A stretch of 64,000 nt of DNA from the sequence record PV764601.1. The stretch is one strand, 5' to 3'. Position 1 is the stretch's first letter; each line of letters starts with the position of its first letter. Below, piece by piece: positions 1-64,000 of the stretch. The position numbers were made by a program, and so were the translations under genes. Under the pieces are notes generated by a model that was not told the DNA's origin, ran no database searches, and was given only the letters and a program-made list of their open reading frames with translations.

Positions 1-380
1 CGAACGAACCGCTTCAAATCATCAATGTCAAACACGTCGTTTTGCTTGTACTTGAATCCGATTGCACCAATGAGGTACAGGAGGGTACGGCGGTCAATAG
101 CAGGATTCACCGAAGACGCATACGGGTCGTTCGTGCTCATCAGGCTTTCGATCTGCGTTGCAATCTCGCTGTTCATCACCTCATCGACGCTATCAGCGAA
201 GTCTCGCCACACGTCAAGATCACGGAAACCTTCTGGCAGCATGATGCCCATCGTATCCACAACAACGCCATTCCCGTCCATCTTGCCATAGACTTGATGG
301 AAGCCGTAGGTGATTAGTGGGTTGATGGATGAAGCATTAGGCAACAAGGTATTCGGATCATCGCCGTTATAGATAGTCAT
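1..380 (-). CDS. Baseplate wedge/tail protein (gp7- or P2 gpI-like), N-terminal part, runs off the window edge
   Basis: Not in the ORF track. My translation from ATG 380 (TGATG overlap with the upstream gene) gives MTIYNGDDPNTLLP...LYLIGAIGFKYKQNDVFDIDDLKRFV, open to position 1. Product inferred from position after the gp6/J-like gene. Confidence 0.55.
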   Translation of the reverse strand, partial: MTIYNGDDPNTLLPNASSINPLITYGFHQVYGKMDGNGVVVDTMGIMLPEGFRDLDVWRDFADSVDEVMNSEIATQIESLMSTNDPYASSVNPAIDRRTLLYLIGAIGFKYKQNDVFDIDDLKRFV

Positions 381-2161
381 CAGACACCTACGCGATCAGT
401 GAACGCCACCTGCAAGTTCGTATTGTTGAGGGTAACGTAAGAGATACCCGCAGTGTTGATCTTGTTGACAGCAGCGCCAGTAGTAACAGAACCCGTGTCC
501 AAGAATTCAAGCGCAGAAGATGCGCTGACCGTGGCAAGCAGGAACATTTCTTGGGAAGCAGTGCGCCCGTACACCTTGTATTGCACAGCACCTGCCACTG
601 CATTCCACTTGATACGTGCGGCGTTGTTCGTTCCCGTCAGCGTCACCGCACCATTCACCGAAGCGAACGTTTCTTGCACAGGGCTGAGATTGGAGACAGC
701 AGACACCGAATAGATGTACGTACCGTTGGGGAGCGTACCGCCAGTAGCCGGAGTAACAGTAGGGGCCTGCGGTGCGTTGATCTTACAGATAACGTCAGCG
801 GTGGGTGAAGTCAGGGTAACGTGGTCAACGTAAGGGTCCGAAGTACGGATGGAGTCAATAAGGTCGTCCACGTACAGATCGCGACCCAAGTAACCTTGGC
901 GTGCAGTGAACAGTTTGGCAACTGCTGCGCGCGCCTTGGCCAAGATGGAATCCGGATCGCCCTGACCAGTGATGTAGATGGTGCCCGCAACGTCTACTGC
1001 AATTTGCTTGGCGGTTTGGCGGACGTACTCAAGGGGCATCGAGCGAGGCTGCCACCACTTGAGGAAGTCCGTGTACTGCGTAGCAGAAATCTGAGAACCC
1101 GTATCCATCAGAACGTAGGTGTAGACAACGTTCATGAATTCCTTGAGATTCGGAGCAATGTCCTTCTGACCAAGGAAGATGGCATCGACAACGCCGGGAT
1201 ACTTCGTAGCAATAGCAGGCATGTCTGGAATAGCAACCGCGCGCTCGTAGGACGCGTAGATCAACGGACTATCGCGGTACTGCTCTGCGTCAAGTTCGTC
1301 AGTACCTCCGGTGAGTGGAGTAAGCGCGCTGCCAGTGAACTCAACACCGTTGGCCGAGTACGTGATGCGCTGATTCTCAAACTGTACGTTGTTGCCGGAG
1401 GTACCATTGGTCACAGCATAGGACACAAGAATCTGCGCACCACGCTGAGGGATCATGCCGAACTGAGTGTTACCGAACTCAAGCAGAAGCTCGCCCGTAG
1501 GCAGCGTGTTGTCCGATACCACGTAGTTAGGATCGCCACTGTTCGTGATGGGGTAGTGCCAGATGCCATCAGTCACCACTTGCAGCGGACGGCCACTGAC
1601 AGTGACCCGCACGTCCATGTTGCTGATGGTGAAGCCGGGGACAGATACAACGATCATCTGACTGTCAGCACCTTGACCCGTGTACGAAACCTGAGTGATA
1701 AAGCCTTCGTACAAGTCGAATTCAGCGGAGAGGGTACCGACGGGGAACAGTATGGCAGAGCGGTTGAACAGAGACACACCCGGCGCTTGGAAGGCCGAGA
1801 ACTCAGGGATCAGGACGGACGTGGCTGCGGTGGCTCGCGTGAGCCGTACCCGAGTCTGTGCAGGGGACTTGCGCGTCAGACGGACACCGAGCCGACGCGC
1901 AGACGCCCGCAGGCTCGAAGGCATACGGGCGGTCTGAGGGAACGTTTCTTCAAAGCTGTTCTGCACACCGGTTTGCAGGAACGCAGTGGCGGCGGCCACG
2001 CCTTCAATCAAGAGGCTTGCAGTCTGAGTAGGAAGCAGCGGAGCCCAGTTCGCCTTGCGCGTCAGACTCGATCCCAGCTGTGCTGCAATGTCATCGAAGT
2101 CAGGGCGGATATTGGACAACGCGGTTACAGTTGTCATGGTTGAATTCCGGTCAGTGGCCAT
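380..2161 (-). CDS. Baseplate wedge protein (T4 gp6 / baseplate J-like) with C-terminal FN3/Ig-like insertion
   Basis: FPQTARMPSSLRASARRLGVRL N-terminal motif, GGTDELDAEQYR...RAVAIPD motif and final wedge domain typical of gp6/J. Start uncertain (2161 or 2137). Confidence 0.8.
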   Translation of the reverse strand: MATDRNSTMTTVTALSNIRPDFDDIAAQLGSSLTRKANWAPLLPTQTASLLIEGVAAATAFLQTGVQNSFEETFPQTARMPSSLRASARRLGVRLTRKSPAQTRVRLTRATAATSVLIPEFSAFQAPGVSLFNRSAILFPVGTLSAEFDLYEGFITQVSYTGQGADSQMIVVSVPGFTISNMDVRVTVSGRPLQVVTDGIWHYPITNSGDPNYVVSDNTLPTGELLLEFGNTQFGMIPQRGAQILVSYAVTNGTSGNNVQFENQRITYSANGVEFTGSALTPLTGGTDELDAEQYRDSPLIYASYERAVAIPDMPAIATKYPGVVDAIFLGQKDIAPNLKEFMNVVYTYVLMDTGSQISATQYTDFLKWWQPRSMPLEYVRQTAKQIAVDVAGTIYITGQGDPDSILAKARAAVAKLFTARQGYLGRDLYVDDLIDSIRTSDPYVDHVTLTSPTADVICKINAPQAPTVTPATGGTLPNGTYIYSVSAVSNLSPVQETFASVNGAVTLTGTNNAARIKWNAVAGAVQYKVYGRTASQEMFLLATVSASSALEFLDTGSVTTGAAVNKINTAGISYVTLNNTNLQVAFTDRVGV

Positions 2162-2199
2162 AGGAAAATGAGGGTTGGGGAGTGGAAAATGTAGCCAAA

Positions 2200-2247
2200 A
2201 TCTACGCCCCAACTATGCGTTTTGACGCAAGGATTGGGGTCGTAGAT
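2200..2247 (-). terminator. Extended imperfect stem-loop followed by T-run on minus strand (terminator or processing site)
   Basis: atctacg-ccccaa...tgcgt tttg acgca...ttgggg-t-cgtagat in the intergenic gap between the gp25-like and gp6-like genes. Confidence 0.35.
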
Positions 2248-2320
2248 GGAAGCTGGAGCCTCTAAATTTGGCGCCCTGTGGGTAGGGTGCTGTGGGCCTA
2301 TTTTGGCCCTATTTTCGGTA

Positions 2321-2725
2321 TTAGCGTGCCACCGAGGTGGACGGCAGCTGGACTGAAACCTGATTGTAGTAACCCGAAAGGTTGGACTTGTACAGGATGA
2401 CCACTCCGTAACCGTCGTAATTCTGGAGAGGCTTCACTTGGATGCCCGCCATATCAAACTTGGCTACAGACCCGGCCCATTTGGTCAGGTCTTGGTAGAG
2501 GGTCATCCTGTACTTCTCCGCGTTCTCAGCAGTCACCTGCTTTTGCAGGAAGAAGTGACTTGATGCTCCATACCCAATCCGAAACTTACGGCTGCGCTTC
2601 TGGATCAGAACAATGTTGAGCACCACATTGGCAACTGCATCATCATTGATGACGATGGCTTGCTTGTTATTCAACCCGACTAGCGTGTTGAAGTCACTAA
2701 ACAGGATGTTGTTGGTGGTTGCCAT
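2321..2725 (-). CDS. Baseplate wedge subunit, gp25/gpW-like
   Basis: 134 aa; AVANVVLNIVLIQKRSRKFRIGYG resembles the gp25 motif; located directly upstream of the gp6/J gene. Confidence 0.7.
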   Translation of the reverse strand: MATTNNILFSDFNTLVGLNNKQAIVINDDAVANVVLNIVLIQKRSRKFRIGYGASSHFFLQKQVTAENAEKYRMTLYQDLTKWAGSVAKFDMAGIQVKPLQNYDGYGVVILYKSNLSGYYNQVSVQLPSTSVAR

Positions 2726-2751
2726 GTTGGTTCCGAATTAGATGTGGGCAC

Positions 2752-3429
2752 TTACTGGAAGCGAGGTCCGTACAACGTGACTAGCAGGAGGTAGGCTTCG
2801 CCGTCCTCGACGGGACTGAACCTACACAACCGCCACGCAGGCCATGACAACGTGATGCCTGTCCAGTCAGCCCGTGCGTTAGTGATGGTGGGCGACACGT
2901 CTTTCCATTCCTGCAAGTTCGGATCGAAGAAGGGGAAGAACACGTCGTTACCTTCGTAAGCAGAGAGCGGGATCATCATATGAATCTTCTGATGAGCCTG
3001 ACTATGCGTATTCAGATCAATGCGATTCGTGGCGCCGGGAGCAACCGCCGTACCAGCGTGGGGCGGATTAAGCTTCGCACCCATAGCGAGTCGCACCAAG
3101 CGTACCGAAGCAGGTTGCGGTGCAGGAACAACAAAGGCCGCATCCTTGAAATACAAATCGAATGGATAGAAGCCCGATAGGCGATGGACGCATTCTGCGA
3201 TGAGCGTTCGGGTATCGTGAATCAACACAGCTTCTGGCGACGCGTCACTGGCCGTCGGTGCAGTCAGGTCCAGTGGAACGCCACTATCCCATCCACAACC
3301 GTAAGGGTTAACCGGATACTCATCTGCCTTCGCCTTGAGGCGCGCGATCAGCGAAGAGTTAATCAAGTTGACCTGTTCGTGGCAGAGGGGATTCCATTTG
3401 GCTGTAGTTTGGTCCCTTTCTTGGAACAT
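2752..3429 (-). CDS. Hypothetical virion/tail-associated protein
   Basis: Likely start ATG 3429 (MFQERD) after GGGAG RBS; located in the tail operon; no recognised domain. Confidence 0.55.
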   Translation of the reverse strand: MFQERDQTTAKWNPLCHEQVNLINSSLIARLKAKADEYPVNPYGCGWDSGVPLDLTAPTASDASPEAVLIHDTRTLIAECVHRLSGFYPFDLYFKDAAFVVPAPQPASVRLVRLAMGAKLNPPHAGTAVAPGATNRIDLNTHSQAHQKIHMMIPLSAYEGNDVFFPFFDPNLQEWKDVSPTITNARADWTGITLSWPAWRLCRFSPVEDGEAYLLLVTLYGPRFQ

Positions 3430-3484
3430 GTTTCTTCTCCCTTGTTGTGTCAAACGTTTTGGTTGTTACTAGAAGATGGAGTTG

Positions 3485-4072
3485 CTATCCGATGCTACCA
3501 TCTGAGGCGGCGGCATAAATACTGAAATTCGCTGTAGCGATAACGTTACCAGTACCCGCTTGGTAGATTCGGCAGCCAAATGACATGGAAGAATCAACAA
3601 AACCAAATCGGGTTGCAGCGGAACATGACCATCGGGGAGAACCACCCAAATTCTGACGATTCATCGTGCCCGAGGTTTGACCGTTACCTGCGATCTGCTG
3701 ATTAAATCCTTCTACGTCAAAATCACTTGCATTACCGCCAGCCAACCATCGGTACGTCTGCAAAGCTCCCATACCCCATGTGTAGTAGATGTTGCCATCG
3801 GTACTAAACTGGATGGTGGCAGAAGCAGTGTTGTCTTGACCCGATTGTCTGTAGTAGGACTGCTGCGCATAAATGTCGGTCAACTGTGCAGTGATTTTAG
3901 TTGCTCCTGCAAATTGACTAAGCCGCAAACCGTCCGGAGTTTTGCTGATGTTCGCATTCTGCGCAGGCCCATCTGGAACAAGGCCACCGCCTCGTGTGTA
4001 GGCACGGAGATTTCCGTTGCCACCGAATTCGTTACGCACGCTCACCAGTGTTGGTGGGTTTGATACGGCCAT
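3485..4072 (-). CDS. Putative tail-fibre tip/adhesin-like protein
   Basis: Start ATG 4072 after GGGAGG RBS. N-terminus MAVSNPPTLVSVRNEFGG...YTRGGGLVP...NANIS...LRLSQFAGA is paralogous to 4685-5626; beta-rich Gly/Ser/Thr C-terminus. Confidence 0.55.
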   Translation of the reverse strand: MAVSNPPTLVSVRNEFGGNGNLRAYTRGGGLVPDGPAQNANISKTPDGLRLSQFAGATKITAQLTDIYAQQSYYRQSGQDNTASATIQFSTDGNIYYTWGMGALQTYRWLAGGNASDFDVEGFNQQIAGNGQTSGTMNRQNLGGSPRWSCSAATRFGFVDSSMSFGCRIYQAGTGNVIATANFSIYAAASDGSIG

Positions 4073-4082
4073 GAGTACCTCC

Positions 4083-4688
4083 CTATCTAAATTTAGGGCC
4101 TCGCAACCAAACCACAAGAACGTACCTAGTCCCGTAGTCAACAGGTCTTACTTCGTGCGGCATCCATGCGGGGAATACCACTGCGTCGCCAGCCTGCTTG
4201 CTATTGGTCAGAGGTTTCTCGGGGTAAGAGTTGTAGAGGACTAATTCACCGCCCTCGTAATCCGGATTCAACTGGACGATGAGGCTGAGCTTCCGGTTGC
4301 ACATTTCCTCGTAACCGGCGAGGTCCAAATGTTCACCGTGGAAATTACCTTCCACGTACTTCAGGATATGGATTTCCTTGAAGACTTCATCTGCGCCGAA
4401 CAGTTCAAACTGATAGCAGGAGTTTAGGTCAGGCAGCCGTTCCAGTATCCGTTGGCGCATCATTTCGTACAGCGTACCTCCAGCCAGTCGGATAATGGCC
4501 ACCTGACGGCCTTGCTCTGTTACAGTCACGTTATTGTCGCCAATGGTGCGGCCTTGCACAAACAGTCCGGAGTCCTCTGACTCCTTGATGATGGTGGCGC
4601 ACTCTTCTGCGTTAAACATCCGACTGAGGTAGTACGTAGGCAACCAATTCATCGGAGTAGCGGTGCGTGGTTCTTTGTTGACGATCAT
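4083..4688 (-). CDS. 2OG-Fe(II) oxygenase (prolyl-4-hydroxylase/PKHD-like)
   Basis: HxD (HLD), RKLSLIVQLN..YEGGEL, VFPAWMPHEVRPV..GTRYVLVVW: complete facial triad and 2OG-binding Arg. Confidence 0.9.
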   Translation of the reverse strand: MIVNKEPRTATPMNWLPTYYLSRMFNAEECATIIKESEDSGLFVQGRTIGDNNVTVTEQGRQVAIIRLAGGTLYEMMRQRILERLPDLNSCYQFELFGADEVFKEIHILKYVEGNFHGEHLDLAGYEEMCNRKLSLIVQLNPDYEGGELVLYNSYPEKPLTNSKQAGDAVVFPAWMPHEVRPVDYGTRYVLVVWLRGPKFR

Positions 4689-5626
4689 ATGATCTGCTTA
4701 CCAGTCGTGTTGTGATGGAGGATGAACGAACGATTGTCATCCGAAGCCCAGAAGCACTTGTCGTAGATGTAGATATTGCGGACAGCACGCTCACCAGCAG
4801 GCAGCACACGCACTACCTTATCCCAAGTGACCGATGGGATCACGTCGTTAGGGCGTGTGGTAGTAGCAACGTGGTGGCCTAGAGCATCCACCGCACGAAC
4901 CAGCGTTTCCGAGTCGGCTTTGACTGGAATAGGTGCAGTGGTGGAGCACGTTAGGCGTGAGCCATTGGCAGTAACCAAGGTCACACACTCTCGGGTGAAG
5001 GTCTGCGCATCTACGATGTTCAGCGTCTCCGAAGTCCTTGCGTATGGATCGACCAACAGCAGAGGATCGTTGGAGTTGTACATGCCTGCCTGCTTTCCAT
5101 CGTGCAGGTATGCTTCCATGACAACACAGGTGGGTGGGCGTTCATACGTCCAGCTTAGGTAGAACGTAAAGCTAGGGATCGCATTCTGACCAGTGACGTT
5201 ATCGGTAACCACGCAGTTACCGTTGCCAGAAATGTTCTGACCATTGTTGAGATCAGCGTACAGCTGGAACGTACTACTGGTATTTCCGCTAACAGGGACG
5301 CCTGCGGTGTAGTTCCAGTAGTAGCTGTAGTTGCCGCTGCCGTTAACGGGGTAAACAATCAGCTGTGGAGTTAGGACACGTCCCGACTGGCTGTTGCCAC
5401 TACCACTGGTGTTGGCGGTCGTGCGATTCAGGGACGCACTGAGATTGTACTTGACCGCACCCGCAAACTGACTGAGACGAAGACCGCCCGGCGTATCACT
5501 GATGTTGGCATTCTGCGGAGGACCGTCAGGTACGTATGGACATTTGCGGTAATAGGCCCCAAGATTGTTAGGGCCTCCGAACTCTGCAATGACACTCAAC
5601 AAGGTAGGTGGATTAGATACAGGCAT
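4685..5626 (-). CDS. Putative tail-fibre tip protein with C-terminal Hint (intein-like) domain
   Basis: Start ATG 5626; N-terminus paralogous to 3485-4072. Hint-like segment 5128-4709 starts with Cys (PT|CVV), has LTCSTTAPI and VRNI blocks and ends HHN|T. Confidence 0.7.
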   Translation of the reverse strand: MPVSNPPTLLSVIAEFGGPNNLGAYYRKCPYVPDGPPQNANISDTPGGLRLSQFAGAVKYNLSASLNRTTANTSGSGNSQSGRVLTPQLIVYPVNGSGNYSYYWNYTAGVPVSGNTSSTFQLYADLNNGQNISGNGNCVVTDNVTGQNAIPSFTFYLSWTYERPPTCVVMEAYLHDGKQAGMYNSNDPLLLVDPYARTSETLNIVDAQTFTRECVTLVTANGSRLTCSTTAPIPVKADSETLVRAVDALGHHVATTTRPNDVIPSVTWDKVVRVLPAGERAVRNIYIYDKCFWASDDNRSFILHHNTTGKQII

Positions 5627-5627
5627 T

Positions 5628-6560
5628 TCAAGGGCCTCGAATGGTGAGCGGAGGCAGGTCCGGGATGCTAGGCAGTGGCGGGATAACAGGGATGGGGATT
5701 TCCGGAATGGGGATTTCAATAGTGGGAATGACCAAAACCAGCGTAGGCAGCTGGAGGGAAATCACACTACTTAGTTTGTCCATGATGAAGTCCTGCATTG
5801 TCTTCATCGGCATCATGACGATGCTATTGTACAGCCCCGAAATCATTTCGTTGAAATCAATCTCAGGCATCGAAATGTTGGGGATAAAAGGCGATGGCAA
5901 CGAGAAATCGAAGGGGATGCCTGGGATGCTGATGTTGGCCAACAGCGCGTTGAGGTCAACGTTGCGAAGGTCATTGATCGGAGGAGGAATCTGATCTATC
6001 AGCATTTGCTTCACGTCCTCCATCGTGGGGATGGTAGGCAACGTGGGCATGCCCGGAATTTTGATCTTGTCTGTCACCTGCTTGATGATGTTTTGCAAGT
6101 ATCCAGCTAGCGACATTAGATAGCTAGACTTCAGCTGCGTCAGCCACTGCACGATGTTGATGTCCGGTATGTCGAGAGAGAAATAGAGATTGGGTAGCGA
6201 AGGCATTGCGCCTTTTACTGCCGCGATCAAATCGTCACCCGACATAGTTAGCAGCTGGTCTACGCCAATGTTCAGGATGGGAATCTTGGGAATGGCAGAC
6301 ATTGCCAAGCCTAGGAATTCCGAGATAGGCTTAATCATCATGAACGCAGACGTAAGCAGCTGTTCGGTCATCAGCTGGCCCATTGCCATGACGCCACTCA
6401 TGTTAGGGCAGCTGATAGAAGGGAACATGGTAGGGATGCCGGGGAGGGCGGGAGGCCACTGGAACCCGGTTGGCGGGAACGTCAGATTCGGGAGCATTGC
6501 CTGATACAGACTGTCGAACGTAGGCAAAGGCTCTGTCACTGAAATGGTGATCGTTCCCAT
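5628..6560 (-). CDS. Proline-rich virion/baseplate-associated protein
   Basis: 310 aa, very Pro/Ile/Leu/Met-rich; tightly packed between the spike and fibre-tip genes. Confidence 0.6.
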   Translation of the reverse strand: MGTITISVTEPLPTFDSLYQAMLPNLTFPPTGFQWPPALPGIPTMFPSISCPNMSGVMAMGQLMTEQLLTSAFMMIKPISEFLGLAMSAIPKIPILNIGVDQLLTMSGDDLIAAVKGAMPSLPNLYFSLDIPDINIVQWLTQLKSSYLMSLAGYLQNIIKQVTDKIKIPGMPTLPTIPTMEDVKQMLIDQIPPPINDLRNVDLNALLANISIPGIPFDFSLPSPFIPNISMPEIDFNEMISGLYNSIVMMPMKTMQDFIMDKLSSVISLQLPTLVLVIPTIEIPIPEIPIPVIPPLPSIPDLPPLTIRGP

Positions 6561-6561
6561 C

Positions 6562-7299
6562 TTATGCTCCGTTGATACTTACCGTTGGTGCGTTGAGCGA
6601 AATCTTGACTGCTGAATTGATAGTTGCAGGACCAGTAACCTGGGCAGTGGCACTACCACCCACAGTAGCTTGGAGGTTCTGACCGATGTTAGCCTTCATA
6701 GCCCCATCGACCTTCATTTCCGCATTGCCGTTCACGGTGACGTTGACGTTACCTTTCACCTGCACTGTAGCGTTGCCCTTGATTTCGGTCTCTTGATTCT
6801 GTTCAACCGTGATCGTTTGATTGGCTACCGAAGTGATGTGCAGGTTGCCGTTAGGCTCGATGCGAACACGGGTATCAGAGAAGTGGCCAATCTCCACGTC
6901 GCCTGTCAGCTTGTCAACGATGATCCAGTTACCCTTGGAATCGTCAAGGCCGTAGCGGTGGGGATAGTTGACTAGCTCAGTCTGCTTCCGAAGGTCGGCG
7001 CGCAAGGCTACGCCAATCACCATAGGGAAGTGGGGATCGCCTTGCTGGAACTCCACCCATACTTCGCTGTCTACGTCCAACACACCGTAGCTACCGAAGG
7101 TGCTACTTTGGCCAGTGCCGCTAGGAGGACATTTGGGGAAGGCCCACGGCAATTCCTCGGGAGGGGTATCACCGTAGACCTCGGGGATATGGACACGTAC
7201 ACGCCGTAGCTGTTCGGGGTCATTGTTGTCCACTACCTTGCCATAGAAAATAATGCCCTTGTAGCTGTCCGATTCACGGACGCCCATACCGATACTCAT
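6562..7299 (-). CDS. Baseplate central spike (gp5 N-terminal OB / gpV / VgrG-like), no lysozyme domain
   Basis: YGKVVDNNDPEQLRRVRVHIP..LPWA..VWVEFQQGDPHFP OB-fold motif plus C-terminal beta-helix repeats (VKGNVNVTVNGNA). Confidence 0.85.
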   Translation of the reverse strand: MSIGMGVRESDSYKGIIFYGKVVDNNDPEQLRRVRVHIPEVYGDTPPEELPWAFPKCPPSGTGQSSTFGSYGVLDVDSEVWVEFQQGDPHFPMVIGVALRADLRKQTELVNYPHRYGLDDSKGNWIIVDKLTGDVEIGHFSDTRVRIEPNGNLHITSVANQTITVEQNQETEIKGNATVQVKGNVNVTVNGNAEMKVDGAMKANIGQNLQATVGGSATAQVTGPATINSAVKISLNAPTVSINGA

Positions 7300-8423
7300 T
7301 GACTCTCTCCGTTCATACCGCCGCGCATCAGTTTGATCTTCTCGCCGTAGTTGCGACCGACAAGCATGATTTCCTTGCCTGCCACGATGTACTGACCTTC
7401 CCGGCTGTTGTTCTGGCCGTCACCGATAGTGTTGTCTCGGATCGACAAGCTACTGTCGATCTTGACGCTATCAAACAGGTCCAGATTAGATTGGTTAGTG
7501 GTCAGCGCAACGCAGATCGAGTTGTTGAGGTAGCGACCGCGCAGGTTTTGGTGGCGGGCCTTGGCCCAGTTATCGTGCACCTGACCCGGAGCGTACAGCG
7601 GTGAGAACTCGACCTTGCCTCGCTGAATCTGCGATTGTAGGTCCAGGTTCATGCTCACGGTAGAAGCACGGGGATTGATGGTGGTGTCGTTGTAGTTGGT
7701 GTCAGGAGTGTTGACCTTCTGATCTACCGTGCGACTCCTGTATCCCCTAATCAAATTATTCCCACCCATAGGATCGTTAAATCGGTGGTCAACGATTGTA
7801 ACGACGTTTTGGTCCATCTTTGTGTAACTCAGCCACATATCTCGCGGCTCGATGGCGTTCAGGTCCATGTATCGCAAGGAGCGGTCGAAGCGCACACCCG
7901 TACACATGAGGGAATCATCTGACTTGTATCCATGCTGGGCCATGTAGCGAACGAACTCAGCATTGCGGCGGTTGGCCTGCCACCATCGTTGGTTGTCGGT
8001 GGTATCCTCAACCTGTGGCGTGAGGCCGCTACGTTCACCGATTTGACTGATGATTTCAGAGCTAGTACCCGTGTAGCCAATGTTCTGAGACTCAGCTAGG
8101 TACTTGGGGGCATCTAGATACCCGCTCATTTTGTAGATGGTCAGGTTGCCGCTGGTGACTTGCTCAGGACGGTGGAGGCGGAACTCGTAGTTCCTTTTCT
8201 GATCGCCAGTGCCCAAGCTAATGACAATGGGTACGGCGTCAAACAGGGTAACGCCAGCCTTCCGAAGAATGTCGCCTTGGTCAGCGAACTGCATGAACAT
8301 CATCGGCAAGAAATACCGAGTGTCACTGACTAGGGACAGGTGGTGAAACGAGAACTCATTGTCAGGAAGCTGGACGCCACCAATGGTAACGTCCAATTCC
8401 AGCCCGTTGTCATACTTGAGCAT
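7296..8423 (-). CDS. Baseplate hub / tail protein (gp27, Mu gp44, P2 gpD-like)
   Basis: 375 aa; YTGTSSEIISQI..GL and WWQANRRNAEFVRYMA pattern; immediately upstream of the spike gene. Confidence 0.65.
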   Translation of the reverse strand: MLKYDNGLELDVTIGGVQLPDNEFSFHHLSLVSDTRYFLPMMFMQFADQGDILRKAGVTLFDAVPIVISLGTGDQKRNYEFRLHRPEQVTSGNLTIYKMSGYLDAPKYLAESQNIGYTGTSSEIISQIGERSGLTPQVEDTTDNQRWWQANRRNAEFVRYMAQHGYKSDDSLMCTGVRFDRSLRYMDLNAIEPRDMWLSYTKMDQNVVTIVDHRFNDPMGGNNLIRGYRSRTVDQKVNTPDTNYNDTTINPRASTVSMNLDLQSQIQRGKVEFSPLYAPGQVHDNWAKARHQNLRGRYLNNSICVALTTNQSNLDLFDSVKIDSSLSIRDNTIGDGQNNSREGQYIVAGKEIMLVGRNYGEKIKLMRGGMNGESQ

Positions 8424-8424
8424 G

Positions 8425-8814
8425 TTAGACCCTTACTAGACGGGAAATTTGTTGCTGGTCAAGACCGATGTTCTTGAGCCACTGCGTAACGTCAGCAGCG
8501 CTAGGAACGTTGACCCAATTACCAGCGACGAAGCCGAGGATGGGGTGGAGGGGATGGATGATGCCGTTGTACCTGCATAGCACCCACCACAGATACTCAG
8601 TACCGTACTTGTCATAGCTCATGATCTCCGGCGAAAACTCGTATTTCGGAGTAATCATTTCAGGAGTGCTGACAGGAATCTGTTTCGACAATCGGAACTG
8701 AGGATTGTTCATCGAGCTTGCCAGATAATCCAGCAGCTGCTCAGTCTCGCTACCCTTCACGTCCACAGGAACAGTCGTCACCGGGATATAGGTACGCTGC
8801 TTGTACTGGTTCAT
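8425..8814 (-). CDS. Baseplate protein gp53/LysM-like
   Basis: PEIMSYDKYGTEYLWWVLCRYNGIIHP matches the gp53/LysM-like pattern. Confidence 0.75.
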   Translation of the reverse strand: MNQYKQRTYIPVTTVPVDVKGSETEQLLDYLASSMNNPQFRLSKQIPVSTPEMITPKYEFSPEIMSYDKYGTEYLWWVLCRYNGIIHPLHPILGFVAGNWVNVPSAADVTQWLKNIGLDQQQISRLVRV

Positions 8815-8817
8815 GCG

Positions 8818-9882
8818 TTACCCTCCGATGAAATCTTGCATGTTGTTGCCAAACAGGTCAATCGAACCGAAGTTCTGAGACTGCTGGTTCTGCGCACGGC
8901 TAGGAGTGGGAGCACTGAGCATGAGGATGTTGGTCATTTCCTCTGCCGTAGGAATCTTGAACGTACTCACGTGAATGTTGATGGTTGCGAACATGGGCTT
9001 GCCACGTCCGTCCAACTGCCATTCGATAGTCGGACTAATGCTCTCAACCACCACACTCTCTAGGTGCAGGATGTTACCGATCTTCAACGCAATGTTGCCC
9101 TCCACTTCACGCACGGGCGAGCCAATGAATTCAGCACTCGCACCAAGCAGACTATTGGGACCGCCGGAAAGAACCTGCGTCAGGGACTGCTTATTGAGTC
9201 CACCCGAAGCAGCTTCCTTAGCGAAGTCCTTGAAGCCAGTGGAAATGTTGTTGAAGGTGTCACCAATGTTGTCAACTGCCCGATTCAGATTTGGGCGAGG
9301 ACCCGGGGCGCGGAGGAAGCCACTTTCAGTTTCAGAGGGGAGTGCCATACGGGCCAAGCTGTTGATGGTCTGCATGATTTCCTGCTCGCCATCGTACTGT
9401 GCTGCGATCACCAACGGAATGTCCACGGCGATACGGGTAGCGCCTTGCCAAATCTGTGCAGTCATATCTTTGGTAACCGACTGCACGCCGTTCAGACGTG
9501 CAATGGTTTCCAGAGTTGGACCGCCCATCATGCTCAGGAGGCCCTGAGCAAATGGTGCATCATAGCTACCACCAAAACTGAAGTTGAGCGTCTCCGCTCC
9601 ATACCAGCCGGAGACGATTAGGGGCTCGCCGTTATCCGTGTCCGCGCTCAAGATAACTTGATACGCGGCGTTCGGGGTGTAGGCTTGCTGCAATTCACTG
9701 CTCGCATTCTGATCTGCCAACTTGCGCTGCTCAAGTGGGCTACCACCAATACCGATGGATCGGTTGAGTGCTTCAGTAACAGACCCGTAAGCTTTGTTGA
9801 TCGCTCCCTTTGCAGTGTTGGTGGCGTAGTTGGCCACAGAAGTCGAGGCCGACTTTACAAAACCGCCGATAGAAAATCCCAT
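8818..9882 (-). CDS. Baseplate-tail tube junction protein (gp48-like)
   Basis: TAQIWQGATRIAVDIPL..LARMALP..LRAPGP and LKIGNILHLESVVVESI pattern; position after the tape measure. Confidence 0.55.
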   Translation of the reverse strand: MGFSIGGFVKSASTSVANYATNTAKGAINKAYGSVTEALNRSIGIGGSPLEQRKLADQNASSELQQAYTPNAAYQVILSADTDNGEPLIVSGWYGAETLNFSFGGSYDAPFAQGLLSMMGGPTLETIARLNGVQSVTKDMTAQIWQGATRIAVDIPLVIAAQYDGEQEIMQTINSLARMALPSETESGFLRAPGPRPNLNRAVDNIGDTFNNISTGFKDFAKEAASGGLNKQSLTQVLSGGPNSLLGASAEFIGSPVREVEGNIALKIGNILHLESVVVESISPTIEWQLDGRGKPMFATINIHVSTFKIPTAEEMTNILMLSAPTPSRAQNQQSQNFGSIDLFGNNMQDFIGG

Positions 9883-9890
9883 GTGTTACC

Positions 9891-12656
9891 TCAAGTGATG
9901 AGACCGCCATTGATGCCAACAAGCAGCATGTCATCAATGTAGCTGGAACTAAGACTAGGCATTTCGCCACGGTTGGAGGGGAACGGCGTTGCACTGAGGC
10001 CCATATCACGCTTCATCTGATTCCAGTCTTGCTGGGGCTGCACCGATTCCTTGGACTGGAACGGAGTAACCTCGTTAGGAATCTGCTGCATGGTGCCCTG
10101 ACCCATGAGCTTACTGGCTTCGTTGTAGTAGCCAGTACGATTACGGATACCCGAAGCACGGTACTTAGGATCGTTGATGCGCCACTTGATGTGATTCTCG
10201 CCAAGCATATCCATCGCCCGGTTAGAGCTGATGTTGTCACGCTTCAGGTACTCAAGAGTTGCCTGCTGATCCTTGGAGCCATTCGCCATTTCATCAACGG
10301 AGAACTGTGCCATTTCATCCAACGCTGCCTGACTTGGGATGATGCTGCCGTCGGAGTTGAGCATTCCCTTAGACTGCAAGCGAGCCATAAGTGCCTTGCC
10401 TCGGGAGCCCTGCCAACTCATGAAGCCAACGTTGGTTGCGCCATTAGCAGGATCGACGTGACTACCGAACACGTTCTTGCCAAGGAAGGCACCTTCGCGT
10501 CCAATCTCAGCCGTGTGGGCAAGTGCACCCTCATGAGAGAGGCCCGCTTTGCGGAAAGCTTGATACGTACCACTCATGAGATCACGCTGACCCTGCGAGA
10601 TAGAGAAGTTACCTGCACCGCTAGAAGCACGTGCAGAGTTCCACCCCGAAGTGTCATCGCCTCGCAAGAGCGCCCTTACTTCTGCGTCAAACGCGTCCTT
10701 GTCTACGGTGTACGTCCGATTTTTGTCATCCCAATACTTCTGCGCAACACGCACACGCGCAGCATATTCACGACGCTTAGGATCGGTGCTGTTGAAGTCG
10801 GCTTCTAGCTGCTGCGGAGTACGCATTGGCATAGCGAGCGGCATTTCATCGGAGCGAGTACCATCAGCACGTTCAGGACCACCGAGGTCTTCGGTATGGA
10901 ACATGGCCATAGCACCAGCCACCCAAGGGTTAGCACGTGCCAGAGTAGCGGCACGGCCTAGAAGACTACCACCTGCGCGCCAGCTGCCACGCATCAGCTT
11001 ACCTGCAAGCCAGCGTCCCGGACGCGTAAACAATGAAGCACCTGCGACAGTACCACCAACGACAGCAGCGTCCTTACCCGAAGCAAGGTCTTTGTCTTGA
11101 ATCGCGTCAGCTTCTGCACGGAGGGCGTCTGCTTCATCGTGCATACCTACCAAGTCGTAAGCGCTCGCCATCAATCCCTTAAAACCCTTGGTGATAGAGT
11201 TCATCACTCGGGGAGCGCGGTCGAAGTTCTCACGCACAGCCCACAGAGTTCCGAGGATACCACCAACACCAACGAGGCTCTTGAGCACGTTACCGACTTC
11301 GCTCAGAAGCTGCTTGGGGCCTGCGGCAGCGATAGCAGCGGCATTGCGGAATCCCGAGGGCATGCCGAAGTCATCGTCCCGGCTAGCCTTACGCTTACGA
11401 TCTAGTTCAGCGCGTCGGCGGTTACGCTCCTCTTGCTTGAACTGTTCGGACATGGTGTCTGCCAAGTCCTGACCAACGTTACCGATGTTGTCCAGACCGT
11501 TGAACAATTCCTTGTTGTCCTTCGGTTCAATGATGACGTGTTCTGGATCGTCAGGGGCTTCTGCGTCTTCGACCTTACGCTTAGAGCGCTTGGTTTCGAT
11601 GACTTCCTCGATCTTGTCGCCAATGACTTCGGAAATCTTTTCAGCCGCTTCGATTTCGCTCTGCGTGATCTTCTCATCGCGCTGGCGTGGGTTGGTAGTG
11701 GGAGAGTCCGGCGGAACGCCAGCGTCTTCCATCAACGCAACCTGCTCAGGGTCTTCCCAAGGCTTCGGGTAACCACGTGCTTGCCAGCTGCTAGGACGCC
11801 AGCCTCGCTTACTACGACGTCGGGGTGCAGAAGACGGTGCAGAGGGATGCTCAATGTCGGCAAGACTCTGGACAATAGGACCCGTCCAATTATCGAGAGC
11901 GGTGGCAGTGTCTGCTACTTCCGTCTCGTAGTCCGAGGCTGCGTAGTTATCCCCTCGATTGATGCGCCATTCTTCCACACGTTCACGCATAGACTGCGCT
12001 GTGTTTTCCATCTGAGCTTGTTCGGCCAACTGCTGTTGCTTCTCAGCGGCCTTTCGAGCACGTACTCGGATGTTGAACTTGGCCATGCGCATACGATCAC
12101 GCAGTTCCATCTGTCGAAGTCGATGCTGCTCTTCCGGGTCAAGGTCGCCTGCCAGCTGTTGTTGAATGGAAGCAGCTGCGGCCACACCGATAGGATCGGT
12201 CTCTTCCTGAGGTGCAGTGATTTTCAGATTGCGAATTGCGTGCTCACGTGCAGCGGCGTACTCCCGATCCTTCTTCATCTGCCACATGCGAAGGGCGTTA
12301 CCTGCTAGAGGACGCCCGTTCTTATCAAGCGGCGGAGATTCAGGAGGGCGTGCGCCAGTAGCCCTGATCTTGTCAAGGCGCATCTTGAGTGCAGCACCGA
12401 CAAGCGGGCGCCCGTTCTTACCTAGCAGTCGTGGGTCGATAGGGTGTGGAACCGGCTTGACGATTGCCTTCTTGTTCGCCTTGGCAGCACGCTTTGCGGC
12501 TTCGGTAGGCTTCTTCAACTGCGCCGATACCTTGATCTTGTCGTTGTTCAAGGCCCTACCGGCAGTCTTCGGGATGGCCTTTCGTACAGGCGGCTGATCC
12601 AGCAGCTTGGTTTTGACTTTGCCCTTGATGGGCTTGCTAGGAGGGCGCTTTGCCAT
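9891..12656 (-). CDS. Tape measure protein with C-terminal phage tail lysozyme domain
   Basis: 921 aa; coiled-coil and Ala/Gly-rich middle. C-terminal FRKAGLS..ALAHTAEIGRE..GFMSWQGSRGKAL resembles Phage_lysozyme2. Downstream of the chaperone gene. Confidence 0.75.
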   Translation of the reverse strand: MAKRPPSKPIKGKVKTKLLDQPPVRKAIPKTAGRALNNDKIKVSAQLKKPTEAAKRAAKANKKAIVKPVPHPIDPRLLGKNGRPLVGAALKMRLDKIRATGARPPESPPLDKNGRPLAGNALRMWQMKKDREYAAAREHAIRNLKITAPQEETDPIGVAAAASIQQQLAGDLDPEEQHRLRQMELRDRMRMAKFNIRVRARKAAEKQQQLAEQAQMENTAQSMRERVEEWRINRGDNYAASDYETEVADTATALDNWTGPIVQSLADIEHPSAPSSAPRRRSKRGWRPSSWQARGYPKPWEDPEQVALMEDAGVPPDSPTTNPRQRDEKITQSEIEAAEKISEVIGDKIEEVIETKRSKRKVEDAEAPDDPEHVIIEPKDNKELFNGLDNIGNVGQDLADTMSEQFKQEERNRRRAELDRKRKASRDDDFGMPSGFRNAAAIAAAGPKQLLSEVGNVLKSLVGVGGILGTLWAVRENFDRAPRVMNSITKGFKGLMASAYDLVGMHDEADALRAEADAIQDKDLASGKDAAVVGGTVAGASLFTRPGRWLAGKLMRGSWRAGGSLLGRAATLARANPWVAGAMAMFHTEDLGGPERADGTRSDEMPLAMPMRTPQQLEADFNSTDPKRREYAARVRVAQKYWDDKNRTYTVDKDAFDAEVRALLRGDDTSGWNSARASSGAGNFSISQGQRDLMSGTYQAFRKAGLSHEGALAHTAEIGREGAFLGKNVFGSHVDPANGATNVGFMSWQGSRGKALMARLQSKGMLNSDGSIIPSQAALDEMAQFSVDEMANGSKDQQATLEYLKRDNISSNRAMDMLGENHIKWRINDPKYRASGIRNRTGYYNEASKLMGQGTMQQIPNEVTPFQSKESVQPQQDWNQMKRDMGLSATPFPSNRGEMPSLSSSYIDDMLLVGINGGLIT

Positions 12657-12658
12657 GA

Positions 12659-12811
12659 TTACCGTTGTCCTCTAGATTGCTGGCGGCGCTTATTTTCTTC
12701 CTCTTGCTTCCGCAGTTCTTCTTTCACCTTGGCGTAGCGATAGTACAAGGCTCGGAACTCCATATCCTTGTCAATCGTCACGTTTAGGTAAGCTTCGATC
12801 TGCATCTGCAT
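12659..12811 (-). CDS. Small tail/baseplate assembly protein (gp51- or lambda gpT-like partner), possibly a frameshift extension of the upstream chaperone
   Basis: MQMQIEAYLNVTIDKDMEFRALYYRYAKVKEE; ATG 1 nt after the chaperone TGA; fills the gap before the tape measure. Confidence 0.55.
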   Translation of the reverse strand: MQMQIEAYLNVTIDKDMEFRALYYRYAKVKEELRKQEEENKRRQQSRGQR

Positions 12812-12812
12812 T

Positions 12813-13886
12813 TCAAGCAAGCTTTGCTCGCTGTAGATCGGGAAGAAACATGGCGGCCGAGAGGGAGGTCGGAACCATCCTCTCAGCCGCACACACCGTA
12901 CATTTAGTTTTGACAGTTTCCACAATGCCGTGCTGGGACAGCTTCTTGAAGCGGTCGATGTAATCGAACAGTTCAAGCATGTCGTTGTCCAGCGAATCAA
13001 GGAACTCCCTGCGCTGCTTGATGGAAGTGCCGTGGATAGCTGGGTGCAGGTAGGAAGCGTACTCGTTGATCCATTCAAGATCGGCGTATGCGCTCTTGTT
13101 GCGCACGAAGTCTAGAGCCGAAGTAGCAAGCTTGTCCGAAGATGAGGCATTCAGGGCCTTCTCATCGAGCGCTTCCATTTCCTCGACCATTTCAATCGTA
13201 TCCTGCACCGTCGGAGGATACAGAGTTACGTTGAAGCGTTCGCGCACTTCGCTAATCAGTTCAGCAAGCTGATAACCGATTTCCTCGTTGATGGAGTGCT
13301 CCTTCAATTCCTTGTAGCGCACTTCCATCTTCTGACGGAGGGTTTCGGGCTCAAGCTCGCCGTTCTTGACCTTCTCCAGATGCTCCTTGCCCATACACTC
13401 AAACGACATGGTAGCAGGAGACTTCGGGTAGCTGTTGCTCTGATGGAAGTACATCAGGTACCAGAAATCGCCGATAGTAAGCGAATAGGCGTCCCGGTCG
13501 ATGCTAGGAGTTAGAATCTGTACGAAGGTTCGGAAGCTCTTGGTCATGTGCGCCTGATACGCCTTGCGCACCTCAGGTACGCCGAGACGGCGAATGCTCA
13601 GACGCTCGAAGGGATAGAACACGCCGCCACTAGGCAGGTGGTCGATTTCGATATAACGAGAGTCCGAATCGGCGAGGGTGGCTTCGCGTTCTTCCTCTGC
13701 TACAGTAGGCAGTGCTACTTTCATACGGCCGCCCGACTGACCGCCCATCGGCGGTGGAGCAGCTGCGGGCTTCGGAGGGTCTTGGCGGGGACGGCTTTCA
13801 GCGATAGTCTCACCTTCCGCCGTCTTGGTGGTAACAGTGAACGCAAGTTTGCGCTTGCGTGCAGGCAGTTCGTTCTTGGAGGTCAT
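12813..13886 (-). CDS. Tail/baseplate hub assembly chaperone (gp26-like)
   Basis: LPSGGVFYP motif, LTIGDFWYL, C-terminal CxxC (KCTVCAA) then MFLP; lies between the tube and tape measure genes. Confidence 0.7.
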   Translation of the reverse strand: MTSKNELPARKRKLAFTVTTKTAEGETIAESRPRQDPPKPAAAPPPMGGQSGGRMKVALPTVAEEEREATLADSDSRYIEIDHLPSGGVFYPFERLSIRRLGVPEVRKAYQAHMTKSFRTFVQILTPSIDRDAYSLTIGDFWYLMYFHQSNSYPKSPATMSFECMGKEHLEKVKNGELEPETLRQKMEVRYKELKEHSINEEIGYQLAELISEVRERFNVTLYPPTVQDTIEMVEEMEALDEKALNASSSDKLATSALDFVRNKSAYADLEWINEYASYLHPAIHGTSIKQRREFLDSLDNDMLELFDYIDRFKKLSQHGIVETVKTKCTVCAAERMVPTSLSAAMFLPDLQRAKLA

Positions 13887-13915
13887 GGGTTGTAGTCCAG
13901 GAAATCAAGTGGTTG

Positions 13916-14296
13916 TTACTTCAGTAGATCGTCGGCCAGCTTCTTGTAGAGCTTTTCGTGCCGTTCCTTCCATTTGAGACGCAGGGATGCCTGCTCCAGC
14001 AAATCATGGTAGGCAGGGGTGTGAGCCCGGTGCTTCTTTGCCTGTTCCTTGATGTGCTCCGCTGCGATGGCATGTGCCTTCGCGTGACGGCGATGGTGAT
14101 CCGGGTCTGGATAGCGTGCGTGCTCAGCCCAGTTTGTACCAAGCTTAGGAGTGGTCGCAGGGAGCTTGACGCCCTTGCGCTCAATCAGTTCATGGTAATG
14201 GAACTTGCTGTTCGGGTGAGCCTTGAGATAGGCTTCCCGACGCTCGATGGGCCAGTTACGAAAAGTCTCTTTGCTGAGTGCTGCAATCTCACGCAT
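13916..14296 (-). CDS. Hypothetical basic, His-rich protein
   Basis: 126 aa; W...REAYLKAHPNSKF motif; AAGGT RBS. Confidence 0.6.
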   Translation of the reverse strand: MREIAALSKETFRNWPIERREAYLKAHPNSKFHYHELIERKGVKLPATTPKLGTNWAEHARYPDPDHHRRHAKAHAIAAEHIKEQAKKHRAHTPAYHDLLEQASLRLKWKERHEKLYKKLADDLLK

Positions 14297-14347
14297 AATC
14301 GTTACCTTTCTTGGTTCCTTATGTGGTGGTTATTTGCTTGAGGATGC

Positions 14348-15202
14348 TCAGGTACTGGGAATCGTCTGTGCATTACCTACACTCACCGTACCCGAGTTGG
14401 GGTACGAGAAGGCAACGTGGTCGCATGCGAACGACTGATGCAACCGGAGGTATTCAGATGTGCCCGAGGCATACGGATAAGACAAGGGACCGTCGGGGTA
14501 ACAACCGAGCAAGGTCATCATCGCTGCGACCTTGCCATCTGGAGTTAGAGCTAGGACGTTGATGTCCGCTTTGTACGACTGCGGATAGGAGTAAGTGCCG
14601 TCAACGTCACGAATACACGACCGCCACCAATTAAGGTACTGCGATACAGTGTGGTCAGTGTCTTCCGCAAAGACAATGTTGATTGGTGAATTTTCCTTAT
14701 ACCCAGGATAGTTCACATGGGTGGTGCCCAACTGGATGCGGCGTGTGCCATAGCTAGGCGCACTAAAGTCAATCGACTCCACCAAGGAATCCGACAGACC
14801 GTTCGCACCCTTGAGGCTAGGCATGATGATGGACCAGTCAATGAGAAGGTGTGGATCACCTCGGGCTACAAGCTCCTTCAACTGACCAGTGCCATAACCA
14901 GTAGACAGCACGTTGGAGAACAACGCACCTGCAAGCTGCTTGCCTACCTTACTACCGATCTTGTTAACCAAGTCTCCAGTTACTTCACGATACTTGTTCT
15001 TGGCTGCGTTACTAAGCAGGCCACCAACGTAGTCACCGATCTGGCCGCCCGAAGGAACCTTTGAGTAACCACCATTGCCGGAAGTAAGGTTAGCGATTGG
15101 AGCGAGAAGATTGCCACCGATCTGCTTGGCGACACCACCAGCGAAGCCAGCAACTTGTTTGCCGAGTGCTTCCACACCCGGTAGCTTTAGAGAGAACGCC
15201 AT
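14348..15202 (-). CDS. Tail tube-like/initiator protein (gp19/gp54 family) with Gly-rich N-terminus
   Basis: C-terminal half LVESIDF..HVNYPG..INIVFAED..YLNWW..YP resembles the gp19 fold. Confidence 0.65.
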   Translation of the reverse strand: MAFSLKLPGVEALGKQVAGFAGGVAKQIGGNLLAPIANLTSGNGGYSKVPSGGQIGDYVGGLLSNAAKNKYREVTGDLVNKIGSKVGKQLAGALFSNVLSTGYGTGQLKELVARGDPHLLIDWSIIMPSLKGANGLSDSLVESIDFSAPSYGTRRIQLGTTHVNYPGYKENSPINIVFAEDTDHTVSQYLNWWRSCIRDVDGTYSYPQSYKADINVLALTPDGKVAAMMTLLGCYPDGPLSYPYASGTSEYLRLHQSFACDHVAFSYPNSGTVSVGNAQTIPST

Positions 15203-15237
15203 GCTGTTACCTCAGTGGTTTGGAGTGCCTGAATCAG

Positions 15238-15264
15238 AAAAAGGCCGTAGTGTTACCTACGGCC
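15238..15264 (-). terminator. Rho-independent terminator after tail tube gene
   Basis: ggccgtag-gtaaca-ctacggcc stem followed by TTTTT on the minus strand. Confidence 0.75.
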
Positions 15265-15284
15265 CCTTCGACGTGCCTGATTGG

Positions 15285-15800
15285 TTACAGGTCTTCAAAC
15301 CAATCGTAACGGAACGAAGCGCCGAGCATCACCGGGCCGCTACCCTGCGATTCAAGCTGCGCTTCCTGCAAGCTCTGACACCACAGACCGTGGAGTCGGA
15401 TGCGACGAATTTCCTTACCAATGTCATCATAGATGATGAGGTCGCCAATGGTCTTGTAGTTCGTCATGTACGCACCGTCGGTCGGACTGGTGCGGTTGTC
15501 ACGTGCGTACAGAATCCAGTTCAGCAGCGACTGGCGAGAAACCATATCGCGGTGCTCAGAGAACGTGGGGTTGAACGCGTGTTCCCACAGCGGGCGACCA
15601 GCGTAGGTGATTTCCGAACCGCGCAGCGGCAGGATGCCATCCTCGTTAGCGTGACCCGGCAGGGTGGCGGACGCGCAGCGCAGCATCAACTGGTAACCGT
15701 TACCACCACCCGGCACGTTGGGGATGGACAGGTCGAAGTTGTACGGCTGAAGCGGATCCGGCAATCCGGCGAGGTCTTGAAGTACCCAAGTACGGGCCAT
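15285..15800 (-). CDS. Tail tube protein (gp19-like)
   Basis: DPLQPYNFDL..RCASATLPG..ITYAGRP..YDDIG..IRLHGLW..ASFRYDWF; directly after the sheath gene. Confidence 0.9.
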   Translation of the reverse strand: MARTWVLQDLAGLPDPLQPYNFDLSIPNVPGGGNGYQLMLRCASATLPGHANEDGILPLRGSEITYAGRPLWEHAFNPTFSEHRDMVSRQSLLNWILYARDNRTSPTDGAYMTNYKTIGDLIIYDDIGKEIRRIRLHGLWCQSLQEAQLESQGSGPVMLGASFRYDWFEDL

Positions 15801-15829
15801 GTAGAATTACCTCTTGATGGTGAAAGGGA

Positions 15830-15847
15830 ATGGGGCCGAAGCCCCAT
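15830..15847 (-). terminator. UUCG-tetraloop hairpin between sheath and tube genes (terminator or stabiliser)
   Basis: atggggc-ttcg-gccccat on the minus strand; weak U-tract. Confidence 0.5.
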
Positions 15848-15851
15848 CCAT

Positions 15852-17849
15852 TTAGGTTGCAGAGACGGTTGCGCCCGGAGCCACGTTGCCGAGGATTTCC
15901 TCGAAGTTGGCGCCCTGCGGAGTGATGATGGTCAGCAGACCGATCTTGTCGATGGGCAGGATCGGTTCGATGGCCGCATACACTTGCAGGTTGCCCTGAG
16001 CACGCACTGCCGGAGAGTTGTCCACTCGCACGCTGAAGCCGTTGATGCGCTGTGCCGAAACCAGTCCGTTGAGGTACTGAGTCAGCATGCTCGCAATCTG
16101 CTGCGCGGTGAACTGCGTGTTCGGAGCTTGCAGCGAGTAGGTCAGGGCCAGTTCAATCGACTGCTCCATCACGTCGAAGATACGACGCACAGAGTAGTAG
16201 GTGACGGCCGAAATGGGCGTCGAGCAAGTCTTCTGCTCGGCGAGGTACGTACCGATGCCGGTACGGCTACGCCAGTAGTTAACCTGCGAACCAGCCAGCA
16301 TGTTACGCTGTGCCTTGGTGTAGTTGTGGCGCAGCTTGACCGCAGTGGTGATCGCACCATAGGTCGGGCCTGCGATGGAGCCACCCGAACCAATCTGACT
16401 GTCCACAGCCGCCGCCGAACCTGCCGCTGCACCGGAGCCCGGCACCCAAACCAGCGAGTTGGTGTCAGGATCGATTTCCTGAATGTCCGAAGTGAACAGC
16501 ATGATACGATCACTGTTTTCATTCAGAGTCAGGGTGCGGTAAGCCACCGCGTCAATCGCGTTCTGCTGATCGGACGGAACGTCACCGAACACCACGCAGT
16601 CCTGACGATCCTTGGCAATCGACAGCATAGCCTTCTGGACCGACGGGATAGCGTAGCCGCCGTCGATCAGCTGGGCAACCTGCACGGTGTCCTTGTCAGC
16701 GAAAGCCTGCCAACCGTTGATGAGGTCCGCCGAGGTCACAGCTGCGCCGTTAGCGCCGCCGTTCATCGTGACAGCCTGCAACGTGAAGATGGTCGGAGGA
16801 GCCACAGTCATGTTCGGGTAGTTACTCACCACGCGAATGTACTGCGACTGCGTGTTGATGACCGTCTCGATTTCCTGCTGCTGCTGCATACCGTTGACAC
16901 TTGGGGCAAGCGTGACAGCATGAGTCTCGACCGGGGCATTGACGCTGGAAGCCAGATCGTACACGTTGATTGCAAACACGTCAGTGAACGTGAAGCGGTT
17001 ACTGTTCGAGTTGACCGGAGTCGGCGGAACAGTGGTGGGAACAGTGCGGCCGGTATCCACGAACTGCACGATGCCCTGACCAACCGAACCAATCAGGCCC
17101 AGCGACACAGTGCCAGTGCCAGTCGAACCAGTCGAACGACCGTAGATGCGATAGCCGATGGCACCGGGGACCGGGTCCCACGAAATGACGACGGAACCAC
17201 TGGTGGTCTGCTCCAGCGTGATGTTCAGCTGGGTGGAGGTCAGAGTTTCACCCAAGGCACTCATGGCCGAGACACCGTAGGTGTACTGCGTGCCACCCTG
17301 CAAGATGCCGCCGGTAAGGGCAGGCGTCAGGCTCAGGTTGCCCGGAGGCATGATGTTGTTGGAGGTGATGCTGATCGCGTACTGGTTGTAACGAGTACCC
17401 GGACCAATACCGTAGATGTAGCACAGGTTCTGATTCGAGTCCGACACGCCACCGGCGCTGCGGAAGTCGATGGTGTCAGCCGGATTCTCACCGCCGATGC
17501 CATACGGCGTCAGCTTGAGGGTCTGATTACCAGTCGACCCGGTGTATTGCAGGAGGACACCTGCATACTTGTAACCGGCACCACAGACGCGCTTGAAGAT
17601 GATACCTTCGCCACCCTTGGTGAAGTAATCACGTACCGCCATGTGCACGCGAGACTGCGACGGGTTGCTCGGACCGTACTGCGTCTTGAACGAGGCGTAG
17701 TCGCTGACCAACTGGCGGCCCAGCTTGCCTTGCGTAGTAGCACCCACCATAGCGCCAACCGAAGTTGCTACCGTAGTGATGATGGTGCTGAGGTTAAGCT
17801 CACTGACATAAACGTCAGAAGCTTGATTGTTACCAATCGGGTTTGCCAT
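15852..17849 (-). CDS. Tail sheath protein (gp18-like)
   Basis: SDVYVSELNLS N-terminus, ..WVPGSG..GSIAG.., SVRRIFDVMEQSI and C-terminal sheath domain; 665 aa. Confidence 0.95.
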   Translation of the reverse strand: MANPIGNNQASDVYVSELNLSTIITTVATSVGAMVGATTQGKLGRQLVSDYASFKTQYGPSNPSQSRVHMAVRDYFTKGGEGIIFKRVCGAGYKYAGVLLQYTGSTGNQTLKLTPYGIGGENPADTIDFRSAGGVSDSNQNLCYIYGIGPGTRYNQYAISITSNNIMPPGNLSLTPALTGGILQGGTQYTYGVSAMSALGETLTSTQLNITLEQTTSGSVVISWDPVPGAIGYRIYGRSTGSTGTGTVSLGLIGSVGQGIVQFVDTGRTVPTTVPPTPVNSNSNRFTFTDVFAINVYDLASSVNAPVETHAVTLAPSVNGMQQQQEIETVINTQSQYIRVVSNYPNMTVAPPTIFTLQAVTMNGGANGAAVTSADLINGWQAFADKDTVQVAQLIDGGYAIPSVQKAMLSIAKDRQDCVVFGDVPSDQQNAIDAVAYRTLTLNENSDRIMLFTSDIQEIDPDTNSLVWVPGSGAAAGSAAAVDSQIGSGGSIAGPTYGAITTAVKLRHNYTKAQRNMLAGSQVNYWRSRTGIGTYLAEQKTCSTPISAVTYYSVRRIFDVMEQSIELALTYSLQAPNTQFTAQQIASMLTQYLNGLVSAQRINGFSVRVDNSPAVRAQGNLQVYAAIEPILPIDKIGLLTIITPQGANFEEILGNVAPGATVSAT

Positions 17850-17860
17850 TGGAAGTTACC

Positions 17861-18127
17861 TTAGTTGTCGTCAGCGTCGTTAGTGGGCACCGCAATCGGC
17901 GTGTCAGGGATCGACTGAACCCCAGCCAGCGGAATCACCTTTCCTTCAACATCAATCTGCGAAAGGAACGGGGAATACAGGGCAAGGTCAGCGGCAGCGA
18001 TACTGTAACCTTCCGACAGTTCGTACTGACCACGCTGTACCTGAATTTCCTGCACGTCGCCGGTGGTCGGATTCAGGATGCGGACGGCGCGGCTGATGGT
18101 AGAAGTGCTAAGGATACGATTACTCAT
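17861..18127 (-). CDS. Hypothetical virion protein
   Basis: Start ATG 18127 after AAGGAG RBS; 88 aa; in the structural operon. Confidence 0.6.
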   Translation of the reverse strand: MSNRILSTSTISRAVRILNPTTGDVQEIQVQRGQYELSEGYSIAAADLALYSPFLSQIDVEGKVIPLAGVQSIPDTPIAVPTNDADDN

Positions 18128-18128
18128 G

Positions 18129-18473
18129 TCATGCTCCTTGAAGGATGAAAACATTCACCGGATCAACATTCAAGGAGGTGACCACGATATTGGTAACCTT
18201 GCCCGGGAGAATGAGAGGCGTGATGCTCTCAGGGAACTCCACAGGGGTATTACCGATACGTGCCGTAACCTTGACCGGCTTGGCGGGAGAAATGATCGTA
18301 ACGACTGAATCATCCCTTCCCGTTATGGTGACGGGAACATTGTTGTTCAATGCCAACGTCTGAGAGACGACGATTTCCTTGGGGAGAGGCACTCCGATGA
18401 TTGTGCGAAGTGCCGTCTTCTTGATGTAGTCATCTGCCGTCTGAATGTTCAACCCAGCGATCAGAGTCTTCAC
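18129..18473 (-). CDS. Hypothetical virion protein
   Basis: 114 aa, beta-rich; overlaps the upstream stop codon. Confidence 0.6.
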   Translation of the reverse strand: MKTLIAGLNIQTADDYIKKTALRTIIGVPLPKEIVVSQTLALNNNVPVTITGRDDSVVTIISPAKPVKVTARIGNTPVEFPESITPLILPGKVTNIVVTSLNVDPVNVFILQGA

Positions 18474-18928
18474 TGGATGGGATCAATCTGATAGATGCCG
18501 TTCGGCGAAATGTCCAGAGCAAAGGTACTGTTGGCGGACTGCACCGCTTCCGTACCACCACTGTTCAGATCGACGTAGAACATCAGTTGCTGGGCGTTGG
18601 TACCAGTCGGGGTAGCGTTGAACAGAACAAGGTAACGCGCTCGAATGGTTACGTTCTCACCGAACAGGATGTTATCTGCGGTGATCTTGGTGAAGCCAGA
18701 TGGAGACAGCAGTTCCACTTTCTTGTTGCTCAGAACCTGTCGTGCGTAACCGCCCGTAGCAGGAACCTCGTAGGTTACAACGTCCGACAGGAACTTGTGC
18801 GAGGACCGGTCCGGAACGTAGTTGTTACCAAGCAGCATTGCTTGGATGTTATCAGTGGAGTAGTTCAGCGCGCCGCTGAACACTTCCTTGATGAAATTAT
18901 CGTATGGGATAAAATTGCCAGATGCCAT
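18470..18928 (-). CDS. Virion structural protein
   Basis: YDNFIKEVFSGALNYSTDNIQAMLL..Y.PD..H..FLSDV..EV..GGY pattern, recurrent in phage tail modules. Confidence 0.65.
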   Translation of the reverse strand: MASGNFIPYDNFIKEVFSGALNYSTDNIQAMLLGNNYVPDRSSHKFLSDVVTYEVPATGGYARQVLSNKKVELLSPSGFTKITADNILFGENVTIRARYLVLFNATPTGTNAQQLMFYVDLNSGGTEAVQSANSTFALDISPNGIYQIDPIQ

Positions 18929-19611
18929 TATCGGTCTCTCACAGTGGTTTTAGGACCAACCTTTGCGTAGGTCGTGAAGCGTTCGGGGTCAGCCGTGGCC
19001 GTTGTGGTGGAAAAACTAAGCTTCGGGGACACCGTGCCGATTTCCTCAGTGGGTCGGCCGGGCATTTCTACGTAACCGTGGAGGGTCAAGGTAGTAGTGC
19101 CCACTATTTGATTTATGTCCTCACCTTGGTCGATTTCGGGGATTTCAATCTGATCGGCCAACTCAACGAAGACGCCCATCTTGATGCCGTTGTACTTGAA
19201 GTCAAAGTCTATCCTACCCGAAGCCGCCAGCGCGATCCAATTAGCCGCCCATACCTCGTATTCAAGACTGTCGTTAGTCACATACCCAACTTCAATAGTG
19301 ACCAACGTTGGAACCAACCTCATCTGAATGAAGGTACCATCATCCAAGCGCCCGAGTTGAGACGCTAGAGGACTCTTTGCCATCCGATGTGGATTGTAGC
19401 TTTGGCGATTCAGATTGAACGCACGTGGCTTCAAGTAGAAGAAGGGATACTGAGTTTCCGGAGTATCCTTCTGGCCGTTAGCCCTACGCAGGAATTCCTG
19501 CACGGGGTTATTACCTGTAGTAACAACAGGAGCCGGAAGGTGGAACGCCATAGAGAGCTTAGTACCGACCGAGTGAATCAACTGCGTAATCAGTGCTCGC
19601 TGGGGTTTCAT
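18928..19611 (-). CDS. Putative tail completion/terminator or neck protein
   Basis: YPFFYLKP..LVPTLVTIEVGYVTND pattern; position between the head and sheath genes. Confidence 0.5.
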   Translation of the reverse strand: MKPQRALITQLIHSVGTKLSMAFHLPAPVVTTGNNPVQEFLRRANGQKDTPETQYPFFYLKPRAFNLNRQSYNPHRMAKSPLASQLGRLDDGTFIQMRLVPTLVTIEVGYVTNDSLEYEVWAANWIALAASGRIDFDFKYNGIKMGVFVELADQIEIPEIDQGEDINQIVGTTTLTLHGYVEMPGRPTEEIGTVSPKLSFSTTTATADPERFTTYAKVGPKTTVRDR

Positions 19612-19653
19612 AGATCACCTGTAGGGGCGCAGGAATCCTGCGCTCCTTCTCTG

Positions 19654-21279
19654 TTACGACAGGCCGTGGGGTTCCGGCAGCGGCTTGCGTCGTACAGCAG
19701 GCAGCCTCAGAAGTTCCTGAGCGCGGGTGCCGTGCAGACCCGCCCAGCGCTTTGCGTGCTCAAACTGCTTATGGAAGTTGCGGGCGTCTTCAGTGTTGCC
19801 TGTGCGCTTCGCATCCATGTGCAGGGTGGTGAATGCCGATGCGGCCTTCTCGAAACGATCCTGCTCCTGCAAGTGGTAGGCAGCGTCTTCTACAGCCCGA
19901 TGCTTGTACCAATACTCACCCGGAACCAGTCCTTCGATGGTGATGGTGCAATTAACGTCCGGCGGGTAAATGTCAAGTTGATCCTCCTCACCGTTGGTGT
20001 CGGTGTCTGCCAACTGCACTTGATTCAGGCGCACGTCATCGTCGCCATCATTCTCCACGTCCGATACCTGCTCACCACGATCCCAAATCTTTACCGGCAT
20101 GTCCTCAGCGGATTGCACAGGGTACTGGCTGGCGTTAGGCAGATCAACCGATGCTGGAACATAGTCCCCATCGTTGTGATCTTCGTCATCGTCATCCTGC
20201 TCGTTCTCTTCATCCTCATCGTCATCGTTCGGATCATACAGCGGATCGTCATCAAAGATGGTGAAATCCTCATTGTCGGTATCGAGAATATCGTCATCTT
20301 CATCGTCTACGTCATCATCGTCATCGGCGGACGAATGTTCGTAGCTGGTACCGTAGCCAGCACCATTGTCTTCCGAGTCATGTCGATACTTGAGGTGATC
20401 GCCAAGGCTCTTGACGACCGAATCGAGATGCTTAACAACCAAGCACGAATCGTCCACGTCGGCCAGCTGCGGGTTCACCATTTCATCGTCGTCCCGACCT
20501 TCGAGGTCAGTCCAAGAGGGGTTCTTTTGCTTTTCCAAGGTGGGATCATCCGATGCATCGCCGTCATCGTCGGCGGAAGAATTCTGCTCTGATTCCGTAT
20601 CTACGTCTTCACCGTCATCATCAAACGGAATGTCTTGCAGCTGCGGATCAGCTTCGTTGCTTTCATCATCCAGAACGTCGTCGATGCCACGCACAGTGTC
20701 TTGATCGTTCGGATCATTGTTGGCGCGAGTGAAATCACTCACGTCAAAGTTGTTGTTGTGCTCACCATCCAGCGCGTAATTGAACTCACCCGGCGCAGTG
20801 GAAACGATAGGATCACCGTCACCAATAATGTCGTCAAGCTCAACGTCTTCGGGATTGGACTGTCGAACAGTTTCTGCGTCCTGCATGTTAGAGAGCGCAG
20901 GGTCGTTCGGGCTATCACCCGAGTTGCCAATCTTGCCGTCCATAAGGAAGGTTACCTTTGTACCTGGGTACTGGTCGAGGCCGTTGCCCTTCAGAATGTC
21001 GTCAGGGTTTGCGCGGCCGTTAGAACTGTGATCGTACTTGCCCGGCATGTGTGGGTAGTTGCCGTCAGTACCATCGGCGTTGTCGGTACGGCCTGCGTAC
21101 ACCGTATCGAACTCACTTTCCAGCGCTGCGTATTCTGCCGCGCTAGTAGCTTCTAGTTCATGATGCAGTGACTCAAAGCCTTGAGCCGAACGGGCACTAA
21201 GGAGGGCTGCGAGTGCCTCCCCAGTGTCCGGATGAGTCATGGCGACCAACAGAAGGTCGCGTGCCTTGTTGTATTGCAT
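19654..21279 (-). CDS. Extremely acidic (Asp/Glu-rich) head-associated protein
   Basis: 541 aa with long poly-D/E tracts; GGAGG RBS. Confidence 0.7.
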   Translation of the reverse strand: MQYNKARDLLLVAMTHPDTGEALAALLSARSAQGFESLHHELEATSAAEYAALESEFDTVYAGRTDNADGTDGNYPHMPGKYDHSSNGRANPDDILKGNGLDQYPGTKVTFLMDGKIGNSGDSPNDPALSNMQDAETVRQSNPEDVELDDIIGDGDPIVSTAPGEFNYALDGEHNNNFDVSDFTRANNDPNDQDTVRGIDDVLDDESNEADPQLQDIPFDDDGEDVDTESEQNSSADDDGDASDDPTLEKQKNPSWTDLEGRDDDEMVNPQLADVDDSCLVVKHLDSVVKSLGDHLKYRHDSEDNGAGYGTSYEHSSADDDDDVDDEDDDILDTDNEDFTIFDDDPLYDPNDDDEDEENEQDDDDEDHNDGDYVPASVDLPNASQYPVQSAEDMPVKIWDRGEQVSDVENDGDDDVRLNQVQLADTDTNGEEDQLDIYPPDVNCTITIEGLVPGEYWYKHRAVEDAAYHLQEQDRFEKAASAFTTLHMDAKRTGNTEDARNFHKQFEHAKRWAGLHGTRAQELLRLPAVRRKPLPEPHGLS

Positions 21280-21291
21280 GAATGCCTCCAG

Positions 21292-21747
21292 TTATTGTTT
21301 CAGCGCAAGCCGCTGATGCTCCATGTGACGATTGTAGAAATCGTCGCGTGCTCGCAGCAGGGTCGGACTTTTGTTGCGGGTGTGGCCTGCGTTGGCCCAA
21401 TAGTGCAAGTGTTTGTATTGTTCGGCAAGCTGCGTGTGCAACTCCTTGCCCTTGTCGGCGCGGCCACTTTCTTTTAGGAAGGCCACCTTTTCCTTGAGTC
21501 GATGAGTGAGCTTCTGTGCTGCTTCTCTATGATCTTGGGATTCAACTGAATTGATGCGAATGTGGGGGCTCAGACTCTCGGCCTGCATGGAGCGCCCTGC
21601 GTGTCTCAATCTATTTTGATGCGCTTGAAGCAATTCAACCTCTCGGCCCTTCTGAGCACCAAGGCGTTCGTGCTTAATGATTTCCGTCACGTCCTTATGC
21701 AGTTTTTGCTCTTCCTTCTTTTTCTTGTCACTCGCCGTCTCCAGCAT
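21292..21747 (-). CDS. Hypothetical basic helical protein
   Basis: Start ATG 21747 (MLETASD) after GAGGA RBS. Confidence 0.6.
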   Translation of the reverse strand: MLETASDKKKKEEQKLHKDVTEIIKHERLGAQKGREVELLQAHQNRLRHAGRSMQAESLSPHIRINSVESQDHREAAQKLTHRLKEKVAFLKESGRADKGKELHTQLAEQYKHLHYWANAGHTRNKSPTLLRARDDFYNRHMEHQRLALKQ

Positions 21748-21773
21748 AGCGTTGTCCTCGGAGTGCAGAAATG

Positions 21774-21802
21774 AAAAAGGGCCACCCCTTTCGAGGTAGC
21801 CC
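21774..21802 (-). terminator. Rho-independent terminator downstream of tRNA
   Basis: gggctacctcgaaaggggtggccc followed by TTTTT on the minus strand. Confidence 0.7.
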
Positions 21803-21849
21803 GAGGATTTGCCAGTGGCGACGTCGGGCGCGCACACCAGTGCAGATTT

Positions 21850-21925
21850 TGGCGGACAAGGCAGGGGTCGAACCTGCGACGGCCGGATTAACAGTCCGGT
21901 GCTCTACCAGCTGAGCTACATGTCC
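21850..21925 (-). tRNA. trnN: tRNA-Asn (GTT), 76 nt, encoded CCA
   Basis: GGACATG TAGCTCAGCTGGTAGAGC A CCGGA CTGTTAA TCCGG CCGTC GCAGG TTCGACC CCTGC CTTGTCC G CCA: full cloverleaf with one U-U mismatch in the acceptor stem. Confidence 0.95.
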
Positions 21926-22039
21926 AAGTAAATGTACTAAAGGGACGAAACACCAACAGCCTTACGCCATCCTTGATAGCCTAATCGGCCCATCTTTTGG
22001 TTCATACAAGGACTGGTGAATCGTCTCGTTAGTACATTC

Positions 22040-22071
22040 AAAAGGGAGGGGAGCCGAAGCTCCCACTCCCT
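22040..22071 (-). terminator. Rho-independent terminator after major capsid gene
   Basis: agggagtgggagc-ttcg-gctcccctccc followed by TTTT on the minus strand. Confidence 0.8.
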
Positions 22072-22087
22072 ATCCCTGTCGGGGGAA

Positions 22088-23185
22088 TTACGAACCGACG
22101 CGACGCGCCAGAGCAATCGAAGCGGCGTTGGCGATGACCATCGAAACGGTCTCGAACATCGCCCAACCACGGCCCGGGACGCCCTCGGTAGCGATACCGA
22201 TCGGCTCGGCGACGACGCCACCGCGATCAGTGAAGTTACCGTGGTAGTTCGGATCCGACACCACCCAGAACTCGCCCTTCGGCAGAACGTGGTGGTACGG
22301 GTGACGGTAGGCGTCAGTGGTGATGGTCATGCCCAGCAGGCGACCGATTTCACCAGTCAGAACGATTTCGTGACGGGTGACCGGATCGACGCCGCTCATA
22401 AACTGCTGCGAGCCGATAATGTCGTTCCACAGGTCAGCGGCCATGACCAGGTTGGTCGCGCCGATGCGGTTCGAGATCAGCTGGGTGCGAACCTGGGCCA
22501 GACCCTGCGGGGTCAGGTCGCCCACGATGGTGGTGGACGGGTTCACGATACCGACCGACTGGAGGGCCATCGCACGCCAAGTGCGATCTTCCTGCACCAT
22601 GATGCCTTCCAGAGCTTCCAGGTACTTGTCCTGAAGGATGTCCGTGTTGGTCTGATCGATTTCGCGCTGCTCGATGTACGGGCGAGCCTCGATGAAGAAC
22701 TCCTGCGGCCAGAAGCGACGGTTGCGGATCAGCTGAGTTTCACACTTGACCGGACCGGTAGCCACTACGCCCATGACGTTCTGGAACGGCAGCAGGGTCT
22801 GGGGGTACTGGCCCTGCTGGAGTTCCTGACGCTTCAGAAGCTTACGAGCGAAGCCCTGCTTGTTGGCGGCGAAGTTGATTTCGTCGGTCAGCACGGCGCC
22901 CAGAGCTTCGTGTTCCTTCGGATCATCGAAAGCGGCCTGCACCATTTCGCGGTGGGCCTTGGCCATAGTCTCCGCAGTCGCGGCGGCCTCTTCGGTCACC
23001 ACGTGGGTGCCGCTGGCAACTTCCTGGGCCAGAGCGGCCAGGGTCTTCAGTGCGTCCGCCTTGGAGCTTGCGTTGATGTGGCCGTCCTGACCGACAAGGC
23101 GTTCACTGCGACCGGACAAGCGGAAGTCAGTAGCGACAGCCGAGCGCACCGGGCGGCGCTGCGAAGAAAACTGAATGTTCGACAT
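22088..23185 (-). CDS. Major capsid protein (HK97-fold)
   Basis: 365 aa with strongly biased codons, followed by a strong terminator. GFARKLL, IEARPYIE..EI, LTGEIGRLLGMTITTD and GWAMFE motifs are typical of large-myophage capsid proteins. Confidence 0.85.
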   Translation of the reverse strand: MSNIQFSSQRRPVRSAVATDFRLSGRSERLVGQDGHINASSKADALKTLAALAQEVASGTHVVTEEAAATAETMAKAHREMVQAAFDDPKEHEALGAVLTDEINFAANKQGFARKLLKRQELQQGQYPQTLLPFQNVMGVVATGPVKCETQLIRNRRFWPQEFFIEARPYIEQREIDQTNTDILQDKYLEALEGIMVQEDRTWRAMALQSVGIVNPSTTIVGDLTPQGLAQVRTQLISNRIGATNLVMAADLWNDIIGSQQFMSGVDPVTRHEIVLTGEIGRLLGMTITTDAYRHPYHHVLPKGEFWVVSDPNYHGNFTDRGGVVAEPIGIATEGVPGRGWAMFETVSMVIANAASIALARRVGS

Positions 23186-23215
23186 TTGAATGTTCCTCAG
23201 AGGTGTGTCAATGAA

Positions 23216-23929
23216 TTAACCGTTGAAGCCGACGCTCAGGCCCAGCCAAGCCGAACCAGTGGACGGACGGCTCAGGACGCGAACGCCCGGAATGGCTTCA
23301 GCGATGTTGGTGGTGGCAGTGAACAGGCCGTTCGGACCCAGCTTCACGTACAGGGCGGCGGCAGTCCAGTCAGCGCCGGTATCGAAGCAGGAGGTACGGA
23401 TATCACCACTGGTGAACACGCCGACGGTGTTCAGGGTAGCGGCGACGTTGTGGCCCGGCAGCTGGTCACCCTGAATCCAACGGACCAGTTCGACAGTGGC
23501 AGCGACGCGGTAGGCGACGAGGATGGTGTTGCCAGCCGAAGCAGTGGCGGTGGCGAAGACCTGAGCGTCAGCGGTCGGAGCGTACTGAGCGGCGGTCGGG
23601 GTAGCACCAACGGCCACAGCGGTCAGGGCTTCGTTGCTGGTCTGATTCTTGACGAACAGAGCAGCGCCGGTGTACGGCACGGCCGGCAGCTTGAACTGAC
23701 CGTTGGCACCGACCACGACTTCCACAACCTGCGGAACCGAAACCGGATCCAGCTGAGTGGTGATCGACAGGCCGACGAACTGTTCACCGGCAGCGCCGGT
23801 CGAAACGGTCACGCCGTCCTGAACGTTGGTGTCAGCGACGAGGGCCAGGCCTTCTTCATTGACGAGGAACGGGGTACCGGTCTTGCGAGAGGTGCTCGAA
23901 CGGAGACGGGTCTGCGAAAAGTCCAACAT
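23216..23929 (-). CDS. Head decoration/structural protein
   Basis: 237 aa Ala/Val/Gly/Thr-rich; immediately upstream of the capsid gene; biased codon usage. Confidence 0.65.
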   Translation of the reverse strand: MLDFSQTRLRSSTSRKTGTPFLVNEEGLALVADTNVQDGVTVSTGAAGEQFVGLSITTQLDPVSVPQVVEVVVGANGQFKLPAVPYTGAALFVKNQTSNEALTAVAVGATPTAAQYAPTADAQVFATATASAGNTILVAYRVAATVELVRWIQGDQLPGHNVAATLNTVGVFTSGDIRTSCFDTGADWTAAALYVKLGPNGLFTATTNIAEAIPGVRVLSRPSTGSAWLGLSVGFNG

Positions 23930-23969
23930 GGGATTTTACCTCAGTAGTGAAATGATTGATTGAAGAGGA

Positions 23970-25820
23970 TCAGCCGCCGAACAGGCGACCCTTACCCACT
24001 TCCGACCTCAATTGCGTAACAGTGCGGTGAACGGCATTGCCGCGCGCATTGCTACCGACTCCGCTCTGGCGCGGAACACTAGCAGTCACTTCTTCGTTGA
24101 CGCCGACCATAGGCTGACGCAGCGAAGCAACGACGGTGCTGGTGGTTTCGTGGACGCCCGCGTTGGCACGTTCGTAAACGTGACGCGAACCGACGACGGT
24201 CTTGGCAATGGCGTTGCGCGCCTCGACCGGCATAGACAGCAGGTTGAACGCCTCAGCGATCAGAGCCTTGTTGTACCCGTCCTGCGAAGAAGCCAGAGCC
24301 TCATCGACAATACGGTGGGGATTGCGCAGGCCCGCATTCTCCAGAGAAGCAACCAGCGCGTCTCGGATGGGGTTGCCCGCATCGAAGAACTGCTTGGTGA
24401 TGCCGGTGCTGGCGATAGCGAGGCACGCCTGCACTTCGTCCAGCGAAGCCTGATTCTTGGCAGAAGCCAGTTCGGCAGCGCGAGCTTCGACACGATCATT
24501 AGCAAGGGCGGCGATGGCCGTATCGTTGCTCTTGATGGTCAGGTGCTCGAAGCCGAAGGAGGCCAGAGTCTCATCGAAGCCGGAAATCTCAACGCTGTTG
24601 GCGATGGCTTCCAGATACGCCTGAGTCTTGAAGTGCTCACGCACGTTGGCGTTGACGTTCGCCTCTTCCAGCACAGCGACGGTGTACGGACCGACGTATG
24701 CAACGATGGAGGCTTCGACACGGCCAAAGCGAATCGGCGGATTTCCCGGCTGCGAGGTACGCACAATGTCCAGCAGCGGGACTGCCTTGAACTGCTCGCC
24801 CTTGAAGGCGTCTTCGTTCACGCAGTTGTCCGTGCCGTCCGGCTGCACGCTCTTCTGATCCAGCTTATCCTTAGCCACGCTGTTCTTGTAGACCTCCTCT
24901 TCCGAGGGGAACTTGAACTCAGGCAGACGGCCATCAGCGCCCGGAACCGAACTCAGTTCAGAGCGATCAACCTTGTCCAGATCGGTGGTGCGACCCTTAC
25001 GGGCAGCAATGGTTTCGATAGGGGCATCGCCCTTAGTTGCCTTCACTTCTTCGTTCTCGTTGTTCCTATGGGCGTCAGCCGGATTGGAATCACGATGGCC
25101 TTCCGGTTCGTGGTTGTTCACGAACGTCTGCGGATCACCGACCTTGAATTCGTCGCAGCCCGCGTCCTCTTCCTTTTCCTTCTTCAGCATGCCGTGGCGT
25201 TCACGCTCATGAGCAAGACCCGGGTCTTCCTTCTTGGCTTCTTCCTTGTCATCCTTATCGGATGCACACTTGGCAGCGGCCTTTTCTTCGTTGTTCTTGT
25301 CGCGCTTCGCAGCGGCCGGGTTCGACTCGCGGTAGTGCGGCGGTTCGTTGGCATCCACGAACGTCTGCGGATCAGCGACCTTGTCCGCTTCCAGTTCGAC
25401 TTCAGTACGGCCTTGGCTTTCCCGACCAATCTTGACGCAAGCGTCCTCTTCGTCCTCGTCCTCATCATCGTCATCAGAAGCAGCTTCCGAAACGAAATGA
25501 TTGTCAGTGCCGCAGACCGAACAGAAAACAACGCCGTTGTCTTCGACCGCGGAACTCATGACGAGGTGCTGATTGCAGCAGGAGCATTCTACTACTGCGC
25601 AATTGGCTTCTTCAGTGATCGGATCCAGAGCGGAGGCAGTAACGCTGTCCTGCAATCGAGTGGTATTGTCGCAACCACACAGAACGCAGAACGGAGTGCT
25701 CATGCTGGCCTGCACCGAGAAGTGGTTGCCGCAGCCTTCGCAGCCAAAGGAAGCGAAAGCAACCTCAGCGCTGGGAAGGGACGGCTTCTGTGAAGCAAAA
25801 ACAGTTGGAATGAGATTCAC
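23970..25820 (-). CDS. Prohead scaffold-like protein with N-terminal Zn-ribbons
   Basis: GTG start 25820 after GAGGA RBS; four CxxC-type pairs (CEGC, CVLC, CSCC, CSVC), charged middle, helical C-terminus; upstream of the decoration and capsid genes. Confidence 0.6.
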   Translation of the reverse strand: MNLIPTVFASQKPSLPSAEVAFASFGCEGCGNHFSVQASMSTPFCVLCGCDNTTRLQDSVTASALDPITEEANCAVVECSCCNQHLVMSSAVEDNGVVFCSVCGTDNHFVSEAASDDDDEDEDEEDACVKIGRESQGRTEVELEADKVADPQTFVDANEPPHYRESNPAAAKRDKNNEEKAAAKCASDKDDKEEAKKEDPGLAHERERHGMLKKEKEEDAGCDEFKVGDPQTFVNNHEPEGHRDSNPADAHRNNENEEVKATKGDAPIETIAARKGRTTDLDKVDRSELSSVPGADGRLPEFKFPSEEEVYKNSVAKDKLDQKSVQPDGTDNCVNEDAFKGEQFKAVPLLDIVRTSQPGNPPIRFGRVEASIVAYVGPYTVAVLEEANVNANVREHFKTQAYLEAIANSVEISGFDETLASFGFEHLTIKSNDTAIAALANDRVEARAAELASAKNQASLDEVQACLAIASTGITKQFFDAGNPIRDALVASLENAGLRNPHRIVDEALASSQDGYNKALIAEAFNLLSMPVEARNAIAKTVVGSRHVYERANAGVHETTSTVVASLRQPMVGVNEEVTASVPRQSGVGSNARGNAVHRTVTQLRSEVGKGRLFGG

Positions 25821-26227
25821 AACGTGTTCCTCAGTTGAAGTTGTCCGTAAGTTGTTATGACACAATTTCCACCCCAACCCGGACAACGCCAGAGCAGGTG
25901 ATGGTAGGCTGAGGGGTTCTATCGCCCTCGTACACTCAAATTGCGAGAAAACAACGTGCATCCAGCGTAGATATGCTCGATCCTAGGCGATTTTGGCCTT
26001 CTGGACCCATTCTGACCCTCCTGGGTCGATCCTGACCCGTGCGGGGTGGTTCCGTAAGGGCAGAACTGCCGGAAACGTATTTCCGCAAATGAGGCAGTTC
26101 GGACCCTTATTTTGCCAGTTTAGGCCCTCCCAAGAGGCTGGGACGGTAATAGACCGAAGATTAAGCCCAGAACTGCGAAATAAGGGCGATTTTACTGTAA
26201 CGCTGGCGTGTCTAGGGGGATCGCATG

Positions 26228-26706
26228 TAGAAATCGAACTCCTAAAGGGTGTTAGAAATCGGAAGGGATTTCTACAGCCGCAGCAGGGTGGTTGTTAGAA
26301 ATCGAACTCCTAAAGGAATTGCAAAGTGAGGTGTTTTACACAGGATTGAACGGGAGGCCCTGTAGAGTCGGTTCCCGGCTACACAGATGCAACTTTTCAG
26401 GAATTTTGTTAGAAATCGTACTCCTATAAAGTAAGAGTAGTATTTCTAACAACTCTAGAGGGAAATTTCTCTCCCTAGGGATATTCAAGGGAGGCGCGTA
26501 AGCGACGACCGCGAAACGCCAGCGATCCTTTAGGATCGCTGGCTTACCGAGAAGTGCACCTTTAGGTGGTAGGCTGCGCCTACCTAGGGATTCGACGCTA
26601 CGCGTCTCACCCTACCGAGATTCAAATGAGCATGTAGGTATCCTGACACAAAAATCCCAGGTTTTAGGAAGGCCATAACTGGGCCTGATTTCTACAGTTA
26701 GAAATC
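26228..26706. repeat. Iteron-like TAGAAAT(C) repeat cluster with palindromes; candidate replication origin
   Basis: Direct copies at 26228, 26253, 26296, 26410, 26699; inverted copies at 26267, 26441, 26687; non-coding strand-switch region. Confidence 0.6.
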
Positions 26707-26764
26707 CTGTAAATATCAGGCAGCAGCGCCGCCCACGGCAGGCGCTTTTCTAGGACAGAGAAAC

Positions 26765-28669
26765 ATGACTGTATCTATCAACTACGTGTCAGCACCGCCC
26801 GGAACAGGCAAGACCTCCGCAGCAATTGCGTTCATGAGACGCCACATCATTCTCGGTGCCAAGTCTCAGAAGAAATCCAAGAAACATCATAGGGGTTACG
26901 TCTTCTATGTGGCCCCGACCATCAATCTTTTCGAGCAGACGATGGAAGGTCTGCGTGCTGTACTACCCAAGAAGTACCACGACAGAATCATCAGCATCAG
27001 TAGTGGTAAGGGGACTCGGAATGCGGGCGGGCAGAAGGTCAAGGACAAGATCAACAATGTCCTACTCGGGAGGGGTGTGTCCTCTCTCGACGCGGTAGAC
27101 TTCCTGCCGGGTTCAGTTCTTTTCATCACCCACCACGCATTCATCAGCCTGCGCAAATCCCCTGCATTCAAGAAGACCACTGTGCTCTTTGACGAAAGCC
27201 GGAAGTGGGCTGATATGCTGGACTCAGTTCAGATGGATGCAGGCGTAGAAGAGTTATTCCACAGTCTCTTCAAGACCAAGGAGGTTGGGGCAAGTGGCAT
27301 CAGCCAGATCACTGCTAGGCGCACAGTAAAGGCGGAGATTCTCGCACAGCTGCGCACCAAAGGAGCGGCCCGTTCTTACAAGCAGCTAGACCAACTCTAC
27401 CTGAGCATTGTGCCGGAGCCGTCACAGCCTACACGCTTGAAAGTGTATGGCATGTTTGAAGGCACCCAATCAAAACGACGCCTAGTGAGGATCACCCTGC
27501 CGTCCAACCCGTTCACGGGGTTCAAAGCTGTCTACATTCTGTCAGCAGATTTTGAAACATCCCAGATGTATCATCTGTTGAAGATGGAGGGATGTAGCGT
27601 CCGCAATGCCACCGCAGAATTCTTGGAGAAATATGCAGAGGGTGGACTAGGTAAGGCGCTGAATACGATCATGCACAGATGCAAGCATCTGATCCTGATC
27701 CCACTACTCGACACTCCGCAGATGCCAAGCAAGTACCTGCTAGATGGCGGAATGATTCTCCCGAAGAGCAAATTGACTTCATTCAAGGAGAAGAAAGATG
27801 AGCTCGGTATCTCTACAAGCACCTTGCGCGACCTAAGCGAGTATATGAACTCCGCAGGAGCCTACCCTGCCAAGCTACGCAAGTCGCAACGCGCTATGGT
27901 CAAGTACATGGATGAAGCTGGGTGCCACCTGAATGTCTTGGAATGGCAAATGCGGTGCGTGCAAAAGATCGCGCAGCTGTGGTGGAAGAAGCATCCCCCT
28001 ACTACCGTCAACCCGATCATCGTCAACAAGGGATACGACAAGCACAAACTCAACCCGGATCATTTTCAGTATCTAGACCTTGGACGCGTTGAGGGTACGA
28101 ATGCGTACCGAGACAGTAACGTGGTAGCTTTCTTGGCCGCAGTGAATCCGGACAAGCCACTTGAGCGTTTGCTGCAAGCCCTGCTCCCCAAGTATGATGC
28201 CCGACAGGATTTCGTGGTGGACAAGGCCATTCAATCAATTGGTCGGGGTTGTATCAGAAACCATCTGAGCGAGGAACCTATGATAGCGGTGGTTCCAACT
28301 CTTGGACTGGCAGAATTGATCTGTGCGCGCATGAGTCACCTACCCATTGTGGATCGCAATTGGATGGAGAAGTTGGGCAGCTATACGCCGTGGAGTGTTC
28401 AGCACCTACGATCCGAAGAGGCGCAGCAGCGCGTATCGACAAAGGGACTAGGCAAAAAAGCCGCGCTGAAAAAGCGACGTAGCGTAGCCTTGACGGATTT
28501 CCGAAAGCGCTGGCCTCAGTACAATTCCCTGTCGGTGCAAATGTACCGTTTGCGTAAGCAGCTAAAAACGGTCGAGTCGCCTGAACTCATGGCCCGGCTG
28601 GAGGAAGTGCAGGAGGCACTGGATAAGGTAAAGGCGGAAATGAAGGAAGCGAGGGCGCAGGAAGCGTAG
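26765..28669 (+). CDS. Superfamily 2 helicase / origin-binding-protein-like ATPase
   Basis: Walker A APPGTGKT, motif II LFDES, motif III LSADF, motif VI QSIGRGCIR; basic C-terminal helical tail. Confidence 0.8.
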   Translation: MTVSINYVSAPPGTGKTSAAIAFMRRHIILGAKSQKKSKKHHRGYVFYVAPTINLFEQTMEGLRAVLPKKYHDRIISISSGKGTRNAGGQKVKDKINNVLLGRGVSSLDAVDFLPGSVLFITHHAFISLRKSPAFKKTTVLFDESRKWADMLDSVQMDAGVEELFHSLFKTKEVGASGISQITARRTVKAEILAQLRTKGAARSYKQLDQLYLSIVPEPSQPTRLKVYGMFEGTQSKRRLVRITLPSNPFTGFKAVYILSADFETSQMYHLLKMEGCSVRNATAEFLEKYAEGGLGKALNTIMHRCKHLILIPLLDTPQMPSKYLLDGGMILPKSKLTSFKEKKDELGISTSTLRDLSEYMNSAGAYPAKLRKSQRAMVKYMDEAGCHLNVLEWQMRCVQKIAQLWWKKHPPTTVNPIIVNKGYDKHKLNPDHFQYLDLGRVEGTNAYRDSNVVAFLAAVNPDKPLERLLQALLPKYDARQDFVVDKAIQSIGRGCIRNHLSEEPMIAVVPTLGLAELICARMSHLPIVDRNWMEKLGSYTPWSVQHLRSEEAQQRVSTKGLGKKAALKKRRSVALTDFRKRWPQYNSLSVQMYRLRKQLKTVESPELMARLEEVQEALDKVKAEMKEARAQEA

Positions 28670-28696
28670 GCCCTGAAACGAGGGTGTTCCGACCCC

Positions 28697-28859
28697 TCGA
28701 TTTTTCAAAGGGTGCTCGAACTGAACCTGAACGGCAGCTTAACGGGAATCAGGGGTGGCGTGCACCCCGATTTACTTGTGCTATAATGTACGTGTGGAGT
28801 AGTGTGCCTGTCGTATGCAGCACGCCAAACACACTTTGAAAATAACGCACTCATCGGAG
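28697..28859 (+). promoter_or_regulatory. Promoter-leader cassette copy 1 (extended -10 TGcTATAAT at 28779-28787)
   Basis: Near-identical to 63051-63214 over the first ~63 bp, identical over the last 36 bp; ends in the GGAG RBS of the next gene. Confidence 0.8.
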
Positions 28860-28864
28860 ACAAC

Positions 28865-29056
28865 ATGAGGAAGCTCGTACAGTACACCTCGCGCATCCCT
28901 GCAAAGAGACGGGCCATCGCTTCACACAATCTTGACCAACGCGCAGAAGACGGGGCGCAACGAATCGAGAACATGATAAACGGGATTGAGAACGATCCCT
29001 TGCCGCTCTACTTTGACGAACGCGACGAAGCAGTCCGCCTTCGCAATCGCCGCTAA
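28865..29056 (+). CDS. Hypothetical early protein (63 aa)
   Basis: ATG after GGAG RBS at the end of the promoter cassette. Confidence 0.65.
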   Translation: MRKLVQYTSRIPAKRRAIASHNLDQRAEDGAQRIENMINGIENDPLPLYFDERDEAVRLRNRR

Positions 29057-29062
29057 TGAAAT

Positions 29063-29087
29063 GGGCACGCCAAACTTTGGCGTGCCC
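29063..29087. repeat. Perfect 12-bp-arm palindrome
   Basis: gggcacgccaaa-c-tttggcgtgccc. Confidence 0.8.
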
Positions 29088-29115
29088 TTTAACGCACTCC
29101 ATAGGAGACAACGCA

Positions 29116-29544
29116 ATGAACACTGCCCCGACCACCAACGAATTCATCGCCGCCGCTGCCAAGGTTGTTTGCGGGATGCTCGCACTCGCCGCCTTTGTCC
29201 ACGTCAATCCGGGCAAGCTCTTCTCGGAAGAGACGAGCAAGCTGCCCGCGCGCATCGTCAATAGCGTCAAGGCTGTGATGGGATCGGAGCCCACCCTGAA
29301 CGATGCAGCCTTGGCTGATATGCGCCAGTGCCGGAGTGTAGTTGCTCCGCTGCTGGGCTACTCTTCGGGCTACGACGTTAGCGCTGACGTGCTGTGCGGT
29401 TGCGTGGTTGACGTTCGGGCCAAGTGGAAGTTGCAAGGTCACCGCCCGACGGAAGACGACAAGGCTTCGGTCATGCTTGTGTGTGATGAAGTCGCGCAGC
29501 GCAACATCGTTGATCGCATTTCGGTCAACGTCGCTTCCTACTGA
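29116..29544 (+). CDS. Hypothetical membrane-anchored/exported protein
   Basis: AGGAG RBS; hydrophobic N-terminal segment; several Cys in the C-terminal half. Confidence 0.6.
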   Translation: MNTAPTTNEFIAAAAKVVCGMLALAAFVHVNPGKLFSEETSKLPARIVNSVKAVMGSEPTLNDAALADMRQCRSVVAPLLGYSSGYDVSADVLCGCVVDVRAKWKLQGHRPTEDDKASVMLVCDEVAQRNIVDRISVNVASY

Positions 29545-29554
29545 GGATCGGATC

Positions 29555-29815
29555 ATGGCACGTCTGACCTACAAGAAAGTAAACGCCGCTATCGCAGCGG
29601 AGGGCATGAAGCTGGAACTGGTGAAGGGTGAAGGCTACCACTACTTCATCGGGGAGGATCAGGATCACGCTATCGAGTCCAGCGTCCCAATCCTGCACCT
29701 CAATTGGTGCACTCTTGAAGAGTGGTTGCATCAAGCGCGCATGGTCAAGAACGACAACGATGCGCGCAAGCCGGAAGAGTGGGACCACGCCACTGTCATC
29801 AAGCTCAAACTCTAA
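29555..29815 (+). CDS. Hypothetical protein
   Basis: GAGGA RBS, MARLTYKKVN start. Confidence 0.65.
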   Translation: MARLTYKKVNAAIAAEGMKLELVKGEGYHYFIGEDQDHAIESSVPILHLNWCTLEEWLHQARMVKNDNDARKPEEWDHATVIKLKL

Positions 29816-29834
29816 CGCATCCGAGGACGGATCA

Positions 29835-30380
29835 ATGAAGAACCTCATCTTTGTTCGTGACAACCGCCGCAACAATTTCTCCACCCGAGTGGGCAATCAG
29901 ATTCTTGTGCTCGCCCGTGCCGCCGAGGGCATGGCCCTTGACGAGGATACGGAGTTCATGATCGTTGGCAAGCTTGGCACCCATCCACGCGGTTGGATCG
30001 TGGAACCAGTCACTGACGAGGTACGCCTGATAAACCACTCGGGTTTCGAGTGCACGGGCAGCATGTGCCGCACGCTGGCATATGATCTTGCAACGAAACA
30101 GTGGTTGACGCCGGGCCGTCTGAACGGCTTAATCACGACAGTGGATAACGTCAACCACGACTGGCGTTTCCCGGTGTGGGACCAAGCGGAACTCGATGCC
30201 ATCAAGGCATCGCCGCACTTCAAGCCGGAGAACCTCATCATGAAGACCGAAGGGGAAGGCGCTCTGGCCAGCTACGCATGGGGGTATCGCCCCACGGTGC
30301 CGGGCAAGGCTTACGTAAAGCGCGGCGAGTCTCGGGTACATGGCGTGCCTTCGTTCGATGAACTGGAGATTCTGCCATGA
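29835..30380 (+). CDS. Hypothetical protein
   Basis: GAGGA RBS, MKNLIFVRD start. Confidence 0.65.
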   Translation: MKNLIFVRDNRRNNFSTRVGNQILVLARAAEGMALDEDTEFMIVGKLGTHPRGWIVEPVTDEVRLINHSGFECTGSMCRTLAYDLATKQWLTPGRLNGLITTVDNVNHDWRFPVWDQAELDAIKASPHFKPENLIMKTEGEGALASYAWGYRPTVPGKAYVKRGESRVHGVPSFDELEILP

Positions 30381-30634
30381 GCCGCACTTACTCGGACGTG
30401 ATCGCAGACTTGGGCAGGTGCAGGGATGCGATCCAGAAACACACGACGATCATGTACCTCGTACTGATCGTCGGGATCGCTCTGGCGGTCTTCATCCACT
30501 GGACGATCGGGTTGATCGCAGTGGTTGCTTACATTGTCCTCATGTGGCGTCGGGCCACGTTCTTCCACCGCAAGGCCGAACTGAAACAGGAGCAAGCGGC
30601 CTTCTACTCTTCCTCGCAGGTAGGTACTGAATGA
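30377..30634 (+). CDS. Small membrane protein (2 TM)
   Basis: ATGA overlap; hydrophobic hairpin. Confidence 0.65.
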   Translation: MSRTYSDVIADLGRCRDAIQKHTTIMYLVLIVGIALAVFIHWTIGLIAVVAYIVLMWRRATFFHRKAELKQEQAAFYSSSQVGTE

Positions 30635-31026
30635 TTACGGATAATTGGCGGAACAAGATGCGGATACAGGTGCTCACGGACGCCAAGGATGATTTGGTGT
30701 CGCACATCGGGCACCTGTACGCGATGCGACGCATCAAGTTCGAGGCGATCAAGAAACTGCGCCGCGTGCGTATGTTCGGGTTGCTGGGTGCAGCAGTGAT
30801 GCTGGTGGCGCTTATTGTACTGTCCATCGTTGCGAACAACATCCCGATGATAGCAATTCCCATCGTGGCGCTGATCTTCGGGTGTGTCGTGGTTGCGCAT
30901 CAAGTGCTGTGGTCGCTACCCTCGGATATTCGGCGGCTCCATGTCGAAGCCAATGAGTTTACGGAGCAGGCGCGTAAACTTGAAATCAATCTCAACCTGA
31001 TCGAGCAAGAGCTCGGGGAGCTTTAA
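30631..31026 (+). CDS. Small membrane protein (2 TM)
   Basis: ATGA overlap; two hydrophobic segments and a coiled-coil tail. Confidence 0.65.
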   Translation: MITDNWRNKMRIQVLTDAKDDLVSHIGHLYAMRRIKFEAIKKLRRVRMFGLLGAAVMLVALIVLSIVANNIPMIAIPIVALIFGCVVVAHQVLWSLPSDIRRLHVEANEFTEQARKLEINLNLIEQELGEL

Positions 31027-31535
31027 TGCGTATCGTAATCGCGGAAGGGGATACCCTTGTCATTGACGTTGACGGCGGCGAGCAAGAGGTTTTCGTTGTT
31101 CGCTACTGCAACGGAGCACTCTCGGTCACTGCGTCACTTCCTGACGACCTCAGCCGCATGGGTGAACTGTACCGTGAGTCCTATGGCAAAGTCGCCACGG
31201 ATTCTTCGGACGATTATGTCGATGATGAAGAAGAGGTTATGGAGCCTCGACTTCCCAACAACAAGTACCGTCTCTACTACACCTTCAAGGAAGATCACGA
31301 AAAAGAACAGAACGACATTTTCATCTACGATAAGTCGGTGATGGCGCCGACCCTCAAGGAGGCAATTGCACGCCTCATGGCACATAACAACGACGTGCCA
31401 ATTGTAATGGAACCGGATGAATGCCTCATGCTGCCGTTCGGCAAGTTGGATTGGGAATCCAACTACATCGAGATTCCCGAAGCAGAAGTGCTCGCTGCTG
31501 TCCAAGAAATCGAGCAAGAACCCACCACTCCGTAA
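31026..31535 (+). CDS. Hypothetical acidic protein
   Basis: TAATG coupling; 169 aa. Confidence 0.65.
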   Translation: MRIVIAEGDTLVIDVDGGEQEVFVVRYCNGALSVTASLPDDLSRMGELYRESYGKVATDSSDDYVDDEEEVMEPRLPNNKYRLYYTFKEDHEKEQNDIFIYDKSVMAPTLKEAIARLMAHNNDVPIVMEPDECLMLPFGKLDWESNYIEIPEAEVLAAVQEIEQEPTTP

Positions 31536-31574
31536 CACCCACTCGCAACATCACTCAAAGAAGGAAGTAGCATC

Positions 31575-32213
31575 ATGGCAAAGAAAGTCGCTCGCTGGAT
31601 CGCCGATGGCACCAACACCTTGTTCCAGTCGGAAGAGGCCGTCTGCCTCGCACAGATGCGTGGTCTGATCCAGACTGCACTGGAAGGCGCGCAGGATCGC
31701 AAGGCCAACATGTTCCGTGAACTGATCGAAGGGGAAATCGGCGGCCTGATCGCAGACTACCGCAACGCGATCAAGGCACACGCTGACGGCAGCTTCACGG
31801 TTGAAGCCGGTTCCACTGGCGCGGTCAAGGTGACGCGTTACAAGGCGAAGGACGGGAAGCTGTTCACCAGCAAGGAACTGGCCGAGAACTACGAGGTCAA
31901 CGTCATGCCGCACATCAAGGTTCTCAAGAAGAAGGCTGCGGCCCTTCTGGCGAACAAGGATGCGACGGCCGAAGGCGAACTGAGCGCTGACAAGCTGCTG
32001 GAAGAACTGCTGGACGGCGCGCTGGGTGAGTCGATGGAACAAGTGTTCCAGGCACGTCAGGCCGTCGCCGATGCAGAGCGTGCTGCACGCGAAGCGGAGG
32101 AAGAGGCAGCCCAGGAACGCAAGCGTGCGGAAAAGAAGGCAGCACGCGCCGCGCAGGAAGCCATCACGGAAGACCCGGATGACAACGGCGACGACGAGGA
32201 AGACGAAGAGTAA
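31575..32213 (+). CDS. Hypothetical protein with coiled-coil and acidic tail
   Basis: AAGGA RBS, biased codon usage, followed by a terminator. Confidence 0.7.
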   Translation: MAKKVARWIADGTNTLFQSEEAVCLAQMRGLIQTALEGAQDRKANMFRELIEGEIGGLIADYRNAIKAHADGSFTVEAGSTGAVKVTRYKAKDGKLFTSKELAENYEVNVMPHIKVLKKKAAALLANKDATAEGELSADKLLEELLDGALGESMEQVFQARQAVADAERAAREAEEEAAQERKRAEKKAARAAQEAITEDPDDNGDDEEDEE

Positions 32214-32227
32214 TCTTCGGTAGTAGA

Positions 32228-32252
32228 GCAGGGATACATGGTGTATCCCTGC
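32228..32252 (+). terminator. Terminator hairpin
   Basis: gcagggataca-tgg-tgtatccctgc. Confidence 0.6.
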
Positions 32253-32321
32253 TTCACATTAGCGCGGTAACCCGAGGCGCAGGGTTACGATTAAAGCGAA
32301 GGCGTCCCTAAAAAGGAATCT

Positions 32322-33695
32322 ATGAACAAGCTCATTCTTGCATTGGCACTGTCCCTGTCGTTCTCCGCACTGGCGCAGAACCCGCCGTGCCCCGAAGGTA
32401 CGGTCAACTGCTCCAATCAGAACATGGGTGACACGTCCACCACGGCGGACAACACCAATTCCAACTCCACGCAGATCGGCAACTCGACTGCATCGAACCA
32501 ATCGGGCAACAGCAACACTGGTGAGAACAACCTCCAGCAGAGCGGCAACACGGTTGACCAAAGTGGCAACACGGTGCAGGGTGGTCATGCTCAGGGTGGC
32601 GCAGGTGGTTCGGCCACGGGCAACCTGAGCAACAACGACAATGACAACCGTTCCTCGGTTGGCAACACGTCGAGCAGCAGCGGTGGCAACACCCTGTCGA
32701 ATGGTGGCAACCGCACGGGCGATATGACGGGTGGCAACTCCTCCAACGCCAACGCCATCAACGGCGGCAACAGTTCCAACAGCAACATGGGCAATGGCAA
32801 CGGGTCGAACAACACGACCACTGCCAACGGCGGCGCTGGTGGTGCAGGTGGTGCGGGCGGTCAGGGCGGTTCCGCATGGCAGGGTCAAGGCCAGTCGAGC
32901 AGCAATACCAATGGCAACGCGAACGCGCTGACCGGAGGTAACAACTCGGCAACCACGGGCAACAATACCAACGCGCTGGGCCAGAGCAGCATCAACGGCC
33001 TGTCGAATGACGGCAGTGGCAACAGCAGCAACAAGAATGCGAACTCGGCCTCGCAGGGCCAGAGCAGCGCCAACACCAACGCGGTGGGTCAGTCCACCAA
33101 CGTCGGTGGCCAATCGACCAGCACCAAGGTTGGTGGGCAGTCGAGTAGCATGTCGAATGACGGCAGTGGCAACAGCAGCACGCACGTTGACGCTTCCAAC
33201 AATTCGAGCTACCGCGCACTGGCACTGAGCATCCCGGCTGTCGTGCCGCTGACTCCTTCCTCGTATGTCGCCACTGGCAACATCATCAAGGAAACGTCGG
33301 CCTGTGGTCCGCTGCAAAAGGTTGTGACTGAGCGAGTCAACGGAACCTTCCACGGCCTGTTCATCAAGTCGAGCATCGACCAAGGCATCACCCAGGAACT
33401 GGTGCCCTACACCGATGCCAATGGTAACTTGGTGCCGTACCTGACCTTTGAAGGTCCGACTGGCCCGCGCTACTACGGGCATCAGGTCACCATGTTCACC
33501 ACGGTGGTTGGCGTTTCGGGTAACCGCAACGTTGCGCTGGGCGGCGGTGGTCGCAGTCAGGAATGGGGTCAGGCTGGCATGGGCACGTCGAGCGCCAATC
33601 AGCGCATGGTCACTACCATCCAGCTTCGCCTGTGCGAACTGCCGCAGGAAGTGAAGCCGGTGCAGTACATCATCCGCAGCAAGATCGAAGGTTGA
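32322..33695 (+). CDS. Secreted Gly/Asn/Ser-rich low-complexity repeat protein
   Basis: Sec signal peptide (MNKLILALALSLSFSALA|Q), ~270 aa G/N/S/T/Q-rich region, globular C-terminus; exact 30-bp internal repeat at 33001 and 33151. Confidence 0.8.
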   Translation: MNKLILALALSLSFSALAQNPPCPEGTVNCSNQNMGDTSTTADNTNSNSTQIGNSTASNQSGNSNTGENNLQQSGNTVDQSGNTVQGGHAQGGAGGSATGNLSNNDNDNRSSVGNTSSSSGGNTLSNGGNRTGDMTGGNSSNANAINGGNSSNSNMGNGNGSNNTTTANGGAGGAGGAGGQGGSAWQGQGQSSSNTNGNANALTGGNNSATTGNNTNALGQSSINGLSNDGSGNSSNKNANSASQGQSSANTNAVGQSTNVGGQSTSTKVGGQSSSMSNDGSGNSSTHVDASNNSSYRALALSIPAVVPLTPSSYVATGNIIKETSACGPLQKVVTERVNGTFHGLFIKSSIDQGITQELVPYTDANGNLVPYLTFEGPTGPRYYGHQVTMFTTVVGVSGNRNVALGGGGRSQEWGQAGMGTSSANQRMVTTIQLRLCELPQEVKPVQYIIRSKIEG

Positions 33696-33701
33696 TTCAC
33701 C

Positions 33702-33730
33702 GGAGGGGTGGCTTAGGCTGCCCCTCCTTT
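33702..33730 (+). terminator. Rho-independent terminator
   Basis: ggaggggtggc-ttag-gctgcccctcc followed by TTT. Confidence 0.7.
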
Positions 33731-33743
33731 CAAGGAAAGGATC

Positions 33744-34088
33744 ATGGTAATCGTAGACGTGACGTTGGCGCTGATTTGCTTTGCGGGTCAGTGCCATCCT
33801 GCTTTAGTAGGAACCGATACTCCGCGCGGCGAGTTTCAGATGACGCACGCTGAGACGGACTGGCCGGGATACGGCGGCGACGTTCTCATGTTCAGGCACA
33901 CTGCCAAGGGCGTGTCTGCTATCCACCGCACCTACACACTTGGCAACGCACAGCATCGGGAACGTCGCATCCAGTCAGACAACCCTGCTGACCGCCGAGG
34001 CATTACCGCTGGCTGTGTCAACGTAACACCGGAAGTGTACGAGCAATTGTTGGACTGCTGCTCCAATCAAAAGCTCATCATCAAGTAA
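33744..34088 (+). CDS. L,D-transpeptidase (YkuD-like) catalytic-domain protein
   Basis: PALVG..TP.GEF, AIHRT and TAGCVNV (His...Cys catalytic motif). Confidence 0.75.
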   Translation: MVIVDVTLALICFAGQCHPALVGTDTPRGEFQMTHAETDWPGYGGDVLMFRHTAKGVSAIHRTYTLGNAQHRERRIQSDNPADRRGITAGCVNVTPEVYEQLLDCCSNQKLIIK

Positions 34089-34130
34089 CGCACGGGCATC
34101 GCCTGACTATTCACCACAAGGGGTAACGCA

Positions 34131-34364
34131 ATGATCCAGTCTTGGGACAAGTTCTGCCGCGTCGAAGGCCGCGATGGCATTCACAAAGTCATCGAGTATG
34201 GCGCACTGGAAAGCAAGGTACGTAGCGAGCGTACCGGAGAGACGTTCAACATCTACACGGCCAAGTGCCACGCCGACGCTGCACTCAAGATCAAATCATC
34301 CAAGGATCGCCGGGCTGCTTCAAGCGCCATCGGCATGCCAAAGACCAAGCCGGGGAAGCGCTAA
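34131..34364 (+). CDS. Hypothetical protein
   Basis: 77 aa, co-oriented, RBS present. Confidence 0.55.
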   Translation: MIQSWDKFCRVEGRDGIHKVIEYGALESKVRSERTGETFNIYTAKCHADAALKIKSSKDRRAASSAIGMPKTKPGKR

Positions 34365-34579
34365 TGGATATGCGATTCATTCCGTGGTTCAAGCGCCATA
34401 AGGGCAAGAACCTCATTGTGGGCACCCTCATCGGCAGCATCATGTGCGCGCTGCCAGCCTTCTTCAAATCGTTAGGGCTTGCGTTCTCGATCATCGGATC
34501 AATCAACCTGCTGGTCGCCCTGATCGTCTTCGCCACATGGCGGTTGGACATTGCTTTCTACAAGGAGTTGGGTAAATGA
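34364..34579 (+). CDS. Small membrane protein
   Basis: TAATG coupling; two hydrophobic segments. Confidence 0.55.
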   Translation: MDMRFIPWFKRHKGKNLIVGTLIGSIMCALPAFFKSLGLAFSIIGSINLLVALIVFATWRLDIAFYKELGK

Positions 34580-34860
34580 ACCAAGTTCAATCTAAGCATC
34601 TTTCGGTGCGCGTGCAGGTCAAGACCTCTTACCTGTGCGACGATTGCACGCCTGACAGTACACCCGCGCATCACGTGCGCAGGGCGAGTTACAGGGACTT
34701 CTGCGCCGTGTGTGAGAAGCACACTCGGGGTAACCTTGTTACCAACCGCACCCCTTTGAAAGCGGAACACTTCATCGAGCAGGTGCGCGCCAACATCAAC
34801 AACCTGAGCGATCAAGACTTCCGCGAATTCGTTCGCACTGCACTTGATGCGATGGAGTGA
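34576..34860 (+). CDS. Small Zn-finger-like protein
   Basis: CDDC...CAVC pairs; AAGGAG RBS. Confidence 0.6.
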   Translation: MNQVQSKHLSVRVQVKTSYLCDDCTPDSTPAHHVRRASYRDFCAVCEKHTRGNLVTNRTPLKAEHFIEQVRANINNLSDQDFREFVRTALDAME

Positions 34861-34864
34861 TCGC

Positions 34865-35143
34865 ATGTATATCCACGGTGACCGGGCGTACATCTTCTAC
34901 AACATGTGGGACGTTCTGCTTTACTTTGGCTGGTGCTACCAACGAGATAGGGTGGAGATAAATCTCAATATCGTAACCGTGTTGACCTATGCGTGCTGGT
35001 GTGTGGCGTTGGCCGGCAAGGGCAAGCTTTTGTTAGCCCTGTGTTTCCTCGTTGCTGCGTGCGTCGCTGCTTGTTTCCAGTTCGTTCACATCAACGAATA
35101 CGTATTCAAGGCCCTAAAGGGGAAGCACTATGTCGCTGGATAA
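34865..35143 (+). CDS. Small membrane protein
   Basis: Hydrophobic; start uncertain. Confidence 0.45.
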   Translation: MYIHGDRAYIFYNMWDVLLYFGWCYQRDRVEINLNIVTVLTYACWCVALAGKGKLLLALCFLVAACVAACFQFVHINEYVFKALKGKHYVAG

Positions 35144-35513
35144 TCAGTTCGGTCACCGCACCCTCGTCTTCGTGGATGGTCAGTTCCAAGAGCTTACCGA
35201 TGAATTCGGTGGCCGTGTTCAATTCCAGAATCACGTGGACGTTTTGGAAACCCACCTCAACAGCGGCGCATATAGTGACCGCATGTTCTCGTGGGATAGC
35301 AGCAAGTTCGACCGTTGCGCTAAGAAAGTGTGGGGCAACTCGGGTCAGTATTTCTATAGCCCGCAGCGCACTCCGGCCCAAATCGAAGAGTTCCTGCGGT
35401 TGTATTTCGATCAGCCCGAACTCGTACTGACCAAGATCACTCACTACACCAACCAGTCCAATGGCTACCCGGTGTGGTTCTTCGGTTACCACTATCCGAG
35501 GGATACAAAATGA
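35130..35513 (+). CDS. Hypothetical protein
   Basis: 127 aa; ends in NGYPVWFFGY motif. Confidence 0.65.
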   Translation: MSLDNQFGHRTLVFVDGQFQELTDEFGGRVQFQNHVDVLETHLNSGAYSDRMFSWDSSKFDRCAKKVWGNSGQYFYSPQRTPAQIEEFLRLYFDQPELVLTKITHYTNQSNGYPVWFFGYHYPRDTK

Positions 35514-35734
35514 TCCTCCCCATCGTTGCAATCACCAACACCAACGCCACACAATCCCTGCTGCGATCCCTGAGCGTGAAAGGTGGGTTGCGTGCGGCGG
35601 GCGATTGGCAGCTGACGGTGAAAGACAAAGCGAAGCAACTCATCCGGCAGGATCGGGATGCTATGCGAACGCACAAGTTGAAACAGCAGTATCCGAACCC
35701 ACGCGATTTGATGAAAAGGAGTTTCACAGGATGA
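35510..35734 (+). CDS. Hypothetical protein
   Basis: ATGA overlaps at both ends. Confidence 0.55.
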   Translation: MILPIVAITNTNATQSLLRSLSVKGGLRAAGDWQLTVKDKAKQLIRQDRDAMRTHKLKQQYPNPRDLMKRSFTG

Positions 35735-36300
35735 GCCGTCGCCCGACCTTCACCTACTGCAAGCCGTTCGCTGACAAGAATTGGGGCGTCGTCGTTGAGA
35801 ACGGCACGCCGGAGCAAATGGTTGCCCTTCGTTCCAGTGTCACGGACAACTGGATTGAGAGCCCTCACTACAAGGCGCACCGAAAGTCGCACGCCTTCCT
35901 GCAAGGCTATGATGAGAAGGGCGGGTGGTGCTTCATTGAGTTTTGGTCGCCGCAGGAGCATCACGGCGATTCGGTCGCGCTGTTGAAAGCAGCGTTCAAG
36001 GAAGCAGTATCGTTCAGCCGAAACCGTCCGAAGTACAAGCGCCGTCGCGTGTATGAAGTCTTCGGTGAAATCCTCATCGACCGCAAGGTTCGCACGTTGC
36101 GTCAAGTGCGCCAGATCGTGCGCGAGGCATTGATGGACGATCAACGTGTGTATGTGGACCGCGTAACGAAAACCACTTCGACACACGAAACGACGCGCAT
36201 CTATCGCCATAGTTCCGGCTACGAGTTGGACACCATCCATCCGTTCGGCCACAACGCATTCCCCCACAAGGGGCATCGCTACTACGCCAAGAGGAAGTGA
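35731..36300 (+). CDS. Hypothetical protein
   Basis: Start MSRRPTF after AAGGAG RBS. Confidence 0.6.
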   Translation: MSRRPTFTYCKPFADKNWGVVVENGTPEQMVALRSSVTDNWIESPHYKAHRKSHAFLQGYDEKGGWCFIEFWSPQEHHGDSVALLKAAFKEAVSFSRNRPKYKRRRVYEVFGEILIDRKVRTLRQVRQIVREALMDDQRVYVDRVTKTTSTHETTRIYRHSSGYELDTIHPFGHNAFPHKGHRYYAKRK

Positions 36301-36301
36301 C

Positions 36302-36613
36302 GTGGGCTATCGAGGAAGTGAAGAACGCCTGTGCGAAAACGGGCACCACATGATTTGGGACACGCACAACGCGAGCTATCCCAACAAGTGCAACGTGTGC
36401 GGTGGCAAGTTTGCCCACTGGCACAGCATCGACAACACCAACGGTTACTACGAGGACGATCCGGACACCTACCAAGCAGCGGTTCGTGAAATCGGGTTCA
36501 CCGATGAGTGGAAGACGGATCACTACGGAAACCGTTACGCCGTCAAGCATCTGCGTTACGCACCCGCCCGCGAAAGCGCATGGCGCACCTACAGCACTGA
36601 GGATGAAACATGA
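36302..36613 (+). CDS. Cys/His-containing hypothetical protein
   Basis: LCENGH..CNVCG motif; GAGGA RBS. Confidence 0.65.
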   Translation: MGYRGSEERLCENGHHMIWDTHNASYPNKCNVCGGKFAHWHSIDNTNGYYEDDPDTYQAAVREIGFTDEWKTDHYGNRYAVKHLRYAPARESAWRTYSTEDET

Positions 36614-37398
36614 GCAAGCATGCACCCATCGGTTTCTGCTACACCATCCACCACGGCACCGGCTGCACCTGCTGCAACTACGAGGACTACTGCTCGGGCC
36701 TGTACCGCACGGCCAAGGCTGCGGAAGAACAAGCCGATCGTGGGCGAAAGGGTGCAAGCACTGTCCGATCGCAATACGCTGAGAATGGTGTGCACACTGT
36801 CCTCAAACTCAAGTACGAACTGGTCGGTCGCTTCATCATCCTCAACGATGACCATGCGCGCGAGTTCGGGGGCTTCATGGATGACCATGATTACTCCACG
36901 TTCTACGAACTGCCGAAGGAACTGAGCAACACGTTCGACACCGAAGCCACGATTGCTGAGGCGTTGAAGGAGCACTACCCGGACTACGAACCGCCCATCA
37001 CTGCATATGCCACCGTGACCCACGGCATTCGGGGCTTCTTCGCCGTCATCATCATTGTAAATGAAGAGGGACTGCATGAACCGTTCAACACCGGGTTCGG
37101 CAGTTACGCCACCGCTAAGGAAGCGGTCGAAGAAGCGAAGGGCATGGCCGAAGCTGAGGGTATACCCTTCATCGAACCTACGCGCTGGTGCATCATCCGT
37201 CGTGTCGCACTGGAGAATGGGGAGCCGGGTCGATACGCGGGCACCTATGGCCAGATCGAACACTTCGGTAAGGACTTCGGCGATGTTGAGCCGTGGTTGT
37301 TCGACTTGCACGAAACTGCCCTCAACGTCGCCACTGAAAAGACGTGGCCGGGCTACGTCACGCAAGTCATGACCTACGAGGAATGGAAAAAGCTGTGA
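36610..37398 (+). CDS. Hypothetical protein with N-terminal Cys cluster
   Basis: GCTCCNY motif; 262 aa. Confidence 0.65.
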   Translation: MSKHAPIGFCYTIHHGTGCTCCNYEDYCSGLYRTAKAAEEQADRGRKGASTVRSQYAENGVHTVLKLKYELVGRFIILNDDHAREFGGFMDDHDYSTFYELPKELSNTFDTEATIAEALKEHYPDYEPPITAYATVTHGIRGFFAVIIIVNEEGLHEPFNTGFGSYATAKEAVEEAKGMAEAEGIPFIEPTRWCIIRRVALENGEPGRYAGTYGQIEHFGKDFGDVEPWLFDLHETALNVATEKTWPGYVTQVMTYEEWKKL

Positions 37399-37715
37399 GT
37401 CACCTCATCAAACGGGGATCATACGATCCCCTTAGCAAACCCGACAAAGCACCTACGATGCAAGGCTTCCACATTGCAACGCAGCGTGACTTTGCCAAGA
37501 AGCGCCCGGTCAAGATTGATCGTTACTTGATCGAGGGCGAGAACGTCAGCTACGCCGATATGGCTCAACGCCTCGACTGCGAAGACCGATTCGTGCGTAC
37601 TGCTTTCAAGAAAGCGAAGGGCATGGCTGGACCGATCACGTGGGAGCGTCTTCGCTCCCTCACTGGCGAACTCAAGAGCAAGCAAACCAAACGCCCTACC
37701 ATCTACTCCGAGTGA
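37395..37715 (+). CDS. Possible HTH DNA-binding protein
   Basis: GTG start overlapping the upstream stop; VSYADMAQRLDC..FVRTAF is HTH-like. Confidence 0.45.
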   Translation: MSHLIKRGSYDPLSKPDKAPTMQGFHIATQRDFAKKRPVKIDRYLIEGENVSYADMAQRLDCEDRFVRTAFKKAKGMAGPITWERLRSLTGELKSKQTKRPTIYSE

Positions 37716-37757
37716 GTAGCGCCTGTATCTCAATATCTTCAACCAAGGAAGCTGGAA

Positions 37758-38153
37758 ATGAATCGTCGCACTGCCGCAGAATCCACCGCCGCCATCACCG
37801 CTGTGCTGTCTTCCATCATGGTCAACACTGCGCAACGCATCCTGTTCCCGCAGCTGGAACGCAACGAGGTGATCGGTCACACCAAGGGCGGCTGGCCCAT
37901 TGAACGTCCGATCTACAGCTACCGCATCGGCATGCTGGAAGATGGCCGGCCCACACGTATCCTCAACGTTGGCGACGCGATCAACACCGACACGATGGCA
38001 TGGGCACTTCGTCAGGGCCTGTTCCGTTCGGTGCTGATCGAGACTCGTCGTGGTACCGACGTGTACTACAAGCTGACTGCCAAGGGCCTTCGCTTCTACG
38101 AGGAAGAAATCGGTGACTGCGCTCACGACGACAACTTCGCTCTGAGGGCCTAA
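37758..38153 (+). CDS. Hypothetical protein (possible winged-helix C-terminus)
   Basis: LRQGLF...YYKLTAKG wing-like motif. Confidence 0.55.
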   Translation: MNRRTAAESTAAITAVLSSIMVNTAQRILFPQLERNEVIGHTKGGWPIERPIYSYRIGMLEDGRPTRILNVGDAINTDTMAWALRQGLFRSVLIETRRGTDVYYKLTAKGLRFYEEEIGDCAHDDNFALRA

Positions 38154-38154
38154 C

Positions 38155-38556
38155 ATGAAAATTCTTGACCGCCTCGGTATCTCTGCATCGGCTCTGTGCG
38201 CTGTGCACTGCGCCGCTGTTCCTGTCCTCGCGTTCCTCGGCGTTTCCTTCTTTGGATTCGTCCAAGGCGAAGAAATCATCCACACCTACCTGCTGCTCGG
38301 TACGTTTGCGTTCGCTGCCGCCACGCTAGCGATTGGCACATGGCGTCATCGTGATCCGCATTCGTGGAAGTGGATGTTCCTCGCTGCGGTTGCCATGAGT
38401 GCCTCAATCATCTGGCACGACTGGTTTGACCAGTCCGAATGGCTGCACGCGATCCCAATGGTGGTGTTCGGTGTAGCACTCATCATTGCGCACATCGTCA
38501 ACATGCGTGCGTGGCACGTGCACCGGCACAACAACTCCTGTTCCTGCAAGCACTAA
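38155..38556 (+). CDS. MerC-domain membrane protein
   Basis: LDRLGISASALCAVHC signature, four TM helices, His/Cys-rich C-terminus (HVHRHNNSCSCKH). Confidence 0.8.
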   Translation: MKILDRLGISASALCAVHCAAVPVLAFLGVSFFGFVQGEEIIHTYLLLGTFAFAAATLAIGTWRHRDPHSWKWMFLAAVAMSASIIWHDWFDQSEWLHAIPMVVFGVALIIAHIVNMRAWHVHRHNNSCSCKH

Positions 38557-38579
38557 CTCAACCGTCAAGGAAGTTCACC

Positions 38580-39065
38580 ATGCACAAGTATCTGAGCGCT
38601 TCGTTCCGTGCCATCGTCATCGCCACCCTGACCGCACTGTTCGCGGCGTGTTCGGGGAACGGCCAAGTCGCTTCCAATGACAACGAGGTCAACACCATCA
38701 TCAGCAGGGCCGAGTGGAATGCCAAGGGGTTCAAGGAAACCCTGCCTCTTGGCATCTACCAAGCTCGGGTGTATGAACCCCACCGCCTCGGCGAATTCGA
38801 GAACCAGCAGCTGTTGATCGCAGGCGTGCTGGATCGCGTCACCGATAACAAGGACGGCAGCACTACGTTCTACATTTCCGACCTGTCTTCCTCCGCCCGT
38901 TCGGACTACAAGAACGGTGTCGTTGGTGTCCTGTATCTCGCTGAACAGAAGGCATACGCTCGGTCCAAGATGGTGCCGCTAGGCTCTTTCGTCCGACTGG
39001 AGTGTGCAGGCGGTAAATTCATCGGTGAGTTGACCTTCGCTTGCCTTGGCCTCGAAATCACGTAA
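38580..39065 (+). CDS. Lipoprotein, possible tRNA_anti-like OB-fold
   Basis: Lipobox LFAA|C; LLIAGVLDRV..GSFVRLEC pattern. Confidence 0.55.
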   Translation: MHKYLSASFRAIVIATLTALFAACSGNGQVASNDNEVNTIISRAEWNAKGFKETLPLGIYQARVYEPHRLGEFENQQLLIAGVLDRVTDNKDGSTTFYISDLSSSARSDYKNGVVGVLYLAEQKAYARSKMVPLGSFVRLECAGGKFIGELTFACLGLEIT

Positions 39066-39105
39066 TGACCTAATTTCATAGGTCGCCAACCAAAAGGAAT
39101 CTGTC

Positions 39106-39621
39106 ATGGAAAAGAAGTCCAAGTTCCAGCCGCCGGGCTGGCTCGTTTACCCTCTCCTGATCGCTGTCATCGTGCTGGCTGCCCTGTACTTCTTCGGGCC
39201 GCAGCCTCCGTCCGCCAGCGCCATCCCTTCCGCCCCTCCGACCATCGAGTCCAAGCCGCCGCAAGGGGTCACGGAGAAGACGACCTCCGAAGTCCTCATG
39301 GAGGACATTGAGAAATCCATCCAAGAAGGTACGCCGCGCAAGCCGCTGCCCGAGTTCGTGGCACCGTCGAAAGACGAACGTCGGGCGCACTTCATTGCAC
39401 AGTGCGTCCCTGACTTGAAGGCGTCGGAAGGCATGGGCTTCGATGATGAGGAAGTGCTGGTAGAAGCTCGCACGATGCCGAACATCTTCTGCGGCTGCAT
39501 CTTCGACATTATGTGGAACGGTCAGACGACTGGTGAGCAGATGTCCGATCCTGACTACATGAACACGCGTGCAATCATGTGCGCATACAAGACCAAAGAA
39601 CGCGACCTCGCGCTCAACTAA
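39106..39621 (+). CDS. Membrane-anchored periplasmic protein
   Basis: N-terminal TM, Pro-rich linker, FIAQC..FCGC..C helical domain. Confidence 0.65.
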   Translation: MEKKSKFQPPGWLVYPLLIAVIVLAALYFFGPQPPSASAIPSAPPTIESKPPQGVTEKTTSEVLMEDIEKSIQEGTPRKPLPEFVAPSKDERRAHFIAQCVPDLKASEGMGFDDEEVLVEARTMPNIFCGCIFDIMWNGQTTGEQMSDPDYMNTRAIMCAYKTKERDLALN

Positions 39622-39638
39622 CCGGAGTAGTTCGACGA

Positions 39639-39914
39639 ATGAGCAAGACCGTCAACGCGGTGGGTATCAATCCCCTGCACAAAGCCAACGCCCTCAGTCT
39701 GCAACGTGCAGCCATCGCGTTGCGTGACGATCCGAAGTATGGCCTGAGTCACCATTTCCAGTCGCCGGAAATGACTAAGCTGCTGGCAGCTACCAAGCTG
39801 ACCCCGGCAGAAGCGGGACGCATCAGCGTTGTCCTCAAGAGTATTGGCGTCACTGGCGTCAGTAATTTCCCGGTGCGTGGTCGCCACTACGGCGAGGCCA
39901 CCATTCAAATGTAA
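39639..39914 (+). CDS. Hypothetical protein
   Basis: GGAG RBS, MSKTVNA start. Confidence 0.6.
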   Translation: MSKTVNAVGINPLHKANALSLQRAAIALRDDPKYGLSHHFQSPEMTKLLAATKLTPAEAGRISVVLKSIGVTGVSNFPVRGRHYGEATIQM

Positions 39915-39923
39915 GGAGCGGTT

Positions 39924-40178
39924 ATGTTCCTGCGATTCCTGTTGTTGCATGAAGCACGCGGGGTTAACAGCCTCGTCACGTTGTACGCCTTCCTTGGTAT
40001 TGGGTTGGTAGGAATGTGGATCGCCACTGGCATGAAGGGCCACATCACGGTCCTAGGTGTTGCCCTCCTGCTGCTTCTGGCGGGAGGCTTCATTGTCGCA
40101 ATACCCTTTGTTTTGATTCCGGGTTATCAGCACTATAGGAATGCCCGGCTAGCACGGAGGCGCAGACGCGCAAAGTGA
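39924..40178 (+). CDS. Small membrane protein
   Basis: AAGGAG RBS; hydrophobic with basic tail. Confidence 0.6.
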   Translation: MFLRFLLLHEARGVNSLVTLYAFLGIGLVGMWIATGMKGHITVLGVALLLLLAGGFIVAIPFVLIPGYQHYRNARLARRRRRAK

Positions 40179-40438
40179 ATAAGAAAACGCGGGAACACGT
40201 TGGTCGAGTTGCACGTGAGTGTAACGCGGCGCTCTGGAAGAAGCGGATCGAGTTGTCCGCTCTTTCTCCCACCGAGCAGAAACGTGAGCAGCAAAGCATC
40301 ATTCAACAACACATGGCCGCGCTGGCCAATCTACTGACTCAGGAATTGTCGGGTCATGCGCCCGATCAAGGAGAACCGAATGAAACTGATCGCCACCCTT
40401 CGCTCCCTTCCCATCATCGGCCGTGCTGTGCCCACTGA
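40175..40438 (+). CDS. Hypothetical protein
   Basis: GTG start overlapping the stop; tail overlaps the next gene by ~58 nt. Confidence 0.45.
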   Translation: MNKKTREHVGRVARECNAALWKKRIELSALSPTEQKREQQSIIQQHMAALANLLTQELSGHAPDQGEPNETDRHPSLPSHHRPCCAH

Positions 40439-40742
40439 GACTGGCTTCGAGGCAGCCGAGCGTTTCGTCTCGCTGGTTGCCGAAGCTGCACAGCAGGATC
40501 GCGTGGTACGCTTCTATCGCCTGCCCCGTCGCAATACGGACCTAGGTGGGTGGGAGTGGATGGCAAATGAAGACTGGCGCAACGAAGTGCTCCGCTATCT
40601 GGAAAGCAAGGGAGTTCAGGTCAAGGACGCGCATTTCGTACCGCCTGATCCGATGGGTGATTGGGAGTTCATCGCAATGTCCACGGTTGCGGTCCCCTAT
40701 GTCGCAACCCTGACCCTCGCCGATGCTATGGAGGCAAAGTGA
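40380..40742 (+). CDS. Hypothetical protein
   Basis: AAGGAG RBS, MKLIATL start. Confidence 0.65.
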   Translation: MKLIATLRSLPIIGRAVPTETGFEAAERFVSLVAEAAQQDRVVRFYRLPRRNTDLGGWEWMANEDWRNEVLRYLESKGVQVKDAHFVPPDPMGDWEFIAMSTVAVPYVATLTLADAMEAK

Positions 40743-40945
40743 TTTCCGCAAACGCACTGGTCGCTTTCGACAAGAAGTTCTTCGGCACCAAGCCGCAGCA
40801 TCAGCGCTATGGTCAGGCGTTGATGAACGAGTTCAACCATGACCCCGACGTGGCCAAGCATCGGACCGATTCGATCCTGTGGGAAGCCAACACGAAACAC
40901 GTGGCTCTTCTTCGGGCCCAAGAACTTGGGATGATCGAGCAATGA
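40739..40945 (+). CDS. Hypothetical protein
   Basis: GGAGG RBS, GTGA overlap; QRYGQALMN motif. Confidence 0.6.
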   Translation: MISANALVAFDKKFFGTKPQHQRYGQALMNEFNHDPDVAKHRTDSILWEANTKHVALLRAQELGMIEQ

Positions 40946-41301
40946 ACAAGCAACAGCTTACCATCAAGACGGACTTCTCTGAACTGGAAGAGAAAATCCA
41001 ATCCCACATGCGCCCCGTGCAGGAAGCGTGGAAGCCGTGCCAGCATCCTGAGCATGAACCGCCGATGATGCTGTATGTGCCTCACGGGCAGGAGTACGTT
41101 CACATATGTCCCGGTTGCCTGCGCTCTTGTGCGGTGCGGTCGAACGACGTGACCATGCTGACCATCACGGGGAGGACGGTCAAGGACCATGACCCCTTCT
41201 ATCACAGCCTGCCCCTTGATCCAGAAAAGCAGGCACGCATGGATAGTTGGCGTTCCGCTTTCGCTCAAATGGGTAGCTCGGATACTGTAAATAAGGTATA
41301 G
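40942..41301 (+). CDS. Hypothetical protein with Zn-binding-like motif
   Basis: C.HPEHEPP..Y.H.CP.C motif. Confidence 0.6.
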   Translation: MNKQQLTIKTDFSELEEKIQSHMRPVQEAWKPCQHPEHEPPMMLYVPHGQEYVHICPGCLRSCAVRSNDVTMLTITGRTVKDHDPFYHSLPLDPEKQARMDSWRSAFAQMGSSDTVNKV

Positions 41302-41559
41302 CAGCACCTTGATTGAATCACGCGCAAGCAACCACTCAAACACGTAAGGATTAACGATCTACACGCATCCGATTGGAGCCCTCTGACGCTCGCAGCTTGT
41401 TGGATATGCGCTCTGACAAGCTGCGCCCTATGCGCAGCACCACCTAGGGACACAGCAATCGAATGCGTGGTTAGGTCTAACACGGAACGTCTCATTCGTT
41501 TTTCAATTCACTAGGGCTGACCAAGAAAGTCGCCCACTACTTTCACGGAGAAACAAAAA

Positions 41560-41796
41560 ATGTTGCTTCTTACTCGCCGCATTGGTGAAGCAGTCATGAT
41601 TGGCACCGGCTCGAATATGTCTACGGTGCGTATCCTTGGTGTCAAGGGCAATCAAGTGAAAATCGGTATTGACGCACCGAAGGAAACCCCGGTCAATCGT
41701 CAGGAAGTCCACGAACGCATCCAGCGCGGCGTGCCGTTTGCCAAGTCAACTAGCCCAACCGAAGTCACTTCGGGTGCGGAAAGCGAAGCAACCTGA
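41560..41796 (+). CDS. csrA: Carbon storage regulator CsrA/RsmA homolog
   Basis: [48 protein letters not shown] closely matches CsrA, including the RNA-binding Arg. Confidence 0.95.
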
Positions 41797-41805
41797 TACA
41801 CCGAT

Positions 41806-41833
41806 AGGGCCACGGAGGGCCCTTTCAGTTTTT
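41806..41833 (+). terminator. Terminator after csrA
   Basis: agggcc-acggag-ggccct followed by a T-rich tract. Confidence 0.55.
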
Positions 41834-41846
41834 CTTGGAGGATCAA

Positions 41847-42119
41847 ATGGCAGCAAACACGAACAAGACCTTTGAGGCCGATCTTGAGATTGTACGCAGC
41901 AAGCTCGCCACTACCCTTGGCGTGGACGCAGCGGCCATCCCGGTTACGAACAACATGCTCACTCTGAGTAACGGATGGTTTGTGCGCTCAGACGTGATTG
42001 CACAGCGTTACACGCTGCTGCGCGAAGTCAGCGGCATGATTGAAGATTCGGCAGAATACGGAAACGTTGCAGACCTACGTAGGGCACTGCGGCGTCGGAA
42101 AGAACTAGGGACTTTGTAA
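41847..42119 (+). CDS. Hypothetical protein
   Basis: GGAGG RBS, MAANTNK start. Confidence 0.65.
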   Translation: MAANTNKTFEADLEIVRSKLATTLGVDAAAIPVTNNMLTLSNGWFVRSDVIAQRYTLLREVSGMIEDSAEYGNVADLRRALRRRKELGTL

Positions 42120-42127
42120 GGTGCGAT

Positions 42128-42670
42128 ATGGAAGCAACGGAAGTTGAAGCAGCTATCAGGACATACAACAAGGAAGTGAATGGTTCGCCTAATCCCATCT
42201 TCATTACGGGATGGACGGTGACCGATGACTACGTGGAGGTGGTCCTATTCTCACCGCAGGCCCTAGTGGGCTGGCCTAATGGCTCAGTGATGCGCGTGAG
42301 TGTTACCAACATCGTAGACTTCCGATCGTATCTCAGCATGATGCGTTCGGCAGCTGGACCGTCTTCGCGCGAAGCAATCCTCGCCAGCGAAGTCAAGTGG
42401 GTAGTAAACGACAATGCCGAGCTCGGTGTTCGCATTGGCGATCAATGCTTCTTCTTTTACCAAGGCCGTTCGCTTTGCTACCCTACCGGCAAACACGATA
42501 CCGGCCTCCCGCGCAAATGGCGGTACGTTGCTTCCAAGGAATTCGGAGATACTGTGGCACCCTCCCTGCATGATGATGTTGGCGGTGTGGTCGGAGTGGC
42601 TCCGCTCTACGAGGGGCATGAATGGTACGACATGACGCCGGACCCAGCCAATCAGGAGGTTGTTGAGTGA
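42128..42670 (+). CDS. Hypothetical protein
   Basis: 180 aa; WVVND..ELGV.IG..FFFY.G pattern. Confidence 0.65.
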   Translation: MEATEVEAAIRTYNKEVNGSPNPIFITGWTVTDDYVEVVLFSPQALVGWPNGSVMRVSVTNIVDFRSYLSMMRSAAGPSSREAILASEVKWVVNDNAELGVRIGDQCFFFYQGRSLCYPTGKHDTGLPRKWRYVASKEFGDTVAPSLHDDVGGVVGVAPLYEGHEWYDMTPDPANQEVVE

Positions 42671-43092
42671 GCTATATGAAAACGTTGTTCTTCGGAACAG
42701 GTGTGTTGGTATGGAGCCTACTTGGCATCCTGCTTTTGTTGTTCCTGTTTGAGCTTCTTGTGATCGGAGTGGCCAACGCCTTCTCCCATTTGCGCTGGCA
42801 GATGAAGGTCTACAAGGTGCAGAAGCCCGAAGCCAAGATGGGTGAGTTCTACCTTACCTATTGGTGGCCGATGCTGTGTGCTTTCTTTAGCTACGTGTTG
42901 GAGTTCATGGGCTACCGCAAGAATTCGGGAACTAGCTACACTGGTCAGGGTGGCAGCTTCTGGCGGGGCATTGGCGATTGGTACGAAGGTAAGTTGCTTA
43001 CCGCGTTGCCTACCCAAGTCAAGAACGCCGACGGAACCTTCTCGGAGCTTCATCCGGACGATGAAGACGAAGAAATCGAGGACAACGATTGA
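42667..43092 (+). CDS. Membrane protein
   Basis: N-terminal TM, acidic tail. Confidence 0.6.
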   Translation: MSYMKTLFFGTGVLVWSLLGILLLLFLFELLVIGVANAFSHLRWQMKVYKVQKPEAKMGEFYLTYWWPMLCAFFSYVLEFMGYRKNSGTSYTGQGGSFWRGIGDWYEGKLLTALPTQVKNADGTFSELHPDDEDEEIEDND

Positions 43093-43421
43093 CCGAGTTC
43101 CTATCCATTCTGTTCTTCCTGATAGTTGGTCATGCCTTGGCCGACTATCCATTACAGGGACCATTCATCGCAGCAAACAAGTGTAGACGTACTGGAGACA
43201 AGCACGTGCCTTGGTGGCATGCGCTGACTGCACACGCCATGATTCATGGTGGTGCGGTTGCTCTCATAACAGGCTCCGCACTGCTGGGTGTACTGGAAAC
43301 TGCGTGTCACTTCGCAATTGATTTTCTCAAGAGCGAACGCTTAATCGGAATCAACGTGGATCAAGGTTTGCATGTGTTGTGTAAAGTCATGTGGGCCGTT
43401 CTTGCTGTAACCATCTTCTAA
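43089..43421 (+). CDS. DUF3307-family membrane protein
   Basis: GHALADYPLQ..LTAHAMIH..HFAID.LK..DQGLH signature. Confidence 0.8.
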   Translation: MTEFLSILFFLIVGHALADYPLQGPFIAANKCRRTGDKHVPWWHALTAHAMIHGGAVALITGSALLGVLETACHFAIDFLKSERLIGINVDQGLHVLCKVMWAVLAVTIF

Positions 43422-43524
43422 CCCTTCCCATTAATCCTCTACAGCCGTACACCGGCGGAGCTTGAGTAGACAATGTGACCCGGACATAAAGGACAGTCAG
43501 GGCCACCGCACCCATGAGGTTAAC

Positions 43525-44208
43525 ATGCGCTTCATTCTCGCTATGCTTCTTATGTTTGTGCCGTTCGCGTCAGAGGCGATGGCACTAAAGCTTACCCCGA
43601 AACAGCAAACCGTACTGCACCTGTCTGCACAGATTGGCGCGGAGTATGGAGTTTCGGACATGCTGCCCGGACTCGTCTTCCGAGAGTCCTCGCTGGGCAG
43701 GGTAACGACAGACGCAGGAGGCAAGCACTTCGGCGTCGGGCACGTAAACCTTGCTACGGCAAAGTATGTCGCTACGCGGCATCCAGAACTCGGGACGATA
43801 ACGCCAGCCCGTCTACGCAACGACACTGAATTGGGGTTGCGAGTAGCTGCTCTTTATCTACGTGAGTGTGTCGATACCTTCGGTCACAGCCAGAGAGCAC
43901 TTGTGTGCTACAACGGTGGGCCCGGACACGCACAACGTTTCACAAGTACCAGGTACTCACGGTTGGTGGCTCAACACAATCGTGACCTCGCTGTATACGC
44001 TCGCTCTTCGGGCGTACCGCTCCAACCAACCTTGACCATCAAGCGTGAACGGTTTGAGGTTGCTTTCTCCAAGCCGGTAGTTGATGTTGACTGCTGGATT
44101 GCTGTCCCTCAGCTTGACCGTACTTTCTGGACCCGTACCTACTACGTCAATGGGTACGACCTGCAACCGTGCAACCCAACCTCGGCTTACATAGCCATCA
44201 ACGCATAA
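43525..44208 (+). CDS. Secreted lytic transglycosylase (SLT domain)
   Basis: Signal peptide; catalytic RESSLG, GVGHV, ALVCYNGGPG motifs. Confidence 0.85.
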   Translation: MRFILAMLLMFVPFASEAMALKLTPKQQTVLHLSAQIGAEYGVSDMLPGLVFRESSLGRVTTDAGGKHFGVGHVNLATAKYVATRHPELGTITPARLRNDTELGLRVAALYLRECVDTFGHSQRALVCYNGGPGHAQRFTSTRYSRLVAQHNRDLAVYARSSGVPLQPTLTIKRERFEVAFSKPVVDVDCWIAVPQLDRTFWTRTYYVNGYDLQPCNPTSAYIAINA

Positions 44209-44220
44209 GGAAGTCCTAGC

Positions 44221-44787
44221 ATGACTGCTCTCATCATTACTGCCCCGCAACTCAACCTGCCTGACGTTCAGATGCGCGCGTTCCCTTCGGACTCAGTGGT
44301 GCTGCACCCTGATCGTCCTCGCGTCTACAACCTGTCTGGCGGTCTGTTCGCAGTGGGTACTCGGGGCACTGTCTACAGCAGTCAGTTTGACCACCACCGA
44401 AGGAACATTGGCAGGAACGAGAACATCCTCCTGCTGTCTCCTCGCAAGCACACCTCCAATGCTCGGTACCTCACGCCGGAAGTGACTGAGGCGCTGCTGA
44501 CGGTAGGCGCATGGCCCACCAACGCAGAGACTGTTCGGTTCGCGCTGGAAGTCAAGTGGGTGGAGCAGTTCCAGCGTCACTACTCCGGTTCGGATGCAGA
44601 CTCCCTCTTCCGCAAGGGCCTGCTGACTCCGGTACAGCGCCGCAAGATGGAAAAGGGCCTGCATGCAGAAGCAATCTCCAGCATGTTGAAGCAGTACGCC
44701 AATCTGGCGACCATCAAGAAGCTGGCTGATCTGAAATACGTGAAGCCGAAACTCTCCAAGGTAATTGAGGGAACCAATGACGACTGA
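44221..44787 (+). CDS. Hypothetical protein
   Basis: AAGGA RBS; 188 aa. Confidence 0.65.
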   Translation: MTALIITAPQLNLPDVQMRAFPSDSVVLHPDRPRVYNLSGGLFAVGTRGTVYSSQFDHHRRNIGRNENILLLSPRKHTSNARYLTPEVTEALLTVGAWPTNAETVRFALEVKWVEQFQRHYSGSDADSLFRKGLLTPVQRRKMEKGLHAEAISSMLKQYANLATIKKLADLKYVKPKLSKVIEGTNDD

Positions 44788-44956
44788 GCAATTCAATCAA
44801 CTTCGGCCTACGCTGACTGCCAATCTGGCGGCGGCGTTTGAGCAGCAAATGACCACGATGGGCCCGGACAAGATGAAGGGTGTATCGTGGTTTAGCTCCA
44901 CTGCGGCACAGCATCCCGAGAACGCAGTGAAGCGTGACGACTACCACGGCTTCTAA
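44777..44956 (+). CDS. Hypothetical small protein
   Basis: GAGG RBS, MTTEQF start. Confidence 0.5.
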   Translation: MTTEQFNQLRPTLTANLAAAFEQQMTTMGPDKMKGVSWFSSTAAQHPENAVKRDDYHGF

Positions 44957-44968
44957 GTAGGTGACAAG

Positions 44969-45226
44969 ATGGCAGTAGGTTTCGGACCAGCAGATGGCGT
45001 GCAGGATACGATTGACGCAACGGTTAACAACGCGATTGATCGAGCGCGCCTGATGCTACAAGGAACGGGCACTGAGGATTGTGTGGATTGCGACAACCCC
45101 ATTCCCCTCGCACGCCGTAAGGCGATGCCCAACGCAACTCGGTGTGTATGCTGTCAAAGCAAGTACGCCGTTACTGGCGAAACGTATTACAACCGTCGCG
45201 GATCGAAAGACTCCCAGCTGAGGTGA
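44969..45226 (+). CDS. DksA/TraR C4-type zinc-finger protein (YbiI-like)
   Basis: MAVGFGPADGVQD..CVDCDNPIPLARRKAMP.ATRCVCCQ. Confidence 0.9.
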   Translation: MAVGFGPADGVQDTIDATVNNAIDRARLMLQGTGTEDCVDCDNPIPLARRKAMPNATRCVCCQSKYAVTGETYYNRRGSKDSQLR

Positions 45227-45310
45227 GCATGAACGTCAAGAGCGAATCGCTGATTTCCGTCATAGGCAGCCCCTGTCCGCCGTGGGCAGGGGGCCTTATG
45301 GAGACCAGCA

Positions 45311-45619
45311 ATGAACCGTGCAATTCGTCGTCACCACCGTGAACGCATCTTTGCAAAGCGTTTGAAGCAGAACACCCTTCGCACTGAAAAGATGGGTGAT
45401 CCCTCTCGGTCCAACTACGTGGAGTCCTACTTCAATCAGAAGGAGTGGGCTGTCAACAATGCTCGGCGTAGGATCAATACCACGAAGCCGCATTGCAAGT
45501 GCCATTCGTGCCGTCTGCATCGTGCGTACAAATCCAGCTACGGCAATAGTTGGACCGGGCGTGGACTTTCTCGCGTCAGCGCTGACAACGATATGCGTGA
45601 CCAGTTGAACGACCTCTAA
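45311..45619 (+). CDS. Basic protein with Arg-rich N-terminus and CxCxxC
   Basis: MNRAIRRHHRERIFAKR..HCKCHSC. Confidence 0.65.
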   Translation: MNRAIRRHHRERIFAKRLKQNTLRTEKMGDPSRSNYVESYFNQKEWAVNNARRRINTTKPHCKCHSCRLHRAYKSSYGNSWTGRGLSRVSADNDMRDQLNDL

Positions 45620-45624
45620 CCTAC

Positions 45625-45644
45625 AGGTGCCCTTCGGGGCACCT
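45625..45644 (+). terminator. UUCG-loop terminator
   Basis: aggtgccc-ttcg-gggcacct followed by TT. Confidence 0.65.
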
Positions 45645-45659
45645 TTCTCGGTACTAGCC

Positions 45660-45977
45660 ATGTCCATTCAGCAGTGCGATGATGCGTCCGCCATTGATGA
45701 AGAGTCTGCACAGGTTCTTCGGAGGATGATTGTCGAGATTGTTTCGATCAAGCAAGGATGCAAGGCGATGGAACTCATTCCAGAGCTAATGTCACGCTTG
45801 CACACTGCGGGCGTTACGGTACGCTTTAGCACCCACGGAATTTGCAACTTCATTGATGCGATGATTCACACCGGCGCACTCCGCGCTGTAGAGTACACCC
45901 TCCCTGCCGTGGATTACAGGATCAAGCGGTTCCTGATTCCGGGCGGGTCACACGTCGAAGTCTTACACTCCAAGTAG
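45660..45977 (+). CDS. Hypothetical protein
   Basis: A.R.VEYTLP..DYRIKRFL.P pattern; weak RBS. Confidence 0.5.
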   Translation: MSIQQCDDASAIDEESAQVLRRMIVEIVSIKQGCKAMELIPELMSRLHTAGVTVRFSTHGICNFIDAMIHTGALRAVEYTLPAVDYRIKRFLIPGGSHVEVLHSK

Positions 45978-45985
45978 AGGAACAC

Positions 45986-46288
45986 ATGAGCAAGACCAAA
46001 GGAAAGCGCGAAGAGAAGCCCGCCAAGACGTTCGCCCCTGAAAAGGTTCGCAACATCGGCATCTTCGCTGAGACTGACACCACGGAACTCCGCGTCACCA
46101 TCAACACGTTTGAGGACGGTCGCAGCTTGGTCGATACTCGCACGTGGTACAAGAAAAAGAACGACAAGGAATTCAATCCCGGCAAGGGCATGAGCATTCC
46201 CGTGGCGCAGCTGCCTGAGTACATCAAGATGCTCAAGAAGGCTGAGAAGCGTGCGATCAAGGCGGGCCTGCTGGAGACGGACAAGTGA
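45986..46288 (+). CDS. PC4/YdbC-like ssDNA-binding protein
   Basis: LRVTINTF..VDTRTWY...PGKGMSI matches the PC4 fold signature. Confidence 0.8.
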   Translation: MSKTKGKREEKPAKTFAPEKVRNIGIFAETDTTELRVTINTFEDGRSLVDTRTWYKKKNDKEFNPGKGMSIPVAQLPEYIKMLKKAEKRAIKAGLLETDK

Positions 46289-46620
46289 AGATTCCTTTCC
46301 TGTTCATCCGTCACATCTTCTGTCAGGGCTTTCCGGACGTAGTGCCGAATCGTGGGGAGGGTGAACGGGCTGAGCGTGTCATCTTCATCATCAAGCTCGC
46401 CCGCTGCACTGATGAGGTCATGTATAACGCATCGTGGATGGCTGACCCTATCATGGGTGCCAACACCCAGCACTATGGCAAAGGTGACTACGTTACGGTG
46501 CCGGGTGTGGACCTCTGTGAAGAAACGTTCGTGTTCGATTACGACGACTTTGAGGAAGCACGGTATCAGGCGTTGCGCAAGCTGCGTGAACTGTGGATTC
46601 AGGTGGAGGTTACTGAGTGA
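46285..46620 (+). CDS. Hypothetical protein
   Basis: GTGA overlap. Confidence 0.55.
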   Translation: MKIPFLFIRHIFCQGFPDVVPNRGEGERAERVIFIIKLARCTDEVMYNASWMADPIMGANTQHYGKGDYVTVPGVDLCEETFVFDYDDFEEARYQALRKLRELWIQVEVTE

Positions 46621-47171
46621 ACGACATTCCCTACATCGTGGTGTGTGACACCAACAAGAGCGTTGAGATTGAAGGCTTCTCGGTCAATCTTCCGTACAAG
46701 GGCTACCTGCCGTCCTACGTGACGATGGCCGTCTTTGAAAGTGATCCCTCTTTCATCCCGTGGAAGTCCGAGCAGCGAACCATCTACGCTGCGAAGGTCA
46801 AGTGCGCCGATGACCGTGTTCTCAAGTGCGTCGATCTTGCTTTCCTGATTGACCACGTTGGCGACATTAGCCGTCCGCTGGATCTCATCAACAAGTACCT
46901 GCGCCAGATTTTCGATTCTGCTGAATTCAAGGCTGCGCCCATCCACGCTGCCACTCGGGGCGTCTACTACGACTACCCCAAGATGGAGAACATCCAGTTG
47001 GTGCTTGCGCGCTTCTATCGCAACGCTGACTTTGAATGCCACGAGCATCCCGAACTCCTGATGGGCATGCCTATTGGCATGTACCACTGTCCTATCTGCA
47101 TGGAAATGCTGATGGCGGGATGCAGGCACCTTACCGCTGCGGAAATGGCAGCGGTGCACGAAGGAGCATAA
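46617..47171 (+). CDS. Hypothetical protein with C-terminal Zn-ribbon
   Basis: PIGMYHCPIC.EM..AG..H motif. Confidence 0.65.
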   Translation: MNDIPYIVVCDTNKSVEIEGFSVNLPYKGYLPSYVTMAVFESDPSFIPWKSEQRTIYAAKVKCADDRVLKCVDLAFLIDHVGDISRPLDLINKYLRQIFDSAEFKAAPIHAATRGVYYDYPKMENIQLVLARFYRNADFECHEHPELLMGMPIGMYHCPICMEMLMAGCRHLTAAEMAAVHEGA

Positions 47172-47211
47172 CGCTCCGCACCATCCACCGACACAACTAT
47201 GGAGAATCCTA

Positions 47212-47652
47212 ATGTCGGCTTACAATGAAACCATCACCATTGCTTTCAACCCGCTGATCGTCAACGTTGACGATGCCACTGCTGTCGCTGGCCATCTGGA
47301 AGATGCCCTGCGTGCTCAGGGTTCGGGCGGTAGCGTTGTTGTTTCTGCTACCCCGGCTGGTTACCAGCGTGGTTACATGTTCGACCTGTCGGGTGTTGTT
47401 ACCTACCCGCAGTTCGGCAACACTGGCAGCAATCACACCATCCACCTGAACGCTCACATCGAAACCCCGGATGCGGTTGCTGATATGGGCCTCCAGCAGC
47501 TGCTGGCCGAGCGCAGCAATCAGCTGGTGCTGGCGTACCGCAACGCTGTGCGCAGCATTGCCAACGACACTGCCAACATGGCCACCATTGACGGGGCCGA
47601 TATGCACGCGCACATCGACACCATCATGAACGCTTTCCCGAACACCAACTGA
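47212..47652 (+). CDS. Hypothetical protein
   Basis: GGAG RBS; strongly biased codons. Confidence 0.7.
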   Translation: MSAYNETITIAFNPLIVNVDDATAVAGHLEDALRAQGSGGSVVVSATPAGYQRGYMFDLSGVVTYPQFGNTGSNHTIHLNAHIETPDAVADMGLQQLLAERSNQLVLAYRNAVRSIANDTANMATIDGADMHAHIDTIMNAFPNTN

Positions 47653-47660
47653 GGAACAGC

Positions 47661-47762
47661 ATGAGCAAGAGCTACTGGTACTGGATTCGTGATACCCGAT
47701 CGTTAACTACAACGAGAGGGCATCACCATGAGTCGCACCATCCGTCGTCGAAACCACTATGA
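47661..47762 (+). CDS. Possible 33-aa peptide (MSKSYWYWIRD...)
   Basis: Good GAGGA RBS; overlaps the start of the next gene; not in the ORF track. Confidence 0.3.
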   Translation: MSKSYWYWIRDTRSLTTTRGHHHESHHPSSKPL

Positions 47763-48108
47763 CCTGAACTGGCACGTTCACGACAATTTCAACCCCGGGC
47801 GTCAATACAAGTCTGAGTATTGGACTGGTGAAGAACTTGTACTGAACCACTGTCAGCGAGTCTATGGTCACACCGACATTGAGAAAGCCCACAAGGCCGC
47901 TATCGCGTACTTCCATTCGGATGGTTATCGCTCCTATCTGATGGGAAGTGTTCCGCGAAGCTACCGTAACATCGCAGAGCACAAGCTGCGCGCTGCCACC
48001 CGTCGATGCACTGACAAGATTCGCAAGCTCGCGGACCTTGACGACGTTGGCGACGTGGAGCGTCCTAGCAAGCGCATCCTGAGTTGGGCTGATCGCTGGT
48101 ACTGGTAA
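47728..48108 (+). CDS. Basic protein with Arg-rich N-terminus
   Basis: MSRTIRRRNH..AYFHSDGY..VPRSYRN pattern. Confidence 0.65.
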   Translation: MSRTIRRRNHYDLNWHVHDNFNPGRQYKSEYWTGEELVLNHCQRVYGHTDIEKAHKAAIAYFHSDGYRSYLMGSVPRSYRNIAEHKLRAATRRCTDKIRKLADLDDVGDVERPSKRILSWADRWYW

Positions 48109-48114
48109 CTATTC

Positions 48115-48139
48115 GTGGGGAGGTTTCCCTCCCCACTTT
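48115..48139 (+). terminator. Terminator hairpin
   Basis: gtggggagg-tttc-cctccccac followed by TTT. Confidence 0.65.
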
Positions 48140-48165
48140 GGAAAGACAAACAACGAGGATAAGGA

Positions 48166-49116
48166 ATGAAAGGTCCGCGCAAAACAATCAACATGAAGCT
48201 GCATCACCTGTACGATTTCAGCGAGCTATACCAAGCTATCTACAATCGGAATGAAGGCTACAAGATGCAGGAGGCAAACGCCTTCGCGCACATTGCATTC
48301 CAAATGCACCCGCGCGCCACCTCCTTGCTGGAACTTCTCTCTGGCGCACACAGCAAGCATGCCGATTACTTCAAGAAAGCATGGCCTGCGCAGGGCCTCA
48401 AGTATTCGGGTACTGATGGCACTTTGTCCGCAGGCAACCCCAGTATCATCCAAGTGCGCGACATTACGCAGCACATTTTCAAACAGCAGTGGGACATTGT
48501 GACCGCCCACTACTACTCGCCGAGTTCCGTATGTGATATGGACAAGGGAGGCATCGTCACTCGCGCTGGCGTACAAGGCTTCATCAACGCGGCGTTCTCG
48601 GCCACCAAGAAAGGTGGTATCTTCATCATGGATTTCTGCTCGGATGGCTACGCCACCGCAATCTCCCCTGATGAGCGCATGAGCGGTAAGCCTTCCACCC
48701 AAGAATTCCATGTGGACTGCTATACTCCGCTGTACCGATGGCTGGTCAGCAAGAACCTCGCCAGCAACACTCGGTACTCTAGTGTGGTCGTAGTTGCACG
48801 CGTTACCTCGTACTACGATCGGACCACCTCCAACAACGTTGACGAATTCAGCAGCATTTCCATCAAGGTTGATGGGCGTGTGGTTGTATCCGTCAAGATC
48901 AAGAACCCCTTCTGTCAGCGCTACTTCTCTGAGCCAGAGTTGACGGACATGATGCACGATGCAGGCTTCGCACAGGTCGATGCGTGGCACTGCGACTATG
49001 ATGCCAACGATTTCGAGAATCTCGATCCCGTGCTCACATGGGACGCAGACGAAACGGACGATGAGGATTTGCTCGAAAGCATCAAGGCCAACGTACTCGT
49101 AGGTATCCGCAAATGA
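48166..49116 (+). CDS. Class I SAM-dependent methyltransferase
   Basis: SLLELLSG motif I, WDIVTAHY, KGGIFIMD and RYFSEPEL.DMM..AGF motifs. Confidence 0.8.
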   Translation: MKGPRKTINMKLHHLYDFSELYQAIYNRNEGYKMQEANAFAHIAFQMHPRATSLLELLSGAHSKHADYFKKAWPAQGLKYSGTDGTLSAGNPSIIQVRDITQHIFKQQWDIVTAHYYSPSSVCDMDKGGIVTRAGVQGFINAAFSATKKGGIFIMDFCSDGYATAISPDERMSGKPSTQEFHVDCYTPLYRWLVSKNLASNTRYSSVVVVARVTSYYDRTTSNNVDEFSSISIKVDGRVVVSVKIKNPFCQRYFSEPELTDMMHDAGFAQVDAWHCDYDANDFENLDPVLTWDADETDDEDLLESIKANVLVGIRK

Positions 49117-49286
49117 GTGAAGGCCCTCAGTCCCACCTGTTTGACAGGAACATGGGAACTCCACGTCGCATCAAGGCGGTTGAGAAGTTGATTGAACTCG
49201 GCTACCTGTGGCACAACGGCGAGTGGATCACCCGCCAACAATTCTACGAATCCCAACATGAAACTACAGGTGCAGATACCCCATGA
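49113..49286 (+). CDS. Hypothetical small protein (57 aa)
   Basis: ATGA overlap; my translation MSEGPQSHLFDRN...; not in the ORF track. Confidence 0.45.
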   Translation: MSEGPQSHLFDRNMGTPRRIKAVEKLIELGYLWHNGEWITRQQFYESQHETTGADTP

Positions 49287-49605
49287 CCATCCCGACTACT
49301 CCATCTGGCTCCTCGCTAGAGCAACCGAAGAAGGCGTCTGTAGGGCTCTATCCTTGGCAGAGAGCGGCGGTGGAACGGATGTGCTCGGAGAGTTCGATGA
49401 CCTCGATTCTGAGCATGCCGACGAAGGGGACGACCTCACGCCAGCCGAGCAATCCACTCGACGATGGCGCGCAATAGCCAACACCCTTGAACAGAAGTTC
49501 AAGACTAAGCACGGCTGTCACTACACGGAAATGATTACTCGCCTGTGCGACAAGTGGGGAATGGAAGCTCCCTATCGCTATCTCGGATTTGTAGGCATCA
49601 AGTGA
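49258..49605 (+). CDS. Hypothetical protein
   Basis: Start MKLQVQIPHD; overlaps neighbours. Confidence 0.5.
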   Translation: MKLQVQIPHDHPDYSIWLLARATEEGVCRALSLAESGGGTDVLGEFDDLDSEHADEGDDLTPAEQSTRRWRAIANTLEQKFKTKHGCHYTEMITRLCDKWGMEAPYRYLGFVGIK

Positions 49606-49916
49606 AGAAGCTCTTTGACGTTCCTTCGGGACCAAGGGTATACAACAAGCGACGGGGAAACGCACCCGAAGGTGCTGTCTACATAGGTAGGCCGTCTGAG
49701 TGGGGCAATCCCTTCGGCAGTAAAGATGGCACACAAGCTAAGTTCCGTGTGTCCTCGCGTCATGAGGCGATTCAGGCATTCAAGGAATGGGTGCTCGCTG
49801 ATCCGAACATGGTGCGCAAAATCAAGCAGCGATTGAAAGGCAAGGACTTGGTATGCTGGTGCGCACCTGCTCCTTGCCACGGTCACGTATTACTCAAGAT
49901 AGCCAACGAGGACTAA
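49602..49916 (+). CDS. DUF4326-domain protein
   Basis: VYIGRPSEWGNPF..LKGKDLVCWCAPAPCHGHVL signature. Confidence 0.9.
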   Translation: MKKLFDVPSGPRVYNKRRGNAPEGAVYIGRPSEWGNPFGSKDGTQAKFRVSSRHEAIQAFKEWVLADPNMVRKIKQRLKGKDLVCWCAPAPCHGHVLLKIANED

Positions 49917-49917
49917 G

Positions 49918-50223
49918 ATGGAAGTGCCATTGTTTGACGTAGAGAATAAAGGCGCGTCTACGGATCGCGTCAAAGAAAAGCTCCAGTCTATGGGTGTGGC
50001 ACGCTTCCACGCCACGGCAGTGCATGGCGCTGATCCTGTAAAGGTAGAGCGTGAACTGCTAATGTCGTTTGATCGCATGGAGCATCGTGCGGTTTATCGG
50101 CATTTGAGCAAGCACGATCCACTGGTCCATCGTCTGTGGTGGCCTGTGGTTGATTTCTTCCGAAATCTCAAGTACGACCTTTTCCGTCGCCGCAAGTTCC
50201 TGAGAACTCTGGACCAGCAATGA
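49918..50223 (+). CDS. Hypothetical protein
   Basis: Co-oriented, tightly packed. Confidence 0.55.
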   Translation: MEVPLFDVENKGASTDRVKEKLQSMGVARFHATAVHGADPVKVERELLMSFDRMEHRAVYRHLSKHDPLVHRLWWPVVDFFRNLKYDLFRRRKFLRTLDQQ

Positions 50224-50519
50224 AGAAGCAATCGGGCTTTACTCTGATCGAACTCATCATCGTAGTCGCAGTGATCGCCCTCTTGGCGATCTTCTTCCTA
50301 GGAGGTCCGCTGAAAACGCGAGCCTTCGGGCAGGGCAAGATGGTGGAGGCTCTGCACGCGCAGGGCTACACTGACGTTGAATACCTCGGTTATTCATGGC
50401 TAGGTTGCTCTGATGGCGACACCTTCCGCGCCAAGTTCCGCGCTACGTCCCCTCAAGGTGCCAAGGTAGAAGGCATAGCGTGTTCCGGTTTCATCAAAGG
50501 CACCACAATCCGCTGGTAA
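50220..50519 (+). CDS. Prepilin-type N-terminal cleavage/methylation protein (type IV pilin-like)
   Basis: MKKQSG|FTLIELIIVVAVIALLA class III signal with Glu5; two C-terminal Cys. Confidence 0.9.
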   Translation: MKKQSGFTLIELIIVVAVIALLAIFFLGGPLKTRAFGQGKMVEALHAQGYTDVEYLGYSWLGCSDGDTFRAKFRATSPQGAKVEGIACSGFIKGTTIRW

Positions 50520-50550
50520 CAGCTACTAACCACAAGGAAACGTTTCATCT

Positions 50551-52017
50551 ATGGGAATCATCGTCATCGGTATCGCAGTGCTCGTCATCCTTGCACTGCT
50601 TGCGATCATTTGCCTTTGGGCATTCGGTCGCCGCACTGTTGTCCCCACCAACGAAGTACACATTGTCCAGCAAGCCAAGGCTACCGTCAGCTACGGCAAG
50701 GACAAGGATGCAGGTAACGTCTATTACAAGTGGCCGGAATGGTTCCCGCGCATCGGTATGACTCGCCGCATCCTGCCGACTACCATGTTCAGCGTTCGCC
50801 TGAACGACTACGAGGCATACGATAAGGATCGGACTCCGTTCCGCATCGAAGTGGAAGCCTTCTTCCAGATCGCTGATTCGGACGTGGCGGCACAGAGCGT
50901 TGAGAACTTTGAGGAACTGACCTCCCAGCTGGAATCCATTGTCAAGGGTGCAGCGCGTTCGATGCTGGCGACCTACGACATTAACGAAATCATGACCGAG
51001 CGCAGCACGTTCGGTAAGGCTTTCACTGAGGACGTGCAACAGCAGCTTCCGGCGTGGGGTGTCAAGAGCGTCAAGTCCATCGAGTTGATGGATATTAAGG
51101 ACGCGCCGGGTCAGGAAGTCATTGCCAACATCATGGCAAAGAAGATTTCTCAGATCGAATCCGAAAGCCGTACTGAGGTCGCACGCAACCTGCGCACTGC
51201 TTCGCTGGTGGAAATCGAAGCCCAGCAGGAAGTGGAAATGCGTCGTCAGGAATCGGAAGAGACGATTGGTAAGCGCACCGCTGAGAAGGAAAAGACTGTT
51301 GGTATCGCTCGGGAGCGCACCCAGCAGGAAGTCTCGCAGGAAGCTGCGATCACCAAGACCCGCGAAATGGAAGTACGCAAGGTTGAGGAAGTGCGTGGCG
51401 CTGACATTCGCCGTGAAGTGAGTGTGGTCAAGGCAGAGGAAGATCGTCAGACCTCGGTCATCAACGCCGAAGCACAGCAGAAGACGGCCCTGATCGCCGC
51501 AACTGCGCAGAAGGAGTCGCAGGTTATTCGGGCAGAAGGTAACAAGCGTCAGATCGAGCTTGAGGCCGATGCAGCACTGACTCAGGCGCAGCGTGAGGCT
51601 GAGGGTATTCAGGCCCGAGGTGAAGCTGAGGCGGCGGCCGAGACTGCACGCTTGCGTGCCCCGGTCACCACTCAGATCGAACTGGCCAAGGAAATCGGTG
51701 AGAACCAAGGCTATCAGACGTACCTCCTGAGCGTGGAAAGCATCAACGCCACCAAGGAAGTCGGTATCGCTCAGGCCAAGGCTCTGGAAGGCGCAAGCGT
51801 CAAGGTCATCGCCAACACTGGAACCCCGACCGAAGGCATCAACAAGGTCTCCGGTCTGTTCGGCGCTGCGGGTGGCCTGAACATGGGCGCGATGGTTGAA
51901 AGCTTTGCCAACACCCCAGCGGGTGCTGCTGTCCTGAACCGTCTCGGTGTCAAGACGGAGGACGACACTACCCCGCCGTCCTCAAAGTCTCCGGATATTA
52001 TCCCTGACGAATACTAA
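50551..52017 (+). CDS. SPFH/flotillin-family membrane scaffold protein
   Basis: N-terminal TM, band-7 domain, AEA-rich flotillin coiled-coil. Confidence 0.9.
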   Translation: MGIIVIGIAVLVILALLAIICLWAFGRRTVVPTNEVHIVQQAKATVSYGKDKDAGNVYYKWPEWFPRIGMTRRILPTTMFSVRLNDYEAYDKDRTPFRIEVEAFFQIADSDVAAQSVENFEELTSQLESIVKGAARSMLATYDINEIMTERSTFGKAFTEDVQQQLPAWGVKSVKSIELMDIKDAPGQEVIANIMAKKISQIESESRTEVARNLRTASLVEIEAQQEVEMRRQESEETIGKRTAEKEKTVGIARERTQQEVSQEAAITKTREMEVRKVEEVRGADIRREVSVVKAEEDRQTSVINAEAQQKTALIAATAQKESQVIRAEGNKRQIELEADAALTQAQREAEGIQARGEAEAAAETARLRAPVTTQIELAKEIGENQGYQTYLLSVESINATKEVGIAQAKALEGASVKVIANTGTPTEGINKVSGLFGAAGGLNMGAMVESFANTPAGAAVLNRLGVKTEDDTTPPSSKSPDIIPDEY

Positions 52018-52057
52018 GTAACCCATAGGGCGCAGCAATGCGCCCTCACCATTCGGA

Positions 52058-52666
52058 GTGTTTGTGTCGTCCCCTACCTCGACCAAGAAAGTATTTAACG
52101 GGGTTGAAGCAACGTGCCTCAACTGTGAGAAGGCTACAGTGGATTGTTCTCCGATCCCTGCAAACGGAATCATGGAATGGAGTTGCCCTGTGTGTGGCCA
52201 TGACTACACCTTGCGTCTCTCCAACAACAAGGCGCAAATCGTAGCAACCGGAATACAGCGGATCAATGTGTTGGTCATGTTCAAGATCGACCGTGGCTCC
52301 GAAGACCCCATGTATATCGTCACTCGAAATCAGCTGGCTGCACGCACTGGCCATGAGCGCGACGAAATGCTGGAAGAGATTCGCAAGCTGCATTCCCTCC
52401 ACTACGGCCCCGAGAGTTGTATCAGTCAGGCCGCTGGCTTGGTAACGCTGGTCGGGGACGACACTCATCCGCACCACCTGTTTACCTACGTTGATTCCAT
52501 CATCGAGCCTACCCGAGAAGAGTATGCTGCGCTAATGGGCATGACGCAGGAAGACATGGACGAGATTGATCCAGAATACTTTGACCCATTCATTCTGGAT
52601 GGCCCTGTTCTACGCCGCCTATTCAAGCTAGACGGTAACACCACAAGCAAGAAGCATCTACACTAA
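52058..52666 (+). CDS. Zn-ribbon-containing hypothetical protein
   Basis: CLNC...CPVC; start uncertain. Confidence 0.55.
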   Translation: MFVSSPTSTKKVFNGVEATCLNCEKATVDCSPIPANGIMEWSCPVCGHDYTLRLSNNKAQIVATGIQRINVLVMFKIDRGSEDPMYIVTRNQLAARTGHERDEMLEEIRKLHSLHYGPESCISQAAGLVTLVGDDTHPHHLFTYVDSIIEPTREEYAALMGMTQEDMDEIDPEYFDPFILDGPVLRRLFKLDGNTTSKKHLH

Positions 52667-52676
52667 AGGAGTAAGC

Positions 52677-52952
52677 GTGAATCTGTATCCGTTCAAGTTC
52701 AAGTTGGGTGACGAGGTTGAAGTGATTACGACCCCGGTGCCTGCGTGTCTTCGTGAGGGCTGGGAGGAAGGCGCAGAGTCGATGATTTCCACCCGGAGCG
52801 GAAAAGTGGTGGCGCTGGAACTGTCGGCCAAGGGCACGACCGCAAGCATTGAATCCAACAAGAACGGGGAGCGCAAGCTCTTCCGCGAATTGGAAGGCAA
52901 CCTGCGCCCCAAGGGTTCGGGCCGACGCCTTGTGTTCGCGGGTCGTTCCTGA
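52677..52952 (+). CDS. Hypothetical protein
   Basis: AAGGAG RBS, GTG start; FKLGDEVEV SH3-like start. Confidence 0.6.
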   Translation: MNLYPFKFKLGDEVEVITTPVPACLREGWEEGAESMISTRSGKVVALELSAKGTTASIESNKNGERKLFRELEGNLRPKGSGRRLVFAGRS

Positions 52953-52961
52953 GAACACACG

Positions 52962-52990
52962 AAAGGGGTGGCCTAACGGCTGCCCCTTTT
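52962..52990 (+). terminator. Rho-independent terminator upstream of the modification operon
   Basis: aaaggggtggcc-taac-ggctgcccc followed by TTTT. Confidence 0.8.
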
Positions 52991-53038
52991 GCGTTTCCCG
53001 ATCCTGTAAATATAGACTGTATCCTCAAGGAGATTCCA

Positions 53039-53761
53039 ATGTCGGAACAAACTGTGATTGTGTTCAAGCCTGCCCACCTAGTCTATGCAGCTATTGAGGC
53101 TGGCCTCGGACCGATGCACTACATGCAGGCCCTCGTAAAGATTGAGCCCATGCTGAAAAGTATCGGTGTGGAAATCAAGATGGAGGAGGTGGACGGCGGT
53201 GCACAGGGAGACCGTGAGGTCAATCAACTTGTAGACGCCATCAATGAGTACAAGGCAGATCAGCTGGCTAGGGCCGAGGCTGCCAAGGTTCCCTTTACCT
53301 GCGAGGAAATCTACGCCATCGAAAACTTCGATAAGGTTGAGCCGGCCATTTACGCTCTGCGTGGCTTCTACTTCAACCATCTAAAGGGTGGCCTAGACGT
53401 AGAACTCAGCGACTTCGATATGGAGGCGCTTCACAAAGACACCGAGATTGAAGTGCGCGTCATCAAGGAATTCTTCTTCGATCCGCGCCGCTTCTGGAGG
53501 CTGGCTTCCGTGTGGTTCAAGGGCGAGCCTGTCATGGTCATTCAGAACGCCGGGCGCGAAGGTGACGACCACGCCAAGCGGTTCATCACGAATCGGGAAG
53601 CATTCGATGCTCTCTGCAAGCACCTGAACAGTTTCATTCAGCGCACGCCTTGGGACTCTGCTTCCATCGAAACAGACACCGTTGACGAAACTGCACACCT
53701 CGGTATGACCCTCACTGAATTCTATGGAAATGAACTGAATGGACACTTCGAGCGATACTAA
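53039..53761 (+). CDS. Hypothetical phage protein
   Basis: AAGGAG RBS; WRLASVWFKGEPVMVIQNAGREGDDH motif. Confidence 0.7.
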   Translation: MSEQTVIVFKPAHLVYAAIEAGLGPMHYMQALVKIEPMLKSIGVEIKMEEVDGGAQGDREVNQLVDAINEYKADQLARAEAAKVPFTCEEIYAIENFDKVEPAIYALRGFYFNHLKGGLDVELSDFDMEALHKDTEIEVRVIKEFFFDPRRFWRLASVWFKGEPVMVIQNAGREGDDHAKRFITNREAFDALCKHLNSFIQRTPWDSASIETDTVDETAHLGMTLTEFYGNELNGHFERY

Positions 53762-54572
53762 GATTCCGTTCAAGCTGTACGACTTGAACGACGTTCGCCA
53801 CATCAATGCGGAGCACTTCCCGCTGGATGATGACGACTACTGCTGGACAGTAGAAATGACGCCGCACCTTCTGTACGGTTTGGCCGACAGGGCACAGGCG
53901 CACCCTATGGGGTTCGTTGGCACGGAGGACGAACCCGAATGGATTTGGGAAGTCAGCGGTCGCCGCGCCGTGCTGCCTGTTGGTGGCCTGCACGTTTCCA
54001 AGACTACCGAGCAGTTCATTCGCAAGCAGGGTTGGGGCTACCAACTGAACGTCGGCTTCGACAAGGTGATCCACCACTGCGCTACGATTGAGCGCCCGGA
54101 AGACAAGGAAGAAGATGCAGACGAATACACGCAATGGCTCGACACTCCTACCCAGCGTTCGTACAAGGCCCTGCACTATGGCAAGGAGCGCAAGGCATAC
54201 TCGGTCACCGTGCTTAATACACAAGGCGAAATCGTAGGCGGTCTGTTCGGTCTGAACTTCCCCACCTACATTAGCGTCGATAGCATGTTCTCCCTAACTC
54301 CGAACGCATCCAAGGCTGCAATGGTTGCGCTGGACTTGTGGGCCGGTCAGGCTGGTAAGCGCCTTGTCGATATGGAAACGTTTGCCCCACACCTCGGTGC
54401 CCTTGGCGCTATGGATATGGATGGCCTGCACTTCCGCGATTGGGTTGAGCGCATCAAGAAGGACGCCGCTGCGAATGCCTCTGGGTTCAACCTCCCTTTG
54501 TTTGATGGCATTCAGGCCCTTGACGCCACGCAAGTATTCAACCACGCACGTTACCTGAGAACGAAGAAATGA
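53739..54572 (+). CDS. aat: Leucyl/phenylalanyl-tRNA-protein transferase homolog
   Basis: RRAVL..LHVSK, FDKVIHHCA, EIVGGLFG, SMFS..NASKAA, LVD..HL.ALGA align with the Aat motifs. Confidence 0.9.
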   Translation: MDTSSDTKIPFKLYDLNDVRHINAEHFPLDDDDYCWTVEMTPHLLYGLADRAQAHPMGFVGTEDEPEWIWEVSGRRAVLPVGGLHVSKTTEQFIRKQGWGYQLNVGFDKVIHHCATIERPEDKEEDADEYTQWLDTPTQRSYKALHYGKERKAYSVTVLNTQGEIVGGLFGLNFPTYISVDSMFSLTPNASKAAMVALDLWAGQAGKRLVDMETFAPHLGALGAMDMDGLHFRDWVERIKKDAAANASGFNLPLFDGIQALDATQVFNHARYLRTKK

Positions 54573-56206
54573 ATTACGGACTGCGCGAGTTTCGCACTGA
54601 TCGGGTGTTCGGCGAGCAGCATGTTGTCGCACCCACCGCTGACGTTGTGAAGCTCATCCCGAAGGCAAAGTTTGAGCAGTATCTGCATCGGGTCAAAGCA
54701 CTTGATGGTGTGGGCATCTTTGGTGACTTGCTGCCCACCTACGATGAATACATTTCGGTACTGCTGGCAAACTTTGTGCATCAAAGCGTGCTGGTGGTTA
54801 CGAATGTGTATGACCTGAACACCGGGCAGATGGTAGGCCACACGATCCTGCACGATCTGTGGAACACCCGCGATCCTCTCAAGCAGGCCAAGTTTGACCT
54901 GTTCGGTGCGAGCTACTTTGAAGTCAGCGTCCCACCGGCGCTGCCAGAGTTTCTGGATGACGTGTTTGAGCAGCTGCCGCCGTGCATGATCGTCAACTAC
55001 TTCCCGATCTACCCGCGTGAGTATGGTTATCAGGATGACAAATCCTATGGACTCTACATCCCCGAGTCGATGGAAAGCTACGTTGCCTCCCTGTCGAAGA
55101 AGAATCGGGAGAACTATCGTGCGGTGATGCGACTGAACGAAGGCATTCGGGTGGAGCAGGTTAGCCTGCGCGACGTGATGAAGTCTGCTGACTTCCACAA
55201 GAACTACACCGCCAACCTTGAGCGGTGGACCTACACCTCGGATGATAACGTCACCAACATCATCCACATCAACAACATGCTGCATAACCTTGAGGACCGT
55301 AATGCACTGGTCCTCAATATCTATGACGCAGACAACCGCCTCATCTGCACCAACATCGGTGAAGTGCGTGGCGCTGTGTACGTGGACAAGCTGGCTGTGC
55401 CGGGTGTAAGCTACGAAGAGTACAAGAAGCGGCGCATCGGCTTCCTCGCCATCTACGAGGCGATCCGATTCATCGTGGAAGAACTGCCGTTCGACGTGAA
55501 GTATTACCACCTCGACACCGAGGGTACGTACAAGGAAAAGTTCATCCCGGTAGGCTTTGAACTGCCCATCGTTCCCCTCGACTACGCCGTGGTGGACTCG
55601 GACTTCTGCGCAGGCAACTACTGCGCTGAGTACGGCTTTGAACCTCCGGTATACATCCGTGGTAAGGGATGGGAGTTGAAGAAGCTGGACAGCAAGTGGA
55701 ACGATCAGATCGACGTGTCGGAGATCAAGCTGGCTGAATTCCTCAAGCTGACTTCTGAACTGTTCGGGGAAGATGACCTCAACACCTTCGACCTTGAGAC
55801 GATCAATCAGCTGTCGCATATCCTGATGACGGCGCGTGAGGGCGGAAGTGTTCGGATTCTTGTCGCAAGGTGGCGTTATCGGAACCCCATCGGCTACATT
55901 GTTTTCAACCAATTTAATCCGAACGCCTATATCGACCTTGTGTACGTCACTGAGCAGATGCGTGGCCACGGTGTCGGTAGGCAGATGATGCAAAAGGCGT
56001 TCGCGCTGCTGTCGAATGAATTTGACGGCGTTGCCCTGCACACTTCGGTTACCAACGACCCTGCCAAGCGCCTGTATCGTGCCCTCGGGTTTGAGCAGAG
56101 CCTGCCTGTCGTAGGCTACTACGATGACAAGACAGATTCGTTTGGTAATGACCTTGATAGCACGGACGCATTCTACTACTACAAGAGGTTGAAGCATGAA
56201 GATTGA
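54569..56206 (+). CDS. Two-domain GNAT protein (FemABX/Acetyltransf_6-like plus C-terminal classical GNAT)
   Basis: SMESYVASLSKKNRENYR; C-terminal LVYVTEQMRGHGVGRQMM..NDPAKRLYRALGF. Confidence 0.8.
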   Translation: MNYGLREFRTDRVFGEQHVVAPTADVVKLIPKAKFEQYLHRVKALDGVGIFGDLLPTYDEYISVLLANFVHQSVLVVTNVYDLNTGQMVGHTILHDLWNTRDPLKQAKFDLFGASYFEVSVPPALPEFLDDVFEQLPPCMIVNYFPIYPREYGYQDDKSYGLYIPESMESYVASLSKKNRENYRAVMRLNEGIRVEQVSLRDVMKSADFHKNYTANLERWTYTSDDNVTNIIHINNMLHNLEDRNALVLNIYDADNRLICTNIGEVRGAVYVDKLAVPGVSYEEYKKRRIGFLAIYEAIRFIVEELPFDVKYYHLDTEGTYKEKFIPVGFELPIVPLDYAVVDSDFCAGNYCAEYGFEPPVYIRGKGWELKKLDSKWNDQIDVSEIKLAEFLKLTSELFGEDDLNTFDLETINQLSHILMTAREGGSVRILVARWRYRNPIGYIVFNQFNPNAYIDLVYVTEQMRGHGVGRQMMQKAFALLSNEFDGVALHTSVTNDPAKRLYRALGFEQSLPVVGYYDDKTDSFGNDLDSTDAFYYYKRLKHED

Positions 56207-57071
56207 GATTCATTCCCAAACTGAGAACGACGCATCCTCGCAACTGAGTCCGAATTCCAAGAGCCTGCCTGAACTGGTCAACGCGCTGTCCTATCTGGCA
56301 TCGCTGGACGGCAACTACACGCTGCAAGGTGTGCCGAGTTCGTGGGCTCCACTGCTGACCTACCTGCGCTTCGCTATCGGCAGCACCACGGTCGAACTGC
56401 AAGGCGATGAGATTGTTGGTCCTGCATGGCAGGCAGCAGACTACGGCCGCAACATGACCGAAGTTGTGTTGGAAGCCATGTGTGCCATCCGCCCTGAAAC
56501 CTCCATCGTGCTGCGTCTGCTGGATTCGGAAACGCCCATCCCGCAGTCGCGCAGGGGCTACGAGTTCGCCGAGCCCGAGCACGATTTCGTGTCTAACCCT
56601 GTGATGGCAGAGCGTCGTGCCAAGGTCATCGGTATCGAAGCTGCTAGGGAACTGTACGCTCCCACGCGACCGCACGTGCTGGTTGTTCCAAATAATCCTG
56701 AAATCATCGAGTTGACTCAGAACCTCCTGACCCAACTCGGTATTCGTGACAAGTGGTATCTGCTGATCCTCGACGGCGCTGCTGGTATCGTGCCGGAAGA
56801 CCTGAGTAATCTGCTACCGGACCAGCATTACTCTGTGTGGGATGACACCTATAAACAAATGTGGAACATCCGAGACTACTTCTCGCGTACCTTCCACACT
56901 GCGGTGGTGTCTTACGTCAAGGGCGCACAGGTTACGGCAGTGGAATACGGCGTCAGCTACAGCACGTTCAGAGGCTCCCTGTTCCATGCGCGTACTGACC
57001 GCGACCTGACTCACCCCGAAAGTATTCTCAAGCTGCGCCATGCACTGCTAAATAACACCGCAAAGGAATAA
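56196..57071 (+). CDS. Hypothetical protein, possible DUF5591/ArcS-like C-terminal domain
   Basis: VLVVP...LLILDGAAGIVPEDL..LLP.QHY resembles the DUF5591 G-V-V-P-x-E-L...P...H-Y pattern (by-eye match only). Confidence 0.45.
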   Translation: MKIEIHSQTENDASSQLSPNSKSLPELVNALSYLASLDGNYTLQGVPSSWAPLLTYLRFAIGSTTVELQGDEIVGPAWQAADYGRNMTEVVLEAMCAIRPETSIVLRLLDSETPIPQSRRGYEFAEPEHDFVSNPVMAERRAKVIGIEAARELYAPTRPHVLVVPNNPEIIELTQNLLTQLGIRDKWYLLILDGAAGIVPEDLSNLLPDQHYSVWDDTYKQMWNIRDYFSRTFHTAVVSYVKGAQVTAVEYGVSYSTFRGSLFHARTDRDLTHPESILKLRHALLNNTAKE

Positions 57072-57073
57072 CC

Positions 57074-58117
57074 ATGCACGTAATGACTGCCGAGCATTAC
57101 ATTGAACGTTTCGGATGTTCAAATTCGATCTACCCTGAGCTAGATAAGGACGTGCAAGCACAGTGGGTAAAGCTCCGCAGAAAGCTTGCACCTTCCTATG
57201 CGGACAAGCCGCTGTACGTGAGCACGGACGGCTCAATCGCTGTTGAGTCTTACCCGGACGGAACCCTGTACGCAGGGTTCACCAACATGGGGATGGCAAC
57301 CGGCTTCATGTTAGGTACGGTCGATCAAATCAAGAACACCTTGATCGACCTGTCTCAATCCATCCCAACCTTTGAGCAGGATAATGCAGTTGTCGCACCT
57401 CCTGCCCTTGACTGCCCACATAGATACGGCGAAGACTTCCCCCGGGAAATCTACTCGCTCAAGTCAGACGTGGTGTATCTCGGGTATCGTGATCGCGCCG
57501 GAGTCATGACGTGGGATGAATATCTCACGTCCCTGTCCACTAAGCGTAGGGCACAAGTACGGCAGAAGCTGCGCGTATCCGAGCACCTCACGTTTGAGGT
57601 CGAGCCCTTGTTCGACTATGAGATTCCAGTCATCGCCGAGTGGATGCAGGAACATTGGAGTGCGCAGACAGCGGAGACGTGCTCGACGTGGCATCCGCTG
57701 GTAGTGGAAGGTTCGCTGTTACCGCTGGCAATGTCGGTGGCTGCTGGTTCAGGGTGCGATACCATCAAGGTTTACGATGGCTTGCGCCTTGTGGCAGTCG
57801 GTACGTTCGTGAAGCGCGTCAATCGTCGCGTCTTCGTTGGCTTCTTCAAGGACTCGACCTACGATGCTCCGAATGGGTTGGGTACTGCGGTGCTGGCGCA
57901 TGCTGTGCAGTATTACCTACAGCGGCCGGAGACGGGGACCGCCATCATTGATACCACATTGGCTGCTGACTTTGTGGAAGGGCACACCTACAGTCAGTAC
58001 AAGCGTCCCGTGTGTAATGACACGATGACGTATGCAGGTATCGCAATCTGTTCGGCCACCCCCAAAGAGAAAATGTGGCCTCCCTACTACCAAGCAGGAG
58101 CATGGGTTTATGAGTAA
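57074..58117 (+). CDS. FemABX/Acetyltransf_6-like GNAT protein
   Basis: TWDEYLTSLSTKRRAQVRQKLR, GLGTAVLAHAV, YSQYKR. Confidence 0.7.
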   Translation: MHVMTAEHYIERFGCSNSIYPELDKDVQAQWVKLRRKLAPSYADKPLYVSTDGSIAVESYPDGTLYAGFTNMGMATGFMLGTVDQIKNTLIDLSQSIPTFEQDNAVVAPPALDCPHRYGEDFPREIYSLKSDVVYLGYRDRAGVMTWDEYLTSLSTKRRAQVRQKLRVSEHLTFEVEPLFDYEIPVIAEWMQEHWSAQTAETCSTWHPLVVEGSLLPLAMSVAAGSGCDTIKVYDGLRLVAVGTFVKRVNRRVFVGFFKDSTYDAPNGLGTAVLAHAVQYYLQRPETGTAIIDTTLAADFVEGHTYSQYKRPVCNDTMTYAGIAICSATPKEKMWPPYYQAGAWVYE

Positions 58118-58904
58118 CGTTCGCGCAGCCTTCGAGAAGTACCGTGTATACCGCGAGGTTCTGGCGCGCAATAAGGGCCTACCCTTCAAGCCGGTCGCTG
58201 CACCGAATGGCTTTACCGTTGAGGAGGTCCATACCGAGGACGCAGGGGCCATCCTTGTTCCTATGGGCGACACTGAGTTCCCTGCCTTCTACGATGAGGT
58301 TCTGAACTTGTCGGACAATCTGGCGCACACGATGCGTCCAGAGGTTCGTGTTATTGCAAGCCGTCCCAGCTTTGAGGCGCACCTGCAATCGCTGTCGCAG
58401 TTGAAGCGCAGCTGGAAGAACACGGCCCACCTCATGTTCCATCCCGCGCGTGGTGGAGAGTTTGACCAGTTCAAGGCTGGACTCATCCACATCATCGTCT
58501 CGAACCTGCAACACTTCAATCCGGGCATGACGTTTGAAGGTGCGACAGAAACGGCGGTGGCATACCTTGAGTACATCGCTGCATGGTCGCTGATTCCCAA
58601 CAGTGACGTGGTGCTGGTTTTCCGTCCTAGCGAGGATGGCAAGTTCACCCCATGCGGCATTGGCATGTTCCAAATGTGCCCAGAGAACGATGAGTATCAC
58701 TGGGTCAACACGTTGCTCCTGCGTGACCAATACGCCAAGGAGTACACCATCGGGAACGTAATGCTCCTGCAAGCCCTGCGCCTGTGCTACAAGGCGAACG
58801 TGCTGTATCTCAACCTCGGCCTCGCCGTCTTCGACTACAAGAAGACGTGGAAGCCCATTCCTTTTGAGCGCAAGGTTCCGGTCTTGCTCGACCCCACGGA
58901 GTAA
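58110..58904 (+). CDS. FemABX/Acetyltransf_6-like GNAT protein
   Basis: ATG 58110 after AGGAG; SFEAHLQSLSQLKR, IGNVMLLQAL..YLNLGLAVFDYKKTW. Confidence 0.75.
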   Translation: MSNVRAAFEKYRVYREVLARNKGLPFKPVAAPNGFTVEEVHTEDAGAILVPMGDTEFPAFYDEVLNLSDNLAHTMRPEVRVIASRPSFEAHLQSLSQLKRSWKNTAHLMFHPARGGEFDQFKAGLIHIIVSNLQHFNPGMTFEGATETAVAYLEYIAAWSLIPNSDVVLVFRPSEDGKFTPCGIGMFQMCPENDEYHWVNTLLLRDQYAKEYTIGNVMLLQALRLCYKANVLYLNLGLAVFDYKKTWKPIPFERKVPVLLDPTE

Positions 58905-58909
58905 CCCAC

Positions 58910-60433
58910 ATGTGTTCCATTTTCGGTGTCCATAACCTGCGTTGGTCTGACGCACAGCAGAAGCGCGTCGTCTTCAACGCACTGATGACGCTGGCTGTTG
59001 AAAGTTGCGAGCGTGGCCGTGATGCAATGGGCTACGCTGCCTTCATCACGTCGCTTGATGGCACCACGCATCGCGTGTTCCAGCGTCAGTCTTTCCGTTC
59101 GATTCGGGATACTCATCCTGACCTCAATGCACGTGCACTGGCTGTAATCAGTCAGGTGCAGATCATGATGCGCAACCTCGACGCCATGACTCCGAACGAG
59201 GTGAGAAGTTTCACCCTGATCGCAAACTGCCGAGCCGAGCCGACTACTGAATGGCTACAGGACCAGCGCGAGGATGACATTCAGCCCTACGCCAACTGGC
59301 CCTCTGAACGCTATTTCGCTGTGCATAACGGCGTCATCGCCAACGATGCGCAATTCATCCCGGAACATTCCCGCACCAAGGTGGATAGCGCTGCGATTCC
59401 CTACGCGATTGAGCGTGGTGAGTTTGAAAGCCTGATCGGTTCTGTTGCGTCAGCGGTCTACGACGTGGAGACTGATACGCTGTGGCTCGCCCGCAACTAT
59501 CGGCCCCTCTCCGCTGTGTGCCCTAGCTTTGGCTTCCATGAAAACGGCGCTGCGGTAGTATTCGCCAGTGAGCGGCAGGCCATTACGCGTGCACTGTTTC
59601 GTGACGGCATGTATACCGATTACCCAATCGCCGCCAACTCGACTTGGAAGTTCAACGGCCACATCGACCGGAACTCTTTCTTCGTAGGCAAGGCGGCAAC
59701 CACTCGCTTCGACAAGGACCCGAACGGCGGCAACCCTGAGAGCGCCATCGTGATCCTGTCCGGTGGTATGGACAGCACGGTTAGTGCAGAAATCGCATGC
59801 CGGGATCACACCAACATCGTGCTCGCTCACTTCCATTATGGTTGCCGGGCACAGACGCGCGAGACGGAGGCAGTGACGGCTATTCATGCTGCACTGGTTG
59901 AGCGTCATCCTCGGAAGACGATCACCCTCAAGTTCTTCGACCTCGACTTCCTCAAGCAGCTGGGTGGCAACCCGCTGGTGGACGACACGATGGAAGTGGC
60001 AACCGGCAAGGACGGCATCGAGTACGCGAATGAATGGGTGCCGTTCCGTAATGGCCTGATGGTCGCCATGATGGCAGCGTATGCTGATCGGTGGAGCTTC
60101 GGTGCAATCTACACCGGCGCCAATCTTGAAGAAGCAGGTGCTTTCGGGGACAATGAAAAGGAATTCTTCGACCTGATGGAGAAGGCAATCGCCATTGGCT
60201 CCAAGGCCGCTCCGAAGTTGGTCAACCCTCTGGACAAGCTGATGAAGCATGAGGTGGCACAGACGGGTCTGATGCTGGAAGCGCCAATTCACCTTAGCTG
60301 GAGTTGCTACCACGGCGGTGAGCTTCATTGCGGAAACTGTGGGCCATGCCAGCTGAGGCGAACCGCGTTTGCCATGATTGGTAAGGACGATCCTGTAAAG
60401 TATATGCAGGACGCGCCGCTAGTAGGACTGTGA
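58910..60433 (+). CDS. queC: Gat-QueC: class II glutamine amidotransferase fused to 7-cyano-7-deazaguanine synthase-like domain
   Basis: N-terminal MCSIFG, RGRD, NCRAEPT, VHNGVIAN, VDS; PP-loop SGGMDS, VPFRN, SWSCY..HCGNCGPCQLR Zn motif. Confidence 0.9.
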   Translation: MCSIFGVHNLRWSDAQQKRVVFNALMTLAVESCERGRDAMGYAAFITSLDGTTHRVFQRQSFRSIRDTHPDLNARALAVISQVQIMMRNLDAMTPNEVRSFTLIANCRAEPTTEWLQDQREDDIQPYANWPSERYFAVHNGVIANDAQFIPEHSRTKVDSAAIPYAIERGEFESLIGSVASAVYDVETDTLWLARNYRPLSAVCPSFGFHENGAAVVFASERQAITRALFRDGMYTDYPIAANSTWKFNGHIDRNSFFVGKAATTRFDKDPNGGNPESAIVILSGGMDSTVSAEIACRDHTNIVLAHFHYGCRAQTRETEAVTAIHAALVERHPRKTITLKFFDLDFLKQLGGNPLVDDTMEVATGKDGIEYANEWVPFRNGLMVAMMAAYADRWSFGAIYTGANLEEAGAFGDNEKEFFDLMEKAIAIGSKAAPKLVNPLDKLMKHEVAQTGLMLEAPIHLSWSCYHGGELHCGNCGPCQLRRTAFAMIGKDDPVKYMQDAPLVGL

Positions 60434-61038
60434 TGAAAGCACTGATTGTAATGGCCCACCCGGATGACAGTTTCATTTTCGGCCACAACATCCGGCAGGC
60501 CACGCCTCATATCGAGTGGCACGATCTATGTGCCACTTACGGTCATCGCACTGCACGCGGCAAGGAATTCCTTGCCGCCTGTAAGGTGTTGAAATCGAGG
60601 GGTATCCAGCTTGCGTTGGACGACGATTACCAAGGCACGCTGACCGAGGACACTGCGCTGCTGGTGGAGAACATCTATCAGCAGTTGCACAATGGGTACA
60701 ACTACCTCGTAACGCACAACCCGAACGGTGAGTATGGCCACCGCCATCATCGGGAACTACACAAGCACACCATGCTCGCGTGGTCGATGCTGCCAGTCAA
60801 GGAGCGCCCATCCGTGCTGGTGCCTGCATTCAACTACAAGGTGCCGGACTTCACGCTCTACAGCGAAACCAAAGCCAAGAGCAAGTGCCTGCAAATCTAC
60901 GAGCGCGAAATGTATATGATCGGCAACTTCGATCTGATTGCAGAGTCGTTCGTGTTGCATGAAAAGGGAGAGCGCGGACCGTCGCTTCATGTTGAGGTAA
61001 CTCGCAGCCTCCACCACCGAAAGTTCAAAGAGGATTGA
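60433..61038 (+). CDS. PIG-L/LmbE-family deacetylase
   Basis: AHPDD and THNPNGEYGHRHH motifs; TGATG coupling. Confidence 0.9.
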   Translation: MKALIVMAHPDDSFIFGHNIRQATPHIEWHDLCATYGHRTARGKEFLAACKVLKSRGIQLALDDDYQGTLTEDTALLVENIYQQLHNGYNYLVTHNPNGEYGHRHHRELHKHTMLAWSMLPVKERPSVLVPAFNYKVPDFTLYSETKAKSKCLQIYEREMYMIGNFDLIAESFVLHEKGERGPSLHVEVTRSLHHRKFKED

Positions 61039-61040
61039 AA

Positions 61041-62144
61041 GTGAAGAAGATCATTGTAGTTCGCAGTCCTGAGTCGGACTTCCGCCCTGAGAAGTGGATC
61101 ACTAACAAGGTGATCGCCGCCCTCCGCCAAACCGCAGCAGACAAGACTCGGACCCTCAACGGTCATGAGTTTGAAGTCGTTGAGGTGAACAGCGGCGAAG
61201 AATTCAACAGCATGTCGTCGCAGTCCATGTTCTATTCCGACGAGACGATGACCAAATCGTTCTGCAAGGGTGTGCTGGGTGTGCTGGATCACATCGCTGA
61301 TGGCGACGTGGTTTACTTTGCCGATGGTTGGTCGCCTGCCGTTCCGGTGCTCAAGTTCCACATGCACTGCGCAGGCATCAAGGCCCACCTGACCGGCTTC
61401 TTCCATAGCAGCGTTGAGACTCCGGGTGACTTCCTGTATTCGGCAGGCTCGTGGGTACGCAGCCTCGAAGAAACCCTGCTGGATTGTTTCACCGAAACCT
61501 ACGTAGCTACCGATTATGGAGTGGACCTACTAAACTCCACCAACGTCAACGTCATTGGCCTGCCGGTCATTAGCCCACAAGATACCAACCCTGCGCAGCT
61601 GCGCCGTTCGCTGACTGCGCGTGCTGAAGAGGCAAAGCCTGTCGTGGGCTGGAGCCATCGTTGGGCAGAGGATAAGCGCCCCGAAGACTTCATCGAACTG
61701 GCCCATCGTCTTGGCGACACCCGCACCTTCCGCGTTCTGCACCCGGTTCCCCTCGACACCGCACCGCTGTATCAGGAAGCGGTGGATGCAGGTATTGAGT
61801 TCGTCCTATGTGATACCAAGGACAAGTATTGGACCGAGGTGGCGAAACTGAGTTTCCTGTTTAGCTCTGCAACGCTGGAGACTTTCGGTTACAGCGTTAT
61901 TGATGCAGTGGTCCTAGGCGCGATTCCGGTAGTGCCCAACCGCGCGTGCTACCCATACATGTACCGCGACGAGCACCTGTACTACACGCTGGAAGATGCA
62001 GCCCAACTCCTGAGTAAGGATTGGGTACGCCACACTCTGTTCGACGTGTTGAGGGCCCCAGTGTTCGTGCAGGTCAACGCATTTGAGCACACGATTACCA
62101 CTCGCCTGACTAAGTTGCTCGACAACGACCGCTACCCGAACTAA
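61041..62144 (+). CDS. GT-B glycosyltransferase (GT4-like)
   Basis: HRWAEDKRP and ETFGYSVIDAV..GAIPVVP..YP donor-binding motifs; GTG start after GAGGA (alternative TTG 61035). Confidence 0.9.
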   Translation: MKKIIVVRSPESDFRPEKWITNKVIAALRQTAADKTRTLNGHEFEVVEVNSGEEFNSMSSQSMFYSDETMTKSFCKGVLGVLDHIADGDVVYFADGWSPAVPVLKFHMHCAGIKAHLTGFFHSSVETPGDFLYSAGSWVRSLEETLLDCFTETYVATDYGVDLLNSTNVNVIGLPVISPQDTNPAQLRRSLTARAEEAKPVVGWSHRWAEDKRPEDFIELAHRLGDTRTFRVLHPVPLDTAPLYQEAVDAGIEFVLCDTKDKYWTEVAKLSFLFSSATLETFGYSVIDAVVLGAIPVVPNRACYPYMYRDEHLYYTLEDAAQLLSKDWVRHTLFDVLRAPVFVQVNAFEHTITTRLTKLLDNDRYPN

Positions 62145-62147
62145 GCA

Positions 62148-62996
62148 ATGGCTCGCATTGGAATTGTAGGGGGCCTTGGCGTGGGTAAAGCTCACGCCAT
62201 CGCTGCCTTGAATCTCGGACATACGCTGTCCTTTGTCGTAGACGTGGACCCCAAGGCTAGTGAAGTCTACAGCAGATCGGTGCTGGTTAATCAATGGGGT
62301 TCGTTCTATGAAGAAGCTGTGCTGGAGCGTCAGGTTCCAGTATACAAAACACTGACTGGCGCAATGATGAGTACGTGGAATGCTCCGGACCTCATTATCA
62401 TCGCCACGCCAGATAGCACTCATGACCTGTTAGTGAGGCAAGCGGTACAATGCTTCCCTGAGTCTCGCGTGCTGTGTGAGAAGCCGTATAAGTCAGACGT
62501 GATTGATGATCGTGTGCTTGTTTCCGCCGAATGGATTTACCATTCCAAGCTGGCAGGCGTGCACGACCCCATCACGGCGCTGGCTATGTACCACAACAAC
62601 ATGCCTACCGATGGTTCTCCGTGGAACCACGTAATCAAGTACGACCTAGGCTTCCACCTGATGAGCATCATCGGATGGCAGCGTGGCTTCGACGTGGCTG
62701 CAAAGGTAGATCATGCTGCAACCACTCCAGTAAATTGGGGTGGTGAAGTTCAAGTGCTAGGGTTCGATGATGTGATCGAAGTAGCCGCAATGTACAATCC
62801 GAATGCAGCAGGCGTAACAGAGTTGATAGGTGCGCCCCTGATAGAGGATGCGGAAATAATCGTCCGTCATGGCGATACCACTACGTACTTGGATTGGGAA
62901 GCCCCGTTGTTTGAACGGCAGATTTCCTCAGTCCTACGTGGCGTGCACCCGGTCACTAGCAAGGTGGCTGTGGGCATCGACTTCAAACTAGGCTGA
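62148..62996 (+). CDS. Gfo/Idh/MocA-family NAD(P)-dependent oxidoreductase
   Basis: RIGIVGGLGVGKAH, IATPDSTH, VLCEKP. Confidence 0.85.
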   Translation: MARIGIVGGLGVGKAHAIAALNLGHTLSFVVDVDPKASEVYSRSVLVNQWGSFYEEAVLERQVPVYKTLTGAMMSTWNAPDLIIIATPDSTHDLLVRQAVQCFPESRVLCEKPYKSDVIDDRVLVSAEWIYHSKLAGVHDPITALAMYHNNMPTDGSPWNHVIKYDLGFHLMSIIGWQRGFDVAAKVDHAATTPVNWGGEVQVLGFDDVIEVAAMYNPNAAGVTELIGAPLIEDAEIIVRHGDTTTYLDWEAPLFERQISSVLRGVHPVTSKVAVGIDFKLG

Positions 62997-63000
62997 ATTT

Positions 63001-63035
63001 AGGGGCTGCCGGGAGCGATCTTGGTGGCCCCTTTT
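63001..63035 (+). terminator. Terminator closing the operon
   Basis: aggggctgcc...ggtggcccc followed by TTTT. Confidence 0.7.
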
Positions 63036-63050
63036 CGTTTCCCGAATGGG

Positions 63051-63214
63051 TCGATTTTTTCAAAGGGTGCTCGAACTGAACCTGAACGGCAGCTGAACGG
63101 GAATCAGGGGTGGCCGCACACCGAGAAGATTTGTGCTATACTGTAGTTGTGAGAAAGTCTGCCTGTCGTCTAGAGCAGGCCAAACACACTTTGAAAATAA
63201 CGCACTCATCGGAG
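63051..63214 (+). promoter_or_regulatory. Promoter-leader cassette copy 2 (extended -10 TGcTATACT at 63134-63142)
   Basis: Direct repeat of 28697-28859. Confidence 0.8.
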
Positions 63215-63219
63215 CTAGC

Positions 63220-63618
63220 ATGTCCCTTAGCAATATTGTCATTCGCACCACCCGAGTCCTCGCTGAACCAACTGGCAAGAGCCGCACGGAAAAGCTGGCC
63301 GGCAAGCTTGGCAAGGTGCGCAAGCATAAGCGCGCATGGGTGGAACCGAGCGACGCAACCATGATCCTGCCGATGCACTTCAACGTGGTATCTCCCAAGC
63401 ACGGGATTCACTACGCAGAAATGTCGTTGGAGATTCCAATGGCGGGTGGGTTCGACTACTACACTGTGGTTCGGGGCGGTAAGACGCGACACGATGCGTT
63501 GCTCCTTGTCATCAAGGAGATTGAGAACTCGGAGTGGTTCCATATCTTCAAGAAGCAAGGCGTCTATTTCTATGTTACGGGCGGCGAAATGGAAAACCTG
63601 TACCGGGGTTACCTGTGA
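63220..63618 (+). CDS. Hypothetical early protein (132 aa)
   Basis: ATG after GGAG at the end of the cassette. Confidence 0.65.
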   Translation: MSLSNIVIRTTRVLAEPTGKSRTEKLAGKLGKVRKHKRAWVEPSDATMILPMHFNVVSPKHGIHYAEMSLEIPMAGGFDYYTVVRGGKTRHDALLLVIKEIENSEWFHIFKKQGVYFYVTGGEMENLYRGYL

Positions 63619-63857
63619 AGCGACTGACAACTGCGCTTGCATACTTGCAAGGCATCCACAAATTCGGAGCGGGTGGCTTTTGGTCCACTGAAAACCCCAA
63701 GTCACCCGCAAGCAATTCGGAGTTGAGGCGATGGATGAACAATGGCGCTGTGCATATCAACGGCGCAGCGGTTGAACCAACGGACCTGATCGACCTCAAC
63801 AACCTCCACTCGGTAGTGCTGCACCCCAAGGGCAAGCGGCGCACCACCATCCTCTAA
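63615..63857 (+). CDS. Small S4-like RNA-binding domain protein
   Basis: GTGA overlap; SNSELRRWMNNGAVHINGAAV matches the S4 helix-turn motif. Confidence 0.6.
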   Translation: MKRLTTALAYLQGIHKFGAGGFWSTENPKSPASNSELRRWMNNGAVHINGAAVEPTDLIDLNNLHSVVLHPKGKRRTTIL

Positions 63858-63867
63858 GGAAAGAAAC

Positions 63868-64000
63868 ATGAACTACGTTCTGTATTGGCGTTCGGGCACG
63901 CATGAACTGGTCGAGGGTGAAACGATTGAAGACGCCTTCACCAACGCAGGTTACGGAGCAGGTGCGGTGCGGGCGCTCGACTTCTACATGATCCACTATC
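63868..64000 (+). CDS. Small phage protein, truncated by the window edge
   Basis: AAGGA RBS; MNYVLYWRSG..AGYGAGAVRALDFY. Confidence 0.6.
   Translation, partial: MNYVLYWRSGTHELVEGETIEDAFTNAGYGAGAVRALDFYMIHY

Follow-up and report, generated by a model that had tools for sequence, protein, structure and literature searches.

The window analysed here, 64,000 nt in length, corresponds to bases 62001–126000 of the 227 kb genome of Xanthomonas phage PhiXhv-12 (PV764601.1), a jumbo phage with a broad host range that is being considered for the biocontrol of lettuce leaf spot. It contains a gene for a two-domain protein of the Gat-QueC type, embedded in a tightly packed run of co-directional genes (Table 1). 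Within the protein, Pfam assigned QueC to aa 279–490 (E-value 2.3e-49) and GATase_7 to aa 118–226 (1.5e-08). The N-terminus reads MCSIFG, hence Cys2 is present, and the residues C2, G36, D38, N106, R108, H139, N140 and G141 of the glutaminase domain are invariant across the subclade to which the protein belongs (see below). The Gat-QueC of Nonagvirus (9g type) is 33% identical over 99% of the length (phmmer 1.7e-70). These comparisons confirm, at the level of sequence, a genuine and intact Gat-QueC, in agreement with a first-pass annotation that had described an intact Ntn amidotransferase (Cys2) fused to QueC with PP-loop and Zn motif; both the Pfam assignments and the motif positions match that description.

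Table 1 Features of the Gat-QueC region of PhiXhv-12 and deazaguanine genes elsewhere in its genome. Positions refer to the window unless marked as record positions (PV764601.1).
Feature	Position	Strand	Evidence and remarks
240-aa protein, PHROG 8664	53039..53761	+	opens the tightly packed run; L012, the nearest metagenomic relative, is the sole locus to share it
Leu/Phe-tRNA-protein-transferase-like (Aat family, GNAT fold)	53739..54572	+	Pfam Leu_Phe_trans 2.2e-29; TIGR00667 8.6e-22, below cut-off
Two-domain protein, N-terminal Acetyltransf_6/FemAB-like and C-terminal GNAT	54569..56206	+	Pfam Acetyltransf_1 2.4e-14, Acetyltransf_6 1.9e-05
291-aa protein	56196..57071	+	no Pfam, NCBIfam or PHROG match; no link by hhalign
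FemAB/Acetyltransf_6-like, 347 aa	57074..58117	+	72% of language-model look-alikes are Acetyltransf_6
FemAB/Acetyltransf_6-like, 264 aa	58110..58904	+	beside subclade Gat-QueC in L012, L013, L017, L018
Gat-QueC, 507-aa ATG ORF	58910..60433	+	class-II glutamine amidotransferase (~aa 1–230) and QueC PP-loop ATPase domain (aa 277–490)
PP-loop SGGMDS, aa 284–289	59759..59776	+	motif inspection
WVPFRNG (VPxRN motif)	60035..60055	+	with subclade-specific F379 and G382; motif defined in PMC13329287
FGDN, aa 412–415	60143..60154	+	counterpart of canonical YPDC and of YPDN in other Gat-QueCs; G413 subclade-specific
Four-Cys zinc motif C-x7-C-x2-C-x2-C, aa 466–480	60305..60349	+	C466, C474, C477, C480
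PIG-L/LmbE-family deacetylase (BshB/MshB-like)	60430..61038	+	Pfam PIG-L 3.5e-07; kept in L012, L013, L017, L018
GT4-type (GT-B fold) retaining glycosyltransferase	61041..62144	+	EX7E-type motif; AF2 model pLDDT 88
Gfo/Idh/MocA-family NAD(P) oxidoreductase	62148..62996	+	Pfam 3.2e-09; kept in L012, L013, L015, L018, L046, L067
Terminator-like hairpin	63001..63042	+	14-bp stem and T-run; ends the gene run
FolE	record 8706-9386		Pfam 1.3e-27
QueE-like radical-SAM enzyme	record 11391-12290		phmmer 2.8e-08; tblastn to many annotated phage QueEs
QueD	record 211088-211546		Pfam PTPS 1.9e-16
TGT-like XYR92962.1, 568 aa	record 216554-218260		TGT fold, intact catalytic and zinc residues

In GenBank, the product is named "L-glutamine-D-fructose-6-phosphate aminotransferase", a GlmS-type name that stems from PHROG 10428, but the protein has no SIS domain and its C-terminal half is QueC. 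We also rejected an asparagine synthetase B-type amidotransferase (TIGR01536/Asn_synthase, 16 bits where the cut-off is 267) as well as QatC or Cap9: NF041925 reached 31.6 bits against 280, over aa 468–500 only, and the neighbouring genes encode transferases, with no QatABD or CD-NTase. All best matches are QueC or Gat-QueC proteins. The scores stay below the cut-offs for canonical QueC (TIGR00364, 131.6 bits against 150.3; PRK11106, 55.6 against 378), and the canonical motifs YxQxHxxE and YPDC are replaced by YGCRA and FGDN. Searches of the PhiXhv-12 genome for a second QueC, QueF or QueF-L found none, leaving Gat-QueC as the sole QueC homologue.

The FGDN motif had been noted earlier as an alteration. 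It aligns opposite YPDC in the solved QueC structures 2pg3 and 3bl5, and relative to canonical QueC it is indeed altered, but it is no oddity, since D-N occupies this site in all 122 Gat-QueCs compared, the dG+-making 9g type included (YPDN in 90, YGDN in 15, FGDN and FPDN in 6 each, other -DN variants in 5). YPDC appeared solely in a plain QueC. Phenylalanine in place of tyrosine occurs in 14 of the 122 proteins (FGDN 6, FPDN 6, FADN 1, FCDN 1). Together with F379 and G382, glycine in place of proline (G413) marks a subclade of about 24 Gat-QueCs, 21 of which carry this glycine. The VPxRN and YPDC motifs line the QueC substrate pocket (PMC13329287), and by these motif roles all three subclade-specific substitutions fall within substrate-pocket motifs. 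YGCRA, WVPxRN and (Y/F)xDN are family motifs common to the PhiXhv-12 and 9g-type proteins. Searching IMG/VR for further subclade members yielded none (best match 35% identical), and the locus contexts of the subclade were therefore taken from look-ups of the exact proteins.

Between 53739 and 62996, adjacent genes overlap or are separated by no more than 6 nt, the start of the PIG-L gene overlapping the stop codon of the Gat-QueC gene. Scanning for sigma-70 promoters gave 2 sites where 9 were expected and was uninformative. By hhalign, the two-domain FemAB-like/GNAT protein matched an Acetyltransf_6 protein of locus L013 at 95.9%, and the 347-aa protein matched the family F10 at 96.6% and the same L013 protein at 77.5%; the FemAB-like assignment of the 347-aa and 264-aa proteins comes from language-model look-alikes and hhalign alone. 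Top PDB matches of the AF2 model of the glycosyltransferase (GT) were BshA, GlgM and MshA, and its family has the invariant residues R207, K212 and E280. The GT-B fold rules out this GT367 protein as a missing DpdA. A hydroxymethyl-pyrimidine is an unlikely acceptor because the phage encodes, besides DHFR, a thymidylate synthase that looks normal (Pfam 4.5e-97).

Whole-genome searches with phmmer, hmmsearch and hhalign found no folE, queD, queE or TGT/DpdA homologue inside the window; the partner matches were confined to record positions 8.7, 11.4, 211 and 216.5 kb. The Gat-QueC operon is about 95–110 kb away from the other que genes. The first-pass annotation had described Gat-QueC as lacking its usual partners, which holds for the window but not for the genome, where FolE, a QueE-like enzyme, QueD and a TGT-fold transglycosylase are all encoded. 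Among the explanations it had offered, partners elsewhere in the genome thus proved correct, and recourse to host CDG became unnecessary. It had also proposed a full-genome search for que and dpd genes, with a complete set plus plain dG+ in the DNA marking a known pathway; the genomic half of this is what we found. Judged from the gene content, the core deazaguanine pathway appears complete though scattered across 227 kb, and the phage probably makes its own CDG by means of FolE, QueD and the QueE-like enzyme.

DpdA is the signature protein of phage 7-deazaguanine DNA-modification systems (PMC10516641). BLAST and phmmer searches of the genome with DpdA1, the DpdA of phage Ps15 and DpdA4 (HVTV1_69) found nothing, and none of 40 hypothetical proteins matched the DpdA families PHROG 887 and 7068. 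Pfam hmmscan proved unsuitable for finding DpdA: with DpdA1 of phage ChristophMerian as the positive control, nothing matched at an E-value of 0.05. An HMM built from DpdA1 of 61 IMG/VR loci gave a marginal match in the genome (E-value 0.12), and hhalign then picked out the TGT-like protein. With the sequence on its own, hhalign gave 75.5% against the DpdA1 profile, and with profiles on both sides 89.7%; the match to the annotated Ps15 DpdA was 95.9%. A profile of the TGT-like family matched TGTs exclusively in the PDB (best ArcTGT, 9.6e-10), the top 50 PDB matches of the AF2 model were all tRNA-guanine transglycosylases, and homologues carry precomputed PF01702 or are named "TGT domain-containing protein" or "tRNA guanine transglycosylase". 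Invariant in the family are DSGGxQ, D304 and the zinc site C348/C350/C353/H377. The protein has an N-terminal extension, the TGT-type zinc site and a long Lys-rich C-terminal tail, and it resembles tRNA enzymes about as closely as it does DpdA1. In PhiXhv-12, as in GR11A and Illi-2, its gene stands among genes for replication and recombination. Regions around the QueE genes of nt-1 (DpdA2) and of CP220 and phiST (DpdA3) contained no recognisable DpdA, and tblastn with the TGT-like protein gave no match in these three phages. Most likely, this divergent member of the TGT/DpdA family inserts deazaguanine into phage DNA, DNA rather than tRNA being the presumed target.

The first-pass annotation had also pointed to the neighbouring genes, and their linkage to the Gat-QueC subclade and to DpdA is indeed kept across distant phages. 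In all ten subclade loci, at 38–65% identity, glycosyltransferase and FemAB-like genes share one co-directional cluster with Gat-QueC, often joined by PIG-L deacetylase and Gfo/Idh/MocA genes. The TGT-like gene lies directly within the subclade cluster in L017 and L018, the latter with FolE there as well. The longest contigs of P0145 (TGT-like) and P0003 (Gat-QueC) are both 109,629 bp and are therefore probably one contig. Members of the GT4-like family are present in 6 of the 10 subclade loci, compared with 4 of the 80 Gat-QueC loci outside the subclade (Fisher p 6e-05). When IMG/VR was searched with the GT family alone, 22 of 22 viral loci lay in deazaguanine clusters; a DpdA or TGT-like gene was on the same strand as the GT in 20 of them and directly adjoined it in 13. 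Most of these GT–DpdA loci are without PIG-L and FemAB-like genes and many are without QueC, so the elaborate part of the model presented below rests on about ten loci. The model gains support from a cultured phage with a related module, the Pseudomonas jumbo phage PA5oct (Wroclawvirus), in which the TGT-like gp168, the GT367-family gp167 and the QueE gp162 lie close together, at a GT identity of ~24% and with no subclade Gat-QueC, PIG-L or FemAB-like genes in the 12.7 kb inspected. PA5oct DNA withstands several restriction enzymes, with reported resistance at G-containing sites, which its authors read as modified G (PMC12191111).

The closest described system is the dG+ system of phage 9g, Nonagvirus and Queuovirinae (PMC6884629, PMC10516641), which has the same two-domain Gat-QueC with the motifs Cys2, SGGxDS, YGCRA, WVPxRN, xxDN and the Cys4 zinc site, and the same set of FolE, QueD, QueE, Gat-QueC and a TGT-superfamily transglycosylase. 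The 9g genes form one cluster, whereas those of PhiXhv-12 are dispersed; the PhiXhv-12 Gat-QueC belongs to a separate subclade, the transglycosylase is not detectably any of DpdA1–4 by BLAST, phmmer and PHROG (sequence queries DpdA1, Ps15 DpdA and DpdA4), and 9g is without the cluster of GT4, PIG-L, Gfo/Idh/MocA and FemAB-like genes. With canonical bacterial QueC (TIGR00364; 3BL5, 2PG3), the protein has the PP-loop, VPxRN and zinc motif in common, and presumably also the substrate CDG and its ATP-dependent amidation and dehydration; it differs in the N-terminal class-II glutaminase and in having YGCRA for YxQxH and FGDN for YPDC. The protein deazaguanylases QatC (Qat) and Cap9 (type IV CBASS) are alike in the QueC-family fold and the ATP-dependent activation of the CDG carboxylate (PMC13329287, PMC13279940, bioRxiv 10.1101/2025.04.06.647259). 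Unlike these host systems, the PhiXhv-12 gene is phage-borne and without QatA, QatB, QatD, CD-NTase or Cap10 neighbours, and ammonia from a glutaminase domain takes the place of a protein amine.

For the operon, similar logic is found in mycothiol (MshA-MshB-MshC-MshD), bacillithiol (BshA-BshB-BshC) and aminoglycoside biosynthesis (GlcNAc transferase and LmbE-type deacetylase). Mycothiol and bacillithiol formation proceeds through GlcNAc transfer, deacetylation and N-acylation, the GT4 fold is nearest to BshA and MshA, and the operon follows a comparable order of GT4, PIG-L/LmbE deacetylase and acyl or aminoacyl transferases with a GNAT domain. This is a likeness of logic, not membership: the operon has no MshC or BshC ligase, its acylating enzymes are FemAB-/Aat-like, and the acceptor would presumably be deazaguanine, not inositol or malate.

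We consider it probable that the phage has a dispersed pathway of DNA modification in which the QueC/G+ step falls to Gat-QueC, and that the operon around this gene decorates the deazaguanine further, by a presumed chemistry. The glutaminase domain would supply ammonia to the QueC-type PP-loop domain, which, by analogy with the phage 9g enzyme, would convert CDG via preQ0 to the archaeosine (G+) level; 9g-type Gat-QueC and DpdA install dG+ in DNA, also in a queC deletion strain (PMC6884629). The TGT-like enzyme would exchange the deazaguanine into phage DNA, and the GT4 protein may glycosylate the deazaguanine, probably with GlcNAc. The sugar would then be de-N-acetylated and the freed amine acylated or aminoacylated, with the FemAB-/Aat-like proteins acting as transferases of the aminoacyl-tRNA-dependent type. 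The end product would be a hypermodified guanine shielding phage DNA against host nucleases. Both the order of the tailoring steps and all chemistry past G+ are what we infer.

A more specific proposal, which we put forward only tentatively, is that DNA guanine in PhiXhv-12 and scattered uncultured relatives is replaced by a 7-deazaguanine with an aminoacylated amino sugar. Here, the GT4 protein would add GlcNAc, the PIG-L protein would deacetylate it, the FemAB-/Aat-like proteins would add amino acids from aminoacyl-tRNA, and the GNAT domain might provide a capping step. Eight 7-deazaguanine derivatives are known; to our knowledge, none carries a sugar or an amino acid, and none offers an obvious O-glycosylation site, which counts against the tailoring model. 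A literature search found neither a glycosylated deazaguanine nor such a gene cluster described, and the paper on PhiXhv-12 itself makes no mention of DNA modification.

An alternative reading would see nothing beyond a dG+ or dPreQ0 pathway of the ordinary 9g kind, next to which sugar and acyl transferases happen to lie that serve another purpose, for example to modify virion proteins or the host envelope. The complete deazaguanine gene set and the match of every family motif to the validated 9g-type enzyme are consistent with it, and dense gene packing is general in jumbo phages. This reading, however, sits poorly with the persistence of the adjacency in all ten subclade loci, down to 38% identity, with the occurrence of the GT family in deazaguanine clusters throughout the viral loci found independently, often adjoining DpdA, and with the three substitutions in substrate-pocket motifs (roles from PMC13329287). 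We regard this reading as rather unlikely.

Those same substitutions, which alter the VPxRN and YPDC pocket motifs, would also suit a repurposed QueC domain that adenylates and amidates a carboxylate other than CDG. The operon might supply this substrate in the form of a sugar acid or a peptide, as the first-pass annotation had suggested, or of an amino acid; CDG made by the phage would then be processed by host QueC or inserted unchanged. The gene lies apart from folE, queD and queE yet within the tailoring operon, many GT–DpdA loci have no QueC nearby, and QatC, Cap9 and WbpG-like sugar amidotransferases provide precedents on QueC-family scaffolds (PMC13329287). Repurposing would, however, deprive a CDG-making genome of its sole QueC homologue, the best matches of which are all QueC or Gat-QueC and which keeps all Gat-QueC family motifs. 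Moreover, the operon is without a uronic-acid-forming enzyme, and L018, L046, L053 and L104 place related Gat-QueCs between FolE and DpdA. The suggestion is thus unsupported, and we judge it improbable.

Similarly improbable is a target other than DNA, with the base inserted into tRNA (the phage tRNA-Asn or host GUN tRNAs) as a glycosylated queuosine-like nucleoside or released as a free deazapurine glycoside. In its favour, the TGT-like protein keeps the zinc site of tRNA TGTs and has tRNA enzymes as best solved relatives, the sole phage tRNA is the queuosine-family tRNA-Asn(GTT), tRNA-queuosine mannosyltransferases turn up at low rank among the proteins that a language model finds similar to the GT, and a pterin glucosyltransferase is among the fold matches of the GT. 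Against it, the same GT family adjoins DpdA1-type genes, 9g DpdA1 acts on DNA (PMC6884629), PA5oct with its TGT-like/GT pair has restriction-resistant DNA, and the TGT-like protein has its Lys-rich tail and replication and recombination neighbours.

Modification of DNA with 7-deazaguanines is a main route by which phages evade both CRISPR and restriction enzymes, and sensors for such modifications have arisen in hosts. The current annotation of PhiXhv-12 hides a complete deazaguanine pathway, and our analysis corrects a misleading database name of the GlmS aminotransferase type. The DpdA-associated GT family and the Gat-QueC subclade in tailoring clusters point to an unexplored hypermodification of purines, for which concrete candidate genes are now at hand in a cultivable phage. 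If the amino-sugar proposal is true, DNA modification would gain its first glycosylated purine as well as its first step that depends on aminoacyl-tRNA, and the GT367 family would be a general, so far unnoticed partner of DpdA.

The glutaminase-QueC fusion (Gat-QueC) of Xanthomonas phage PhiXhv-12 is intact, as the first-pass annotation had read from its Cys2, PP-loop and zinc motif. Its N-terminus is Met-Cys, and Pfam assigned a class-II glutaminase domain (GATase_7, 1.5e-08) and a QueC domain at aa 279-490 (2.3e-49), with the motifs in place. The GenBank name, 'L-glutamine-D-fructose-6-phosphate aminotransferase', equals the PHROG label; the SIS domain is absent and a GlmS-type identity was rejected. 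In metagenomic variants (about 96-97% identical, from waste water and other samples), 36 bases at the Gat-QueC 3′ end and PIG-L start (window 60396-60433) are replaced by 755 others, suggesting an inserted small gene.

Features of the predicted pathway in PhiXhv-12 (record, whole PV764601.1; L005, a piece of this genome; run, the gene run around Gat-QueC)
Feature	Position	Strand	Remarks
Gat-QueC	window 58910-60433	+	ORF, 507 aa
SGGMDS	Gat-QueC aa 284-289
Zinc motif	Gat-QueC aa 466-480		four cysteines
FGDN	Gat-QueC aa 412-415		opposite YPDC in alignments to both solved QueC structures
F379	VPxRN motif		Ala in other Gat-QueCs
G382	VPxRN motif		Leu in other Gat-QueCs
G413	YPDN motif		Pro in other Gat-QueCs
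FolE	record 8706-9386		GTP_cyclohydroI, 1.3e-27
QueE-like radical-SAM protein	record 11391-12290		annotated 'GTP 3′,8-cyclase'
QueD	record 211088-211546		PTPS, 1.9e-16
XYR92962.1, TGT-superfamily transglycosylase, 568 aa	record 216554-218260 (L005:16554-18260)	-	annotated 'hypothetical protein'
tRNA-Asn(GTT)	window 21850-21925	-	only phage tRNA
240-aa protein	window 53039-53761		no assigned function; precedes run, overlaps Aat-like gene
Aat-like Leu/Phe-tRNA-protein transferase	in run		2.2e-29
Acetyltransf_6 + GNAT protein	in run
291-aa protein	in run		no assigned function
Two FemAB/Acetyltransf_6-like proteins	in run		language-model look-alikes and hhalign only
PIG-L deacetylase	in run
GT4-like glycosyltransferase	window 61041-62144
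Gfo/Idh/MocA oxidoreductase	in run
Terminator-like hairpin	window 63001		14-bp stem, after run

PhiXhv-12, a virulent jumbo myovirus infecting X. hortorum pv. vitians, has a genome of 227,648 bp, the window being its bases 62001-126000. Four other genomes are nearly identical (PhiXhv-15, PhiXhv-16, Ep026 and Ep032), and relatives turn up commonly in waste-water and fresh-water samples among public sequencing runs searched as contigs. The paper describing it mentions neither queuosine genes nor DNA modification. Counter-defence candidates, judged by domain matches, include a Tad3 (Thoeris inhibitor) domain protein (4.4e-27) and a NADAR domain protein (L005:7275-8132 and L005:9437-10558) and, among 40 hypothetical proteins scanned, Acb1 (anti-CBASS, 1.1e-16) and an ADP-ribosyltransferase-exoenzyme-like match (2e-08).

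The 64-kb window holds no que or TGT genes, in agreement with the first-pass annotation, which had considered partners elsewhere in the genome. The whole-genome que/dpd search that it had itself proposed located FolE, QueD, a QueE-like and a TGT-like protein outside the window, the genomic half of what it would have taken as the mark of a known pathway. The QueE-like protein matches Nonagvirus QueE (phmmer, 2.8e-08) and, by tblastn, ~200 phage QueE genes; neither QueF nor a second QueC is present in the genome. Since all five components are encoded, PhiXhv-12 appears to carry a full FolE-QueD-QueE-(Gat-)QueC-transglycosylase set. Two PHROG-derived misnomers, the Gat-QueC name and 'GTP 3′,8-cyclase' for the QueE-like gene, had hidden this pathway.

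We aligned the PhiXhv-12 protein with a Nonagvirus Gat-QueC and 120 homologues from databases. Every Gat-QueC compared has Asp-Asn in place of the Asp-Cys of canonical QueC (YPDN 90, YGDN 15, FGDN 6, FPDN 6 and 5 rarer variants ending in DN); the sole bearer of YPDC was a plain viral QueC. Throughout the family, YGCRA replaces the canonical YxQxH. The canonical motifs and their mutagenesis have been described, and the Y131F QueC mutant retains partial activity (PMC13329287), so Phe is tolerated at that motif position. The 9g-type Gat-QueC, which has the same family motif variants as the rest, makes dG+ in E. coli together with DpdA, the host queC being dispensable (PMC6884629). FGDN does depart from the YPDC of canonical QueC, but it is no oddity within its family, and the supposedly altered motif is, judged from the alignment, mostly a Gat-QueC trait. 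Distant partners and a family-typical motif largely explain the initial observation. The protein belongs to a 24-sequence clade (support 0.76; members at least 340 bits, others at most 295), which differs from 97 other Gat-QueCs at only three positions, F379, G382 and G413. All lie within motifs ascribed to the pocket that binds ATP and substrate, and they fit either a slightly different substrate or product, or docking to partner enzymes.

No DpdA was matched in the PhiXhv-12 genome by BLAST, phmmer, Pfam or the DpdA PHROGs; in Pfam, a DpdA1 control went unmatched too. When all 382 ORFs of at least 150 aa were compared by hhalign with a DpdA1 profile (61 viral loci), XYR92962.1 alone stood out (75.5% probability), with DSGGFQ, HxLGI and DSSS aligned. 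TGT is its sole Pfam match, and among solved proteins archaeosine TGT comes closest to it, CxCxxC zinc motif included; the 50 best PDB matches of its AlphaFold model comprise tRNA-guanine transglycosylases only. The protein is extended at the N-terminus, keeps DSGGFQ, the Asp and the zinc-site residues intact and carries a long, Lys-rich stretch at its C-terminus. With a profile built from 25 homologues, we retrieved 39 PDB matches, TGTs only (best 9.6e-10); among homologues, DSGGxQ, D304, C348, C350, C353 and H377 are invariant, and six carry precomputed PF01702. In profile-profile comparison, the family matched the DpdA annotated in Stenotrophomonas phage Ps15 at 95.9% probability and DpdA1 at 89.7%. 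Vibrio phages GR11A and GR7B encode homologues ('TGT domain-containing protein'), as do nine P. putida jumbo phages and phages NCTB, BCSR5, Motura and PA5oct (gp168), and the gene's neighbours are similarly annotated in GR11A, Illi-2 and PhiXhv-12 (peptidase, sigma factor, RecA/UvsX). By sequence (with DpdA1, Ps15 DpdA and DpdA4 as seeds, besides the DpdA PHROGs), XYR92962.1 is not assignable to DpdA1-4, and its family may be a further DpdA subfamily.

Around Gat-QueC, the annotated genes at 53739-62996 overlap or lie at most 6 nt apart. Upstream, a 316-aa hypothetical protein (window 48166-49116) has homologues (family F7) inside two Gat-QueC clusters (L016, L098), so the functional unit may extend further in that direction. 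We clustered into families the genes on the contigs of nine subclade homologues (38-65% identity); apart from cultured phages, all context loci are metagenomic contigs. At every locus Gat-QueC lies inside a long co-directional cluster with a glycosyltransferase (GT4-like in six, GT2-like in five, both in L017) and several FemAB-like paralogues. PIG-L and a 264-aa FemAB-like protein recur in L012, L013, L017 and L018, as does the oxidoreductase, L017 excepted; elsewhere the clusters also contain ATP-grasp ligases, methyltransferases and lysine aminomutases. The order in L018 is FolE, TGT-like, oxidoreductase, PIG-L, one gene, FemAB-like, glycosyltransferase, Gat-QueC; in L017, one small ORF separates Gat-QueC from an intein-containing TGT-like gene, and a QueE-like gene lies within the L013 and L098 clusters. 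DpdA1 was found within 10 kb in none of five subclade loci scanned (L012-L017), compared with 61/80 IMG/VR loci. This neighbourhood is not accidental.

Several loci carry further peculiarities. The L017 intein includes a LAGLIDADG endonuclease, and the neighbouring helicase gene is likewise interrupted (the two genes are L017:11661-14666 and L017:15074-18067). Lysine 2,3-aminomutase-like radical-SAM genes in related Gat-QueC clusters (L100:14840-18347, L016:19057-20262), joined in L100 by B12-dependent lysine/ornithine aminomutase subunits, hint at beta-lysine-type building blocks in some modification variants. In Ps15, an annotated myo-inositol-1-phosphate synthase (L011:6268-7518) between FolE and QueC/DpdA/QueE of the deazaguanine cluster is a hint that cyclitol or sugar chemistry may go with pathways of this kind.

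The operon glycosyltransferase was modelled with a GT-B fold (AlphaFold, pLDDT 88) closest to retaining GT4 enzymes such as BshA, GlgM and MshA, and its family conserves an EX7E-type motif and an Arg/Lys pair. Searching 2.9 million viral contigs (IMG/VR) with a peptide pattern taken only from this family, we obtained 22 loci, all in deazaguanine clusters. A DpdA1-like or TGT-like gene lies on the same strand in 20 (13 directly abutting, 18 within 2.5 kb), and in the other two the contig ends beside the glycosyltransferase gene. Gene-family clustering assigned FolE to 15, QueE to 12 and QueD to 11 loci, Gat-QueC to only four and FemAB-like genes to none; as most have FolE, QueD and QueE without detectable QueC, these loci may involve bases at the CDG level. 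Of the cultured phages, BCSR5 groups its GT-like, TGT-like, QueE and FolE genes in 6 kb, and PA5oct encodes TGT-like gp168 (HMM 7e-10, hhalign 96% against the family), GT-like gp167 and QueE gp162. This glycosyltransferase family goes together with DpdA; the literature searched describes neither a sugar on a deazaguanine nor such a gene pair.

The scheme that follows, the most likely in our view, builds on what was observed: the identities of the genes, their intact catalytic motifs, conserved linkage and a pathway complete in the genome. FolE, QueD and QueE would supply CDG, which Gat-QueC would convert to preQ0/G+ using glutamine and ATP; the TGT-like enzyme may then exchange this base for guanine in phage DNA. 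That nothing more than plain dG+ is made, the neighbouring genes being unrelated, is unlikely given the conserved linkage of the operon genes and the glycosyltransferase family. We consider it still less probable that the target is tRNA or a small molecule. The TGT-like protein resembles tRNA enzymes and DpdA1 equally, and tRNA-Asn(GTT), one of four tRNA species normally carrying queuosine at position 34, is the sole phage tRNA, which may be coincidence or relevant to this enzyme. The DpdA1 adjacency of the glycosyltransferase family favours DNA, as do data on PA5oct, whose DNA resists several restriction enzymes, which the authors interpret as a modified G (PMC12191111). The suggested repurposing of Gat-QueC as an amide ligase for a non-deazaguanine carboxylate is similarly improbable, because the genome makes CDG and has no other QueC homologue, and because related Gat-QueCs lie between FolE and DpdA.

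The deazaguanine, either as the free base or within DNA, would then be decorated by the operon enzymes. The arrangement of BshA/MshA-like GT4, PIG-L, acyl/aminoacyl transferases and GNAT domain mirrors the way in which mycothiol, bacillithiol and aminoglycosides are made, and by this analogy GlcNAc transfer would be followed by de-N-acetylation and N-acylation of the freed amine; to judge from the FemAB- and Aat-type folds, the donors could be aminoacyl-tRNAs. Together, the tailoring cluster, the divergent transglycosylase and the DpdA-linked glycosyltransferase family predict a new hypermodified 7-deazaguanine.
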